A stretch of 64,000 nt of DNA from assembly GCA_963782915.1 (NCBI GenBank), contig CAWALK010000018.1, positions 128,001 to 192,000 on the forward strand. Direction: 5' to 3'. Positions 1-64,000 of this stretch are shown here, in pieces. The notes below the pieces were generated by a model. It did not search any database. It saw only the letters and a program-made list of their open reading frames with translations, and was not told the DNA's origin. The stretch's first letter is position 1; each line of letters starts with the position of its first letter. The DNA is from an uncultured archaeon. GTDB taxonomy: Archaea; Thermoproteota; Bathyarchaeia; Bathyarchaeales; Bathycorpusculaceae. Made by a program: the position numbers and the translations under genes.

Positions 1-161
1 ATATGCAGGTATATATGTACAGATATATGTTAAGGGTTTTTGCGCTTTATGCATTTAACAGATATGTTAAAGATGCTTGGCTGGGTTGCTGGTTTATACA
101 TGATTGTGTAAGTTAGACTAAAATGAAGCGCTATCTAAGTGGGTATTAACTGGTGAATTAA

Positions 162-386
162 ATGACTAGTAGATTGAAAATATTCGGACTAATTGCCCTT
201 CTGGGTTTCGTTGCCGGCATCATCGCACAGGTCTTTGCAACACAGGTTATCCCATGGATCCAAATCAATTGGCCAGACCTGGGAAGTGTTGTTCCCTACT
301 TGGTCGCAGGGATTGTTGGCGCAATCCTAACAGTAGCGCTTGTCGGCGTCTGGGCATTCATGACCGGCAAAAAAGACCCATACTAA
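162..386 (+). CDS. small membrane protein (2 TM), unknown function
   Basis: 74-aa ORF with two hydrophobic segments; GGTGA SD-like motif upstream. Confidence 0.75.
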   Translation: MTSRLKIFGLIALLGFVAGIIAQVFATQVIPWIQINWPDLGSVVPYLVAGIVGAILTVALVGVWAFMTGKKDPY

Positions 387-460
387 AAAGAGACAAACCA
401 TTCTCTACCTCTTTCTTTGTTAAAAACTAGTTTTATCTTTTCTTTGATTTTTGTTTATAG

Positions 461-915
461 TAGTTGTTGCCGAAAACCCCATATACAACAACAACCAACA
501 GATTGCAAAAAACATCGCTTTTCTGTTTCAGGAGATGTTTTGTTTTGCAAATCGATTGTGCATTATGCCGTAAGCAGCAAGTTTTCAACAAAAACCCCAC
601 CCTTTAGCAGCAAACTTATGCACTTCCCATAGTTATCCCTCAATAGAATGCAGATGTTAGCCATCAGTGCCATTGAATGGGCAATATTTTGTAGGCACCT
701 CAAATTTTGTGATGACTTTTTTATTGTGAGTTGTTGCTGTAGACCCCCCTCTTATTTCAACACAACAACCAACAGGCTTGGCTGCTGTGTCTGTTTTGGC
801 CTCGGCTGGTTTTAACGGTTGCAGGTTGGTTGTAGTGTTATACGCAAGCAGAACAGTTTTAGACTTAGCAGGACCTACCTACCTCAGAGCACCTACCCCC
901 TCCCTTGTATAAAGA
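461..915 (+). repeat. two tandem copies of the dispersed intergenic repeat (family A) followed by a motif-B copy
   Basis: GTTGTTGC-N~17-CAACAAC hairpin at ~463 and ~730, each followed by a tail ending in (C/T)AAGCAG; CCCCTCCCTTGTATAAAG at ~897. Confidence 0.65.
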
Positions 916-1277
916 AAAACACTTGCAGCATAACCCATTGAAGCACCATGCATTCATTGAATATTTGCCGGGCATAAGCAATGCATGTTGAGATTATCTT
1001 GCTCTAAATATACGCCTGCAGGGGCTAGTCTGCAACTTCCCAACAAAACATTATCGAAAACCACGCACCGCCAATAAAACGCCAAACAAGCACCCGCACA
1101 ATGCCTTAGCTTCTCTTACGCAAATAAACACACCAAATCCAACAAGCCGCAGCTAATCGAGCGTTTTTTAAAATTCACCCCACCGAAGGGCCCACGGGTG
1201 GGCCATCACGTGGACCCACAGAGGGTACAATTCAACCCTTCAATTCCAACCGCTATATTGGCTAATGTGATTAAAAA

Positions 1278-1460
1278 ATGAGCCAAGAAACCCCAAAACA
1301 ATACGAACCCACACCCCCAATACAGCAACAGATCAGCCTGCTAAACTTACGCATCAACGACATGATGACCCAACTTAACGCTGTCATGAAGGCAATGATG
1401 GAAGAGAATGCTACTCTCAAAAAAGAAAATGTTGATTTGAAAGCTAAAGCGGAAAATTAG
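1278..1460 (+). CDS. small coiled-coil protein
   Basis: 60 aa with heptad pattern (ISLLNLRINDMMTQLNAVMKAMMEENATLKKEN). Confidence 0.65.
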   Translation: MSQETPKQYEPTPPIQQQISLLNLRINDMMTQLNAVMKAMMEENATLKKENVDLKAKAEN

Positions 1461-1513
1461 GCAAGTCTAAAAAACTTGCTTAAACCTTTTTGCTTAAACC
1501 TTTTTATTTTTTT

Positions 1514-2083
1514 TTATTCTTGTTTTAATGTCGCCGTTTTCTGGTGGAACAAGCACTGCTGCTGAACGGTGGTGGTCCAGAGTCCGTTTTTGTCGCCTGC
1601 TGCGGATTGGGTGGTGTTGTCGGTTTTGATGATTAAGCCAGTGGTTTTGAAGATTTTTTTGCGTTCATCCCATGCTGTTTCGGGGTCGAATTGTATGCCC
1701 ATGGTGGTTGCTAGCATGGTGGCGGCGAGGTCTTCTGCGTAGTCGCCTGCGGTTTCGTCTGTTTGGCCGTAGCTGTGGTGTTCAGAGAGGTAGCCGTACT
1801 GGTTTTTCTCTGAAGGAATAGCTACGCCAACTGAGGATGCTACTAGGCGGTGAGGTTCGTTGGTTGCGTTTCGGGCGATAACTACAAAGGTGATTTCGCC
1901 CGGGTGAATCATTTTTAAGCCTTTTTCTCGGGTGACAAGTTGACAGCCCGGTGGAACGATGGATGATACGCTGACTAGGTTGCACATTTGGATGCCTGCA
2001 TCTCTTAGTGCTAATTCGAATGATTGGAGTTGTTCTTTGTGTTTGCCAACTCCTTTTGTGAAAAAGAAGTATTTTGGTATCAT
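1514..2083 (-). CDS. pdaD: pyruvoyl-dependent arginine decarboxylase
   Basis: [22 protein letters not shown] (Ser-Ser autocleavage site), GYLSEHH; the last ~15 codons are probably indel-shifted. Confidence 0.92.
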
Positions 2084-2224
2084 GATGTGTCGGAAAATAT
2101 GGATTGCGGAATGTGTTTATTAGTGTTTTGTTTTGAAAGTACAGTTGTTGTATTCATTAGCTGAATCCAACGGATGTAGGACAAAGAAGGAAAAGAGAAA
2201 AAGGTTAGGCCAAAAAATGGCGGA

Positions 2225-3745
2225 TTATTTGTGTTCTTCTTTGCCGACCTTATTCATTACCAGCGAAAGCAACTCGGGGAAACCGATGAGCAGCAACACC
2301 ACAAGCGCTTCAATGTTTTCGCCCATTACGAACAGCACTGTACCCGTAACAGCCAACGCCCAAATAGGGAAATACATGAAGATGAACTTTGACTTCGACA
2401 CAACCTTCTGCTTAAACCCAATAACAAGCGCCCCAAATGTTATCATGTACACAGTGAATAAGCTGGCTATCACCGATTTTTCAAAATCAAACAGTTCCGT
2501 AAAGTATGAGATTCCGATTAAACCTAAACCTATCGCCGGAATAAGCATAATCAAAAATCTGGTGCTAACATACACACTGCTTGTTCGCTTAAACGGCATA
2601 ACTATAGGCATAGACTTTAGCATACCGGCTTTCTCGATGATCGCGACTTTTTTGCCCATGACTGCAACATAGTCGTCGAGGTGGTCCTGTAAATACGATT
2701 CAGCCTCCAATAACCCGCGGAGGTACTGAACAGATGCCCAAGGCCGAATGTCAAGGTTACCGCCCACGGAGATATCCGTGACTTCACGATTCATGTAGAG
2801 TGTGTCAAATTTTTTGAGAGACTCGGCACCGTCGATTATCGGTTTGATTTGCACACTGCCTGGGACGCATCGAGCATATGTCACAAGCATCAGAAGCATA
2901 AATGGCGCGTTAAACCATGAAAGCCGCTGGTCTAGGCCTTCGCCGAAGTACTTGAGCGTGTAGGTTTCGTTGACTGTGCGCCATCGACCTTCCGCCTCAA
3001 ACTCAGCTATAAACGATTTCAACGCTGGCAGGTACTCTTCTAAGTCTTCGCCGAGTTTATACAGTGTATAGACAGCCATTCTGGTGCTGGCGTTATTGGG
3101 TTCTACAGTGCAATCTGCAGCATTGGGTGTGAAGCCCCATAGGCCCGTATTAGAGTCCTGAGCTGATTTTAGCCAAGCTGCAGCGTTAAGAATCGCGATT
3201 TTGATTTTTTCTTCCTCTGGGAACAAGTCCACCAGTCTTCTGAGCGCCAATAATGTGAGAGCTGTAGCTGATACTAGGCTGTCTTCGTATTTCCAAATGC
3301 TCCAGCCGCCGTCTTCATTTTGGTTTTCCAAAAGCCAATCCTTAGCCCGCTTTATTGACGCCATAACCTCGGCGTCTTCTTTAAAGTAGGACAATGCAAG
3401 GATCGCGCGAGATGTAGTGTCCACGAAGCTGTTTCCGCGGTTAATTAGAGGCCAGCCGTCTCCATAGTCGCCGCCTAGGTTCTGGTGGCGAACCAACCAA
3501 GCTTTGGCACGTTGCACTCGACTATCTGTGAGAGGACGAAGTTTGTATTTTAGTAAAACAAATAATGTCTCGGCAGTCGACCAAACTCCGCCTACATCAT
3601 TTGGTTTTTCAGCACGAAATCCACCGTCATCGTCGTCGCCTGGCTTATCTATTTGCCATGTAAGTACTTCTGTTTCTTTGCGTTTAACCCATTCTGAATA
3701 TACCAAACGTATCCACGGCTCTCTATCAAGCAAGTCTTTAGCCAA
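2225..3745 (-). CDS. prenyltransferase/squalene-cyclase-repeat (alpha/alpha barrel) protein with C-terminal membrane anchor
   Basis: QW-like repeats (RAKAWLVRHQN..GDGW, RAKDWLLENQNEDGGW, AAAWLKSAQDSNTGLWG); 3-4 C-terminal TM helices; start placed at TTG 3745 because the longer ORF overlaps cdc6. Confidence 0.75.
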   Translation of the reverse strand: MAKDLLDREPWIRLVYSEWVKRKETEVLTWQIDKPGDDDDGGFRAEKPNDVGGVWSTAETLFVLLKYKLRPLTDSRVQRAKAWLVRHQNLGGDYGDGWPLINRGNSFVDTTSRAILALSYFKEDAEVMASIKRAKDWLLENQNEDGGWSIWKYEDSLVSATALTLLALRRLVDLFPEEEKIKIAILNAAAWLKSAQDSNTGLWGFTPNAADCTVEPNNASTRMAVYTLYKLGEDLEEYLPALKSFIAEFEAEGRWRTVNETYTLKYFGEGLDQRLSWFNAPFMLLMLVTYARCVPGSVQIKPIIDGAESLKKFDTLYMNREVTDISVGGNLDIRPWASVQYLRGLLEAESYLQDHLDDYVAVMGKKVAIIEKAGMLKSMPIVMPFKRTSSVYVSTRFLIMLIPAIGLGLIGISYFTELFDFEKSVIASLFTVYMITFGALVIGFKQKVVSKSKFIFMYFPIWALAVTGTVLFVMGENIEALVVLLLIGFPELLSLVMNKVGKEEHK

Positions 3746-3817
3746 GAAATCAGTGGAAGTAGTTATAAAGCTTATAGATTCCAAAACAATACAGCATACC
3801 TGAAGGAAATAAAAACT
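3746..3817. promoter_or_regulatory. compact bidirectional promoter
   Basis: TTATAAAGCTTATA gives TATA-like boxes on both strands between divergent genes. Confidence 0.45.
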
Positions 3818-5008
3818 GTGGAGCCGCATCAGAGCATATTCAAAGACGAATCTAAACTGGACATAAACTATGTGCCCCAGCAGCTGCAGCATAGGGAAGC
3901 CCAGCAGCGCCTCCTTCTGGAGTTTTTCGGGTTTATTTTGCGGTGTCCTGAGCGGATGTCGCAGCGGGTAATTTTAACGGGTGACGTGGGCACTGGGAAG
4001 ACGGCGTTAGCTCAGCATTTCGGCGCAACTCTCACGTCTGAAGCTAACAAGAAAGGCCTCAAATTCCGCTATGTTCATGTTAACTGCCGTGAATTCCGTG
4101 GTGCGCTTCAACCGATTCTGCATCGGGCAGTTACGGTTTTTCGCCCCAACTTCCCAGCCAGAGGATATGGAGCAGAAGAAATCCTCGCTACGCTCATGCA
4201 GGTGCTAGATGAGGAAGAAGCCACCATAATTCTAACCCTTGACGAGTTCGACAGTTTAATCGAAAAGGAAGGTTCCGATGCGGTTTACAAACTCACACGA
4301 CTGCAGGAGATGCGGCAAGGGAAACCTCAGCGGCTTTCATTCATTTTTATCATGCGTGACCTGAAACCAACTGAGGGACTGGATGAGAGCGCACGGAGTA
4401 CGCTTCAAAGAAGCATCATTCGTTTGGAACGCTACGGCAAAACCCAGTTGATTGACATCCTAAGTAACCGTGTCAAGTTGGCGTTTGAGTTGGGTGCCGT
4501 GCCAGAAGATGTCGTTGAGTTGGTTGCAGAGTTAGCGTTTTCGGAGACGGGCAACGCAAGATTTGGCATAGAGTTGCTTTGGAGAGCAGGCAAATATGCC
4601 GATGCAAACGACGCAGGCATGCTTGAACCCGAATGCGTACGGTTCGCAGTGTCAAGCATTGTTCCGAGTTTGCGCCGAAGTGAACTTGAATCTTTGGGGT
4701 TGCATGAACGCCTCTTTTTGCTTGCGGTGGCACGTTACTTTAAAGAAAACGAGGAAGTCTATGCTGCCCTCTCAGAACTCGAAAACTCCTACGCAGTCAT
4801 TTGCGAAGAATTTGAGGAGAAACCCAACAGTCACACCCAAATCTGGAATTACGCACAGTACCTCACCAAATTGGGCGTACTGAAAACGGAGGTTGCATCA
4901 GCTGAGACACGAGGCAGAGTTACGCGGGTTTCGTTGCCCAGTATCCCTGCCGAGGAACTTGAGCGCCAGTTAAGCGAAGGGTTGGAGCATGAGCGGAGGC
5001 AAAAATAA
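3818..5008 (+). CDS. cdc6: Orc1/Cdc6 replication initiator (AAA+ plus winged helix)
   Basis: YVPQQLQHRE, Walker A GDVGTGKT, HVNCR, Walker B LDEFD, sensor GNARFGIELL, C-terminal RGR wing. Confidence 0.95.
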   Translation: MEPHQSIFKDESKLDINYVPQQLQHREAQQRLLLEFFGFILRCPERMSQRVILTGDVGTGKTALAQHFGATLTSEANKKGLKFRYVHVNCREFRGALQPILHRAVTVFRPNFPARGYGAEEILATLMQVLDEEEATIILTLDEFDSLIEKEGSDAVYKLTRLQEMRQGKPQRLSFIFIMRDLKPTEGLDESARSTLQRSIIRLERYGKTQLIDILSNRVKLAFELGAVPEDVVELVAELAFSETGNARFGIELLWRAGKYADANDAGMLEPECVRFAVSSIVPSLRRSELESLGLHERLFLLAVARYFKENEEVYAALSELENSYAVICEEFEEKPNSHTQIWNYAQYLTKLGVLKTEVASAETRGRVTRVSLPSIPAEELERQLSEGLEHERRQK

Positions 5009-5270
5009 ACTGGAACTCGAAGAAGTCTTCTCGTCCAAGCCCCGCATGAAAATTCTAAAGCTGATTTACCAACTCGGGCAACTCAACATTTCGGATGTTG
5101 CTAGAAGAATAAAGATGAATTATTCAGCTACCGCTGAGCACCTAAAGATTCTGGAAGCTGAGGGTATAGTTGAAGTGCGGGTTTATGGTCGGATTCACAT
5201 GTACCGCTTCACCGATTCGGAAAAAGCGAAGGCTGTGGCGGCGCTGATTGAGGTATGGGAAAAGCAGTGA
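4989..5270 (+). CDS. ArsR-type winged-helix protein coupled to cdc6
   Basis: SSKPRMKILKLI..LNISDVARR..HLKILEAEGIV; overlaps the end of cdc6. Confidence 0.85.
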   Translation: MSGGKNKLELEEVFSSKPRMKILKLIYQLGQLNISDVARRIKMNYSATAEHLKILEAEGIVEVRVYGRIHMYRFTDSEKAKAVAALIEVWEKQ

Positions 5271-5327
5271 CTTTTAAAAGTGCTTTGGGTTTTTAATTGT
5301 CGTTTAGCTTGCAGTAGTTTTGTTTTA

Positions 5328-5562
5328 GTTGTTGCTGTGACCCCTGCTTTTTTCAACAACATGTTTGCTTGTTAGCAGTAGATAATTGAGGGACCCGCTA
5401 TACTCATCTTCTTCCAGCGGGCTTGACTGTGGTGTCTGTTTGATGGTCTGCGTTTGGGTTGGATTGCAAGTTGGTTGAGGAGATTACCCTAAGCATTGCC
5501 AAAACCAACTTAGAATAAACGTTTGTTGCTCTGCCGAGGTACCCCCTCCCTTATTTATAGGC
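5328..5562 (+). repeat. dispersed repeat, family A plus motif B
   Basis: GTTGTTGCTGTGACCCC..CAACAAC, CGGGCTTGACTG..CTGTTT..GATTGCAAGTTGGTTG, then TTTGTTGCTCTGCC..CCCCCTCCCTTATTTATAG. Confidence 0.7.
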
Positions 5563-5772
5563 AGGCGTTTGCAAGTTTTAGAGATAAATAACTATGCTTG
5601 TGTTAGGGTAATGTTGTTTCTATAGACGATTGTTTGGTGCGGGCTTATTTTTGGGGTGCATATGCAACTGATGGTTTACGATTTGTTTACGACTCTACAC
5701 TGGCTCAGAGAACGCTGATCTAAAACCTGAATAAGAAATTAGCAAGTCCTAAAAAAAGGGCTAAATTTTTCT

Positions 5773-5892
5773 TTATTCCTCTTCGTGTTCTTTTCCTTCA
5801 GCAACGAGTTTCTTGACTTTTTGTCCACCCATCTTTCCTGCTTCTTCAACGGTCATGTCTTTGCTTTTTTTATGTGAACGGTTTTCACTCAA
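5773..5892 (-). CDS. 39-aa GsiB/KGG-type stress micro-protein (absent from ORF track)
   Basis: Translates as MSENRSHKKSKDMTVEEAGKMGGQKVKKLVAEGKEHEEE; TTG start with GGAGGTGA 6 nt upstream. Confidence 0.8.
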   Translation of the reverse strand: MSENRSHKKSKDMTVEEAGKMGGQKVKKLVAEGKEHEEE

Positions 5893-6043
5893 AAAAATTC
5901 ACCTCCGCTAGAACATTGAATGGGTATTCAACCATGTTGGGCACATAAAGCTATGTGACTGCCATACATCAAGAACAGAAAAGCTTGAAAATTGGCGTTT
6001 AATTCAAAAAGCTAAACCAAAAGTACCCTAAACCCGCTAAAAT

Positions 6044-6535
6044 TCAACTATTCTGAGCCTCAGCTTTAACGGTATCCAACATCGCAAACGAGGCTTTTCC
6101 AGTCAAATAACCGCAGAGTTCCCCTGGATTAATAACCAGTGTTTTGCCTTTTTGCTGGATGCTTTTGTTGTGGCTGTGCCCATGAACTACGGCGTTGAAG
6201 TAACCGCTATCTACCAGTGCATTTAGCAGTTCCGCTTCGTCACCGTGCAGCAAGCCGATTCTGTAGCCCTCAACAGTTACCTGTGTGAAGCGGTCATGTA
6301 TTGTGCAGTTGGTGGTTTCGTTAAATCGTTTTGTGAGGAGTTGGTGGTCGCCGTCGTTGTTGCCGAAAACGCCGATGAGGGGGCAATTGAGTTTTTTGAA
6401 GTGTGCGATTGTGAAGGGTGAAACGTAGTCGCCTGCATGGAGCACTAAGCTTACTTTGTGGTCGTTTAGCATTTGCACGGCTTTTTCTATCTGCACCAGA
6501 TTGTCGTGTGAATCTGAAATTGCGCCAATCAGCAT
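6044..6535 (-). CDS. YfcE/MJ0936-family metallophosphoesterase
   Basis: ISDSHDN, HAGD, GNND, HG, GHSH, NPG motifs. Confidence 0.92.
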   Translation of the reverse strand: MLIGAISDSHDNLVQIEKAVQMLNDHKVSLVLHAGDYVSPFTIAHFKKLNCPLIGVFGNNDGDHQLLTKRFNETTNCTIHDRFTQVTVEGYRIGLLHGDEAELLNALVDSGYFNAVVHGHSHNKSIQQKGKTLVINPGELCGYLTGKASFAMLDTVKAEAQNS

Positions 6536-6707
6536 ACGTTTTCACTACTGTTTTTTCTCGCTGGAGCAGATAAAGGCTTTCTATGTAATATGATGCATAA
6601 TATTCAGATTTTGAGTATTAAAGCAGCTAAATCAGAATTAATATTATTAATAATAAAAATTTATAAGCAGAATCAAGACATAAGAGTCGCCTACCGAGGT
6701 AAAATGG

Positions 6708-7013
6708 TTGCTGGATGCAAATCAAAAAAGACGCGACCAACTAAGTATAATCGCTAATATACTTGAAAGCGCAAAAGAAGGCGTTCGAAAAACAAAAATC
6801 ATGCATACGGTTAACTTGAGTTTTGTGCAACTAAACGATTACCTCACGTTTCTGGTAGATAATGGTTTAATACGTCTATCAAGCGATGGGAAAAAAGAAG
6901 TTTACATAGCAACCATCAAAGGGGTTCTTTTTGCCCAAATGTACCGTGAACTAACAAGCATGATAACCACTCAAAACGAAGAAAAAGCGCCTCTCCTAAG
7001 TGAACTTTTTTAG
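6708..7013 (+). CDS. archaeal winged-helix transcription regulator
   Basis: RRDQLSIIANILE..KTKIMHTVNLS..YLTFLVDNGLI..TIKG. Confidence 0.85.
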   Translation: MLDANQKRRDQLSIIANILESAKEGVRKTKIMHTVNLSFVQLNDYLTFLVDNGLIRLSSDGKKEVYIATIKGVLFAQMYRELTSMITTQNEEKAPLLSELF

Positions 7014-7729
7014 AACCGCTCAAGCACAGAGGGCAATTCATTTAGGCGCTTTATGGTTTGGTCTGGGCTAAACTTTTCGGACGCTTTCTGTACCCGCCGC
7101 TCGATATAAACTGCCCTCATGCCCACAGCTTTGGCGCCTTCGATGTCTGCGTCGATTGTGTCGCCGACAAAAACTGCCTCCTCAGGGCATAGGTTCATCA
7201 ATTTTAGGGTGCTTTTGAAGATTTCTTGGCTGGGTTTGCGCTTGTTAATTGCCCCCGAAACCACAACCACTTCAAACAAGTCGTTGATGCCGCTGGTTTT
7301 AAGGAGTTTAACTACGCATTCGGGGATGGCGAAATTTGAGATGACCCCTAACTTGTACTTTTTATGCAACACTTTGAGGGTTTCCTCTGTGTCGGCGTCT
7401 ATGTGGACGTACTTCATGAATTCCTCACAAAACTCACCCGTTGCTGCACAGACGATGGGGCTTGAAACATCATAGTTGTATCCTAAACTGTTCAGCGTAG
7501 CAGCGATGCGTACGTTGAAGTGGGGTTCATCGAAGTTCGAGTCGGCTTTCGCAAAAATCTTGTTGCGTTCACTGATGTAGGTCTGCTCAAACTTTTCAAA
7601 GGGAACATCGACGCCATGCATGTTTAGGTACCTATACATTCGCCTGATTGAAGGTGGATAAAATTCGTGGTCTTTTTCGATGAGCATAATGGTATCGAAC
7701 ATGTCGAATAAGACGGCTTTAATGGGCAT
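7010..7729 (-). CDS. HAD-superfamily hydrolase
   Basis: FDMFDT, ISN, KP, VGDTIDADIEGA. Confidence 0.92.
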   Translation of the reverse strand: MPIKAVLFDMFDTIMLIEKDHEFYPPSIRRMYRYLNMHGVDVPFEKFEQTYISERNKIFAKADSNFDEPHFNVRIAATLNSLGYNYDVSSPIVCAATGEFCEEFMKYVHIDADTEETLKVLHKKYKLGVISNFAIPECVVKLLKTSGINDLFEVVVVSGAINKRKPSQEIFKSTLKLMNLCPEEAVFVGDTIDADIEGAKAVGMRAVYIERRVQKASEKFSPDQTIKRLNELPSVLERF

Positions 7730-9057
7730 CGGTTAAACCTACGTTGGGTTTCGTTGATGGTTTATTGTTGTTGTCGTGGGCTAAAACTCTTTTCTGCCAC
7801 CGCTTCTTAGCCACATAGTAGGTTGAGCCTGCGATTACGAATGCAACGCCGATGAGCCAAGCTTCGGTAGAGGCGAATAGAATGAAACCCAAAAGCATGA
7901 TACAGGTGCCTAAACCCAAGATGGGCAGGAACCGCAGTTTTCTGTTCCCATTTTTGAGTTTGTAGGCTGATATGTTTGTGATAGAATAATTGAGAACCAA
8001 AGCAAAAGTGCTGATTGCCACAACTCTTGTCAGGTCCACAAATAGCACCAACACCGCCATCAAAACACCCGTTCCAACAATCGCATAATAAGGCGTCGAG
8101 AACCTGCCGTTTAGCCGCGCCAACGCCGAGGGCAAATCGTTGCGGCGTGCCATCGAATAAGCCATCCTAGAAACCCCCAAAATCGCGGTCAACAGTACGC
8201 TGGCTGTTGCCACTAAACCGCCGATGGCGACTAACTGCACAGCTAAAGAGTTGCCTGTGACGCCGATGGCTGAACTGAGCGGGGAAGCTGAAGCTGCAAG
8301 CCCATCCGCACCAATCAACCCAACAGCCACCAACCCCACAAGCACATAAATCAGCATCGAAATCCCCAGCGACAACAAAAGCGCCCGTGGCACGTTGCGT
8401 TTGGCATCCTTAATTTCCTCAGCAATTACGGTGACTCTTGCGAAGCCGCCGTAAGCAAAAAAGATGAAAAAAGTCGCATATAAGACTCCGCTTGAAAGAG
8501 GCACAAACGGGGCAAAGTTGGCTGTGTTAACGTTGAAGGCTCCGAAGGCTACAAAGAACGCTAAAACTGCAAGTTTGATGGCGACAAACACGTTGTTAAC
8601 ATTTGCTGATTCTCTTGCACCCAGCAGATTTAAGCCTGTGAAAACCAGACACATGACGGCGGCAACGATGTTGGCGGGCAAACCAGGTATAGCAGAGCCC
8701 TAAATAAAACGCGAAACCAAGCGAAACAGCGGCACCTGTGAAAGTGTTGGCGACAAGCCACATCCACCCAGCCAAAAACCCAGCGTATGGCGAAACCAGT
8801 TGCCGACCATACTCGTACACGCCTCCTTCTACGGGTTGCCAAGCGGTTAATTTGGCGAAGCTAAATGCTGTGATGAATGCGATGATGCCTGCGATTATCA
8901 TGGAGAGGATGAGTGCTGAGCCCGCGTAGCCTGCGGCGATGCCTGTGACGACGAATATTCCGCCGCCTATGATTGCGCCGACGTTGATGGCGACGGCGCT
9001 CCAGAGTCCGATTGAACGCTTTAGGGCGGGGGCTTCTTGTTTTGCCACTGAAATCAC
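7719..9057 (-). CDS. APC-family amino acid permease (one indel near 8690)
   Basis: GAIIGGGIF, GGVYEY, FFAYGGF..AEEIKDAKRNVPRA spread over two frames. Confidence 0.9.
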
Positions 9058-9474
9058 GGCTAAGCAACTGGAATCAAACGTATCTATAAACCTTCCAAGC
9101 GGCTTGAGTGAGCGTTCATTTTTTTCTCTTTATGTAGGTGTGGCGGTTTTTAATTTTCCACAAGACTGCTTGAGGAGTGCGGCTCTGTTTTGGTGGTTGC
9201 AACGTTTTTCAGCGTCTGTTGCGGTGTCGGAATAAGCGTTTTCCGCCACACGCCCAACATGGTTTCATGCAGGGGCGGATTGGATGTGGATGTGGCGCTA
9301 TGTATAAATTGAATTTTTCTCCAAAACTTCCTGCAAGAAAATCCACTCAAAAGGCAACAATACATGGACCCTGCATCGAGTTGTTCATGTTGCGTGGGTG
9401 TTCTTTTTGGGGAACAGGCTGTTCCCTGGGGAGAGCTAAATCGTGGCCCAAACCTATGCATAAGCGGTGATTTA

Positions 9475-10008
9475 ATGAGAAGAAAACTCGCAGCCGCAAC
9501 AGTCATCGCCATAGCCGCAATAGCCCTATTCAGTTACCATTACTGGTTGCTCTCGGACTTTGAAGCAAAAAGCCTGTCCCCCACTCCTACGGCTACTCCT
9601 TGCCCAACACCCACAATTCCACCCTCAACCCCCACTGTAGGGGAACCTAAAGTCACAGTTTCCTTCATTGAGTGGGACCCACACAACAGCTCCTACCCAA
9701 CACAGATAGTCATACTCTATCCACACAACCAAACATACACGGCTGGGTGGTGGCCCGAGTTGCAGGTTGGTGTAAGCTCAAACAATTGGCTTATAAACGG
9801 TGTCTTCTACACTGCGGACTGGCAGGAGGGCTATCAACCAATCTGGTATTATAACTTGGGAGCACGCCAGAATGCACTGTTTGCCAGAGTAACCTTAACT
9901 GGGGTACCTGACGGAACCCACACTATAGTTGTACATGCAAACCTTCACGACGGCTCACATATACAATCATCAGTCACTTTTAGCGTAAACTCTTCTGCTA
10001 AGCCGTAA
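9475..10008 (+). CDS. membrane-anchored surface protein with Pro/Thr linker and Ig-like domain
   Basis: MRRKLAAATVIAI anchor; PT linker; LTGVPDGTHTIVVHA..VTFSV. Confidence 0.7.
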   Translation: MRRKLAAATVIAIAAIALFSYHYWLLSDFEAKSLSPTPTATPCPTPTIPPSTPTVGEPKVTVSFIEWDPHNSSYPTQIVILYPHNQTYTAGWWPELQVGVSSNNWLINGVFYTADWQEGYQPIWYYNLGARQNALFARVTLTGVPDGTHTIVVHANLHDGSHIQSSVTFSVNSSAKP

Positions 10009-10017
10009 TTGAGCCGC

Positions 10018-12910
10018 CTATTTGTCCCAGAATTCTCTTGTCCGCAGAAACTGAATCTTCGCTTTAAGCAGGTCCATGTAGAACTTGTCTTCTTCAGGAT
10101 GCATCTTACCCAAGATTCGCGATGCCGTTTCGGGTCCGACGCCTTTGACCTGTAGGGCGCGGACTGCTTCTTTGCCGTAGCTCAAGATCAGGTCTGCTTT
10201 GCGTCTTGCTTGGCTGACTTCTTTGAGTTCTTCTGGCGTGAGTTCTTTGCCTTCTTTTCGGCGTTTTAGTGCATCTTGCAGTTTCGCTTGGTCCTGTGAG
10301 CGATACAGCGGAGCCAGCAACCCTGACCCGCATTTGCCGCATTTGGGCTCTTCTGGTAGCTCCTTAATTTTCTGGTGAGTCGTCCATTCGCCGCATTTCA
10401 TGCACAGCAGTGTCGTCTCTCGGGCTTCGATTGCCATTTTGAGTTTGTCTACGTTGTTTACGAGGATTTTTTCAGGCGCCATTAACTCGGTTACGTCGCC
10501 GAATTTCGATAAAATGTAATAGGCTAGCGGTGAGGGTTTTTCGTAGCTGATGTAGGTGGTGACTTTAATTTTGCCCTCTCGCACTTGCTGCATGATTTGT
10601 TTGGCTTTGTCTAAATCGACTTTTTCCATCATGGCTTCTCGGATGGTTTCGCGGTAGACGGGTGTGTTGTCGAAGCGGTTTTTGAGGTCGGCTTGGCGTT
10701 GGTAACTCATCGTTTTGCCCCTTGGGAGTACGCCGAAGCGTTCTGCGACGAATTTCATTTTGTAGCCGAAGGGGAATTTAGCGTCTAAATACTTTTTGAA
10801 GGCGTTATCTACCGCTTCATCGCTGAGTCCAAATAGCGTTTGGGGTAATTCGGCGAGTTCCATTTTGTTTAACTTACGCGGTGCTTCGATTAGGATTCTG
10901 TAGCCGTCGGTCCACCAGCCGCTGATGACTTCGCGCTCCGAGAGGACGCTGTCAAAGATGCCGCCGAGTGTTTTGTTGACGAGTTCACCGAAGCAGGCAT
11001 GCACAATGATGTAGCGGTCATACACTTCCAGCACAATATGGTTCTGTGTCGGCAACGGTGCACCCAACTTTATGTGCTCGTAGACTTCGCTGATGGCTTG
11101 CGTCATGCTGGCTTTGTCTGAACCTAATTCTTTGGCTAAAACCTCAGCCGCAACAGCGGGATCGCCCGTCTCCTTGAGCACCTGCGCAATTCTTTGGCGG
11201 TTCTGCCCTGTCTGCTGCGCCAACTCAAAGGGCACAGGCAAAATCTCCCCATCCCAACCAGGCACAGACGCCATCGGATCCTCAGACGGCACCACATGCA
11301 CCGTCCCCGCCTCATCCTCAATCTGAACAATCCGCCAAACCTTACCCTTCATAATAAAATTCAAGCCCACACGCGCATGCAACGCCATGAATTCATCGCC
11401 TAACGTTCCGATTTTGCGGTCGCTTATGACGTTGATGACTGGGTAGCGGCGTTCGTCGGGTATCATGGATAGGTTTTCGTAGTAGTAGATGCGGGTTTTT
11501 TTGGTTTTAGTCAAAACGGTTTCGTCTTCGTTTAGTCTTATTTGGTTGAGGCTGTCTAAAAAGCGTAGCAGGTCCGCGAGTTCGGTTTTCTGGGTTTTGT
11601 GGTAGAGGTAGCTTCGGTGGATTATGCGTGTTAAGTCCTCTACTGCAAGCGGCTGCGCATCCATGAGTAAGCCTGCGATTTGATGCGCTAAAACGTCGAG
11701 GGCGCCTGTATGCATCGGCACTGGCTCAATCAGCCCCGCCTTTGCATTCTTAATCGACGCCAAAGCCTCCAGCGTGTCGTCGGGATAAACGGTAACTATG
11801 ACGCCGTGGGATTCCCTGCCTAATCGGTGCCCGCTTCTGCCAACCCTCTGGATTAAGCTGTTAACTTGCCGAGGCGACATGTACTGAACAACTAAATCCA
11901 CCTGCCCCACATCGATGCCTAATTCAAGGGTGCTCGTGCAGATGATGGCTTTTAGCTGCCCAGCTTTAAATTCATCCTCAATCGCGATACGCTCTTCTTT
12001 AGAGATGGAGCCATGATGGACGGCTATGTCTTCTCTGCCCAACTGCGCCAGCTTATACCCTAAAACCTCAGCGATAGTGCGGCTATTAACGAAAATAAGC
12101 GTAGACTGATGGCTATCCACCAGTTCGAGTATGCGCCTGATTCTCGCCGCTGCTTCAGGCGAAGTATCCAGTTTGCCTGCCAATTCATAGTCTTTCTCGG
12201 TGGGTGAGGGGTTTTCGACGCTGTAACGGTAACTCTTCTCCGCCGAAGCCTCCAATTATGGCGATTTTGCGGCGGCTTCCAGCGAGGTACTTGGCGATTT
12301 CTTGGGGGTTGCCGATGGTGGCTGATAAGCCGATGCGTTGGAATTCCCTGCCAGTAACCAACCGTAAACGCTCCAATGCCACCGATAATTGTGCTCCGCG
12401 TTTGCTCCCTGCTAAATCATGCACTTCATCCACAACCACAAACTCCACCGCTTTGAGGTGCCGACGCATCTGCGACCCAGGCAGAATCGCTTGCAGAGTC
12501 TCAGGGGTGGTGACGAGCATTTGGGGCGGTTGTTTGGCTTGTTTGCGGCGTATCTTCATTTCTGTGTCGCCATGGCGTACATCGACGGTTATGTCGAGTT
12601 TTTGGCTCCAGTATTGCAGGCGTTTGAGCATATCGCGGTTGAGTGCTCGAAGGGGCGTTATGTAGATAACTTGTATGCCGTGTTCTTCTGCGCTTTTCTG
12701 TTCAACCAGCTTCGAGAAAATCGGCAGTAAAACGGCTTCGGTTTTGCCAGTGCCAGTCGGCGCAATCAAAAGCACGTTTTCGCCTGCCAGAATCGGCGGG
12801 AACGCTTTGGTTTGGGGCAGCGTAGGCGCTGTGAATCCAAACTCATAGAGGGCTGTTTGGACGGGTTTGGCTAGTAATTCGAAGACAGAAGGGGCTGTTG
12901 CTGGCTGCAT
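10018..12910 (-). CDS. lhr: Lhr-like SF2 helicase with C-terminal Zn ribbon and HhH (indel near 12250)
   Basis: APTGTGKT, PLRAL, TTPE, DEVH, SAT, HHGS, TSTLELGID, QRVGRSGH; CMKC/CGKC; GVGPETA. Confidence 0.92.
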
Positions 12911-13036
12911 AGTCTTGGTTATTCTATGCGTTTGGGGAATGTTTTAACTCTTTAGCAAAAACTTGGTTAATCCGCCCTGAAAAAATTCGATCAGCACAAG
13001 ACGGCTGAAAAAAGTATGGGAGTTATCGCTTTTTCT

Positions 13037-13204
13037 CTATAGTCTGATTAATTCCGACTTTGAAATCCTTGCCCTTAGCACTTTATTGTGATGTCGTTCA
13101 TTGTGGAGTGCTATGTGGTCTGTTAGGTCTTCTTTGCCAAACGGCGTCGTTATTGCCCATTCGCATTGTGGGCATTTAAAACTGGCTGATTCAACTCTGC
13201 TCAT
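13037..13204 (-). CDS. 55-aa CxxC..HxxxH zinc-binding micro-protein (absent from ORF track)
   Basis: Translates as MSRVESASFKCPQCEWAITTPFGKEDLTDHIALHNERHHNKVLRARISKSELIRL. Confidence 0.7.
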   Translation of the reverse strand: MSRVESASFKCPQCEWAITTPFGKEDLTDHIALHNERHHNKVLRARISKSELIRL

Positions 13205-13334
13205 AGGTGTACCCCGTGTGTGATGTTAGCGGTTGATGGATTATAGATTTTTTGGTGCATTAATAGCTTGAAATCTGAAGTCTCTGTAACAATCCAGAGT
13301 AACTCATAATGATCAGGCTTAATTTTTTTTATTG

Positions 13335-13453
13335 GTTGTTGCCGCAGACCGCTCTTTTTTCAACAACAACCAGCAGGCTTGGCTAAAGCGGCTGTTTTGG
13401 TGTTGGCGGGTTCTGGCGATTGCGGGCTGGTTGCGGCGATTTCTGCAAGCAGA
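13335..13453 (+). repeat. dispersed repeat family A copy
   Basis: Colinear with 730-852: GTTGTTGCCGCAGACC..CAACAACAACCAGCAGGCTTGGCT..CTGTTTTGG..GATTGCGGGCTGGTTG..CAAGCAGA. Confidence 0.75.
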
Positions 13454-13610
13454 TACAAAGGCGAACATTGCAAGTAGGGGCTTGTTTGATCCTGTTTTTG
13501 TGGGGTTGTGTTGTACGGTTTGAGGGTGTTTTTGGGAAAGTTTAATATGGTTTAGAGGCGAAGGGAGTTATAACAATCAGTGCAACTTGTAGTAAGTAAA
13601 AACTTGATAA

Positions 13611-13958
13611 GTGTACAAGGGAGTTGGGGATAACATAAATTTAAAAATATACGCAGTCAAAAACGGCAACGGCAACCACCCGCAAGAACGCGTCCAACTG
13701 GTCGTAGTTGACCTAGACCGCGGCAAACGCTACCCACTCAACTTCGTCTGCGTCCTACCACGCTACTTCCGCATCCTAGAAAAACGCAGCAGCAAATTCG
13801 CGAAAATGTTCGGCACAAAAAGCTTACCCACAGCAAGAAAACTCTTAGTCGACGCCGACCATCAAGAAGAAGACCCCGAAATTAAAACCGTCATAAAACG
13901 CCGCATAAAAGACATCGACGCCAAACAAGAGTGCCCGCCACAACAGTCAACCACTTAA
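13611..13958 (+). CDS. hypothetical basic protein
   Basis: 115-aa ORF with coding-like codon usage; no motif recognised. Confidence 0.65.
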   Translation: MYKGVGDNINLKIYAVKNGNGNHPQERVQLVVVDLDRGKRYPLNFVCVLPRYFRILEKRSSKFAKMFGTKSLPTARKLLVDADHQEEDPEIKTVIKRRIKDIDAKQECPPQQSTT

Positions 13959-14047
13959 TTTTCTTCTCTTATTTCTTAAACTAAAAGCACCCAATCCGCA
14001 ATTAGCAGACTATTCGAACGCTAACATACTCAATACTAAAAAGAATT

Positions 14048-15256
14048 TTAACGGGTGGAAAGAAGAAGGGAAATTAAATAATCCTTCTCAACCAAGCCGT
14101 ATCCGCCCTGTTTTGCAGAGAACTCATCGAACACTTTAACCCCGTCTGGTGCCAGTGACGGCGCGGCTATGGCGAATGGCACTGGATCACGCGAGTGGGT
14201 TCGGGTTTTAACTGGTGTGGGATGGTCTGGCAAAATCGCTATGGCATAGGGTTCAGTGATGCCATCCATGATTCTACCCAGGCAGCGTTTGTCTAAGTCT
14301 TCGATGGTTTTTAGTTTCAACTTATAGTCGCCGACGTGCCCCGCTTCATCGGGCGCTTCCACATGCACGAAGACTAAATCGTTAGTTTTTAGTGCTTCCA
14401 AGGCGGCGTCTGCTTTGCCTTCATAGTTAGTATCGTAGAGTCCAGTTGCGCCTTCAACCTTTATGATTTGCATGCCCGCGTAGGTGCCGATCCCTTTCAC
14501 CAGGTCAACTGCTGAGATTACGGCGGATTTTATGCCATATTTCTCTTTGAGGGTGGGCATGGATGGTTTTTTGCCGCCGCCCCAAGGCCAAATCAAATTG
14601 CCAGGGCGTTGATCACACATTTCTCTGGCAACGTTAACTGGATGGTCACGCAGGATGTCTCTGGATTTCGCTATCATATCCCTAAGTAACTGTGCGTTTT
14701 TTTCTGCTTCAGGGACCAACGCTTTTGGCAACACGTCCGCTACTGGCACGCCCCGTGCATCATGCGGTGGAACGCATTTGATTTGCTCTGGGTTGGGGAA
14801 GTTGCGCAGGATTAAAAAGTGCCTGTAGTCTAAGCCGGCGTAGAATTCGATTTCGTTGGGTTTATCAAACGCCTTCTTAACTGCGGCTATTAGTTCGGTT
14901 GCTTCTTCGGTGGTTATGTGCCCCGCAGAGTAGTCGGCTATGGCGTTGTTTTCTTCAGTGATTATGTTACAGCGGTATGCGGTGTCGTTTGGGCCGAGTT
15001 GTATGCCCCGTGCGGGTGCTTCGAGTGGTCCTCTGCCGGTATTATAGATGCGTGGGTCGTAACCGAGGACTGAGCATATCGCTGTGTCTGAGCCGGGAGT
15101 CATCTCGTCAGGAACGTTTTTAATAAGGCCACTTCTGCCCTTTGCAGCAATAGAATCCATGTAGGGTTTAACTGCTGCTTGAAGCAGAGTCTTATCGCCC
15201 AATTCCGGAATCGGATAATCCGACATGCCATCTCCGACAACGAGTATATACTTCAT
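14048..15256 (-). CDS. apgM: cofactor-independent phosphoglycerate mutase (archaeal type)
   Basis: GDGMSD, PGSD, GRGPLEA, HVEAPDEAGH, DHPTP, THSRDPVP. Confidence 0.93.
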   Translation of the reverse strand: MKYILVVGDGMSDYPIPELGDKTLLQAAVKPYMDSIAAKGRSGLIKNVPDEMTPGSDTAICSVLGYDPRIYNTGRGPLEAPARGIQLGPNDTAYRCNIITEENNAIADYSAGHITTEEATELIAAVKKAFDKPNEIEFYAGLDYRHFLILRNFPNPEQIKCVPPHDARGVPVADVLPKALVPEAEKNAQLLRDMIAKSRDILRDHPVNVAREMCDQRPGNLIWPWGGGKKPSMPTLKEKYGIKSAVISAVDLVKGIGTYAGMQIIKVEGATGLYDTNYEGKADAALEALKTNDLVFVHVEAPDEAGHVGDYKLKLKTIEDLDKRCLGRIMDGITEPYAIAILPDHPTPVKTRTHSRDPVPFAIAAPSLAPDGVKVFDEFSAKQGGYGLVEKDYLISLLLSTR

Positions 15257-15458
15257 TAGTTATTCACCAGTTACCTTGAAGCTTTCTTGAGGGATAATGC
15301 AATCACGTATTTATCTTCTTACTGCCAAAAAACCATTGAAATAGGCAAGAAAGTGCTAATTCGCCATGAACTGTGATTACCTGTGTACACCAACAAACGT
15401 TTATGATTTTAGCCAGCCTAGAGTTAACTTAGACCATGAATTTTAGGGGTATTTTTGA

Positions 15459-15800
15459 ATGCTTGAAGGATGGGAATGGATTATCATCGGTGTAGTCGCT
15501 ATAGTCATTATTCTTTGGGGTCCATCGAAGATTCCGGAGTTCGCAAAATCCCTTGGCCGCGCTAAAGGAGAATTCAGCAAGGCACAAAAAGAATTCACCG
15601 CAGCTGCAACCGCAGAACCACAAACCCCCACAGTACAAGCCCAAACAGTATCTGCTACAGCTCCACGCGTAACAATCAAGAGCAGCGACGAAATGCTGCT
15701 AGACACCGCACAACGCCTTGGAATACAAACCGAAGGCAAAACACGCGACCAACTCAGCGAAGAAATCTCTGTCAAAGCCAAATTACTAGGCGCAGCGTGA
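15459..15800 (+). CDS. tatA: twin-arginine translocase TatA
   Basis: EWIII..WGPSKIPEFAKSLGRAKGEF; adjacent to tatC. Confidence 0.93.
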   Translation: MLEGWEWIIIGVVAIVIILWGPSKIPEFAKSLGRAKGEFSKAQKEFTAAATAEPQTPTVQAQTVSATAPRVTIKSSDEMLLDTAQRLGIQTEGKTRDQLSEEISVKAKLLGAA

Positions 15801-15870
15801 TTACACCGCACCCACATTTTTCTTCTAAGTAATTAGTTTTTAGGCTAAAAACTTTCATGCTGGAGACTAT

Positions 15871-16748
15871 ATGCAAAAAGAACTCAACTCTTTTTGGGGA
15901 CACATTGCGGAATTAACTAAACGCATGAAAGTTGTCCTAGCAGTGTTCCTTACTTCACTGTTTATTATGCTGGTTTTACCGGCTAACACAGATTTTTTTG
16001 CCTTAACAAGCAATTATAAACCGTTAATGTCGGTTCTGTTAACTTATATTTCTGATAGTTTTCTACCGTCCAATGCTCAATTATTCGCAGGCTCCATGTC
16101 AGACCCAATCACACTCTACGCCTACGCGGCATTGGTCTTCGCAGTAGGGATTACGTTACCGGTATTTGCTTACGAAGCCATACAATTCATTAGCCCAGCA
16201 CTCTACGACAACGAAAAAAAGATGCTATTCCCATACGTAACTTCAGTAACAGCCCTCTTCATAGTAGGAGCATTATTCGGCTTCTTCTTTTTAGCACCCT
16301 CATTCATACAGGGATTCTTCCCCTTCTACTACGCAGTAGGCGCATTACCCTACATTCCAATCATGGATTTCTACAACATCGTATTCTTCACAGTACTCAT
16401 AAGCGGAGGCCTATTCACCGTACCAGTCTTCTTTGTCATCCTAGTAAAATTCAACATAATCAAAACCAACTTAATTACGGGAAAACGCAAATGGATCTAT
16501 CTGGGCATGGTTATCGCTGCTATGCTGATTTCGCCGGGGGCCACTCCAATGGGCGATTTAATTTTGGAGTCCAATTACTAGGGCTCTTGGAAGCAAGCAT
16601 CTTTATAGCCAGATTAGTTGAGAAACCAAGAAGGAGAAATCGAAAATTCAATCTTGGCTATCAACAGAAACTTGCGGGTACTGCAAAGCACGGTTGATTC
16701 CAAGATGTAACTGAGTTCTGCCCACAATGCAAACGCTCCATAAAGTAA
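15871..16748 (+). CDS. tatC: twin-arginine translocase TatC with probable C-terminal zinc ribbon (indels in 3' part)
   Basis: HIAELTKR, FISPALYDNEKK, RKWIYL..AMLISP; downstream TCGYCK..FCPQCKRSIK*. Confidence 0.88.
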
Positions 16749-16914
16749 CACTTAGCCACCAAATGTAGGGCAAACAAGCTGTGAATGTAATGCGTAACAA
16801 CAAACGCTCAAAAATACCAGACGGCATAGTTAAGCAAGGGTTTTTCTAAGTGCTAAACGAAAACATTATTTAGTATAAGTAAGCTATTATTACTATCAAA
16901 CTGGGAAGTAATTT

Positions 16915-18438
16915 GTGCAGGTTACGACGCAGCGATGTGAACAATGTGGTATGAGTGTGGATTTAATTGGTGAATGCGTTTTAAAATTGTTGATAGCTCA
17001 GGCGATGAACATATTGCTTGTTGTTGGTTTGTGCACTCAAATTAATCAAAACTTATGGAGAACTAAACATCACATCTTTCTATAATACAATAGCGATCTC
17101 ACGAAATAACGATAAGCGCGAAACAGAAGGGCAGTGGGCTTACGGTTAATAGACAGACTGCGCTAGTTACTACTGGCGGTGGATGCACTAAGAATAGACT
17201 TGTTTACGATTCTTCTGTGGCGGATGCTTTGCTTGCATCACGAAACATGGGAACATCAAGTTGGCTTTGCGCTAACAAATGCTACAGTTACAAATTCAAC
17301 GAGAATTGGGATTGCTCAAGCGGCACTACAATATGGGGGAGGCTCACCTCTGTCTGTGAACAATGTGGAATGGATGTGGATATTACTGGTTAAGCAAGGT
17401 TCAAAATCTATGATTCAACGGAACCTCACGTTGCCTGCTGCGTAATCTGTGCGTTTAGATTACAAAGAACCTATCGAGACCTCAATATTACGACGTTCTG
17501 TGACTACTATGGACGAAATTATGTAATAACCTAAACTTGAAAAACAACGGCACTGACGTTACTGTTAACCTCTTGACGCGCTAATTATCGTTGCAGGAAG
17601 CTGTAGCAAAAACAGAATAGTCTACAATTCCACGCTGCAGATGCGCTGCTTGCACGCCTAACAATGGGCAATCAAAATGGCTTTCAGCGTTAACGAACGA
17701 TACGGTTGCTGTAAACGCAATATGGACTAACTATAACTCAAGCTGCGCTTATCAATGGAGTCGGTACACGATTTCGAGCGTAACCCTTCACGCTCAACCC
17801 TTCAGCCACTCGCACATCAACGGCAAACGTACGACGAGCGAATCACTATCTCTAAAACCTTGGAGCTTTGAAACTCCTCAGGCTACAATAAGCACAATTT
17901 TAGAGTGCGAAGCTTGCGGCATGGATGTAACTGCTGACTCTCAAGCACGTTACAGGGTAACAGATGAAAATGGAAAGGTGCACTATGTCGAATGCTTCAT
18001 GTGCGCTATGCAACTTGTAAACGACTATGAAAACTTCATATTGAAACCTACTGCGACTGGTATGGACGAAACTATGCAATCACTGTCGACACATCGAATT
18101 ATGGGGCAGAAGTCACTGTTAATCTATCAACAGCTATTTTTCTCGGGGCGGAAGTTGTGTAACGCTCGAGTAGCGTACAACCAGACAGCAGCGGACGACC
18201 TAGCAAACGGATTCTCTCAATATATCTCGCCTGAACGACAATACAAGTTGCGGGCTACAACCGAAGTCAAACAGATAATTGAGGCAATAAACACATGGTA
18301 TGCGTAAGCAGACGTAACTGCAACACTAAGAGTGTTGATGCTTGCTCTGTTAGTAGTTATGGCGTTATAATCATAGGAAGTCTAATAGTCGCCTACAAAA
18401 AACTAAGTGTTCACAAAAACGACGATACTAAAAAATAG
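16915..18438 (+). CDS. three-repeat Cys-rich NosL/TRASH-like metal-binding protein with C-terminal TM (many indels)
   Basis: CEQCGMSVD (16936), CEQCGMDVD (17355), CEACGMDVT (17906); each followed by H.(A/E)C.xCA and GxC; TFCDYYG/TYCDWYG seen in repeats 2 and 3. Confidence 0.65.
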
Positions 18439-18453
18439 GGGAAGAAAACGAGA

Positions 18454-19247
18454 ATGATGTAAACTTGTATGTAGTCAGTTTAGCTATAGCTTTTTTCGGC
18501 TTAGTTCTAGGCTGCTTCGCGCACTGAAGGCATACAGAGTAAGAGAGGGCATCAAAACGCTTCCGATGATCAACGTTATGAATTGGAGAAAAATTTTTCC
18601 TTAGTATCGGTAGTGGGCTGCATACCTACCTTAGCCGCACGAATATGGACAACTTCTTTTTTGGATAACGGTTGTTTCGCTGATTTTCGGTTTCTGGAGC
18701 AATGTGCGAGTTCGGCGTTTTCTAAGCAGGCGCACGCTGGTCTTGGGCTAACTTAGTGTTGAAGCTTTTTCACGATGTTTGCATTTGGCGGTTGGCTATT
18801 CTTTGACTCATGAACAGAAAACTAGAAGAGGTCTCCACTGTATGAGTTCGATTTCTCGAGGCTTCGTTTTACTTCTGCCTCTTCTATTCATCGATGCCCT
18901 CCTAGATCATTTCATTCTTTGGAGGGCTACGCAGCCAATGGTTGTTCTCTGCTGCATCGTCATGTGCTTCCAACACAACACCTGGACTGTTCAACGTAGG
19001 TTGCCTCTTCTGCTTTATAACATACCAGTATCCTCTCCTTTGGGGAGTTATCCCCGCCTACTCTGTTTCCATCGCCTTAGTAGTATGGAATTTTCTGTTT
19101 CGGCGATCTTCCAAGAATAACCCGGAGATTAGAGACGAAATTCTGGGTGTGAATCGAAAGGTTGTTTTGGCATGCATAATTTTAGCGGTTACCGGTACAG
19201 TACTGCTGGTGCTGCAAATGGCGCTGGTAGCATTGAGCAATACTTAA
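18454..19247 (+). CDS. multi-pass membrane protein with GAMC and CC motifs (indels)
   Basis: Pieces read DQRYELEKNFSLVSVVG, GAMCEFGVF, PLLFIDALLD, VLCC, GCLFCF. Confidence 0.55.
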
Positions 19248-19317
19248 AATCAATGCATCGAATTCAAGCTGTTTTCTTTTTTAGCATGTGCTAAAGGAAA
19301 AGATTGGGGTGCATCCT

Positions 19318-19827
19318 TTGAATCTTAAAAAAATCTTTATAGCCGAAATCTCTCTCGGCGGTCATAATAATCTTGTTCGCCGCGTTTTTTGTTAGAGTTT
19401 ACGCCATTCTTGTCAAACGGAGGGCAAACAGAGCCAATATTGTTGTCTTCAACCAAAGAGAATTAAGCTCGTAAAAGAATTCTGCTATCCGCGGGTCAAA
19501 GAGATAGCTCACAAAGCAATCTTTACAACCTACGACTCGGCTATAATGGTCGTGGATATAGAGTTCCACGATCTGGCAGAGATCAGGGTATCTCTCGTTG
19601 TACTGCAACGGCATATTAATAGTGACGTTTGAGGCGACACCAAACAATCCTTATGTTGAATTAACCACTATAACTTTTAGGGCTTTGATATAGTAAAGCC
19701 ACCGCCTCCTAAACTGCCAATCTCTTTTGCGTTTGCCTACGGAAACGAAGTTTCCTTTTTGTCTCCTGAATCAAACGGGTACGAGGGGTCTTTTAGCTAT
19801 CAAATCAACATTAGAGGAAGCCGATAA
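19318..19827 (+). CDS. membrane-anchored hypothetical protein (indels)
   Basis: Pieces read AVIIILFAAFLLEF, GYLSLYCNGILI, YEGSFSYQINIRGSR*. Confidence 0.5.
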
Positions 19828-19829
19828 AT

Positions 19830-20153
19830 TTGGGTTCAAAATTAATACTATCGATTTTGGTTGTTCTAACACTTTTCATTCTGTGTTCTTGCGCTTTATC
19901 GCAAATTTCTTGGTCAATGAAAGAGAATACCTCGGATTCCCTACGCCAATTAGTTGGGTTACCAAGTATAGCTGTTGGGAACCTTAGCCCCTCAACTAGA
20001 AACCCTGGAGTTGAGTTATTTTGCACTGGACTTTACGATGTTCCTGGTGGTTACTGCAGCTATTTTTCTTTGGGATCGTCATACATCGACTTCCAGATGC
20101 CGTCAAACTTTACAGTGACCAACAACTCGATAATTGAAGTTGGAGGAAAATAG
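19830..20153 (+). CDS. small membrane-anchored/secreted protein preceding the ABC permease
   Basis: Hydrophobic N-terminus; LVGLPSIAVG..TRNPGVELFCTGLYDVPGGYC. Confidence 0.7.
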   Translation: MGSKLILSILVVLTLFILCSCALSQISWSMKENTSDSLRQLVGLPSIAVGNLSPSTRNPGVELFCTGLYDVPGGYCSYFSLGSSYIDFQMPSNFTVTNNSIIEVGGK

Positions 20154-21396
20154 TTGCAAAGATTTAAAAATCTAATGAATTATGCATTAAATTGCATACA
20201 AAGATACAAAATGAGAACCGCCGTCATCTTAATTTGCCTCGCCGTTGCATCATCGGCTTTTTCAGCAGTTGCATTCATGTCAGATGGACTAGTGGGCAAG
20301 AGGGCGCTTTGAGTTTAAAGTATGCTCCTGACTTAACTATTCAAGGCATTCAAGCAGGTAGACAAACGCTCATTTCAACCTACTACATAAATCCCATTTT
20401 GGCTGCTGCTCCCCGGAGTGAGTGGAATCTCTGAGAGAATTTGGGGCTATGGAAATGTCGGAAACACCCTAATCGTTATTGTAGGTCTTGATATTGGAAA
20501 CTCAGCATCAAATGATAACTCATCTCAAACCAACGCCTTTATCGCCGATCAGTCTTCTGCTTATCCTTTAGAGGCAGGTCAGTTTCTTGATCCACAGTCA
20601 AACCAAACTGTGGTTATTGGAAAAGGCGTAGCAGAATTACTTGGCGCCAGCGTCGGCACTGAATTGTCGATACTAACAGAGGCCAATGTAATCAAGCGGT
20701 ATAACGTTGTGGGAATATTCAACAGCGAATCAAGTATTTACAGTGCCGACATGATATTGATGAACTTGAACACAGCACGAGATTTCTTTAACATACCTGA
20801 CGGGAAAGTAACAGATCTATTGGTGTATGTGAATGATGAAGAACGCTAGTTCAAAAGATTCCGCCATCAACTTGGTAGCGCGACAAATAACAGAGCTACC
20901 CAATTGCCGGGTTGTAACAAAAGATGTTCTTCTCGATGCCCAGCAGAAAACATATGGCGATAGATCAGGATTCTTCTCAATCGTATGGTACGTTATTTTA
21001 ATTGCCATTGCAATAATTGCGTTTAATCAAACTGTCGTTGTAGGGCATGAATCGAAGTTTGAAGTGGGCTTACTTAAATCACTTGGATTTTCCACCTCAG
21101 ACATCATCCAGGTGCGGTTTGTGGAAAGCCTTGTGCTTGGAGCGCTTGCTGGAGCAATTGGATTATCAATCGGCATTTTATATGACAGTGTATTGGGTGC
21201 GCCAGTCCTTAGAGATTTCATGTTGGGTTGGGCTAACCTTTATCCCAGCTTTCCAGTTCCTTTTTTGATCAATCCACAAACAGTTTTATTCACTTTCGCT
21301 GTAACCATCGTGCCTCTACTTTTTGCTACAGTAATTCCTTCTTGGCTTAACGCTACAGTTGACCCTGACATAGCCATGAGAGGTGCCCGAGCATGA
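20154..21396 (+). CDS. FtsX/MacB-type ABC permease (indels)
   Basis: Periplasmic core (GQFL..VVIGKGVAELLG..VVGIF) and EVGLLKSLGFSTSDI..FVESLVLG. Confidence 0.88.
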
Positions 21397-22064
21397 TTGA
21401 AGCATTAAACTTGACTAAAATTTATAATCAAGGCAAAAAAAACCAGGTTGAAGCCTTAAAAGATGCAAGCATAACCGCAGAGAATGGAGCAATAACCGCA
21501 TTGGTGGGACCCAGCGGCTGCGGAAAAACCACTTTGATGAGTATAATTGGACAACTGCTAACACCTACCAAAGGAAAAGTAATAATCGACGGGGAAAACA
21601 TCACCGCATACTCAGACGGTTGGAAAGCTTCTTTTAGAAGAAAAAACATGGGGTTTGTCTTCCAACACATTAACTTGCTTCCTAACTTTAACGCTTTAGA
21701 AAATGTGATGACTCCGCTTATATGCCAAGATATTGATCCTGCTAAATACAAGGGGTTAGCTCTTGAATTGCTGGGTCAATTGGGATTGTCGGAGAGGGCG
21801 TATTTTAACGTAGAACAGCTCTCAGGTGGTCAGCAGCAGAGAGTGGCTGTGGCAAGAGCGTTAATAACCGAGCCGAAAATAATCGTTGCTGATGAACCGC
21901 TAACTTTCGTTGATGAAGCATCCGCGAAGAGAATAACTGATTTCTTCGTTAAACTCAAAGATGAAGGAAAAACAATTCTGATTTCGACACATGCCGCTAG
22001 CTTAGCGAAACTTGCAAGTAAAACATATTTGATTACTGATGGAAAAATTTTTGATTCTTACTAG
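21393..22064 (+). CDS. LolD/MacB-type ABC ATPase
   Basis: GPSGCGKT, GFVFQ, LSGGQQQRVAVARAL, ADEP, TH. Confidence 0.95.
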   Translation: MIEALNLTKIYNQGKKNQVEALKDASITAENGAITALVGPSGCGKTTLMSIIGQLLTPTKGKVIIDGENITAYSDGWKASFRRKNMGFVFQHINLLPNFNALENVMTPLICQDIDPAKYKGLALELLGQLGLSERAYFNVEQLSGGQQQRVAVARALITEPKIIVADEPLTFVDEASAKRITDFFVKLKDEGKTILISTHAASLAKLASKTYLITDGKIFDSY

Positions 22065-22500
22065 TTCCAGTAAAATATGCGGCAATTTAAAAATTGTTTT
22101 TTTAACCGTTTTGATGATTCTAGTTTATCCAGCATATTTTTTTTGACATTCAGGATAGTTAAGCTGTAGTTAAAAAACTCTTAAATTCTGCTTGCGAATT
22201 ACGGCTCAACCAATCTACAATCCAAGACATAAATAAAGCATTGTGATCAAACCAAATAGAAGATGAGTAATGGATAGTACCATTATCTAATACTGAGAAA
22301 TCAAACAAACTACAACTTTTCCAGAGGGGTATTGTTAAAAATAAGAGCTAAAGTCAAAAGCCATTTATGAAAAAATCCCGGCCATTTTTTTGATTAACGT
22401 TAAGGGTATATAACAAATTAGCATTAGAAAGTATTAAATTATCGTATAAAAAAGAAAAAGGGGAATCGCTTTTTTGCAACGTATTTAACTTTTCTTTAGA

Positions 22501-24817
22501 TTAGCGGTGTGGTGGTGGAAAGGGTTTTTTTTGCTTTACTGGGGTATAGGGTCTCATCATTTCATTATCTTCATGATCAACGATGTGGCAGTGCCAGACG
22601 TAACCTGGTCCAGTCGTTGCGTCGAATTGAAACTTGTCTTGCCCTGGTTTAGCCTCATTTATGTTGAGGTCTTGTGGTGCGAAGCGAACAACAATGCGTG
22701 ATACTTGTCCGGGCATCATTTTCAACATGTCTTTCCAGCCGGATTCCCATGGGGCAGAGGCTGGGTTGGTCCTTGCAGGAACGGTGTAACATCGGGGTTT
22801 CCTCCGATGGCGCCTGCTTGGTTTGGGGTGAAGTAGGCTTTTGGTGGCCCATAGAAGGGTACGAATGTTCCTGAGGGGAACAAGCTATCGTAGAGTGCTC
22901 GGTAGCCGTTTGGGTCCACTTCGTCTGTGTCAAAGTTGACTCCGAAATTGTAGTCTTGGCGGTTTAAAAGTTGGTACTGGACAAGATGTAAATGGATTGG
23001 GTGTGCGTCCACTGTTAAGTTGATAATGTCCCATTGTTCAGTTGAGCCTACGGTGGTGATTCAGAAAGGTATCTTCCATCAACCAATAGGTAGTCTTTGT
23101 TAGGTCTGTTGCTTGCATTTGTTCCGTCCCATCTTGTATTATTTAGTATTGGCGCTATTGGTCCTCCTTGGCCTGGCATTTCGATTAAAGTAATCATTCG
23201 GTATTTGTTGATTTTGACTTGTTTAGCATCCGCCTTTTGCGTTGATAGTCTAACTATTGGTTCGGGTGAGTTACATTTTCCGCCTCGTAAGTGTTGCATA
23301 CTTGGTTGCTGGGTTAAAGCTTGTATCTTTGCGTCCTGTAATGGTGGTTCCGACTTTGAATTTCATTATCTGTCCGACTGTGTTGAGGAAAGCTGCGCTT
23401 GTTGCTGGGCCTGGTCCAGAATCAGAGCCGGGTCCTCCGCCCCATTGGGTATGGCGTGGCTGCATCGTTGGTCATGATGATCTCTTTTCCTGCGACACCG
23501 CGAAGTCAACGATGATGTCTGCACTTTCGCCCGGTGCAATGAACAGTTATCGACAGGACGGGTTTGTCTAGTAAGCCTCCGTCGCCGCCAATGACCCAAA
23601 TTTGACCCCTGGAATTTTGAGGTTGAGGAAGCGAGCGTTACCTCCATCCACGATTCTGAAGCGGTATCTGCGTGGTTCGACGTTTAGATATGGCCATGAT
23701 TTGCCGTTTACAAGAATTATGTCTCCGAAAAATTCTGGAATCCAGAATGGATGCACATTGGGGTTTGGTGGTCCACCATTAAATCCTGCTCCGTCTGTTG
23801 GTTGATTGGATGTCACTGCCGTTCTGATTCTCCGGTGCCATCAGGGAAAAGCAATTGCCCGTTGGTGTCAAACATTTTATCTTGGATGGCTAATTCGATT
23901 TCTTATGGTCCTGCTGGAAGTTTAAGTCCTTTTACTGGTATCCCAGTGTCGTATTGGTCGCGGATGAAATAGAATCCTACTAAGCCAGAGTACAGGTTGG
24001 TGCTCGTTGCTCCTAAAACGTGGTCATGGTAGAAGAGTGTGGTTGCTTCTTGGCCATTAGGGTAATAGTATTTTTGGGTTGTTCCCGCTGTCCAAGCTGG
24101 TCCTCTTAATGTGTAGCTTTGGTAAACCATGCGTCTGGTCCTCCGTCTGATGATCATGGTACTTCTCCGCCATGAAGGTGGGTAACGACTGGAATTGGTC
24201 CTCTATAGGGTTCAGAGGTCCCTCCGGTTGCTGTCCAGGTATTGCGTTGGGGTTCAACTGGTTCTGTGGGTCAGCCCAATGTATAGTTTGGTCAACGGTC
24301 ATGTATTGTTGTAGTTTTGAGGTAGTGTTGTCGAGCTGTTGACGTAGGTGACGCTGAGTGGATCGTTCCGTTTTGCTTCAATGGTAAAAGCTGGATAGAG
24401 AGGACCAGAGGTAGATAAACCGTTATTTACGGCATAACCCCAAACATATGTGCCATTTTTATAGGGTCACTTAAAGCGTTGTAGAAGCTGGGCAAGATTT
24501 TCTCTTGTAACTCAAGGTTGTCGATTGTTAAATGCTTATGTGCCATTGCATTGACTCTTGCGCCAACAAAAGTCGGAATGGATCAATCCATTTGGGAATT
24601 GTTAAGCCGTCGACTGCTGTTTGTGGCACTAACGCTGATACTGTACTCACTAACGGTATGGAGAAAGCCAAGTTGTGCCCTAATTAATTTAGACTTATCT
24701 AAGGCTCCGATTGTCGGAATTCCTACAGTTAAGCCTATTACCGCTGCTCCGCCTGCTATTGCACCGTTTGATGAATTTACGCCTAGAAATTTTTTTGCAT
24801 TCTTCTTCTTTTGACAT
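22501..24817 (-). CDS. Tat-exported multicopper oxidase, CotA/bilirubin-oxidase type (many indels)
   Basis: N-terminal MSKEEECKKISRRKFIK; FYHDH, HPIHLH, YVWHCHIVDHEDNEMM; PRRYRFRIV. Confidence 0.88.
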
Positions 24818-24892
24818 AAAAAGCCCTATAAGTTTTAACTCAATTTTGTATTTACGGGCTTGTTTCAATCAAAGCGAACAAACAATCCCCTG

Positions 24893-25783
24893 TCAGGGCT
24901 CTTTTCTTAGGTGCGCCATTTGCACAAGCTCCTGTAGCATTGTTTTGCCATCTTTCGAGTTAGTCCATGCGAGGTTGAAGAAACCATTTAGCATCCGTAC
25001 AAGCTCAGGATGATTGGTCCATATAGCGTTTTCTGGCACGCCATGCTCGTTGCCGTTTAAGCAAATTAGCACTTCTCTACCATCAATAATCCCCAAAGGC
25101 ACAATGTCAATGGGTGAAATATGACGTAAATCGCAAAACTCCAAAAACCGCTGTGCCGCCACTGTGTTATGCGCATCGAATTCTGTTATCGCCCGAATAT
25201 TCACGTGTACAGCTGTTTTTTTGGCTAACGAATCGTCTGCACCCTCAAGGATCCAACGCATTATATCGTTGCCTTTGACGATTATGTCTATGTTTTTTTG
25301 GGCGGAGTCATAGAGCATTATGGCAAATTTGTAAACGTTTTTTGTGCCCTGAATAATCCTAAAAGTATAACCTTTAGGGGATAGTGGAAAATCTGATATT
25401 TCAGCCCATTTCTCCAGCAACAGCGGCCGTTTACTTTCCAGCTGCACGATGCGGTTTGCGGCTTCCTGCTCCAGCAGACTTATGGCATGCTCAATCTTGA
25501 GCGGTGTATAGCGGCGGGGGCGTTCAAGGGAAATCTCTACAAGCCCACGGTCAAGCAGGCTTTTTATTGCTCGATATGTCTGGAGCCGATTGTATTGTGC
25601 GGCACTTGTTATTTCGTTGGCGTTTGCTGAGCCTAGTCGGGATAGGGTGTAGTAGATTTTTGCTTCTCTGACTGTTAAGCCGAAGTCTTGAAGGTAACTA
25701 ATGATCGATGTAGAGGCTGCGCCTTTCTGGAGGCTGCTTATCTCTTTGGCGTTTTTGCTGACGCTCAAACGGCTCTGTTGCAT
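24893..25783 (-). CDS. TrmB-family transcription regulator
   Basis: LQDFGLTVREAKIYYTL wHTH; IIDGREVLI..WTNHPELV. Confidence 0.9.
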   Translation of the reverse strand: MQQSRLSVSKNAKEISSLQKGAASTSIISYLQDFGLTVREAKIYYTLSRLGSANANEITSAAQYNRLQTYRAIKSLLDRGLVEISLERPRRYTPLKIEHAISLLEQEAANRIVQLESKRPLLLEKWAEISDFPLSPKGYTFRIIQGTKNVYKFAIMLYDSAQKNIDIIVKGNDIMRWILEGADDSLAKKTAVHVNIRAITEFDAHNTVAAQRFLEFCDLRHISPIDIVPLGIIDGREVLICLNGNEHGVPENAIWTNHPELVRMLNGFFNLAWTNSKDGKTMLQELVQMAHLRKEP

Positions 25784-26031
25784 AAATGTTTTCTGCCCTC
25801 AACTGCCAACGTAAAAAACTTGTTAAAACGGCAAGCCTAAGCTTGCGAGTCCACATCAAATGGTCGTTGAAAATTATTTTAAGGTATGTGGTTGGGCGGT
25901 TACAGCCACAAGCGGTTTGGGGGCTGTTGTTTTGTTGGTCGAGTGGTGATCTGTATTGGTGATTAGTAAGGCTTAATTGGTTAAGCAAGTCGTAAGTAGC
26001 TATAAACAAGTAACAATACATAATATGATTT

Positions 26032-28029
26032 GTGGGGGAAAACAAGCAAGCTATGACTATACAACAAGAAAACACCTTCGAAGGCGTAGTCATAGATGCA
26101 ACCACAAAAGAACCCATAGACAAAGACTACCTGATAAAAATCCTAAAAACCCACCGAGTAAACACAACCACCATCGAAAACTCCAACACCCGACTCAAAG
26201 ACGCAATTCCCGCCCTACGCAAAGCCAAAATCAATTTACCCGAAACCTTCTACAAAGATTTATCAAAAAAACTTTGCATGCCGTTTATAGAGAACTCAAA
26301 AATCAAAAAAATCTATGAAGAAGAACAAAGAAGCAAACTCATCTCAATCCTGCCATACCCCATCATAAGCAAATACAAAGTCATACCACTTGAAATCAAG
26401 GGATCAATTATCGATTTAGCCGTCGATAACCCCTTAGACCGCAAAGTGCTAGTGGCGGTTCAGTACCTATTTGCCACTTACAAGATTAATCTGTGTGTGG
26501 TTTCTTCGCAATCGATTGATTGGGCAATAGATAACATCTATCGAGAAATCCACAAGAAAAACGCGATGCTTGACCTCTATAACCGCACACCCAACCAATC
26601 CGCATACCGCGTGCTCTATCCAAAACAGAAGTACTTCATAATCGCCGCAATTACCGTCTTCGCTATAGCCGTTATAGTAAATTCGGCGCTCACTTTTATG
26701 GTGCTGTTTGCAGCCATAAGCATCGGCTACTTCATAGTTAACCCCATCAAAATCTACATTTCTATTCGCGGCTTCAAAGGCGGCAGAGCCCCAACCCGAA
26801 TCACCCGCGGCGAAATGGAATGGACATGCGACGAAGACTTCCCCATGTACACCGTATTAATCCCAGTTTTTCGTGAAGCAGGCATACTAGCCCAAAACAT
26901 GCGCAACATGTACCACCTAAACTATCCAAAAAACAAGTTAGACATAAAAATCCTCATGGAAGAACGCGACCAAGAAACAATCAACGAAGCCAAAGCATTG
27001 GGGCTGTTTGGGTCACCCACAAAAATGGCAGAGGGAATCCCCAAAGAAGAATACGCTGAATTCCTCAAACTATTTGACCCCATAGTTATTCCAGGAGCTA
27101 AAGTCACGACTAAGCCGCGGGCATGCAACTATGGCTTGCTGCGGGCGAAGGGCGAATTATGCGTTATCTACGATGCCGAAGATAACCCTGACCCAGACCA
27201 ACTTAAAAAAGCAGCCATCGTATTTCTGCGCTTACCAGAAGACGTAGTCTGCCTACAATCAAAACTAAACTTCTACAACGCCGACGAAAACATAATTACA
27301 AAATGGTTCAGCATTGAGTATGCTAACTGGTACGAATTCTACCTTCAAGGATTAGACTGGATAGAAGCACCAATCCCATTGGGTGGCACAAGTAATCATT
27401 TCCGCAAGAAGGGGCTTGACGAATTGGGCAGATGGGACCCCTACAACGTAACTGAGGACGCAGATTTAGGAATAAGGCTAGCAAGGAAGAAGCTAAAGAC
27501 GGAAATGATTGACTCCTACACATACGAAGAAGCCACGTTGACTGCGAAGAGTTGGGTAGTTCAAAGGTCGCGATGGTACAAAGGACACCTACAAACGTAC
27601 CTCGTCCATATGCGTGAACCTAAAAAGCTCTTCAAGGATTTAGGAGCTGAAAAATTCCTCAAACTACAGTTAACGTTTGGAACAGGGGTCTTCATACCGC
27701 TCATAAACCCAGTACTCTGGGTATTGCTTGCATTGACATTGGTAGCGCCCATGTGGTTTGGCTGGCTTATCCCCAGTTATCTGCAGCCGCTTTGCCTCTT
27801 CAACCTAATCGTAGGCAACCTCTCATACATAGCAATCTATGTCGTCGCATGCGTCAAACTCAAGAAAAACCGCTACATTCCCTATGCATTGGCGATGCCT
27901 GCGTATTGGGCGCTTTTGAGTTTTGCAAGCTGGAGAGGCTTCATCCAACTCATCAAAAACCCGTTCTACTGGGATAAAACCAGCCACGGCGTCTCTAAGG
28001 CTGCATCGGCAAATAAGCCTGCAACTTAG
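26032..28029 (+). CDS. GT2 glycosyltransferase with N-terminal T2SS-E/MshEN-like domain
   Basis: KYKVIPL..LAVDNPLD; TKPRACNYGL, IYDAED, LGGTSNHF, NVTEDADLG, QRSRW. Confidence 0.9.
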   Translation: MGENKQAMTIQQENTFEGVVIDATTKEPIDKDYLIKILKTHRVNTTTIENSNTRLKDAIPALRKAKINLPETFYKDLSKKLCMPFIENSKIKKIYEEEQRSKLISILPYPIISKYKVIPLEIKGSIIDLAVDNPLDRKVLVAVQYLFATYKINLCVVSSQSIDWAIDNIYREIHKKNAMLDLYNRTPNQSAYRVLYPKQKYFIIAAITVFAIAVIVNSALTFMVLFAAISIGYFIVNPIKIYISIRGFKGGRAPTRITRGEMEWTCDEDFPMYTVLIPVFREAGILAQNMRNMYHLNYPKNKLDIKILMEERDQETINEAKALGLFGSPTKMAEGIPKEEYAEFLKLFDPIVIPGAKVTTKPRACNYGLLRAKGELCVIYDAEDNPDPDQLKKAAIVFLRLPEDVVCLQSKLNFYNADENIITKWFSIEYANWYEFYLQGLDWIEAPIPLGGTSNHFRKKGLDELGRWDPYNVTEDADLGIRLARKKLKTEMIDSYTYEEATLTAKSWVVQRSRWYKGHLQTYLVHMREPKKLFKDLGAEKFLKLQLTFGTGVFIPLINPVLWVLLALTLVAPMWFGWLIPSYLQPLCLFNLIVGNLSYIAIYVVACVKLKKNRYIPYALAMPAYWALLSFASWRGFIQLIKNPFYWDKTSHGVSKAASANKPAT

Positions 28030-28721
28030 TGATGCCCATTTTCAGTGGTGGGTGGGATATGTTTCCATATTCTTTTTCTTACAAACACAAATGAGGTAAT
28101 GCTTGTGACAAGCACCGTGACTAGGAGTATAAAGTTGGCTAATGTAACCCATTCGGAGACATTCATCATTGCGTATAGGATGGCTGCGAAGAGGTAGAAT
28201 GAAACTGCCCCTGTAACTGCCTGTGCAACAATGAGGAGTCTTGGACCTTTTAGTGCTTTAGCTTTAAGTTTATTCAGCCCCGATTCAATTCTTCTCGACA
28301 CATCAGGCAAATCATCTAAAACTAAAGTGAGACCTCCAAGCAAAAAGAACCTGCCAGTATTCACTTCCATAGATGTGTTGTTAACCAAAAAAATCGTGCC
28401 CAAAGGCACAGGCGTGAATGTTATAACGTAGAGGGAAGCGCAGACTAGGACTAGGAAGCCGTAGAAGTAGTGGTGAAACAGGAACCGTCCGGTGTGCAGT
28501 TTGCGGCCGACCAATGCGCTTGGGAAGACGTTTATGGCGGCTGCGGCGATGACTACCCAGAATACGATGCCGCTGTATAAGTAGGGGTAGAATGGTTGCC
28601 AATCTGGGAAGAACCAGTAGAATCCCGCGATGATGCCGGCAGCGCAAGCTATGGTTAATAGCGCATTGAAGACTAGGGCTAAACTGAACATTTTTTTGCA
28701 GAGTATCCATGCGCGACCCAT
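28026..28721 (-). CDS. multi-pass membrane protein
   Basis: About 6 TM; HTGRFLFHHY and LDDLPD polar motifs. Confidence 0.75.
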   Translation of the reverse strand: MGRAWILCKKMFSLALVFNALLTIACAAGIIAGFYWFFPDWQPFYPYLYSGIVFWVVIAAAAINVFPSALVGRKLHTGRFLFHHYFYGFLVLVCASLYVITFTPVPLGTIFLVNNTSMEVNTGRFFLLGGLTLVLDDLPDVSRRIESGLNKLKAKALKGPRLLIVAQAVTGAVSFYLFAAILYAMMNVSEWVTLANFILLVTVLVTSITSFVFVRKRIWKHIPPTTENGHH

Positions 28722-28910
28722 GCAACATCCCTTCTAAATCAATGAAAACCCAGAAGAACGCTCCTATGGGATTTGAATGTTATGTATTAACATATGTGGC
28801 TACAACAAGAAATCACTGAGAATCCAAATACAACCGTTTGATTCGCGCAATTAGAGTTACTGTTTATTTGCGCCAACATACCCTTAAAAGAAGAAAAAAG
28901 CAAACAAATC

Positions 28911-29714
28911 TTGTGTTGCTTCTTGACTAACAATTTAGAAAGAAACGTCCTTGTTGCCGTATTAGTTGTTATTCTTGCAGGAGGAGTTATCGCTGCCGGA
29001 GTCTACTTTATCATATCAAACTTGATAACTTACACCCAAACTTCCCCGCCTACCACGGTTATGCCGGCACTGAATTGGGGAGGATACGTTGTTGCTTCGG
29101 ATTTGCAGAATCCCCAAGCCGTAGTCGCGGGAGTTAATGGTTCATGGATTGTGCCTTCATTAACGGATATTGGAGCCGACGCGTTTTCGGCAGTTTGGGT
29201 TGGCATCGGCGGACAATACAGCAAGTCTTTAGTTCAGATCGGAACGGAACAGGACTTTATCGGTGGCGTAGCGCAATATTCCGCTTGGTACGAAACTTTA
29301 CCTAATGAATCCGTGACCATCGATTCTATGCAGATATCACCCGGCGATCACATGCAAGCAACCGTCGTTTTAACCGACCCAACCAGCAACCTATGGGCGT
29401 TAAATATTGCGGATTTGTCCACGGGTCAGACTTTTCAAATCAATGTAGCCTATACTTCGGATCAATTGACTGCTGAGTGGATTGTTGAGAGACCGGACGT
29501 TAATGGTGCGGTGAGTGTGTTGGCGGATTTTGGAAGCGTAACTTTTACGAATTGTACAGCAAACCTTGGAAGCTATGGGGCTTTAACTGATTTTCAGAAT
29601 GTTAAAATTGTGATGGATGCTCAAGCGGGGAATAATCGGTCTGTACGGTTAGTTGATGTTTCAGACCTCGTTAACCAGGGAACGGGGTTTACGGTTAACT
29701 ACTTAACAGGATAA
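28911..29714 (+). CDS. membrane-anchored G1 (eqolisin) glutamic peptidase
   Basis: NWGGY, WVGIGG, LVQIGT (catalytic Q), WYE, AEWIVERP (catalytic E). Confidence 0.9.
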   Translation: MCCFLTNNLERNVLVAVLVVILAGGVIAAGVYFIISNLITYTQTSPPTTVMPALNWGGYVVASDLQNPQAVVAGVNGSWIVPSLTDIGADAFSAVWVGIGGQYSKSLVQIGTEQDFIGGVAQYSAWYETLPNESVTIDSMQISPGDHMQATVVLTDPTSNLWALNIADLSTGQTFQINVAYTSDQLTAEWIVERPDVNGAVSVLADFGSVTFTNCTANLGSYGALTDFQNVKIVMDAQAGNNRSVRLVDVSDLVNQGTGFTVNYLTG

Positions 29715-29774
29715 ACAAACCAGTTTAAAGAATTTCATAAAAAAGGGGTATTAGGATTGAATGCTTTGAGGTTG

Positions 29775-30518
29775 CTATGTATTTGGAGGCATGTAGGTTG
29801 CTGTCCCATCAAGTGTCAGCGTTCCAACGACTTCTACTGGGGTATTGGGTATCCACATTGGAATCTGAACACGCACCCAAGCAGGGACATCGGTATGCGA
29901 CATCTGTATAGTCCAACCTGAATATTGCGGCTTGGGCAACACAGTGGTTTCATTATGAGCAAAAGGTGCACCTATGGGGCTAAACATCAAAGTCATCGGT
30001 GGAATAGTAAAATTGCCGCCCAAAGCTGCTGGAAGGGTAACGTTGAATGAAGCAGTCAAATTAGCCCAAAGTACATCGCCGTCCATGTATACCTGAAGTT
30101 GGTCAGCTGTTGGTACGAAATAGTTCATCAATACCGGTGGCGTCCAGATTGGTGTGCCATTTACTACACCTTTTATCCAAGCAATTGCAGCGGGGTCAGT
30201 GTTAGTTGATAAGATCGCGACTCCAACGTACTGGTTCAATGATGGTACCCAAATAAAGATCTGCATTACATCGGGACCGCCAAAATCAGATTTTGGATCC
30301 ACCGCTGTAACGGCAATCCTAAGGTTAACTGGGTGACTAGAGTTTGCAGTGGGGGGTAACTGGAGGTTGACGTTTCCGCCGTTGGTATAGGTTACGATTT
30401 TCGATGTGGTTGTTGGTGTGGGGGTTGGTGTCTGCGCGAATACCGCTGCTGAAATTGAAGTTGCCAAAAGTACTGCAAGGAACGCTGCTAGAGTTATACG
30501 TTTTCTCAAAAATATCAC
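29775..30518 (-). CDS. secreted hypothetical protein
   Basis: Signal peptide ending AVFA-Q; GGAGGTGA SD, so the real start is probably the TTG at ~30509. Confidence 0.75.
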   Translation of the reverse strand: MIFLRKRITLAAFLAVLLATSISAAVFAQTPTPTPTTTSKIVTYTNGGNVNLQLPPTANSSHPVNLRIAVTAVDPKSDFGGPDVMQIFIWVPSLNQYVGVAILSTNTDPAAIAWIKGVVNGTPIWTPPVLMNYFVPTADQLQVYMDGDVLWANLTASFNVTLPAALGGNFTIPPMTLMFSPIGAPFAHNETTVLPKPQYSGWTIQMSHTDVPAWVRVQIPMWIPNTPVEVVGTLTLDGTATYMPPNT

Positions 30519-31032
30519 CTCCCACGTTTATCTTTCAGTTTCTAGCTGAATCGAATAAGGATTTGAGGAGAAGAACTCGCCTGCATTTTTTTGTGGCGCT
30601 AGAACCATGCATTTTTTGCAAGATTCAGTAAGGTATTGGAATATTAAAGAATATTTTCAACCGTTAAAAATGGTGTTTGATAACCGTATCTTTGTTTTTT
30701 ACCGCAAATATGAGGATATAGGAAGGTCTTTTTACAGGGAAGGAGTCGGGCAATGCCCGTTCCTCCATTTTGTGTTACCATTGATTGCTTGTCTGCTTAG
30801 AATTTTTAAGTATCTTTACCTTCGCCCGTTTTTTAGTTTTAGCTAATCTAAGCAACTTTTCTCAATTGCAACAAAAAACCCGATTTTTGATTGCAGTAGA
30901 TAGCCGCCACCAACCAACACTAAAAAAGCAGCAGACCATTACAAAACTGTTTACTTCTGTTCTCGCGACTGTTTGCAGCATTTATCCTTCTCACAGAATT
31001 TTTGTGGCGATTTCTAGAAAAGGAGGCGATAT

Positions 31033-31935
31033 ATAATAACAAAAAAATGGCCATTCATTTTAGCAACAACATTTCTCTTACTATTATGTTTCTACATTCC
31101 TACAAACACAAAAGCTCAAACTCAATCATATACCAAAACAATCTTTAGCACAGCGGATTCATACGTGGATTCCTCTAATCCCGATACAAACTTTGGTACC
31201 CTAAACAGAGTCAACGTCAGCGCTAATAACATACAAGCGTATTCTTACGTAAAATTTGACTTAAGCAGCTTACCTGCCGATGCCGCCATTACAAATGCGA
31301 CGCTTCAATTTTACTGGATTGAAAAAGGCGGATTTGTGTATTATTCTCCTCCCGACGCAATCGGTGCCTACTACTGTGCGGACAATTCTTGGGGAGAACA
31401 GTCAATTACTTGGAATAATAAACCCGCTTTTGGTTCCAGTCCAACTAGTGTGTGGTCGACTGTTAGTATGCGTATATACGAGGGGTATCGGTCATGGGAT
31501 ATCACACAGGACGCTAAAACCGCATTGCAGTCAAGGGGTTTAACTGAAGTTTTAAAGTTCTCTGTTAAAAATGGTGAGGACGGCTATATGGTGTTTCGAT
31601 CCAGAGAGAGTGGATATGGCGCAAAAATAGATATCGAATATACTTCGGCTTCGCCACCGCCAACACCTACACCAACGTTGACTCCGTCAACACCTACTAC
31701 AACTCCGATTCCGCCTACACCAACAACTCCCACTACAGACCCATCTATCAGTCCAACTCCAAGTCCATCAACACCCACCCCATCCACAGCAACCCCAACC
31801 GTCCACCCCCCAACTCCAACGCCAACACCCATTCCAGAGTACTCCATAATCGCTTTGATACCGCTACTGATTTCGGCACTTCTGATGGCTCTCTATATAC
31901 GATCAAAAAAGCAGTCGAAACGGGCTGAAGCTTGA
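31033..31935 (+). CDS. DNRLRE-like surface protein with Pro/Thr linker and IPEY-TM sorting tail
   Basis: DSYVDSSNPDTNFG..YVKFDLS..ITNATL..ITWNNKP; a signal peptide lies in frame upstream of the GTG at 31165. Confidence 0.8.
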   Translation: MITKKWPFILATTFLLLLCFYIPTNTKAQTQSYTKTIFSTADSYVDSSNPDTNFGTLNRVNVSANNIQAYSYVKFDLSSLPADAAITNATLQFYWIEKGGFVYYSPPDAIGAYYCADNSWGEQSITWNNKPAFGSSPTSVWSTVSMRIYEGYRSWDITQDAKTALQSRGLTEVLKFSVKNGEDGYMVFRSRESGYGAKIDIEYTSASPPPTPTPTLTPSTPTTTPIPPTPTTPTTDPSISPTPSPSTPTPSTATPTVHPPTPTPTPIPEYSIIALIPLLISALLMALYIRSKKQSKRAEA

Positions 31936-32065
31936 AAATCTCTGCGCTGAAGTCTGCTGTTTTCCCATTTTTCTTTCTATAATTAAGACAATCAGAAATC
32001 AAAAAATAGTTTGCTATGTTTTAACAAGAAAAAAGAAAAGAAAGGAAATTATTTTTTTGTTGTTT

Positions 32066-34671
32066 TTATGGCTTTTTTCTAACCATCAACGCTATCATTA
32101 AACCGACAACGATGATTGCTATGAATAGACCAGCGATTGCGGGTATGAAGTACAGATCAGCCATTGATGGAGCGGGTGTTGGTAGTGGTGTAGCGGTTGC
32201 TGGTGCGTCGAGTACTGTGAAGGATGTTTCTTGGTTTGATGGCCAATATCCGTTGTTGCCTGCGAATGTTGCGATTACTGTGTATTTGCCTGTAATGTCT
32301 GGGGACCATGCAATAGCTGTAGTAGCCGGTTGCGTCAGTGGTTGTTGTTCCGATTGTGCGGTAGTTTCCGTTTGCGTCGACGACGTTTATGGTTACTTCA
32401 ACGCCGGTGAAGTTGGTTGGGCATGGCTGCTGTTGGTAGATGTATCCCATCCAGTCTTTCATGCTTGCGTCAGATGAGACTGGGACTCCGTTGGGGAAGC
32501 GTGCTGCTTGCTCGTTTTGTTTTGTGCCTGCTGATATGTCGGTGACTGAGCCTTCAATGATGACTGCTTCGCCGAATGTGGATGATTTTGGTCCTGCTTG
32601 TACGGTGGTTTGGCTTGGTCCTCTTCCTAGGCTGTAGATTTGTTGGTCATAGCTGTTGAAGAGTACTGAGTAGCCGTCTGCGATTGCGTAGCTTTCGCCT
32701 GCTGAATTCGCCGGTGGCTGCTGAGAGTGTCCATAGTTCGGTTCCGTCGGTTGCGTTGACTGCTCGTGCGAGTGCGCCTTTGTAGATTGGTGTTTCGAAG
32801 GTGTGTTCTGTTGTGACTAGGTAGACTATGCCGTTGCCGATGGCGTTGATGAATGTTGGGTATGGTCCAGGGACTTGGAAGCCACTGTTTGTGGTGTTGC
32901 CTGCTCCGCCGTTGCCATATGTCCATAGGACTTTGCCTGTTGCCATGTCATAGCAGTGGAGTATGCCTGAGTATGCGCTGCTGTATATGCGGCCGTATGC
33001 TACAACGTTTGATAGTGTACCGGGTCCTGTGCTGCCATAGTAGTCAAGTGCTGGTTGTGGGTCACTTATCCATAGTCTTGCGCCTGTTCTTAGGTTGAAG
33101 CCTACGAATTGCTGTGTTTGTCTGTATGATTCACAGAAGTAGCCTGCTTGTGCGTCTGCCTCCTGCATATGAGATGGTGGTGATGTTGCCTGCTGGGGGT
33201 GTTACGGTATTCCACCATAGGACTTGACCGATTGCGCCTTTGGATGCGTTGAGGTTGACTCCGAAGTATGTGTATGGGGCGCCTGTGTCGCCTAATGCTG
33301 GGTATGAACCGTTTCTGCAGAGTAAGATGTCGTTGTAGAATGCTGCACGATGGTTGGTGATCCGGGTTGGTTATTGCGCCAAGATATTGAGGCGTTCTGT
33401 GTGTTTGCGTTGAGGGTAGTCGTAGAATTGGCTTTGGCTTGCGTTAAGGAAGGTTACGCCGTTGACAGTGGTGGTTTGTGGAGCCCATGCAGTGCTGTAT
33501 CCGTTCCACATTTTGCTTGCGTTCCATGAGGACAAGTACCAGTCAGGTTTTGCGGTTGTGCCGTTGTTGTAGAACATGTATCGGATTTGTTCGCCTAATG
33601 GGCCGATTACTGTTGTTCCTGAGGGTACGTTGGTGACGTTGAAGAGTGCTTTTCCTGTGTCTGCATCGTATACTTGTGCAAAGTTGGCTGTACATAGAAG
33701 TGCTGGGTAGACACCGTGGAAGTTAGGTGTTTCAAGGTCGTAAATCATTGCGAATGATAGTGCGGGTACGTCGCTTCGTCTCCAGACTTCTTGTCCGGTG
33801 CGTAAGTCAACGCAGACTGTGTCTCCGCCGTTAGCGCTAAACGACAATGGTTCTTTGTAGTAGATTCTTCCGTAGACAATTATTGGGTTAACGAATCTTT
33901 GAGCGTAAGCTGTTCCTTCGAAGTATGTGTTTGCTTGGATTGCAAAGTTGTCGTCTCCGACTACTCCGCCTGGTTGGACTTCTTTTGTCCACATTACGTG
34001 GCTTGTTTGGGAGCCAACTGCGCTGTCTGTGAATTGGCGTTGGTTTGGTCCTAACGATCCACCGTATCCTGGTGAACCACTGCCTAACCAGTTAGAAGCG
34101 ATTGAGTACCATGCTGTGTTTTCGCCGTATACTGGACGTGCCCAGTATTCGGTTGGAAGTGGTGCTATGGAGTACGTATGCGATTGGTTCTTCTTGTACA
34201 GTTAGAGTTGTTGAGGCTGAGCTTGGCAGGTAAGTGTCGTTTTTGAATATGTGAAGTTGAGAGGTATGGATAGTCGTTTACTTTCTGTCCGGGGTAATCG
34301 AAGGTTAAGTTGTATGTGCCAACTTGTGTTGGTGTGAATGAGTAGCCTTGGTTTGAGGTGGTGTCTTCTACTGTTTCAAAGGTTTTGGTTGTTACTTCGC
34401 CGTCTGGTGCTGTGATGGTGAGTTTGTAGTTGTGGAATCGGTAGTTGTTGGTCATTAATGTGTCAGCGTATGTTGGTGTTAGGAATAGGTAGATGTGGGT
34501 TGTTTGGCCGACGCCGATTGGGTTAATTGAGACGAATATGTGGGCAAAGGTTGGGATGTCCCATGCCGGTGTATGTGCGGTTGCGTTTGGTGTGAATGCT
34601 ATTGATGCTCCGATTGTTACGATTAAGAGAAGGGCTAAGATTGCTATCTTTTGGTTTCTTAATATGTGCAT
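32066..34671 (-). CDS. PQQ-like beta-propeller surface protein (indels)
   Basis: Signal peptide; VDLRTGQEVW, YDMATGKVLW, NATDGTELW repeats; C-terminal TM plus RKKP. Confidence 0.82.
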
Positions 34672-35149
34672 TCAATTTTTCTCCTTTATTTATAAGGTAG
34701 TTGTAACAATCGGTAGCCTTTTAAAACTTGCTATATGTCCACAGGTTACCAAGCGCAGACAGAAACAGCAATAACCGCTTGGTTACAACTCAATAGCCCA
34801 ATACAAAGAAGACCTCAATGCGACATAAGCAGAAAACATCAAGCAAGACCAACTTAATTCATCCGCAAACGTAAATAGCTAGGATGATACGCTGTAAGCT
34901 TGGACGATGAGGTTATCGAGGTACGATGAAGCTTAAGGTGGGGATTAAACGCCGGCGGCTTGTGAATACTTTTTCCGCTACTGAGTCCATCTCTAGCCAG
35001 ATATTCTGTGCTCTTGCCAACATAATTTCGCTGTACGTGGTTCCATGCAGTTGCGGCTATTTGAAGCCTGCCTTTTATGGAGGGACTAAAAGCTCATTAG
35101 TACTGAACATTTTCAATTATGCATGCTCTGATAGGTCGACTTCTTTAGG

Positions 35150-35190
35150 TTCTATATATATAGGGGAGGGGGAGGTCGCTCGAGAGGTAG
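35150..35190 (-). repeat. motif-B copy (reverse orientation)
   Basis: Reverse strand reads CTACCTCTCGAGCGACCTCCCCCTCCCCTATATATATAG. Confidence 0.5.
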
Positions 35191-35225
35191 ACAAGTCTGC
35201 ACAAGCTTTCAGGAGTTATTCGGGT

Positions 35226-35759
35226 CTATGTTTTGGGGAGTTTTTGGTAGCTTCTCATGGCTTCTTCAACCACTCTGATTGCTTCTGCACGATTTTGCCA
35301 GCCCTTAATCTTCACCCAACTGCATGGTTGGAGCCGCTTGTAAGTGGAGAAAAATTCTTGGATTTCTGTTAGTTGATGCTTCTGCACGTCGGCGATGTCG
35401 TTGTATCCTTCAAAGCGTCTGTCGTTTGCGAGTACGGAGAGGATTTTGCTGTCTTGGCCTTCTTCGTCTTCCATTTCTAAAACGCCGATTACCCGCACTT
35501 TCGCCACTGAACCCACCACCAAAGGCGCAAACGAGAGCGCCATAATATCCAAGGGGTCGCCGTCAGCCCATATTGTCTGGGGCACAAAACCGTATTCAAC
35601 CGGAAACACCACCGACGATGGAATGATGCGGTCGAGCACAAACGCTTCCCAGTCGGGGTTATACTCGAATTTGCTGCTTGAGCCGCCGGTGACTTCGATA
35701 ACCATGTTGAGTTCGGCTGGTGGATTGGTGCCTGCCGGTATTTGCCGCCAAAAATTCAT
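35226..35759 (-). CDS. ppa: family I inorganic pyrophosphatase
   Basis: LDR..YGFVPQT..DGDPLD, MEDEEGQDSK, FFSTYK. Confidence 0.93.
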   Translation of the reverse strand: MNFWRQIPAGTNPPAELNMVIEVTGGSSSKFEYNPDWEAFVLDRIIPSSVVFPVEYGFVPQTIWADGDPLDIMALSFAPLVVGSVAKVRVIGVLEMEDEEGQDSKILSVLANDRRFEGYNDIADVQKHQLTEIQEFFSTYKRLQPCSWVKIKGWQNRAEAIRVVEEAMRSYQKLPKT

Positions 35760-35814
35760 TCTGCCACACCAAAAGGGTGTGAGGGAAAGTGTGATTTAAG
35801 CGTAGTTGCAGGGG

Positions 35815-36594
35815 CTAATTCGAGAAATACTTTTCCAGTTTGGAGGTTCCGGATTTTTTGAGTACGGCAGCGCAGTCTTTGGGGTCAAGCGCCTTAAACT
35901 CCAAACCCATAGAAGCCAACAGCCCCTGTACATCCTTAGCTAAACTTGGCGCAACCAAGACGGCGCGGACTTCACGGTTTACTTTGGCTTTGATGGGTTC
36001 AATGTATTTGGAGAGTTGCAGCACGTTTTCTTTAGAAGCTGTTTTACGTTTGACTTCGATGATGACGAGTTTGCCGTCTTTGTCTTCGCCGTAAATATCC
36101 ACAAAACCTGGCTCAACATGTTTTTCCCAGCTGATCGGTTTAAATCCTGCTTCAAAGAGTTCAGGTTTGAGCAGTATGGCTCGGTGCATGTCGTCTTCGC
36201 TTGCATGCAATATAAATTCGCCTGAATCCAAGAGGTTAAGGGCGGATACCATGAAGACTGAGGCGAAAGTTACTTTGACGCTTTCATGTGGTTTTCGGCG
36301 AACCCCATGCACTTCTAATTTGTCGTCTTTGACTTCAACATGGAAAACGGATCCGGAGGGTTGCCAATTTACGGGTTCATATCCGGTTGGGCGATGCACA
36401 AGCAAGGAGCCATCGGATTTGATGATTAAGAGGCGTTCGCCGTTTTCGAGTGTGGAGTTGGCTCTGCCGGCATAGTGCACATGGCAGTCTCCTGCAACGA
36501 TGAGTGTTTTGCGTTGTGTGAAGGCTTTCTCGATTAGCACCGCTGCTTCCGCTAATGTGGGTTCTTTTAGGATTGAGAGTTTCTCAGACGCCAA
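35815..36594 (-). CDS. nucS: endonuclease NucS/EndoMS
   Basis: YAGRA, KSDGSLLVH..PVNWQP, VDI..D..IEVKR, QLSKY. Confidence 0.95.
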   Translation of the reverse strand: MASEKLSILKEPTLAEAAVLIEKAFTQRKTLIVAGDCHVHYAGRANSTLENGERLLIIKSDGSLLVHRPTGYEPVNWQPSGSVFHVEVKDDKLEVHGVRRKPHESVKVTFASVFMVSALNLLDSGEFILHASEDDMHRAILLKPELFEAGFKPISWEKHVEPGFVDIYGEDKDGKLVIIEVKRKTASKENVLQLSKYIEPIKAKVNREVRAVLVAPSLAKDVQGLLASMGLEFKALDPKDCAAVLKKSGTSKLEKYFSN

Positions 36595-36659
36595 ATTTTT
36601 CAGCCAACGTATTTTAGGTGGAGCTTGGGTACATAAGAATTCTCGAAGGAAACCAGAAG

Positions 36660-37205
36660 ATGGCTTGGAGAAGCAAGCGTAAAGTAATGCATGCTTACGA
36701 TGTCACAGCAGAAATGTATGATGAACGCTACTCAGGATGAGCAGCACCGCAAATACCAGAGGGCGCTGGAGAATGTGGATGTTTTGGGTGCGGCTGTGTT
36801 GGATGTGGGTTGCGGTTCAGGCTTATTCTTTGCTGAAATTGCCGAGAAAGCCAAATTCGTTGTCGGGCGTTGATGTTTCCAAGAAGCTTCTGCTAAAAGC
36901 CAAAGACCAATGCAGGCGGCAACGTTTTTGTTGTGCAGGCAGATGCAGATCATTTGCCCTTCCGCGATGGCTTCTTCGATGCAGTTTTCTCGTTTACTGT
37001 ACTGCAGAACATGCCCAAACCAGCTGTTACGTTACTGGAGCTGAAACGGGTTGCAGTTCAAGGCGGCAAAATTGCGGTTACCGGTTTAAAGAAAGCTTTT
37101 CCGCTCGAAAAATTCATGGATCTTGCGGAGGGCAGCGGCATGCAACTCGCAGCTTTCGTGGATGAAGAAGCCATAAACTGCTACATCGCGGTTTTAGCTG
37201 CTTAA
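36660..37205 (+). CDS. class I SAM-dependent methyltransferase (indels)
   Basis: VLDVGCGSG, GVDVS, ADADHLPFRDGFFDAV. Confidence 0.85.
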
Positions 37206-38482
37206 CAGTTGCACATCAGCTACTTCGCCGGTATCCGCATAGATGCCGACAGCGGCTTCGTTTATGCCGCCGGAATAGGTTTTGTCCAGTTGCATAACGA
37301 TGTACCAGTATGGGACAAGCGCGACAGAGTTGCTTCGTGGGTGAGGCAGCATTTGGGCGGATATGGTTTGTTGGCGTTGAAGTTGCTGGTTTGTGTTCCG
37401 TTGATGGTCCATGTGAGGGTTTTTAGGTGGTTTTGGGCGATTGTGGTTGCTTGGTTTTGGTTGATGTTTAGGTCTGCGTTGCCCACGGTGAAGAGGAAGT
37501 AGCCGTCTGTTAAGGCTGTTAAGACGTGGTTGTCAAAGGTCATGCGTAGGCTTTTGGCGCTGAAGTCGATGCCTTTTTCGGTGTACATCCAGAGGAACTC
37601 GGTGCTGCTGCCGTGTTTGGGTGATTTGGAGTTTCATGTTGCCGGATACCGCTGTGGTAACTGCGCCATCGGTTTGGTTGACGGTTGCGAGCAGTGTTGC
37701 TCATTTCTTGGAGGTAAGCATCACCCGAATAAGCTCTGTAGCGCTCGAGTGCGGCTTTGGCAGTTTCCAATATGCTGCTCGGCGGATTCTCGGTGAGAAT
37801 GGGTGCGCTTTCGGTGGAGGTGAGTTGGTAGCGGCTAAGATGATTTTCCCTGAAACGGTAACTTGCATCCAAATTGCTCGATGCACTGGTTAAGCTGTAT
37901 TTGAGGACTTCTTCCGCCACGCTAAAATCATCTCGGTACTCCAAAGTGTTGCTTAGCAGAGTGATTTTGTAGCGGTTAGTGTCGATTTGGACTACGTTGC
38001 GGGTGAGGTTGGCGACTTTGGTTGCGCCGATTCCCCATGAGAGCAACTGCTGATTTTCCGCTGTGAGGCTGCTTTGGTCTGCCGCAAGCTGATTTAGAAC
38101 CGTGTACTGGTAGATGCCAAAGCTCGAGAGAAACAGCACCGCAACCATCAAAACGGCGAAGGCTGCTTTCCATTTGCGCGCCAGCTTTTTTGGGACGCCG
38201 TCTGGTTTCAAGTTCAGGAGCTTCCTCCACACCTTTCATGGCGGATACGGTGGCTTTGCCGAAGCTCGAGAGCCTGGTATTGCCCATCATCCATTTTGGC
38301 AATCAGTTCGCCGAGGCTTTCGAGATGATAAGTTAAATGTGAGCTGGATACGCCAAGTGAGTTCGACCATCTCCATAAACGAGCATGGGTTTATCGTTTA
38401 GCATGCGCAGGATTTTGCGGCGTGCAGGATGCTTAAGCGATCGGAACATGATTGAGTAGATTTCTTCTTCGTTGCCGGACAT
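37194..38482 (-). CDS. membrane-tethered ArsR-type HTH regulator with extracellular domain (indels)
   Basis: MFRSLKHPARRKILRML..HLTYHLESL; TM WKAAFAVLMVAVLFL; long S/T/N-rich C-terminal domain. Confidence 0.75.
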
Positions 38483-38600
38483 GCCAAACCCACGGTTAGA
38501 TGCTAATTGGCGGTGTTGGCGTATAAGAGTTGCCGAAAACCGCAGTTTCAAGCGGAAAGCAGTATGAGAGATGATTTGCGGTCTCTTTGTGCGATTTTTT

Positions 38601-38858
38601 CTCTATCCCCCCTTATTTATAGGCTCAACAAGTGCAGACCCAGAATCAAATCGGCAAGGCATCCATTGAGAAAGCCATTGCGCCAAGTAGGCGTTTGTTG
38701 GTTAACCATCGGGTTAGTCTATGCATTTGCAATTCAAGCCTACCCAGCTTGCGTGCCCGAGCTTTTGTTGCTCTGCCAAGACCTCCCTATCCCCTATAAA
38801 AAGCACAAAAAGACTAGACACCTACCTCAGAGGTACCTACCCCTCCCTTATTTAAAGG
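38601..38858 (+). repeat. cluster of three motif-B copies
   Basis: CCCCCCTTATTTATAGG (~38607), TTTGTTGCTCTGCC..CCCCTATAAAAAG (~38764), CCTACCTCAGAGGTACCTACCCCTCCCTTATTTAAAG (38821). Confidence 0.65.
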
Positions 38859-38943
38859 ATAAAAATTAACAGCGTTTCCGTCGCGCTGCTTTTGGAAGCG
38901 CTCGGTTCCGCCGGCAGGAACCCTCCCTCTACAGGTTTCTGCA

Positions 38944-39536
38944 CTATGGATTCTTCAGTAGCGTCTGAGCCAGAAGCAGCCGCCAAGTCGTCAACTCGGA
39001 GAGGTTCGCCAGCCCCTCAGCGTTGAGGTAATTATTTGCGGTTTCGTCAAAGAGCACATTAGCAGACGGCGGCAAATCCTCATCCACCCACAGGATGTAA
39101 GTAATCGGGACCAAGTTGAATGCGGGAACCTCAACCGATGCCTGCCCAAACTCCAGCTTTTTGCCGCCCAACAAAACCGCAGCCTCAACAAGCAAATCAG
39201 GACAACCGCCAAAACCCTTAGCAATCGGATCAACCGCTTTGCGAACAAAAGCGTTCTCGTAAGCAACCCCACCAGAAAAATCCCTAAACTTCACCAACCT
39301 ACCACCCAGGGACTTTTTGGCAGCGGTGGAGTATTCGATGAGCAACTCGGTGATCTGGTGATGCATGGTCGGGTTACTAACCTCAACGGTACAATGCCTT
39401 TTTGCAGATCATCTTGGAATTCGCCTGTCACTAAATCAAGCGAAAAACCGAGAAACCAAAAAACGTTACTATCTCCAGCGTCAGTCAATTGCCGAAGCCG
39501 TAGCTGCTGCTCTAACGTAAGGTTTAAGGTGACCAC
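38944..39536 (-). CDS. DUF3786-like protein (indel)
   Basis: LVKFRDFSGGVAYENAF, VPITYILW.DEDLPPSANVLFD. Confidence 0.75.
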
Positions 39537-39599
39537 TATTGAGCACTCCTTAATTATGAAAATGCAATCTTTGTTCTTCTACATTTTGGCAACAGCTAA

Positions 39600-40110
39600 T
39601 CAGTAGCACTTACGCAGCTTTTTTTCTACGAACCACTAACACGAATACTGCGATAGCGACTAATCCCATTACAGACATACCAATGGGTGGCCCTTCCGGC
39701 AATACCTCGGCATTATTCACCACTTGAACTGTTACGACTGTGTATGCGCCGTCAACTCCTCCGCCGGTGCATAGCCAGCGGAACTGGTAGTATCCAACTT
39801 GGTTAATGGCTGACTAAAGGTTACGTGGTACTCCGCTTGTCAGTGAATTCCATGTGTGAATTTGGTTCCAGCTTGTAAATGGACCGCTCGATGCAGGGTA
39901 GGTCCACTCATCTCCAAGGTTCCTTGACCTTTGATGTTTCCTTGGGTGCTGGTGTAGGTGCATGTCAAAGTCACAGCTTGATTGACAATAATTATGGTTT
40001 TGTCTGTGGAAGGCTACCGGTTACTTCGTTATTGTTTTTACCGCTAACAGAGCCAAAAGCGAATAGAAAAACAAAAGCAAAAGCGTTACCGCTAAAATAC
40101 TTCTCCTCAA
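39600..40110 (-). CDS. small secreted protein with LPE-TM C-terminal anchor (indels)
   Basis: Start MRRSILAVTLLLLF; end EVLPEGPPIGMSVMGLVAIAVFVLVVRRKKLRKCY*. Confidence 0.5.
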
Positions 40111-40470
40111 AAAACGCTAAACTCCTAAAACTCCTACCAAGCTAGCAGTTGCAGCATGCACTTAAGTATTGTGTAAAAACAAACAATAAGACACAATAAA
40201 GGGCTAACTTAACCGAGCGAAGCAAAAATTGTATCAATTAAATCATAAATAGAGATAAAGAGAAAAACTACCTTTCTTCTTTTTTTCCGCTTATTACTCT
40301 ACGGTTTGCTCTTTGCAGATTCTGATTTTTTCTTCCTAATATTTTTTAAATTAAGTCTGCGACCATTTCTCAGGCTATCGACTGAGGGCACCTTAGACAT
40401 TACCCGTTCGTAATTCAGCGCTTGATTAAAAGCAGTAAATTCTATAAATAACCAAATCTAGGCTAGGAGT

Positions 40471-40728
40471 ATGGGCGACGTTTTAGACAGAGAAAAAGTG
40501 CGTGAGCTATTCAAGGTTATTTTCGGCAGGTGCAAGCACATAGAGGGAAAATCGCTAAAGTTGATGCCTCCAAACGCGGACAGCGTACACTCAAACGGTT
40601 ACCAGATTCATATTTCGCCCAACAACGATGAAATGCTGGAAGGCTGCATTGAAAGAATCGCAAGGGAACATGAGTTGGCAGTGGCTAACGAGGGAAATAC
40701 GTTAGTTATTTTCAAGCCCGCAAACTAA
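40471..40728 (+). CDS. small hypothetical protein, paralogue of 45241-45489
   Basis: GGAG SD; ungapped similarity to the 45241 protein. Confidence 0.75.
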   Translation: MGDVLDREKVRELFKVIFGRCKHIEGKSLKLMPPNADSVHSNGYQIHISPNNDEMLEGCIERIAREHELAVANEGNTLVIFKPAN

Positions 40729-40753
40729 AAGATGGCAGTAAGAGTTTTGGCGG

Positions 40754-41371
40754 TTAGTCTTCCGCTTCAGGCTCTTCCCCAGCTTGTTCTGGCTGCTCTT
40801 GGGCTTCGGATTTCTGCTTCTCTGCGCTTAGCAGCATCTCGATGAGTTTTTTCTCGTCCACTTCTGCCCTTGTGCGCCAATCCAGATACAGTTGCCCTTT
40901 GTCGTCTTGCGTAAGGTAGCCGTAGCGTATGTAGCGGTCGAGGTTTAAGCCGATTTTCCAGTTAGGCATCTTCTCGCCTAGCAGTTTTTCGACGTCTTTG
41001 CGTGTTGCCTGCCCTTTTTTGCTGACGATGTAGCTGATTGTTATGGCTAAGCCTGCGAGGTCGTCAACTCTCCAACCCATCAACTTGTCCTTTGATGCAA
41101 CGTCGCGCAATGCTACGAAGAAGCGGGCTTTATCCAGCTCCTCAATGGTTGGTTTCTCAGGGGTCTTCTCTTCCTCAAAAACCGTTTTAACCTGCATATC
41201 AAGCGGTTTTAAGTAATCGTCCAAGACATCGAGCACTTTGGGGTACTCGCTGCCCAAGGCTTTGTGGAGTTCCCAGCCCTTCACGCCTGGTTTAGCGTGG
41301 CGTTTGTAGAATAGCATCTGGGTGGCTTTCTTGACTTTGCCTGCGTAGAGGCCTTTTCGTTTTTGACTCAT
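40754..41371 (-). CDS. KITE protein, MAGE/Nse1-Nse3-like tandem winged helix
   Basis: GLAITISYI, LDRYIRYGYL, LYLDWRTRAEVDEKKL resemble MAGE/Nse1 WH-B; ATGA overlap with the kleisin gene. Confidence 0.72.
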   Translation of the reverse strand: MSQKRKGLYAGKVKKATQMLFYKRHAKPGVKGWELHKALGSEYPKVLDVLDDYLKPLDMQVKTVFEEEKTPEKPTIEELDKARFFVALRDVASKDKLMGWRVDDLAGLAITISYIVSKKGQATRKDVEKLLGEKMPNWKIGLNLDRYIRYGYLTQDDKGQLYLDWRTRAEVDEKKLIEMLLSAEKQKSEAQEQPEQAGEEPEAED

Positions 41372-42200
41372 GGCTGTTTACCTGTTTTCCATTTTTGCCA
41401 GTCTTCTACGGATACGGCGATTGGAATCGACTGGGACTGCACCGTCAACGCCTCAACCCGCGGCTTATCGAAGGGCAGTATAAACATGGTTTCTTCTAAC
41501 CTGTCGATTTCCAAGGTGGCGTATCCGTATGTTATTAGGAAGCTTGTTAGGAATGCGCGTTGGACGGTTTCTTCGTAGGTGTCTGCGCCGATGAAGTCCC
41601 AGTAGGTGATTTTGCCGTTTGCGGCTTTTTGGCGACTTTAAGTTTAGCTTGCCAGTAGCATTCGAGTTCTTCCCCGAACTCTTTGTCGCTCAAAACGCGG
41701 GCTTTGACCATTTCTTCTCGGCTAACCGAACCCATCGCAACAGCGGAGACATCGATGTCTTTCCATCGGTCACCCAACGGAGCCAATGCATCCCAATACA
41801 GCAATCCCTGGGCTAAACTGTGCAGGCTGAGCTGCTCAGACTCCACAAGGGGCGTCCAAGCTGACACAAACACGTCGACCATGCCCTGTTTGCTGGTCTG
41901 GCGAATCTTCTCTTCGAGCAGAAAGGGGTCTGTGTAGAGTGAGGTTGAGCGCTGTTTCACCCATTCACTCTGAATCTTGATGACGGATGCAAGGTGGTGG
42001 AGGGCTTCAGCATCTAATCTTAGCTCTTCGGGCTGGTCCCAATGCGGAAAATACTGCCTCACAATCGCGATTATATCGTCCACGTTTAGTGTAAATGGGT
42101 CAACTTGGCGGCTTTCAATGGCAACACACATTTCAACAATGCGTTCCAATCGCTCTTTGCCCAGTTTCTTCTCATGCTTCTCTGTTTGGATGGTTGGCAT
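41368..42200 (-). CDS. kleisin, Nse4/ScpA-like (indel near 41625)
   Basis: N-terminal VDPFTLNV..ELRLDAEAL; shifted C-terminus ITYWDFIGADTYEETVQRAFLTSFLITYGYATLEID..IAVSVEDWQKW. Confidence 0.72.
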
Positions 42201-44118
42201 TAGGCGACCTCACGGACTAAGCTTTTGCCTTCGAGGTTCTGGACGGTGATGACGTTGGCGTCTTGTGCTGCAAACGTGATTTGGCTGGGTGTGATGACGA
42301 CGTATTGGGCTGAGGCGTCTTTTATGAGGGCGACCAGGACTTTGGCGATCATTTCTCGGTTTTTGGGGTCCATGTGGATGTCGTATTCGTCGACTGCTCG
42401 GAATGGGCTGCGGACATGCTGCTGCAGTGCCAATAGGAAGCCCATGGTTGCGGTGGTTCTTTCTCCGCCGCTCTGCGTATAAGCATCCAATGCTACGGGT
42501 CTGCTGCCTTTGAAGCCCAACATAAATGTCCAATCCAGCAGATTCGATGTCTACGGCGTTTGAAAGCTTCACTTCACCCGTCGCTAAAGTCTGACCCATG
42601 ATACGCTGGTATTCAACGTTGACGCGGGTAAGGAGTTCCTCCATGACGGTGCGCCAAGCGGACATGCGGGTTTTGACTTCTTCGAGGGTTTTCTCTCGGT
42701 TCTCAGCGACTAGTTGCGCTTTTTCTTTGAGTTCTAAGTAGAGTTTTGAGTAGGATTCGTATTGGCGCTCGATTTCTTCTGAGACGGAGGTTAATGCGGC
42801 TAGGTGTCCGTCGGTTAAGCCCATTTCTTCTTGGATTTCGCCTGCAGCTTTTGAGGACTGCGATGCGTTCGCCTGATTCTTGGGCTTTTGCGAGGGCGGC
42901 GTTGAGTGTGTCTTGGGCTTCTTTGAGGGTTTTCTCGATTGTTTTTCCCTCGTTAACTGAGCGTTCACGCTTAAAATCCAAGAGTGCGAGGCTGACGCGT
43001 TTATCCAATGCGCCCGCAGAGGTTTTGTCTGTGGATTCTTCGAGTTTGCCGAGTTTTGTTTGGTTAGCTTTGATTTGGACGGAGGCTTTTTGGATTTGCT
43101 GCTGGGAGGTTTTGAGCAGTTCTTTGAGGTTGTCGGCGCGGAGAAGTTTGAATTGGTTCTTGTTAGCGGCTGTTTCTAACAGTTGCGCTTCGCCGAGTAA
43201 CTGCTCAATCAGCGATTGGGTGGATTCATTCTGGGCAATTTGCCGTTCAAGGCTTATGCGTTCGTCATAAGCGCCTTTGATTTCGCCCCGAAGCGTCCTC
43301 TGCTGAATTTCTTGCCCATCCAATTCGCCGATGATAGATTGGCGTTCGTCCTCGATTTTGCCCAGCGCCTGCTGGTTCTTGTTAAAATTAGCCTGCAAAC
43401 TCTTCACTATGGCTTCTTTGCGTTCAACTTCTGCCCAAACTAATTCGCGGTCCAAAAAACGCCTTTTAAGCTGCAATTGCTTTTTCTCTTGGAATTTCTC
43501 GTACTGTTCCCGCCAGTAATTGAGTGTCTGTTGGGCTTGTTCGAGGAGTTTGCCGACGGATTCTTCTTGGCTTAAAATGCGGGTTAGCTTGGTTTTGGCG
43601 CTCAGTACGTTTTCTCGGAAAGGCTCCAATCCCACGGCATCTTCGACCATTCGCAGCTTGTCGACGTTGCTCAAGACGCTGAATTGTTCCACCATGTTCT
43701 GGTGCATGATGATTAGCATGTTGTCTGGGTCTACGCCGAATTTGCCCAGCAATCGTTCTACGTCTTGTTTGGTGGCGTTGCGGTTTTCGAGTTCAAAGAA
43801 GTATTTGCCGTCCCGTCGCAACACGCGGGTTAGGAAGAGCTGGTCTTTGTTGTATTTTGGTTCGGGACGCCTGTTGCCTTGTTTGCTGTTATCTAAGATG
43901 AGGGTGACGCGTGCTTGGTCTTGTCCCCAGCGAATTAAATCGCTAAGTTTACGGGACCGTTCCGTAGATGTCTGACCCAAACCCACACTAATGGCGAGCA
44001 GTAGCGAAGATTTTCCTGCGCCGTTGGGTCCCCCAATTACGTTAACGCCCTTCTTGAAAGGTACACGGGCGTACTCGTAACTCATGAAGTTTTCAACGAT
44101 AAGTTCTTGAATTAACAC
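42200..44118 (-). CDS. short SMC5/6-type ATPase, ~640 aa (indels near 42845 and 42520)
   Basis: VENFMSY, GPNGAGKSS, QSGGERTTATMGFLLAL, SPFRAVDEYDIHMDPKN, QYVVITP; coiled-coil middle. Confidence 0.88.
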
Positions 44119-44283
44119 TAAATTTTTGCCTCTAACTAAGCGTCCAAACTATGGGAAGGGGGTCTTATTAAAACGATTTGACAGCTTTATGCAAAAACCA
44201 CCAGTACCGAAGAGAGATTGAATCATAAACGCAGAAGCTGTTTTGCTAAAACAAAAATATAGGGGTAACTTTATGTTACCAAC

Positions 44284-45072
44284 TTATTTTTCGCGTTTAA
44301 AAGAGCCGTGCCCGCCCTCTTTGGTGACGTTGGCAACGACGGTTTCGCTTACTTTATCAAGCACTTCTTCAGCGCGTTTCCAAGTATCCGCAGAAACCTC
44401 AACACTGTACTTTGGTGCAGCGATAACGGCGAATTCGACTTTGGCATCTTTTGCTTTCGTCGCAGCTTTGGCAGCACTAAAGGCTTCTTTGATGCAGCGC
44501 ACACCGTTTGGAGTCATGCAACGGACTTCAATGATGCCGCGGACCTGTACCAGCTTAATTTTTATGCGTTCCTCTGCAACCTGCACAATGACTTTGGTGA
44601 TGTCTTCGGGGATACCCATCTTGGTGAGAAACTCGGGGCCCTCTTTAACGGTCTTCTCGAAACCCTCGTATAAGCCGATTTTTTCTTCAAGAGGAGCACC
44701 AACGGTCTGGTACATTTGCTGTAGGGGCACACCCATCTTGTCAGCTACTGCTTTGAGTAAGGCGTCTCCTTTGCGGTCTTTCTTCCAAGACTTAATCTTC
44801 TCAATACGTTCACGTTTGGTGACACGGCGGAGGGATAGGTCGATGTGTCCTTTCTCGACATCCACACGCAGAACCTTTAGAACCATCTTTTGGTTTTCAC
44901 GAACAAAATCTCGCACGTTCCGTATGCGGGCGCTGGAGATTTCTGAAATATGCAAAAAGCCTCTTCGGTGATATTCATCGAGGTTTGCGTAGGCACCGTA
45001 ATCCATCACGGTTTCAATCGAAGCGATTACTAGATCGCCTGGTTCTGGCCATTGAGGTTTGTTTTCGGACAT
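44284..45072 (-). CDS. eif2a: translation initiation factor aIF2 alpha
   Basis: WPEPGDLV, YGAY..LDEY, LHISEIS, KVLRVD..KGHIDLSLRRV, AAPKY. Confidence 0.95.
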   Translation of the reverse strand: MSENKPQWPEPGDLVIASIETVMDYGAYANLDEYHRRGFLHISEISSARIRNVRDFVRENQKMVLKVLRVDVEKGHIDLSLRRVTKRERIEKIKSWKKDRKGDALLKAVADKMGVPLQQMYQTVGAPLEEKIGLYEGFEKTVKEGPEFLTKMGIPEDITKVIVQVAEERIKIKLVQVRGIIEVRCMTPNGVRCIKEAFSAAKAATKAKDAKVEFAVIAAPKYSVEVSADTWKRAEEVLDKVSETVVANVTKEGGHGSFKREK

Positions 45073-45240
45073 TATTTCACTCTTGTTACTCTGATTTCGT
45101 GAATTAGAACTAACAGGAAAAGACTTGTTCCGTTCAAGATAAGGATTTCCACTTGCAAAACCCCAAAAACCCAGAAGCGCATGAAAAATAAACAAGTTTA
45201 TACTACAACATTTTTATTTAGATACACACTTGGTACCATT

Positions 45241-45489
45241 ATGAAATTCGCTGAAGCAGCCATCCTACTAAGAGAAATCGTTGACAGATGCCCCGGCTTA
45301 GACGGAGCCACGATTACTTTGGTTCCACAGAAAGCCATGTTCCCACTCTATCAGGGATACCATATTAACATTAAAGCTAACCTCAGCAGGGAAAGCACAG
45401 GCGGCCTGCGCAAGATTGTTGAGGGACACGACTTGATGATGCAGATCAAAGCTGACGCCGTCATCGTGTACGAATCTAGACCAACCTAG
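45241..45489 (+). CDS. small hypothetical protein, paralogue of 40471-40728
   Basis: Shared RC..(L/I)(D/E)G, L.P, GY.I.I and H(D/E)L pattern. Confidence 0.72.
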   Translation: MKFAEAAILLREIVDRCPGLDGATITLVPQKAMFPLYQGYHINIKANLSRESTGGLRKIVEGHDLMMQIKADAVIVYESRPT

Positions 45490-45621
45490 ATCACCAACTA
45501 TTTGGCATCTATTAGAAACTCTACCTACCCATAGAAGGGTAAGTGACTTACTTTTAATAATGTAACTGCAAATGGGCACCCACAAACCCTTAAGAAAACC
45601 CCAAAAACCCCAATATATCTG

Positions 45622-45867
45622 GTGCAACAAAAATTGAGTGAACCAGACTATCCATACCCCAAAAAACCTCTTGAACCGGCCCAAGGCACAACAGCTCCAC
45701 CCCCCATGCCGCCACCGGAACCGCCTGTCCCGCCCAATCCGCCGCCGCTAAGCAACCCAACTCCTAACAAGTTCCGATGTCAAACATGCGGCAAAGTCTT
45801 CACCACAAAAGAAGAATTAACCATGCACATAGAAACAGTGCATATGAGCCCAAAAAAGAAAGTCTAA
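45622..45867 (+). CDS. proline-rich C2H2 zinc-finger micro-protein
   Basis: FRCQTCGKVFTTKEELTMHIETVH after a poly-Pro tract. Confidence 0.82.
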   Translation: MQQKLSEPDYPYPKKPLEPAQGTTAPPPMPPPEPPVPPNPPPLSNPTPNKFRCQTCGKVFTTKEELTMHIETVHMSPKKKV

Positions 45868-45877
45868 AAAAAGACTT

Positions 45878-47905
45878 TCAAATCTGAACATTGCCTTTTT
45901 TATAACCCACAAGCAATGATACCAACGCTATGGCAGCTACGGCTATAATCCCAGCGAGTATTAACCAGTTTATAGACAAATCTTGATCTACCGCCATGGG
46001 TTCGGGTGTTGATGTTTGGGTTTGAGCGTTTTGGTTTATGGCTTGGTTTTGGTTAGCTGGGGGAGTTGGCGGTGCTGTTGGCTTTGCTGTGGGAATTGGG
46101 GTTGATGTGGCTGCGGGTTGTGAGGTTGGGTTTGCAGTGGGTGAGGGCGTTGGCATTGCGGTTGGCTGAGGAGTCTGGGTTGGCACTGGAGTAACCTCAT
46201 TCGGGTTTCCTAGTGCATAGATTTTGCCGTCATAAGAGCCTATGTAGACGACGCCGTTTGCGATGGCCGGTGAAGAAAACAGAAAACCACCCGTACGATA
46301 AGCCCAAACTGCCGAACCAGAGGTGGCGTCTAATGCGAACAGGTAGCTATCGAATGAGCCGAAGTATACTGTGTTGCCAGCGACTGCTGGAGAAGAGTAC
46401 ACGTAGCCGGTCAGTTGGCGTTGTGAATAGGGTGAGGTGAAATACCAGATTTGTGAGCCATCGGATGCGTTGAAGGCGTAGTAGCCGTTGCGTGAACCAA
46501 CGAAGACTGCGCCATTAGCGACTGCGGGTGAATCGTCAGCGTGGTCGGTTTTGCCAAAGGCCGCTTGCCAAATTCGGGAGCCATCAAGCGCTTTTAGAGC
46601 GTAGATAGTGCCATTATCAGAGTTAACGTACACTACGTTGTTAACGACTGCTGGGGAAGCATAGACTTCACTACCAGTACGAAACGCCCAAATTATTGCT
46701 CCATTAGCGGCGTTTAAGGAATAAACGTAGCCGTTGCATGACCCAACATACACTACGCCGTCGACGACTGCTGGCGAAGAAAACACTGACCCTCCGATAA
46801 GCTTAGACCAAACCAAACTGCCACTGCCGGCATTTAATGCATAGACATAGCCCGAGTAGGAGCCAACGTAGACGACGCCATCAACCACTGTTGGTGATGA
46901 TTCGATGCCGCTGTTGGTTGTAAAACGCCAGATTAAGGAGCCTGTGGTAGCGTTCAAGGCATCCACATAGCCGTTATGACCATCCCACAAGATGCCAACG
47001 TAGACTATGCCGTTTGCTATTGCAGCAGAGGATTCTATTTGGCTGCCACTGTTGTATTGCCAGATTAGTTGTCCGGATGTGGCATTTAGGGCGTAGAGGT
47101 AACCGTTGTTTGAGCCTTCATAGACGACGCCGTTGGCTATTGTGGGTGATGAGCGTATTTTGTCGCCGGTGCTAAATTGCCAAAGTGGGGTTGCATCAGG
47201 AGCGTTGGAAGTTGATGTTCCAGTGTTCTGTGGGTCATGACGATACATTGACCAATCATCATTAGAGAAAGGACTTGGATTAGCGATACTATAGGTAACG
47301 CCGTTAAGAACCAGTTGATCAGCAAATAGGGGCTGGTTAAGTCCGCCTGCATCTTTAACAGCCCAATACTCCAAAGCTACACCAACCGAGCGGATTGTCG
47401 CGTTCCCATAAATCCCCTGCCAGTAACCCAGATTCTCCCAGGGATTACTGTAAGCCTCCAAAGTGTTACTTGTGTTAGTCCATCCCCACCGTTGCCCACC
47501 CTGACCAAGTTGCCAACTACTATTGCTACAAGTGAGGTAGTCACTCATCAAGGTAACTTCCGTTTGACCATCCCCATTGCTGTCTAGTAAAATAACAAAT
47601 CGTGGAAGGGCATCAGTATAGGATGTATAAACCTGAAAAGACTGCAAAGAACTCAACGGTTGATTGACAGGATACAGAACCATGCTGCATGAACCTTGTG
47701 ACGCATTTGATGGAAGAATCAACTCAGCGGCATAAGAGCTACCATGCGTTGAATTACCACTCAAGTATGCTTTTCCTTCACCATGCGTAAAGAATTGAAC
47801 GGTTAACGTGTTCGGGGAATTTTGATTTGAGGCTAAAGTACCTGAAACTAACAGGGATAATAATAACAGCGATAAAACAACAATCACAGGACCAGTATAT
47901 TTCAT
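45878..47905 (-). CDS. PQQ/BamB-type beta-propeller surface protein
   Basis: Eight SSP..NGVVYVGS..LYALNA..G..W-type repeats; signal peptide, PT linker, C-terminal TM. Confidence 0.9.
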   Translation of the reverse strand: MKYTGPVIVVLSLLLLSLLVSGTLASNQNSPNTLTVQFFTHGEGKAYLSGNSTHGSSYAAELILPSNASQGSCSMVLYPVNQPLSSLQSFQVYTSYTDALPRFVILLDSNGDGQTEVTLMSDYLTCSNSSWQLGQGGQRWGWTNTSNTLEAYSNPWENLGYWQGIYGNATIRSVGVALEYWAVKDAGGLNQPLFADQLVLNGVTYSIANPSPFSNDDWSMYRHDPQNTGTSTSNAPDATPLWQFSTGDKIRSSPTIANGVVYEGSNNGYLYALNATSGQLIWQYNSGSQIESSAAIANGIVYVGILWDGHNGYVDALNATTGSLIWRFTTNSGIESSPTVVDGVVYVGSYSGYVYALNAGSGSLVWSKLIGGSVFSSPAVVDGVVYVGSCNGYVYSLNAANGAIIWAFRTGSEVYASPAVVNNVVYVNSDNGTIYALKALDGSRIWQAAFGKTDHADDSPAVANGAVFVGSRNGYYAFNASDGSQIWYFTSPYSQRQLTGYVYSSPAVAGNTVYFGSFDSYLFALDATSGSAVWAYRTGGFLFSSPAIANGVVYIGSYDGKIYALGNPNEVTPVPTQTPQPTAMPTPSPTANPTSQPAATSTPIPTAKPTAPPTPPANQNQAINQNAQTQTSTPEPMAVDQDLSINWLILAGIIAVAAIALVSLLVGYKKGNVQI

Positions 47906-48120
47906 GCTTTGTTGCACCAATAATGCCGTTCACTGGATTTCAAATAAAAGCGTTCTTGTCAAGATTTATAGACAAAGCTAAGTCAAGGTTTATGAACTAA
48001 AACGTAAGCCAACAAAAAATGACTTAGCCCACTAATTCAAGCGAGTTGCCGTTCAGGTTTAACAGTACCCATTATTCAGCGACGTTTCATCGCCTAGTCA
48101 GCCGATTTCGCGGACTGAAC

Positions 48121-48594
48121 TTAGGTGATGCTTACGTTCTGAATGTCAAAGTATCGTTTAGCCAAAAAGCGCAAACGTTCAGCGTTCTTGCCGTTCTTAC
48201 CTATTGCGACGCCCTTGTCTTTAGGGTTAACAGTGATGACTGCCATCTTTTTGCCGTCAGTACGTTCGCTTACGCGGATTTCGCGTACTGCTGCAGGTTT
48301 CAGAGCGTTCTTCATGAAAGTGACTGGGTCTTCGCTGTATTCGATGATTTCGTGTTTCTTGCCTGTCATACGTTCAAGGGTGTGGATGTTTCTGCCGCCT
48401 TTACCGATGGCAACGCCCACTTGACCTTGGTTGACTATGAAGATTGCGCGTTCTTGTTCTTCGTCGATTATGCAGTCTTTCACGCTAGCGCCGCTGATAC
48501 TTTCAAAGAGAGCAATGTATCGCATTTCGTCGCAGGTGATCTTTATGCCAGTTGTCAGTTTTTTTCCTCCATTTTTTATTTTATTATTGGTCAA
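48121..48594 (-). CDS. nusA: archaeal NusA (KH domains)
   Basis: AIGKGGRNI, AIGKNGKNA; follows rpl30e; start may be the CTG at 48558. Confidence 0.95.
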   Translation of the reverse strand: MTNNKIKNGGKKLTTGIKITCDEMRYIALFESISGASVKDCIIDEEQERAIFIVNQGQVGVAIGKGGRNIHTLERMTGKKHEIIEYSEDPVTFMKNALKPAAVREIRVSERTDGKKMAVITVNPKDKGVAIGKNGKNAERLRFLAKRYFDIQNVSIT

Positions 48595-48882
48595 CTACTT
48601 TGAGAATTTCTGAATCCCCTGTTTCCCGAATGCTCATTGCTGAAATAATGAAGAGTTTGTTGCAGACTTCAGCGAGATCCATTGAGCCACCTTTGTATGT
48701 TATCACGGGGACCTTCGAGATTTCTCCATAGTATTCGATTTGTTCTTTTATGTCTTGTGGACAGTTTGAGGCTAAAACTATCATTTTAGCCTTGCCGGTT
48801 TTGGCGTTCTGCAATGCAGTATTGGATCCAAAGGAAACCTTACCTGTTTTCACTGCTGACGCTAATGCTTTATCAATGTCTA

Positions 48883-48886
<4 letters not shown>
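48584..48886 (-). CDS. rpl30e: ribosomal protein L30e
   Basis: [21 protein letters not shown]. Confidence 0.95.
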
Positions 48887-52720
<3,834 letters not shown>

Positions 52721-52721
52721 G

Positions 52722-55700
52722 TTAAGCCTTCTCCTTTAGTCTTAGTTTGGGGGTGATGCATAGGCTTTGAAGCTCTTGGAGCAGTAGCTTGAAAGCGTAA
52801 GATACGATTACTGGTGCAATCTTTGCTTTTTCGTCGCAGATTTTGCAGACATAACGCCTTTGCTTCATGTCGAAGTAAGCGATTTGACCGCAGTTCTCGC
52901 AGATGTAGAGTGTGTACTTGTCGGATTCTTCTAGTAATCTGTCGCGTAGTAGCAGTGCTGCGCCGTGTCCGATGAGGCAGTCTCGTTCCATTTCTCCGAA
53001 TCTGAGACCACCACCGCGGGCGCGACCTTCAGTTGGTTGGCGAGTGAGCATTTGTACTTGACCGCGAGCACGAGCGTGAATCTTGTCAGCGACCATGTGG
53101 TGCAGTTTCTGGTAGTATACTAATCCGATGAAGACGTCGGCTACGAATTTTTCGCCGGAGGTGCCGTTGTAGAAGACTTCGCTTCCAGTGTGGCTGTATC
53201 CGAGTTTTATGAGGCTTTTGCGTATTTCATCTGGGCCTTCGTTTGCGAAAGGTGTACCGTCTGCTGGTCTGCCTCTTGCTGCGGCTGCTTTGCCTGCGAG
53301 TGATTCAATGAACTGGCCGATGGTCATTCTTGAGGGGATTGCGTGTGGGTTGATGATTAGGTCTGGAACCATGCCTTCTTCTGTGAAGGGCAGGTCTTCT
53401 TGTGGTACGATTAAGCCGATGACTCCTTTCTGTCCGTGGCGGCTTGCGAATTTGTCGCCGAGTTCTGGGACGCGTTGGTCGCGTACGCGGACTTTGACGA
53501 GTTGGCTTCCTTCGCCTGACATTGTTACGAATATGCCGTCTACGATGCCTGTTTCGCTTGGGCGCATGTCAACGGATGTGTCGCGCATGCTGGGTCCTTT
53601 GACTTCGAATTCTTTGTATTCTTCAAGGAACCTTGGAGGGCTGATTCTGCCGATTAAGACATCTCCGCCGACAACTTGTGATTCTAAGCCGATTATTCCG
53701 TCGGGTTCTAGGAGTCGGTAGTATTGTTCTCCGCGGTAGCCTCTTGTGCCTGCTTCTGGAACAGTGAATTTGTCTTTTAAGCCACCGAGGTATTGGCGAC
53801 ATTCTGCCTCATAGATACGGTAGAATGTGCTGCGTGCTAAGCCTCGCTCGATTGAGGCTTTGTTGAATATGATGGCGTCTTCCATGTTGTAGCCTTCGAA
53901 GCTCAAGACTGCTACGACGCAGTTTTGGCCTGTGGGGCGTTGTTTGTATCCCATGACGTCCATGTTTTCTGTTTGGACAAGTGGGACTTGTGGGTAGTGT
54001 AGTATGTGGCTGCGGCTGTCGACGCGGTGATGGAAGTTTGTGCCATAGACACCTAGTGCCTGTTTGGCCATGGCTGCTTGGTATGAGTTACGTGGTGACT
54101 GGTTGTGTTCTGGATATGGAATGGTTGATGCGCATATGCCAAGGATTGTGAATGTTGCGATTTCTGAGTGGGTTGTTTGTGGTACGATGGAGTCGTATGC
54201 TAGGGCGATGTAGGCGTTTTCTTCTTCTTCAGCGTCTAAGTATTCGATTAAGCCGTTTTTGATGACGTCTTCCCATGTCCATTCGCCGAGTCCGATTTTT
54301 TCGAAGTGTTTGCTTTGTAGTTTGGGTATGCCGTTTTCGACGATGATGAGTGGGCGTCTTACGCGTCCTTCGTCGCAGTTAGCGTGGACTTCTTCGGTTT
54401 CGGTTTGGGCTTTTGAGAAGTATGTTACGTTGACTTCTGTTGAGATTTCGCCTGCTCGTCTTTTTTGGCGGAAACTCTGGACCATTTCCTGTGGGTTGTT
54501 GCAGTAGCCGATTATGTTTCCGTCTACGAAGACTTTGGCGCCGTCAATTCTTAGTTCGCGTGATGCTTCGTATGCTGGGACTGTTCCCATTTCGAAGAGT
54601 AACTGGCGGATGCGATCGGGGTTTACGCCCACAGCGATGGAGGCAGATAACGCGAGGTTCTTAACAAGACCGCAGTTTGAGCCTTCAGGTGTTTCGTTGG
54701 GGCATAATCTTCCCCAGTGAGTGGGGTGTAAGTCTCTGGCTTCGAAGTTAGGTTGACTTCTGGATAGTGGAGACTGAAGTCTGCGTAGGTGGCTCAGTGT
54801 TGAGATGTAGTTGGTTCGGTCGAGGAGTTGTGTGATGCCGACTCTGCCTCTTCCCCAGTTGCCTGTTGCCAGAGCGTGTTGGAATCGCTCAGTGATGATG
54901 CCCGGGCGGACTGCGGCTGAGACAGTTATGATTGGGCCTTTAACGCCGATGCGTTCAAGTTGGTATTTGATGTCGCGTGTTAGGTTGCGGAAGGATACTC
55001 GGAAGAGGTCTGCTAGTAGTGGGCCACCGAGTCGTAGACGTTTGTTTTTGAAGTGGTCTTTGTCGTCTGGTTGGCGTCTTCCGGTTTTTAGTTGGATGAC
55101 GCGGTATGCCATTTCGCCTAGGAAAATGGCTTTTTCTTTGCGGTTTTTGTCGCTTCTGCCCAAGTGCGGTAGGAAGTTTTTGTCAAGGGCTGTTTCTGCT
55201 TTTTGAAGTCGGTATTCTTCGACTTGTCCGTGGGCAACGCGGTTGCCGATGAAAAGGATTGCGTCTTGGGGTGTGTCTACGCCGATTGCTTTTTCGAATG
55301 ATGCTGCGAGTTGTGTTTGTGTGTCGCTGTCTAGTGAGACTGCTTCGGCGATGTCTTTGTCTTTTTCCATGGTGAGTGCACGCATGATGACGACGAAGGG
55401 GATTTCTGTTGGCACTCCCGGCATGGTGACGTAGATTGCGTCGTCTGATTTGAGTTTAAGTTCGATTCTGGCTCTGAAGCCTACTGTTGTTGAGAAAATT
55501 TTTGCTTGATAAACTGGTGCGGTTCCTTTTTCGTCGATGTCGACGATTACGCGGTTAGGTGCCAAGTCTTCCATGGCGACGATGACGCGTTCGGAGCCGT
55601 TAACGACGAAGTATCCGCCTTGATCGTCTGGGTCTTCGCCGGCTGCGATTAATTCTTCTTTGCTGAGTTGGCTGAGGAAGCAAAGTTTGCTCTTCAGCAT

Positions 55701-56096
55701 AACTGGGATATTCCCGATGTAAACAAGTTCTGTATCTTGTTCTCTGCCATCGATAACTGGAGTCATTTCCAGCGCGATTGGCGCGGAATACGCCAAGTTT
55801 CTTAGGCGTGCTTCCATTGGGTAAATTTCATGTTTTGTTCCATCTACTTCGGTTGCGTATGGACCGGTGATGCGGCTTTGTGGGTCAATGACCCATATTT
55901 GGCCGAGTTTTACTTTGTATGGGCTTTCTGGCACTTCGATGGGGATTTCAGCTACTTCGTCGACTACTTCTTGGAGTCCGTGGTCGATGAATTCGTTGTA
56001 GCTGTCGAGGTGCTGTCGGACTAAGCCTTTATCGTTGTAGAATGTTTTTAGGAGGTTATGGATGTCGTCTTTCTGGATTTTTTGTGTGGTGGTCAA
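52722..56096 (-). CDS. rpoB: RNA polymerase subunit B (unsplit)
   Basis: ETPEG, GDKFASRHGQKG, NPHAIPSRMT, GGLRFGEMERD. Confidence 0.98.
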   Translation of the reverse strand: MTTTQKIQKDDIHNLLKTFYNDKGLVRQHLDSYNEFIDHGLQEVVDEVAEIPIEVPESPYKVKLGQIWVIDPQSRITGPYATEVDGTKHEIYPMEARLRNLAYSAPIALEMTPVIDGREQDTELVYIGNIPVMLKSKLCFLSQLSKEELIAAGEDPDDQGGYFVVNGSERVIVAMEDLAPNRVIVDIDEKGTAPVYQAKIFSTTVGFRARIELKLKSDDAIYVTMPGVPTEIPFVVIMRALTMEKDKDIAEAVSLDSDTQTQLAASFEKAIGVDTPQDAILFIGNRVAHGQVEEYRLQKAETALDKNFLPHLGRSDKNRKEKAIFLGEMAYRVIQLKTGRRQPDDKDHFKNKRLRLGGPLLADLFRVSFRNLTRDIKYQLERIGVKGPIITVSAAVRPGIITERFQHALATGNWGRGRVGITQLLDRTNYISTLSHLRRLQSPLSRSQPNFEARDLHPTHWGRLCPNETPEGSNCGLVKNLALSASIAVGVNPDRIRQLLFEMGTVPAYEASRELRIDGAKVFVDGNIIGYCNNPQEMVQSFRQKRRAGEISTEVNVTYFSKAQTETEEVHANCDEGRVRRPLIIVENGIPKLQSKHFEKIGLGEWTWEDVIKNGLIEYLDAEEEENAYIALAYDSIVPQTTHSEIATFTILGICASTIPYPEHNQSPRNSYQAAMAKQALGVYGTNFHHRVDSRSHILHYPQVPLVQTENMDVMGYKQRPTGQNCVVAVLSFEGYNMEDAIIFNKASIERGLARSTFYRIYEAECRQYLGGLKDKFTVPEAGTRGYRGEQYYRLLEPDGIIGLESQVVGGDVLIGRISPPRFLEEYKEFEVKGPSMRDTSVDMRPSETGIVDGIFVTMSGEGSQLVKVRVRDQRVPELGDKFASRHGQKGVIGLIVPQEDLPFTEEGMVPDLIINPHAIPSRMTIGQFIESLAGKAAAARGRPADGTPFANEGPDEIRKSLIKLGYSHTGSEVFYNGTSGEKFVADVFIGLVYYQKLHHMVADKIHARARGQVQMLTRQPTEGRARGGGLRFGEMERDCLIGHGAALLLRDRLLEESDKYTLYICENCGQIAYFDMKQRRYVCKICDEKAKIAPVIVSYAFKLLLQELQSLCITPKLRLKEKA

Positions 56097-56470
56097 GTTT
56101 TTTTAGTTCTCCCATAAGTTATTTCTAAAATTAATGTGAATGCTGTGATTTGTGAGTGATTGGGTTTTTTTCAAGTTTACATTTCCTCCGATGCTGGGTT
56201 GTCCAACTTCGAAAAAGGATTCTCTAAACTTTTCTAAGAGCACAAACAGATGCTGCATAGCTAACTAATAAACCTTGTTATTGATTATGGTTGATAAGGT
56301 AAGTACTGGTAAAGTTTGAGGAGGGGTTTGGATGGAGCAATCGATAGCCTGTGCGTTGCATCCACGTTTTTCTGTGTCTAATTATAGAGTGGGTCAGCCT
56401 CATAAACTTTGCAATTTAGATGCTTTGCTGCTTTTGTTTTTTGGTTTTTCTAGTAACAGAAGAAGGAATA

Positions 56471-56580
56471 GAGCCCCTATACCCTTCTTCTTCCTGCGGG
56501 CTTGGCTGTAGCATCTGTTTTGGTATGTACGTTTGGTTTGGGTTGCAGGCTGATTGTGGAGAGATTTCTACAAGCAGAAT
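56471..56580 (+). repeat. dispersed repeat family A copy (lacks the 5' hairpin)
   Basis: Colinear with 5391-5495: CTATAC..TCTTC..GCGGGCTTG.CTG..CTGTTT..TTGCA..GAGATT..AAGCA. Confidence 0.72.
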
Positions 56581-56633
56581 AGGTTTTTTGATCTATTAGT
56601 AACAAGTTAGTCAAATAAGCCCATGTAAAGGTG

Positions 56634-57764
56634 CTAATTACCCATCATAAACAAAGCCATTTCCACATCAGCCACGCTAAACGGGAAACCTTCCTCGTTG
56701 AGTTCATTACGAATAATCTCTAGAATCCACAGTAGTTTCTGGTAGTTCTCTGCCCAACCCATGGGAGACACATCCGCGTCTCCAAGGCGATTCACGCCGG
56801 GCGGGGACTTTATGATCCGCTCACCATTATAAATTAGGGTTTTTAAGGCTGAACCAACACGGCTGTCCAGCGTTGCCAAGTAATTTTGGTCGAATAATCC
56901 AATTATTTTTGAGGCGCGGGAGATGCCGACCCCTTCAATAGTCATGAGTTTGAGTATAGCGTCTGAAGGTTTACCTTGATCAAGCAAACCAAAAGCGTCA
57001 CGGGTTACATGCAGACATTTCTGTTCATCCCGTTCAGGAAACAACGGGTTAGGAAAACTCCAAGTCATAACCGCGTCTAATGTGGCTAAATCTACTCCAC
57101 CGACATTACGTATGCGTGAGAGAACAAGCTGCTTTTGAAGTCCATTACGTTTATCTAATGATTCGGGGAGGTTTTTGTCTTTCCAACGGTAGTTTCTTCT
57201 ACCTATAACCAGTGCGTTTCGGTTCTCTTTGGTCCAGATGATTATCGTTGCAGCGTATTTTTGGTTGAATTCAGCCTTAGTTTTTGGTCCAATAGGAGCT
57301 TCAAGTGGTTTTGGAGGCTTCGGTTTTGGCACTTCCACCACTGCACTTGACACTGGAGTGGCTGGCACGACTAGTACTGGAGCTAATTGTGGTGCTGGCT
57401 GTGGTTCGATTAGTTGTATTTGCGGAGGGGTTTGTACTGGTTCTGGAACTGGCACTGGAGAAGCTATCGGTGGTGCAGACACCTGAGGTGGAGGCGTTGG
57501 AACCTCGGCGGTTTTACTGATTAACCGGTAACTTTCATTCCCCAAGAAATCGAAGTAGGGATGTACTGAATCTCGCATAGAGGACATTGCCAACACGTAT
57601 GTGCGTATGGTTGTTGCTGGCATGTTTGGCAGGCTTTCGTGGACTTTGTAGATTACATCGTTGGCTGTGAAGATATCTTTTTCTAAGCTTTTGGCAGACT
57701 CTAAAACAACCTGCATAATCCTGTAGTTGAGGTTCTGGGAACTATGGCCTGCCATGCACACCAT
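56634..57764 (-). CDS. two-domain protein: N-terminal wHTH-like, Pro linker, C-terminal HhH-glycosylase-like domain
   Basis: LMTIEGVGISRASKII..LDSRV..VADVEMALF. Confidence 0.6.
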   Translation of the reverse strand: MVCMAGHSSQNLNYRIMQVVLESAKSLEKDIFTANDVIYKVHESLPNMPATTIRTYVLAMSSMRDSVHPYFDFLGNESYRLISKTAEVPTPPPQVSAPPIASPVPVPEPVQTPPQIQLIEPQPAPQLAPVLVVPATPVSSAVVEVPKPKPPKPLEAPIGPKTKAEFNQKYAATIIIWTKENRNALVIGRRNYRWKDKNLPESLDKRNGLQKQLVLSRIRNVGGVDLATLDAVMTWSFPNPLFPERDEQKCLHVTRDAFGLLDQGKPSDAILKLMTIEGVGISRASKIIGLFDQNYLATLDSRVGSALKTLIYNGERIIKSPPGVNRLGDADVSPMGWAENYQKLLWILEIIRNELNEEGFPFSVADVEMALFMMGN

Positions 57765-57799
57765 TCAGGGGTTTGGGGATTTAAAACTTGCTTCGTGGC

Positions 57800-57880
57800 T
57801 GGAAGGCTTGCTTGGGGCTTTGGTTGACAGGTAGGTTGTGTTTGTTGCTCTGCACTGACCCCCCTCCCCTTATTTAAAGA
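57800..57880 (+). repeat. partial family A plus motif B
   Basis: AGGCTTG..GGTTGACAGGTAGGTTG TGTTTGTTGCTCTGC..CCCCCTCCCCTTATTTAAAG. Confidence 0.65.
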
Positions 57881-58014
57881 AGGGTTGTTTTGAATGCTCA
57901 CTATTCTGCATCCTTGTTTTGATGTCTTTTGTGGCAGGTGGCAATCCTTTACCTGTTTAGGAAGTGTTTAAAAGTATGCCACGTGTCATATATTAGTTAG
58001 GAGACAAACTCCAA

Positions 58015-58815
58015 ATGAAAAACAAATTCATCTTACTAATCGCAATCACCGCAACATTACTAATAGCCATCACACCCACAACAACCGCCGCTGGAACGCT
58101 AGAAATAACCAACCCATCACAAGACACCCAAAACTTCACCTATCAACAACTCACAGAAATGCCCCAAACCACCGTATACGCCGAACTCTACTGCTACGGC
58201 AGCCTAGTAACCATGGGCAACTGGAACGGAATACAACTTAGTTATCTACTAACACAAGCAAACGCCACCACTGAAGCCAAATCAATCCAATTTAGAGCCT
58301 CAGACGGCTACGTAGTGACCATACCAATCGAGGTAGCTATGGCACCAGAAACAATTATTGCCTATCAACTAGATGGGGCACCACTATCGGAAGGGCTTCG
58401 ATTAGTTCTGCCGGGAACTAACGGTGCATCATGGATTGCAAAAATCGTTTCCATAACTGCTAGCAATATGGGCGCTGAAACGCCTGCCCCAGCGGGAGCC
58501 AGTTTACCAAACGACGGTTTAATAAAAGGCACAAACGATAATACACAATCACTACCAACCCCAACCTTAACCCCCACCCCAACACAACCAACAACCAAAC
58601 CCACCCCTAACAATTCCACCCCAAATCCCAGTCCTTCTCCAGCAAACATAACTGAAGTTGAGCCAACAATCAAGCCACAGGATACCATAGACTCTCAATG
58701 GGGAACAATAGCTGCAATAATCGCTGTTTTAACGGTCAGTTTGGCAACAGTCACAACTTTTACTATCAAACGAAGAACAAAACCGAAGGATAGCCCGCTT
58801 ACTTCTTATCCGTAA
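58015..58815 (+). CDS. surface-anchored sulfite-oxidase-family molybdopterin-binding protein
   Basis: LYCYG..WNGIQL, ASDGY, IAYQLDGAPL..LRLVLPG..W; signal peptide and C-terminal TM. Confidence 0.85.
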   Translation: MKNKFILLIAITATLLIAITPTTTAAGTLEITNPSQDTQNFTYQQLTEMPQTTVYAELYCYGSLVTMGNWNGIQLSYLLTQANATTEAKSIQFRASDGYVVTIPIEVAMAPETIIAYQLDGAPLSEGLRLVLPGTNGASWIAKIVSITASNMGAETPAPAGASLPNDGLIKGTNDNTQSLPTPTLTPTPTQPTTKPTPNNSTPNPSPSPANITEVEPTIKPQDTIDSQWGTIAAIIAVLTVSLATVTTFTIKRRTKPKDSPLTSYP

Positions 58816-58877
58816 GCATTGGCTTTTTTATCTTTTTTTTATAACATTACTAGAATCAAATCAAGGAAAAGTGAGCA

Positions 58878-59183
58878 TTAGTATCTAGCTATCTTGTAGC
58901 GTCCCCGAAACTGACGCTTACGCTGCTCCTGAGCCTCAGTCAACTTGGAATTGGCGGTTTTAACCTCAAAAACAGTGGGCTCCCCAACTGTTCCGCCAAA
59001 AAAGTCTCTCTTCTGCACCACGAAGTCGCCGCCTTTGTGGATTTTTGTGCAGTCATGCCCTTCCATGGCTTGGTCGAAGGCGAAGCGGTCTTTGGCGATG
59101 CTGCCTTTTTGGCGTTTTGCATGGGGAAAACGGCGTGCAGTGTTGCCGAACCCGTAGGGTCTTTTGGGGTCTTGTTTAGCCAT
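58878..59183 (-). CDS. small PD-(D/E)XK nuclease-like protein
   Basis: GGDFVVQ..FEVKT..LTEAQ. Confidence 0.7.
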   Translation of the reverse strand: MAKQDPKRPYGFGNTARRFPHAKRQKGSIAKDRFAFDQAMEGHDCTKIHKGGDFVVQKRDFFGGTVGEPTVFEVKTANSKLTEAQEQRKRQFRGRYKIARY

Positions 59184-59390
59184 GTTGCAGCTTCGCTGTT
59201 AAATGCCGAAATGTTATTATTAAATTAATTGTAAAATGGCTCAGTATTTTATACTATGTCTTTCTTTGTTTTTCTTGCAGTTCTTGTTTCAGATTTATTT
59301 TGGCACCGCATTGACTGGTATTTTAATGCATCTTGACGCCATAGTTCGTGAGTTAATCGGAATTGTTCACTTCAACACTCAAAATATTTG

Positions 59391-59684
59391 TCAAGTGTTG
59401 CTGCTGTCGGCTACTTCTTCAGCTAAAGACCGCTTCTTTTGGGTGCCCGTCGGAGGCAGAGCCATCGTTCTAAAGGCATCCAATGCAGCATGTGAATTCT
59501 TCAGAAGCTGCTGCGCTTGTCGGATGGCTTCTTGACGCCCCATATCATACGTCCAGCCACTATCTTTAACGGCATCAACTCGTGCACCAATGTTTTCTGC
59601 CATACAATCCTCAAACCCTGCCAGTTTTAAATCATCAACTAAAGCTGCTCTATCATAATCACTTGTAGGTTGTCTTGGCAACAA
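59391..59684 (-). CDS. hypothetical protein
   Basis: GGAGTGA SD before TTG; 97 aa, helical. Confidence 0.65.
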   Translation of the reverse strand: MLPRQPTSDYDRAALVDDLKLAGFEDCMAENIGARVDAVKDSGWTYDMGRQEAIRQAQQLLKNSHAALDAFRTMALPPTGTQKKRSLAEEVADSSNT

Positions 59685-59893
59685 AAATCACTCCAGAAGT
59701 AAAAATTAGCTCAACCAATCCGAAAGGGCATTATGAATTGGCTAATAAAGCTGCGTTGTTGCCCATCTGAAGCATCGAACTAATAAGTGCTGGAGTGTAC
59801 TGGTTACGTTTGGAAGCGTTTATTTTGCAAAATAGATCATCGACATTAACCGGAAATGAACCTGTAAAGCCGGAAGGAAACCAAACAACTGAA

Positions 59894-60043
59894 ATGCCGA
59901 AGCCAAAAATGGCAAACGGAAAATTTATGTGTCCACTGTGCAGTGCTGTATTTTCTTCGATGTATGCCTACAAGCGACACGCACACGACATCCATAAGTT
60001 TGGCTCTTCAACACCGACCGCAAATAGACTAAGAAGCAGTTGA
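59894..60043 (+). CDS. C2H2 zinc-finger micro-protein
   Basis: FMCPLCSAVFSSMYAYKRHAHDIH. Confidence 0.7.
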   Translation: MPKPKMANGKFMCPLCSAVFSSMYAYKRHAHDIHKFGSSTPTANRLRSS

Positions 60044-60148
60044 TTACCATGGGAAAATCGGCGATTGGCTAAAGTTGTAGCAAAAAACCTACCCTAAAAG
60101 CCATAAATTGTTGCAGCGATAGGTATTGTATGGACTTTAGGGGTTACT

Positions 60149-60586
60149 TTACTGTTCAGCAGCCCATTTGCGTGCCGCAGCTAAATCACCCGCGTTTGGC
60201 CTGCCGCGTCGTGTAAAACCAAAGGTTTGTCCTAAACAGATGAAATAGTTCTCGCCCAACCGCTGACCTTTGGCTTCAAGCGTCTGTTTGACTCTTTCAT
60301 AGGCGAGTGTGTTGCTTGCGCCTCCGCCAGCCCACGTCATAAATAGTACAAACCGCTTGCCAATCCCCAAGTCAGCTGTGTTGAGGTAGTTTAGCAGCTC
60401 CACATAGGGTTCGCCGCCGCGGATGCCAGTGCCAAGGAAAACCAAGTCATAACCCTCAAGCGACAAAGTTGAGGCGTCAAAGGCTTCGGTTAATTTCACC
60501 GCTTTGCAGTTTACTTGGGCTGCGATTTCTTGGGCTACTTTTTCGGTGTTGCCGCGATGGGTTGAGTAAATAACAATAGCGTTCAT
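60149..60586 (-). CDS. flavodoxin-family protein
   Basis: IYSTHRGNTEKVA, YDLVFLGT. Confidence 0.88.
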   Translation of the reverse strand: MNAIVIYSTHRGNTEKVAQEIAAQVNCKAVKLTEAFDASTLSLEGYDLVFLGTGIRGGEPYVELLNYLNTADLGIGKRFVLFMTWAGGGASNTLAYERVKQTLEAKGQRLGENYFICLGQTFGFTRRGRPNAGDLAAARKWAAEQ

Positions 60587-60594
60587 GAGACCAC

Positions 60595-61491
60595 TCAGGT
60601 TGGGCGTTCGGTTACGTTTACGTTGGCTGATGTTTCTATTTTTGCTTTCTCAATTTTTTGCATTATCGTTTGCAAAAGTTTAGCATCAGCCTCATAACCG
60701 ATGCTGTTACGTTCATTGGTTATCGCTACTTTTGCGGTTGTTCCCGAACCCAAAAATGGATCCAACACCGTTTCACCCCTAACACTAAACATCCGAATCA
60801 GCCGTTCCGCCACCTCATCGGGGTAAGCTGCAGTACGCCTCTCAAGTTCACTCGCGGTCTGCCTCGTACCCTTGAAATCCCAAATTTGGCTAAACCACAC
60901 ATCCCGCTGCACCTTCGTAAACTTGCTCTCATAACGGTCTTGCTGGTGGGGCTCGAATTTGCGCAGTTTCCCCTTCCTAAACAGTAAGATAAACTCGCAG
61001 TCCAATGTTACATAGGCGTTGGGGGGTAGGAAGCCTGAGCCTAAAAATGCGCCTTTACCCTTGTATTTTGGACGGTTCGTCGGTTTTTTCCATAGGATAT
61101 AGGGCAGGGTAGTGAAGCCGATTGTTTCGCAAACCTCAGTGATTCGGGAATGGTTGGGGAAGAGTTGGAATTTGCCGTTTATATTGCGTGTGGCGTCGCC
61201 GATGTTTATGGCTGCTATGCCGCCGTCTGCTAGGACGCGGTAGGTTTCTGCCCAGACTTTGGCGAGGTTTTCATGCATTAATTTGTATAGTTGCCGCACG
61301 GTGACGTCGCTGGCTGTTCGTTCAAGTTTGCGCCATAACGCCGCAATTTTGGGGTCAGCTTTACAGAAGAGTTCATCCCACATTGCTATCATGGGGTAAG
61401 GTGGTGAGGTTACCATTAGCTGGATAGAGCCGTCGGCGAGTTCGCTCATTTGTTGGCTGTTGCCGATTATGATTTGGTGCTGGGTGGGCAT
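60595..61491 (-). CDS. beta-class N4-cytosine DNA methyltransferase, M.MjaI/M.MthZI-like
   Basis: TSPPY precedes DPFLGSGTT; PMIAMWDELF and GSGFLPPNAYVTLD match my recollection of that family. Confidence 0.88.
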   Translation of the reverse strand: MPTQHQIIIGNSQQMSELADGSIQLMVTSPPYPMIAMWDELFCKADPKIAALWRKLERTASDVTVRQLYKLMHENLAKVWAETYRVLADGGIAAINIGDATRNINGKFQLFPNHSRITEVCETIGFTTLPYILWKKPTNRPKYKGKGAFLGSGFLPPNAYVTLDCEFILLFRKGKLRKFEPHQQDRYESKFTKVQRDVWFSQIWDFKGTRQTASELERRTAAYPDEVAERLIRMFSVRGETVLDPFLGSGTTAKVAITNERNSIGYEADAKLLQTIMQKIEKAKIETSANVNVTERPT

Positions 61492-61804
61492 GCGCTGGTA
61501 TGTATAGTTGAATGGGGCTTTTACTTTTGCGGTAAAAAATTTTGCAGATACTGACTGCTGTAAAGGGCAATATTGTCTTGTCTGCTATGTATGCATAAAG
61601 TTTCTTTTAGTAAACAATTTTCCCCACTTGCTTTAAGAAATCCGCCCCCATAATCAAAAAGAGGCTCGTTATGGTCATATTTAGGAAATATTTTAGGCTC
61701 TCACCCATGCATATTGACTTGTTGCTGACAAAACCCTACATCACAAGCTACGACGATAAACCTTTAAATTTGATCTTTCCCTTCAAGTCAGAGGCGACTG
61801 GCTG

Positions 61805-62632
61805 ATGGTATTAGCGTTCCAAGAAGAAGGTATCCGCCTTTTAATTAACATGGGATTCACTGAAACACAGGCCAAACTCTATCTGGCGCTGTTAAACATC
61901 GGAAAAACCGATGTGAAGACCCTGTCTAAGCAAGCAAATGTACCCCGACAGGCCGCTTACAGAACGCTGGGTGAATTGCAGGAAAAGGGCATTGTGGAAA
62001 AAATAATTTCTCTGCCCCAAGAGTACCAAGCCATTCCACTGCAAGACGGATTAACCGTAATGATCAGCTCAAAAGCCAACGAATACGCCAAAATCATCGA
62101 GAAAGCCAAAGAGTTCCTGCTAAAGTTTGAAGCTCAGAATCAAGCACAGGTTTCAGATAAACAATACAACATTAGCATCATCGAAGGAAAAGAAACCATC
62201 ATCAACAAAATCGGAACGCTAACAGATGGGCTTGAAGGCAACATTTGCGTTTGTCAAACTGTACAGCGTTGGATGCATGTTAACCATGAAATTATCGATA
62301 ACGTGAAAGAAGCCTTGGCAAGAGGGGTAAAGTACCGTGTGGTTTTGGAGAGACCCGATGGTGAGTTTAGTTTTCCGAAAGAATTCAAGTATTTGCTTTC
62401 GCATCCAAACTATGAGTTGCGGCTAATTAATGATCACCTGAAAATTAACGCGGCGATTTATGATGAGAAAGTTGCTTGTTTTAGTTTTTATCCCGCAAAG
62501 GCAGTAGCTGATACACCGGTTATTGTTACTAATCATCCGAGTTTGTTGGTGGGGTTTGTGGATCATTTTGAGAATCTGTGGCGTGAAAGCGAAAAACTCG
62601 AGGTTAAAGAGGAAAGCGTCATGGCTCAGTGA
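61805..62632 (+). CDS. TrmB-family transcription regulator
   Basis: LINMGFTETQAKLYLAL..YRTLGELQEKGIV; TNHPSLL. Confidence 0.9.
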   Translation: MVLAFQEEGIRLLINMGFTETQAKLYLALLNIGKTDVKTLSKQANVPRQAAYRTLGELQEKGIVEKIISLPQEYQAIPLQDGLTVMISSKANEYAKIIEKAKEFLLKFEAQNQAQVSDKQYNISIIEGKETIINKIGTLTDGLEGNICVCQTVQRWMHVNHEIIDNVKEALARGVKYRVVLERPDGEFSFPKEFKYLLSHPNYELRLINDHLKINAAIYDEKVACFSFYPAKAVADTPVIVTNHPSLLVGFVDHFENLWRESEKLEVKEESVMAQ

Positions 62633-62721
62633 TTAACCGTTTTATCTCTTGGTAAAAACTGCTCTGTGCTGTGGGAAATGATTAATAAGACAGAAACCAA
62701 CCCTTCTGTACTGCATCACAT

Positions 62722-62849
62722 GCTACGGTAACCAAGCCAGGTCAAAGGTGAAGGACTCAAGATCAACGTTTGGCCGGCAGGTCTGGCCCCACGGATGGGA
62801 AATCCTTTCCCGCAGGGGTTCGCAGGTTCAAATCCTGCCCGTAGCACCA
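62722..62849 (+). tRNA. tRNA-Leu(CAA) with 40-nt intron at 37/38 (62762-62801) and encoded CCA
   Basis: Acceptor GCTACGG/CCGTAGC-A-CCA; anticodon stem AAGGA/TCCTT; long variable arm; GGTTCAAATCC; bulge-helix-bulge with CUCA/UGGG helix. Confidence 0.93.
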
Positions 62850-62852
62850 GTC

Positions 62853-63260
62853 TTACTTTATAAAAATGGCTTCCCCAATGTTTCTAAAGTGTTCGTCTCC
62901 AGTTACCACTTTTCCTTTTAGGCTCCTTGCTGTGCATAAAACTATTGAGTCGGCTAAGCCCCAGTCTTTCTCTTGTTTTTTCATGGCACAATCTATTTTT
63001 CCAGCATCAATCGCAAGTTCAAAATATAAATCGACCACTTGAGTTGATGCGTTAATGAATTCTAGGCGTTTTAATCGGCCTTCAGGGGTTTCGTTTCCAA
63101 GCTCTATTTCTTTCTGGAGTTTTCTGCTTATTTCTGCAACGACTATGCTAGGAGTTACTGAATCAGCACTTTCTATATATTTTTTGGCAACTTCACCGTA
63201 TTTTGAGGCCCTAAAATATTCTATCCAAGCGTAAGAATCAATCACGAACTTAGAGTTCAT
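62853..63260 (-). CDS. vapC: VapC PIN-domain toxin
   Basis: VIDSYAWIEY, VAEI, LADS, VTGDEHF. Confidence 0.92.
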   Translation of the reverse strand: MNSKFVIDSYAWIEYFRASKYGEVAKKYIESADSVTPSIVVAEISRKLQKEIELGNETPEGRLKRLEFINASTQVVDLYFELAIDAGKIDCAMKKQEKDWGLADSIVLCTARSLKGKVVTGDEHFRNIGEAIFIK

Positions 63261-63459
63261 GCGATTCAGCCTCATCTTCTCGTGTGAAAGGCTTCAGTTT
63301 ACGGTTTGACCCAAACATGGAGCAGGAGATATTTTTGCGTTCGAGGATAAGGGATTTTATGACTTGATCGTGGCTACTAGCGTTCATTTCTTTTTTGATT
63401 TTATTTAGCATTTGGAGAGTTTTTTCATCGACTTGAACGGTTGTTGGCACTTTTATCAT
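63250..63459 (-). CDS. vapB: VapB-type antitoxin
   Basis: TTVQVDEKTLQMLNKIKKEM..SHDQVIKSLI; overlaps the vapC start. Confidence 0.85.
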   Translation of the reverse strand: MIKVPTTVQVDEKTLQMLNKIKKEMNASSHDQVIKSLILERKNISCSMFGSNRKLKPFTREDEAESHEL

Positions 63460-63460
63460 C

Positions 63461-63480
63461 GCTATAGCTATAGTTATAGC
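63461..63480. promoter_or_regulatory. palindromic operator upstream of vapBC
   Basis: GCTATAGCTATAGTTATAGC near-perfect palindrome immediately before vapB. Confidence 0.55.
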
Positions 63481-63591
63481 ACCATAAGAAATTTGTGTTT
63501 TTAGGACCTTGACAGCGTTTCCATAATGTATACAGTGAAATTTTAATACAGCCTAACCCATCTAAAAGGGTATCTTCGCTTGGTGGCTTGA

Positions 63592-63828
63592 TTGGCAAAG
63601 ACAGTTTTGGCAGAGGAAGAAAGAAGAAGCCTCAAAGTCTTAGCTTTGGAACTCTATGAAATCCGCAAGCTTATCGATAAACTTGCTGAAACCCTATCAA
63701 ACCTCAGCGATAAGGAACTGTTGAAGGTTTTAGATGCGAGTCCAGCGGATTATAAAGAAAGTCAAGTGGATCGCTACAGGGAAAAACTGGAAAAGCAGTT
63801 GGATTTTGCCGAAAGGGAATTTCGATAG
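63592..63828 (+). CDS. small coiled-coil hypothetical protein
   Basis: 78-aa charged helical ORF. Confidence 0.6.
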   Translation: MAKTVLAEEERRSLKVLALELYEIRKLIDKLAETLSNLSDKELLKVLDASPADYKESQVDRYREKLEKQLDFAEREFR

Positions 63829-64000
63829 TAATGCGAGGGTTTCGCCAGATAAGCGCTAAATATTTTGATCGGCAATTGACATAACCCTATCATAGTGTTG
63901 TATCCTTCTTAGTTTCAGTGTACAGCCGTTGGATAGTACAAACATTTGGAACATAGAAAGCATTAACAACTGCATTTTATCGCTGAAAACAATAGCAAAG

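Follow-up and report, generated by a model that had tools for sequence, protein, structure and literature searches.

The window analyzed here, a 64,000-nucleotide stretch of DNA from an uncultured member of the Bathyarchaeia, carries three co-directional genes on its minus strand which, read directly, encode in order an SMC-type ATPase, a kleisin and a kite with a tandem winged-helix fold. The stop codon of the SMC gene overlaps the start of the second gene (TAATG at 42200), and the stop codon of the second gene overlaps the start of the third (ATGA at 41368-41371). The SMC gene begins with a GTG codon at 44118, with a GAGG ~11 nt 5' of it. A first-pass annotation of this DNA had reported these three genes, their overlaps and an upstream TATA-like box, along with motifs considered SMC5-type or Nse4-like, and all of these are present: LDAYTQSGGER, FLLALQ, PFRAVDEYD..HMDP, QYVVITP and GEVKL..GLDIYV in translations of the ATPase, and ELRLDAEAL, YWDFIGADTYEETV..AFLTSFLITYG and VEDWQKW in translations of gene 2. 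The features of the locus are as follows.

44163-44172, minus strand: TATA-like box TTTTAATAAG, ~45-55 nt 5' of the GTG start at 44118; putative role, from position only
42200..44118, minus strand: SMC5/6-related ATPase gene, 638 aa once two extra bases are removed, in three frames in the window; matches Pfam SMC_N at both ends
44008..44031, minus strand: Walker A (P-loop) GPNGAGKS, from the translation
43135..43175, minus strand: arm tip (hairpin turn), approximate, transferred by residue number from the AlphaFold2 model of the G007 orthologue
42844..42852, minus strand: first SMC frame break, one extra base
42516..42519, minus strand: second SMC frame break, one extra base, inside or next to a G run
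42458..42475, minus strand: ABC signature QSGGER, from the translation
42380..42403, minus strand: Walker B and D-loop FRAVDEYD, then H-loop HMD, from the translation
41368..42200, minus strand: Nse4-like kleisin gene, ~277 aa, with one missing base within ~41616-41640
40754..41371, minus strand: Nse1/Nse3 (MAGE)-like kite gene, 205 aa, intact, tandem winged helix

As assembled, the SMC gene is split over three open frames (42703-44118, 42210-42968 and 42200-42523), with one extra base at each of two breaks, near 42846 and at 42516-42519. The first-pass annotation had corrected a single indel, in gene 2; this gene does contain one break, to which the two in the SMC gene must be added. Contigs from other sequencing runs differ from the window at all three sites. 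At the first SMC break, one base is missing, at 42846 or 42848, from contigs of X3, X5 and X2 (record 23 of X3, 160 bases long, is identical to the window save for the missing extra base at 42846); at the second, the X2 and X5 contigs are likewise a base short, at 42516 or 42519. At the kleisin break, where the frame-restoring indels of other runs fall at 41624-41647, the X2 and X5 contigs have four additional bases between 41630 and 41647, and record 2 of X1 spans 8 letters more than it contains, restoring the frame in each case. At most 16% of the words of the locus are present in any one sequencing run, so that stretches left uncovered in a run carry no meaning.

Real frameshifts would make the operon a decaying pseudogene cluster in this genome. 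Such a reading could draw on the density of the breaks (three in 3.4 kb, slightly above the roughly one per 4-5 kb in other checked loci of the assembly) and on the absence of the system from some relatives, which indicates that loss occurs within the genus. We consider it very unlikely, however, in view of the contigs from other runs and of the frame breaks found in 9 of 36 other checked loci of the same assembly, the canonical SMC among them; moreover, leaving the shifts aside, all catalytic motifs are preserved, as are the conserved residues, and intact orthologues are matched at ~80% identity or more. Programmed frameshifting was also considered as a cause of the breaks and rejected, as orthologues are uninterrupted (12/12 fetched loci) and similar breaks occur in unrelated genes. 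Judging from these sequence comparisons, the three breaks (two SMC, one kleisin) are most likely assembly errors, and the organism itself probably has all three genes intact. Given the frequent single-base indels, broken genes in this assembly should not be read as pseudogenes.

The ATPase was compared with known families using profiles. Searched against the PDB, an order-level profile of the ATPase scored human Smc6 at 181.5 bits, yeast Smc6 at 153-157 and yeast Smc5 at 140-142, versus 86-125 bits for four full-length canonical SMCs of relatives and no more than 33 bits for Rad50 chains; because human Smc5, at 109.5 bits, lies inside the canonical range, the margin over canonical SMC comes chiefly from Smc6 and yeast Smc5. 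A phylum-wide search with an ATPase profile gave no match at 1e-25 in genomes with canonical SMC only. NCBIfam scores fall far below the cut-offs for ASRP (52-72 bits, cut-off 300), Rad50 (45-102 bits, cut-offs 700 and above) and arcadin-4 (35-49 bits, cut-off 860). A Foldseek search of the PDB with the ATPase model ranked a Pyrococcus Smc head construct first and Smc6 second, and does not separate Smc5/6 from canonical SMC.

ATPase orthologues in relatives are intact, at 638-685 aa, and some are already named ‘structural maintenance of chromosomes protein 5’ in JGI records. In 30 family members, the Walker A residues G30-P31-N32-G33, G35, K36, S37 and S38, the signature S-G-G-E-R, the Q-loop residues, and D576, E577, H581 and D583 of the Walker B and H-loop are invariant. 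The ATPase thus appears, by sequence profile, to be nearer to Smc6 and Smc5 than to the lineage's own canonical SMC, supporting its initial description as SMC5-type rather than condensin or Rad50; placement with Smc5/6 is based on these scores and on published trees of the family.

Gene 2 had been proposed to encode an Nse4-like protein, and its family supports this assignment. At E<=0.01, 44 of 102 members match Pfam Nse4_C (best E 7.2e-09), versus 0/102 for SMC_ScpA; for two single orthologues, Nse4_C gives E-values of 6e-05 and 1.4e-04 (23.7 and 22.5 bits, just below the Pfam cut-off of 26 bits). Among PDB sequences, the kleisin profile matches EID3 of human SMC5/6 (3e-07) and yeast Nse4 (2.9e-06) best, with ScpA chains at 0.028-0.36. 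For the N-terminal part there is no significant Nse4 match, and ScpA (E 0.028) is the only PDB match. The profile also weakly finds canonical ScpA-like genes (E 1e-4 to 3.5e-07). Kleisin orthologues are intact and 270-288 aa long. Together, these sequence matches support an Nse4-type kleisin.

The case for the kite is largely structural. The window's own kite has no Pfam match, and within its family, whose diversity was taken from 20 fetched genome regions, MAGE is matched by 4/30 members and SMC_Nse1 by 3/30 at E<=1. Kite profiles gave nothing significant against PDB sequences, the best real candidate being a MAGE-domain chain (E 0.52), and the homologues retrieved with this profile were all close relatives without annotation. 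The AlphaFold2 model (pLDDT 80) folds as a tandem winged helix; of the named atlas clusters, MAGE lies nearest to it (score 0.91), and its Foldseek matches at ranks 1-7 are all Nse1, Nse3 or MAGE. In VIA comparisons, Nse1/Nse3/MAGE structures gave Z 12.5, 11.3 and 10.4 over 171-183 residues (the highest being Nse3, 7dg2_C, rmsd 4.7, 171 aligned), versus Z 9.2 for ScpB (149 aligned) and Z 8.9 for JetB, the Wadjet kite. These models bear out the suggestion of a MAGE-like tandem winged helix and support an Nse1/Nse3 (MAGE)-type kite.

A complex of the kleisin and kite was also predicted, with an ipSAE of 0.55 versus 0.02 for the best control, at least 57% of contacts shared between runs, and a partner pLDDT of at least 71. 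In calibration, 116 of 157 solved complexes and 2 of 215 mismatches attained the mark, with only 18 of those 157 solved complexes, plus both passing mismatches, at an ipSAE of 0.60 or below. The prediction may hint at a kleisin-kite contact; since solved Nse1/3/4 complexes exist, the pass may reflect likeness to them.

Elsewhere in the same genome, contig 12 encodes a canonical SMC, a ScpA/Rad21-like protein and ScpB (121-128 bits), with the same gene order and the same logic of SMC, kleisin and kite dimer. The genes of this operon match SMC_hinge (PF06470), SMC_ScpA (PF02616)/Rad21_Rec8 and SMC_ScpB (PF04079), none of which matches the window's three proteins or their orthologues, and in the G001 orthologue the canonical SMC is 1183 aa long with a Pfam hinge (SMC_hinge, 76 bits). 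As judged by gene content, the window operon is therefore the second SMC system of this cell, beside the canonical SMC-ScpA-ScpB operon.

Such a system might be nothing but a divergent second copy of Smc-ScpAB, without any special relation to SMC5/6. Kleisins, and likewise kites, form homologous superfamilies across all SMC complexes, so that the likeness to Nse4 and MAGE would reflect shared superfamilies; in keeping with this, the kleisin profile reaches ScpA in genomes and in the PDB, ScpB and JetB are among the structural matches of the kite, and the top Foldseek match of the ATPase is Pyrococcus Smc. In head-to-head comparisons, however, the SMC5/6 partner comes first for each protein: Smc6/Smc5 for the ATPase, Nse4_C over ScpA for the kleisin, and Nse3/Nse1 by ~2-3 Z units for the kite. 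The Pfam contrast with the contig-12 genes points the same way, and published trees group such archaeal proteins with Smc5/6, Nse4 and Nse1/3 (PMC8665677; 10.1101/2024.01.07.573240), a result for the family rather than for these exact sequences. We regard a divergent Smc-ScpAB copy as extremely improbable.

The initial proposal of a minimal archaeal SMC5/6-type trio is thus largely upheld, with no match of the kleisin family to Pfam SMC_ScpA, Nse4 and MAGE as best matches, and Rad50 far lower. Very probably, the locus is a Bathyarchaeia SMC5/6-related complex operon, in which three translationally coupled genes encode a short SMC ATPase, an Nse4-type kleisin and an Nse1/Nse3-type kite as a second SMC system, with frame breaks due to assembly errors. 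Because intact orthologues occur in the same order in all 12 relatives' loci and, among 20 loci sampled from 19 further families of the phylum, in 17, these three genes stand far above chance expectation.

SMC5/6-related SMC-kleisin-kite operons have already been described in TACK and Asgard archaea, in reports whose main texts contain no functional work (Yoshinaga & Inagaki 2021, PMC8665677; van Hooff, Raas, Tromer & Eme, bioRxiv 2024/2025, 10.1101/2024.01.07.573240). As in the window, the operons described there combine a single SMC gene with genes for an Nse4-related kleisin and an Nse1/3-like kite, and the genomes that carry them also have a canonical (condensin/cohesin-related) SMC-kleisin-ScpB operon; Bathyarchaeota are among the TACK lineages reported, and the window locus is a member of this group. 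The first-pass annotation had noted phylogenomic mentions of archaeal homologues and no functional description; the second point stands, with no functional work in print in these texts, and the first falls short, as the whole system had been published as comparative genomics. The locus therefore adds no new kind of system, its kind being known from comparative genomics.

Eukaryotic Smc5/6 shares with the archaeal system its best ATPase profile match, an Nse4_C-type kleisin C-terminus and a MAGE/Nse1-type tandem winged-helix kite, so that the head-kleisin-kite DNA-clamp module is probably the same. The two differ in composition: the eukaryotic complex has two SMC paralogues and both Nse1 and Nse3, whereas the archaeal operon has one SMC gene and one kite gene, and Nse2, Nse5 and Nse6 are absent from the conserved three-gene block (the operon and fetched loci). 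Eukaryotic Nse1 also contains a RING, which the window's kite lacks, since its 205 residues include no cysteine. Finally, eukaryotic Smc5/6 has a hinge, whereas the archaeal ATPase is predicted to have none.

Across the 154 of 301 genomes of the phylum in which it was found, the ATPase is ~580-700 aa long. In the AlphaFold2 model of the G007 orthologue (pLDDT 86.8), a helix (165-315) leads to a 12-residue loop (316-327) and returning helices (328-415), with no globular hinge, and none of the ATPase orthologues listed has a match to the Pfam hinge PF06470. The family alignment shows an arm of 267-391 aa with a tip that is hypervariable in length and sequence, and 0-2 cysteines per arm, none of them conserved, and hence no zinc-hook CxxC. 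From this one predicted model, together with lengths and alignments, the arm is predicted to be a hairpin coiled coil of ~22 nm, with ~150 residues per strand and neither hinge nor zinc hook. We found no mention of the half length or missing hinge of the archaeal ATPase in the main texts of the two reports (PMC8665677; 10.1101/2024.01.07.573240) or in one supplement file of PMC8665677, and the preprint's supplements (genomic context, Table 3 distribution) may note lengths or hinge. What is added to published work would be an ATPase of about half the normal length that is predicted to be hinge-less.

Proteins of ~600-900 aa with a head, a hairpin coiled coil and no SMC hinge are also found among Rad50, ASRP/ClsN/Sph, arcadin-4 and Lamassu LmuB. 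We know of no report of an Nse4-type kleisin and kite accompanying the Rad50, ASRP, arcadin-4 or LmuB families. Rad50 and the ASRPs dimerize via a zinc hook (PMC9389158), in contrast to the archaeal ATPase, which has no conserved cysteine in its arm and low NCBIfam scores.

Within the phylum, each of the 154 genomes has a best E <= 4.8e-75 for the ATPase, with strong matches in 20/24 genomes of the genus and 15/16 of the order. Identity falls as kinship grows more distant, from 70-85% in the genus to ~55% in the order and ~40% in the phylum, and the genomes inspected have a single strong locus each; a whole-genome search of G000 found no second ATPase copy of this type. In the three loci of other families that lack the block order, both partners lie elsewhere in those genomes. 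Only the three genes are common to the 12 and 20 loci compared, and their flanks differ. Four genus genomes gave no strong match (G006, 96% complete; G017, 97%; G018, 88%; G021, 65%), so that the system looks dispensable, and several whole families had none in the phylum search (f18 0/43, f27 0/20, f19 0/13).

Dispensability of this sort is expected of defense systems, and the complex might chiefly restrict foreign DNA (plasmids, viruses), like Wadjet/JetABCD, Lamassu or antiviral human SMC5/6, rather than maintain chromosomes. Eukaryotic SMC5/6 restricts episomal viral DNA, and in PADLOC the short-armed SMC generically resembles mad3-type (91-103 bits) and LmuB-type (57-62 bits) ATPases. Against this, JetC is matched only weakly, over the coiled coil (28-48 bits), and the kleisin and kite match no JetA, JetB or other PADLOC model, barring one kleisin hit to Cas10_Id (E 0.0013) taken as noise. 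Wadjet and MksBEF have a JetA/MksF kleisin, a JetB/MksE kite and the JetD nuclease, whereas the conserved block has no fourth gene, be it a nuclease or another effector, amid its varying flanks. The single strong locus per genome also argues against restriction, and occurrence in many families, with divergence tracking kinship, fits vertical descent better than a mobile island. We therefore consider a chiefly restrictive role unlikely.

How the SMC5/6-related complex might act can be proposed by analogy, and we give about even weight to an ATP-gated clamp formed round double-stranded DNA by heads, kleisin and kite dimer, as in the head/Nse1-3-4 clamp of eukaryotic Smc5/6. Two ATPase copies, a presumed stoichiometry, would engage their heads upon ATP, one kleisin would link the neck of one head to the opposite head's cap, and the kleisin would carry a kite dimer. 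Since the arm is predicted to be a ~22 nm hairpin with neither hinge nor zinc hook, the dimer would be held by heads, kleisin and kite instead of a hinge; in yeast, halves of Smc5/6 that lack the hinge come together only when ATP is present (PMC8327961). No large hinge-closed compartment of the eukaryotic type is predicted, and the expected activity would be clamping or bridging of DNA, whether foreign or at intermediates of repair or replication, not long-range loop extrusion.

SMC5/6 is the eukaryotic SMC complex whose cellular job is least understood, and those who described its archaeal relatives call their characterization of particular interest (10.1101/2024.01.07.573240). In Bathyarchaeia and about half of the phylum's sampled genomes, the complex comes down to three small proteins of ~640, 275 and 205 aa, with ATPase motifs intact, and the predicted hinge-less trio is attractive as a minimal system for biochemistry and cryo-EM. 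It raises the question of how a hinge-less SMC-kleisin-kite machine holds together and holds DNA.

More tentatively, the closest prokaryotic relatives of SMC5/6 may be, family-wide, a ‘headpiece-only’ machine with a short hairpin arm, no hinge or zinc hook, and a tip that can vary freely. In that case, the SMC5/6 lineage would work, or would once have worked, as an ATP-gated clamp of head, kleisin and kite, and could dispense with the hinge-closed ring usually considered a universal feature of true SMC complexes. The long arms and hinge of Smc5/6 would then have been lost in this archaeal phylum, or be inessential to the core activity, and the family would offer a model for the enigmatic mechanism of SMC5/6 that is minimal by nature and easy to express.

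The ATPase, kleisin and kite genes form a co-directional trio that runs on the minus strand of the window from 44118 to 40754. The coupling of these genes by TAATG and ATGA overlaps, as described in the first-pass annotation, was seen again in the window sequence, and all of the motifs it had quoted were found in the translations; the three-gene observation is real. A single indel had been corrected, in the kleisin gene; that gene does shift frame once, but the ATPase gene itself carries two shifts and is open in three frames rather than one:

44163-44172, minus strand: upstream element TTTTAATAAG, read in the window before the GTG start
44118, minus strand: GTG start of the ATPase gene, preceded by GAGG
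42703-44118, 42210-42968 and 42200-42523, minus strand: the three open frames of the ATPase gene
near 42846 and 42516-42519, minus strand: ATPase frame shifts, one extra base each
42200, minus strand: TAATG junction of genes 1 and 2, ATPase stop overlapping the kleisin ATG
somewhere in 41616-41640, minus strand: single kleisin frame shift, one missing base
41368-41371, minus strand: ATGA junction of genes 2 and 3, kleisin stop overlapping the kite ATG
40754-41371, minus strand: kite gene, intact, 205 amino acids

Were these frameshifts real, the operon would be a cluster of pseudogenes, a reading that we consider very improbable. In all 12 loci compared from relatives the orthologues are uninterrupted (638-685 amino acids for the ATPase, 270-288 for the kleisin and 186-225 for the kite), and when contigs from four public sequencing runs (X1, X2, X3 and X5) were aligned to the locus, frame-restoring differences appeared at all three breaks. 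A 160-base X3 contig has one base fewer at 42846 and is otherwise identical to the window; one base is missing at 42846 or 42848 in two X5 and two X2 contigs, and at 42516 or 42519 in X2 and X5 contigs. Near 41624-41647, X2 and X5 contigs have four additional bases, and an X1 contig (98% identical) falls 8 letters short of the span that it covers, the frame being restored in each. The runs, none of which contains more than 16% of the words of the locus, may represent relatives (the source sample might be among them); they provide support rather than proof. Frame shifts are also common elsewhere in the assembly: when 505 ORFs of related loci were compared with the whole genome (tblastn, at least 60% identity and at least 80% coverage), one or more shifts were found in 9 of 36 matched loci (7 of 34 once the two genes in question are set aside; some two of the 36 probably represent antisense ORFs), and the canonical SMC gene of the same genome is likewise broken. 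Given the intact orthologues, the run contigs and the error-prone assembly, we treat the operon as functional; its breaks are probably not real but products of that assembly. Broken genes in the window should not be called pseudogenes without read support. Other conserved genes are shifted relative to intact orthologues at 10891-12910 (138891-140910 of contig 18) and, outside the window on the same contig, at 56228-59306 and 96997-98176.

The ATPase had been assigned to the SMC5 type, and profile comparison bears this out. Pfam SMC_N matches both ends of the protein, and the Walker A motif, Q-loop glutamine, SGGER signature, Walker B DE and H-loop histidine do not vary among 30 sequences of ∼40% identity. 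Among NCBIfam models, SMC equivalogs score best, at a quarter of their cut-offs, with Rad50, ASRP and arcadin-4 much lower. Against PDB sequences, an order-level profile scored highest on human Smc6 (181.5 bits), followed by yeast Smc6 (153-157), yeast Smc5 (140-142), Pyrococcus Smc head constructs (99-121), human Smc5 (109.5), Smc3 and Smc2 (69-89) and Rad50 (at most 33), versus 86-125 bits for four full-length canonical SMCs of relatives. At the level of sequence profiles, the family thus resembles Smc6 and yeast Smc5 more closely than its own lineage's canonical SMC, by a moderate margin. The structure search did not separate the Smc5/6 and canonical SMC groups; some JGI records label the orthologues SMC5. 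The profile ranking agrees with published trees, as far as the available portions of these sources extend (PMC8665677; 10.1101/2024.01.07.573240).

For the kleisin, the proposed Nse4-like C-terminus was borne out at the family level. Single orthologues reach 23.7 and 22.5 bits against Nse4_C, just under the Pfam threshold of 26; among 102 full-length representatives, 44 match Nse4_C at E <= 0.01 (best 7.2e-09) and none matches SMC_ScpA. In the PDB, the best matches of the family profile are EID3, which is the kleisin in the human SMC5/6 structure 9lwi (3e-07), and yeast Nse4 (2.9e-06), both over the C-terminal winged-helix region, versus only 0.028-0.36 for ScpA chains. The N-terminal motif ‘ELRLDAEAL’, also read as Nse4-like, is real and conserved (D59-A60-E61 is invariant in the order, and D59 nearly so in the family), but no specific Nse4 likeness of this part was demonstrated.

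No family library scanned names the kite, which is without a RING, since it is without cysteine. Its model (pLDDT 80) is a tandem winged helix, as had been proposed for a MAGE-like protein, and Foldseek places Nse1, Nse3 and MAGE chains at ranks 1-7 (E 7e-05 to 1.7e-03), with JetB, ScpB and MukE after them. VIA-align gives Z 12.5 to 7dg2_C (Nse3; rmsd 4.7, 171 aligned), 11.3 to 7tve_C and 10.4 to 7qcd_E and 7ymd_B; ScpB scores 9.2, JetB 8.9 and 8.4, and many single winged-helix proteins 8.4-9.8 over ∼65-90 residues. The nearest named atlas cluster is a MAGE family (score 0.91, 201 of 256 features in common), within which 21 of 30 atlas hits fall. When one kleisin and two kites were predicted together from custom alignments, the kleisin-kite contact reached ipSAE 0.55 versus 0.02 for the best control (agreement between runs on at least 57% of contacts, partner pLDDT at least 71), which was graded as weak support. 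In the calibration, 116 of 157 solved complexes attained the mark, as did 2 of 215 mismatches; at 0.60 or under, only 18 of the 157 and both passing mismatches did so. As Nse1/3/4 structures have already been solved, the pass may reflect likeness to these.

The same genome carries a canonical SMC-ScpA-ScpB operon (contig 12, about 269430-274320; 3430-8434 of fetched locus L139). There and in relatives' loci the SMC is ∼1183 amino acids long, accompanied by a ScpA/Rad21_Rec8-like kleisin and a ScpB (121-128 bits); the Pfam hinge was seen in the scanned copy from a related genome, G001. A single shift near L139 4616-4710 splits the window genome's canonical SMC gene into frames of 426 and 789 amino acids, another example of the assembly's indels. 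This two-complex arrangement is as described in the available part of van Hooff et al. (10.1101/2024.01.07.573240). In genome G219 (contig 205; locus L131, regions 2942-6152 and 7684-9023), the SMC5/6-related operon lies ∼1.5 kb from a convergent ScpA-like gene; ahead of the latter is the C-terminal end of another SMC-type ATPase gene, which the profile matches weakly (L131 ends at 9200). This is probably the canonical SMC-ScpA pair, which would make the two SMC systems neighbours there. Among defence models, PADLOC matched the ATPase with mad3 (91-103 bits), LmuB (57-62) and JetC (28-48, over the coiled coil), a generic ATPase similarity, and matched nothing on the kleisin and kite except one Cas10_Id hit (E 0.0013).

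With a fragment query, the ATPase was matched strongly (E <= 1e-180) in 20 of the genus's 24 genomes and at E <= 1e-43 in 15 of 16 others of the order, and was not found in G006 (96% complete), G017 (97%), G018 (88%), G021 (65%) or G040 (97%). The profile matches 154 of 301 sampled genomes of the phylum (each E <= 4.8e-75) and has no match in whole families (f18, 0/43; f27, 0/20; f19, 0/13). Searched against 1.84 billion representatives of clusters at 50% identity, the kleisin profile matches 277 at E <= 0.001; named records with a close relative of the kleisin are nearly all Candidatus Bathyarchaeota or Bathyarchaeia MAGs, including ‘Bathy6’ isolates and Ca. Bathycorpusculum, and a few titles name other taxa. 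SMC, kleisin and kite follow in that order on one strand in 17 of 20 regions (19 other families), and the three genes co-occur in all 20 genomes. The other three genomes have both partners at a different place: as an adjacent pair on another contig (G046), as a pair at the start of another contig, with the SMC running off its own contig's end (G044), or on the SMC's contig 5-9 kb away (G166). This last region (contig 19, 19128-29375, partly in L130) is rearranged, with kleisin (19128-19889, plus strand) and kite (21823-22374, plus strand) ∼1.9 kb apart, both on the strand opposite the SMC gene; the tight operon is therefore not universal. In the loci compared, the conserved block does not extend beyond the trio, and the genes flanking it differ from one relative to another. 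Directly upstream in the window, on the same strand, lies a gene for a protein of ∼300 amino acids (44284-45195, minus strand), which we take to resemble translation initiation factor 2 alpha (S1 domain). A 680-amino-acid ORF (45878-47920, minus strand) with many ‘YVGS..G.VYAL.A.TG’-type, PQQ/beta-propeller-like repeats, a linker rich in Pro and Thr, and a hydrophobic segment at its C-terminus probably encodes a surface protein.

The SMC5/6-type reading of the operon is right, given the ATPase profile, the Nse4_C kleisin and the Nse1/Nse3/MAGE-like kite fold, and the operon belongs to a kind already described. In the portions available, Yoshinaga & Inagaki 2021 (PMC8665677) define ‘SMC5/6-related aSMC’ and count 80 homologues, of which TACK lineages, Bathyarchaeota included, account for 66; van Hooff et al. 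(10.1101/2024.01.07.573240, May 2025 version) report that Nse4 branches with the kleisins of TACK and Asgard archaea, that archaea have an Nse1/3-like kite archetype and that many archaea have two complete SMC operons, and leave experimental work to the future. In the partly accessible literature that we searched, neither functional nor structural work on an archaeal SMC5/6-related complex came up, and the passages and one supplement file covered do not mention a short, hinge-less ATPase.

That predicted architecture recurs across the family: orthologues are 578-699 amino acids long, versus 1183 for the canonical SMC. An AlphaFold2 model of the G007 orthologue (30 sequences, mean pLDDT 86.8) has an N-terminal head lobe to about residue 164, a single helix (165-315), a 12-residue tip loop (316-327, pLDDT about 60), returning helices (328-415, 425-441, 449-509) and a C-terminal head lobe. 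As modelled, the tip has no room for a globular domain, the 151-residue arm strand would measure about 22 nm (at ∼0.15 nm per residue), and the ‘joint’ of SMC arms may correspond to the helix breaks at 416-424 and 442-448. In the alignment the arm spans 267-391 residues, its tip is the least conserved region, indels centre on the turn, and each arm has 0-2 cysteines, none conserved. PF06470 was on no orthologue scanned, versus 76 bits for the canonical SMC's hinge. Because the modelled tip is a loop, with no PF06470 and no conserved cysteine, the ATPase is predicted to be without an SMC hinge and without the zinc hook of Rad50 and ASRP, the latter described as having an arm-tip hook in the available part of PMC9389158. 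The long proteins that the short-SMC profile matches best (195-202 bits) are P0391 and P0392, both of ∼1480 amino acids, with SMC_N and no Pfam SMC_hinge; NCBI assigns one of the two to Promethearchaeota (Asgard). This pair may belong to the same SMC5/6-related lineage as long-armed forms, useful for dating when arm length and hinge were lost or gained. In yeast, sub-complexes of Smc5 and Smc6 engineered to have no hinge associate only when ATP is present, according to the part available of Taschner et al. 2021 (PMC8327961), and the natural short ATPase would be predicted to do likewise. Its dimerisation is predicted to need ATP, the kleisin or both, and DNA would be clamped beneath the kites, above the engaged heads. 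This predicted hinge-less, short-armed architecture across the family is the part that deserves specialists' attention.
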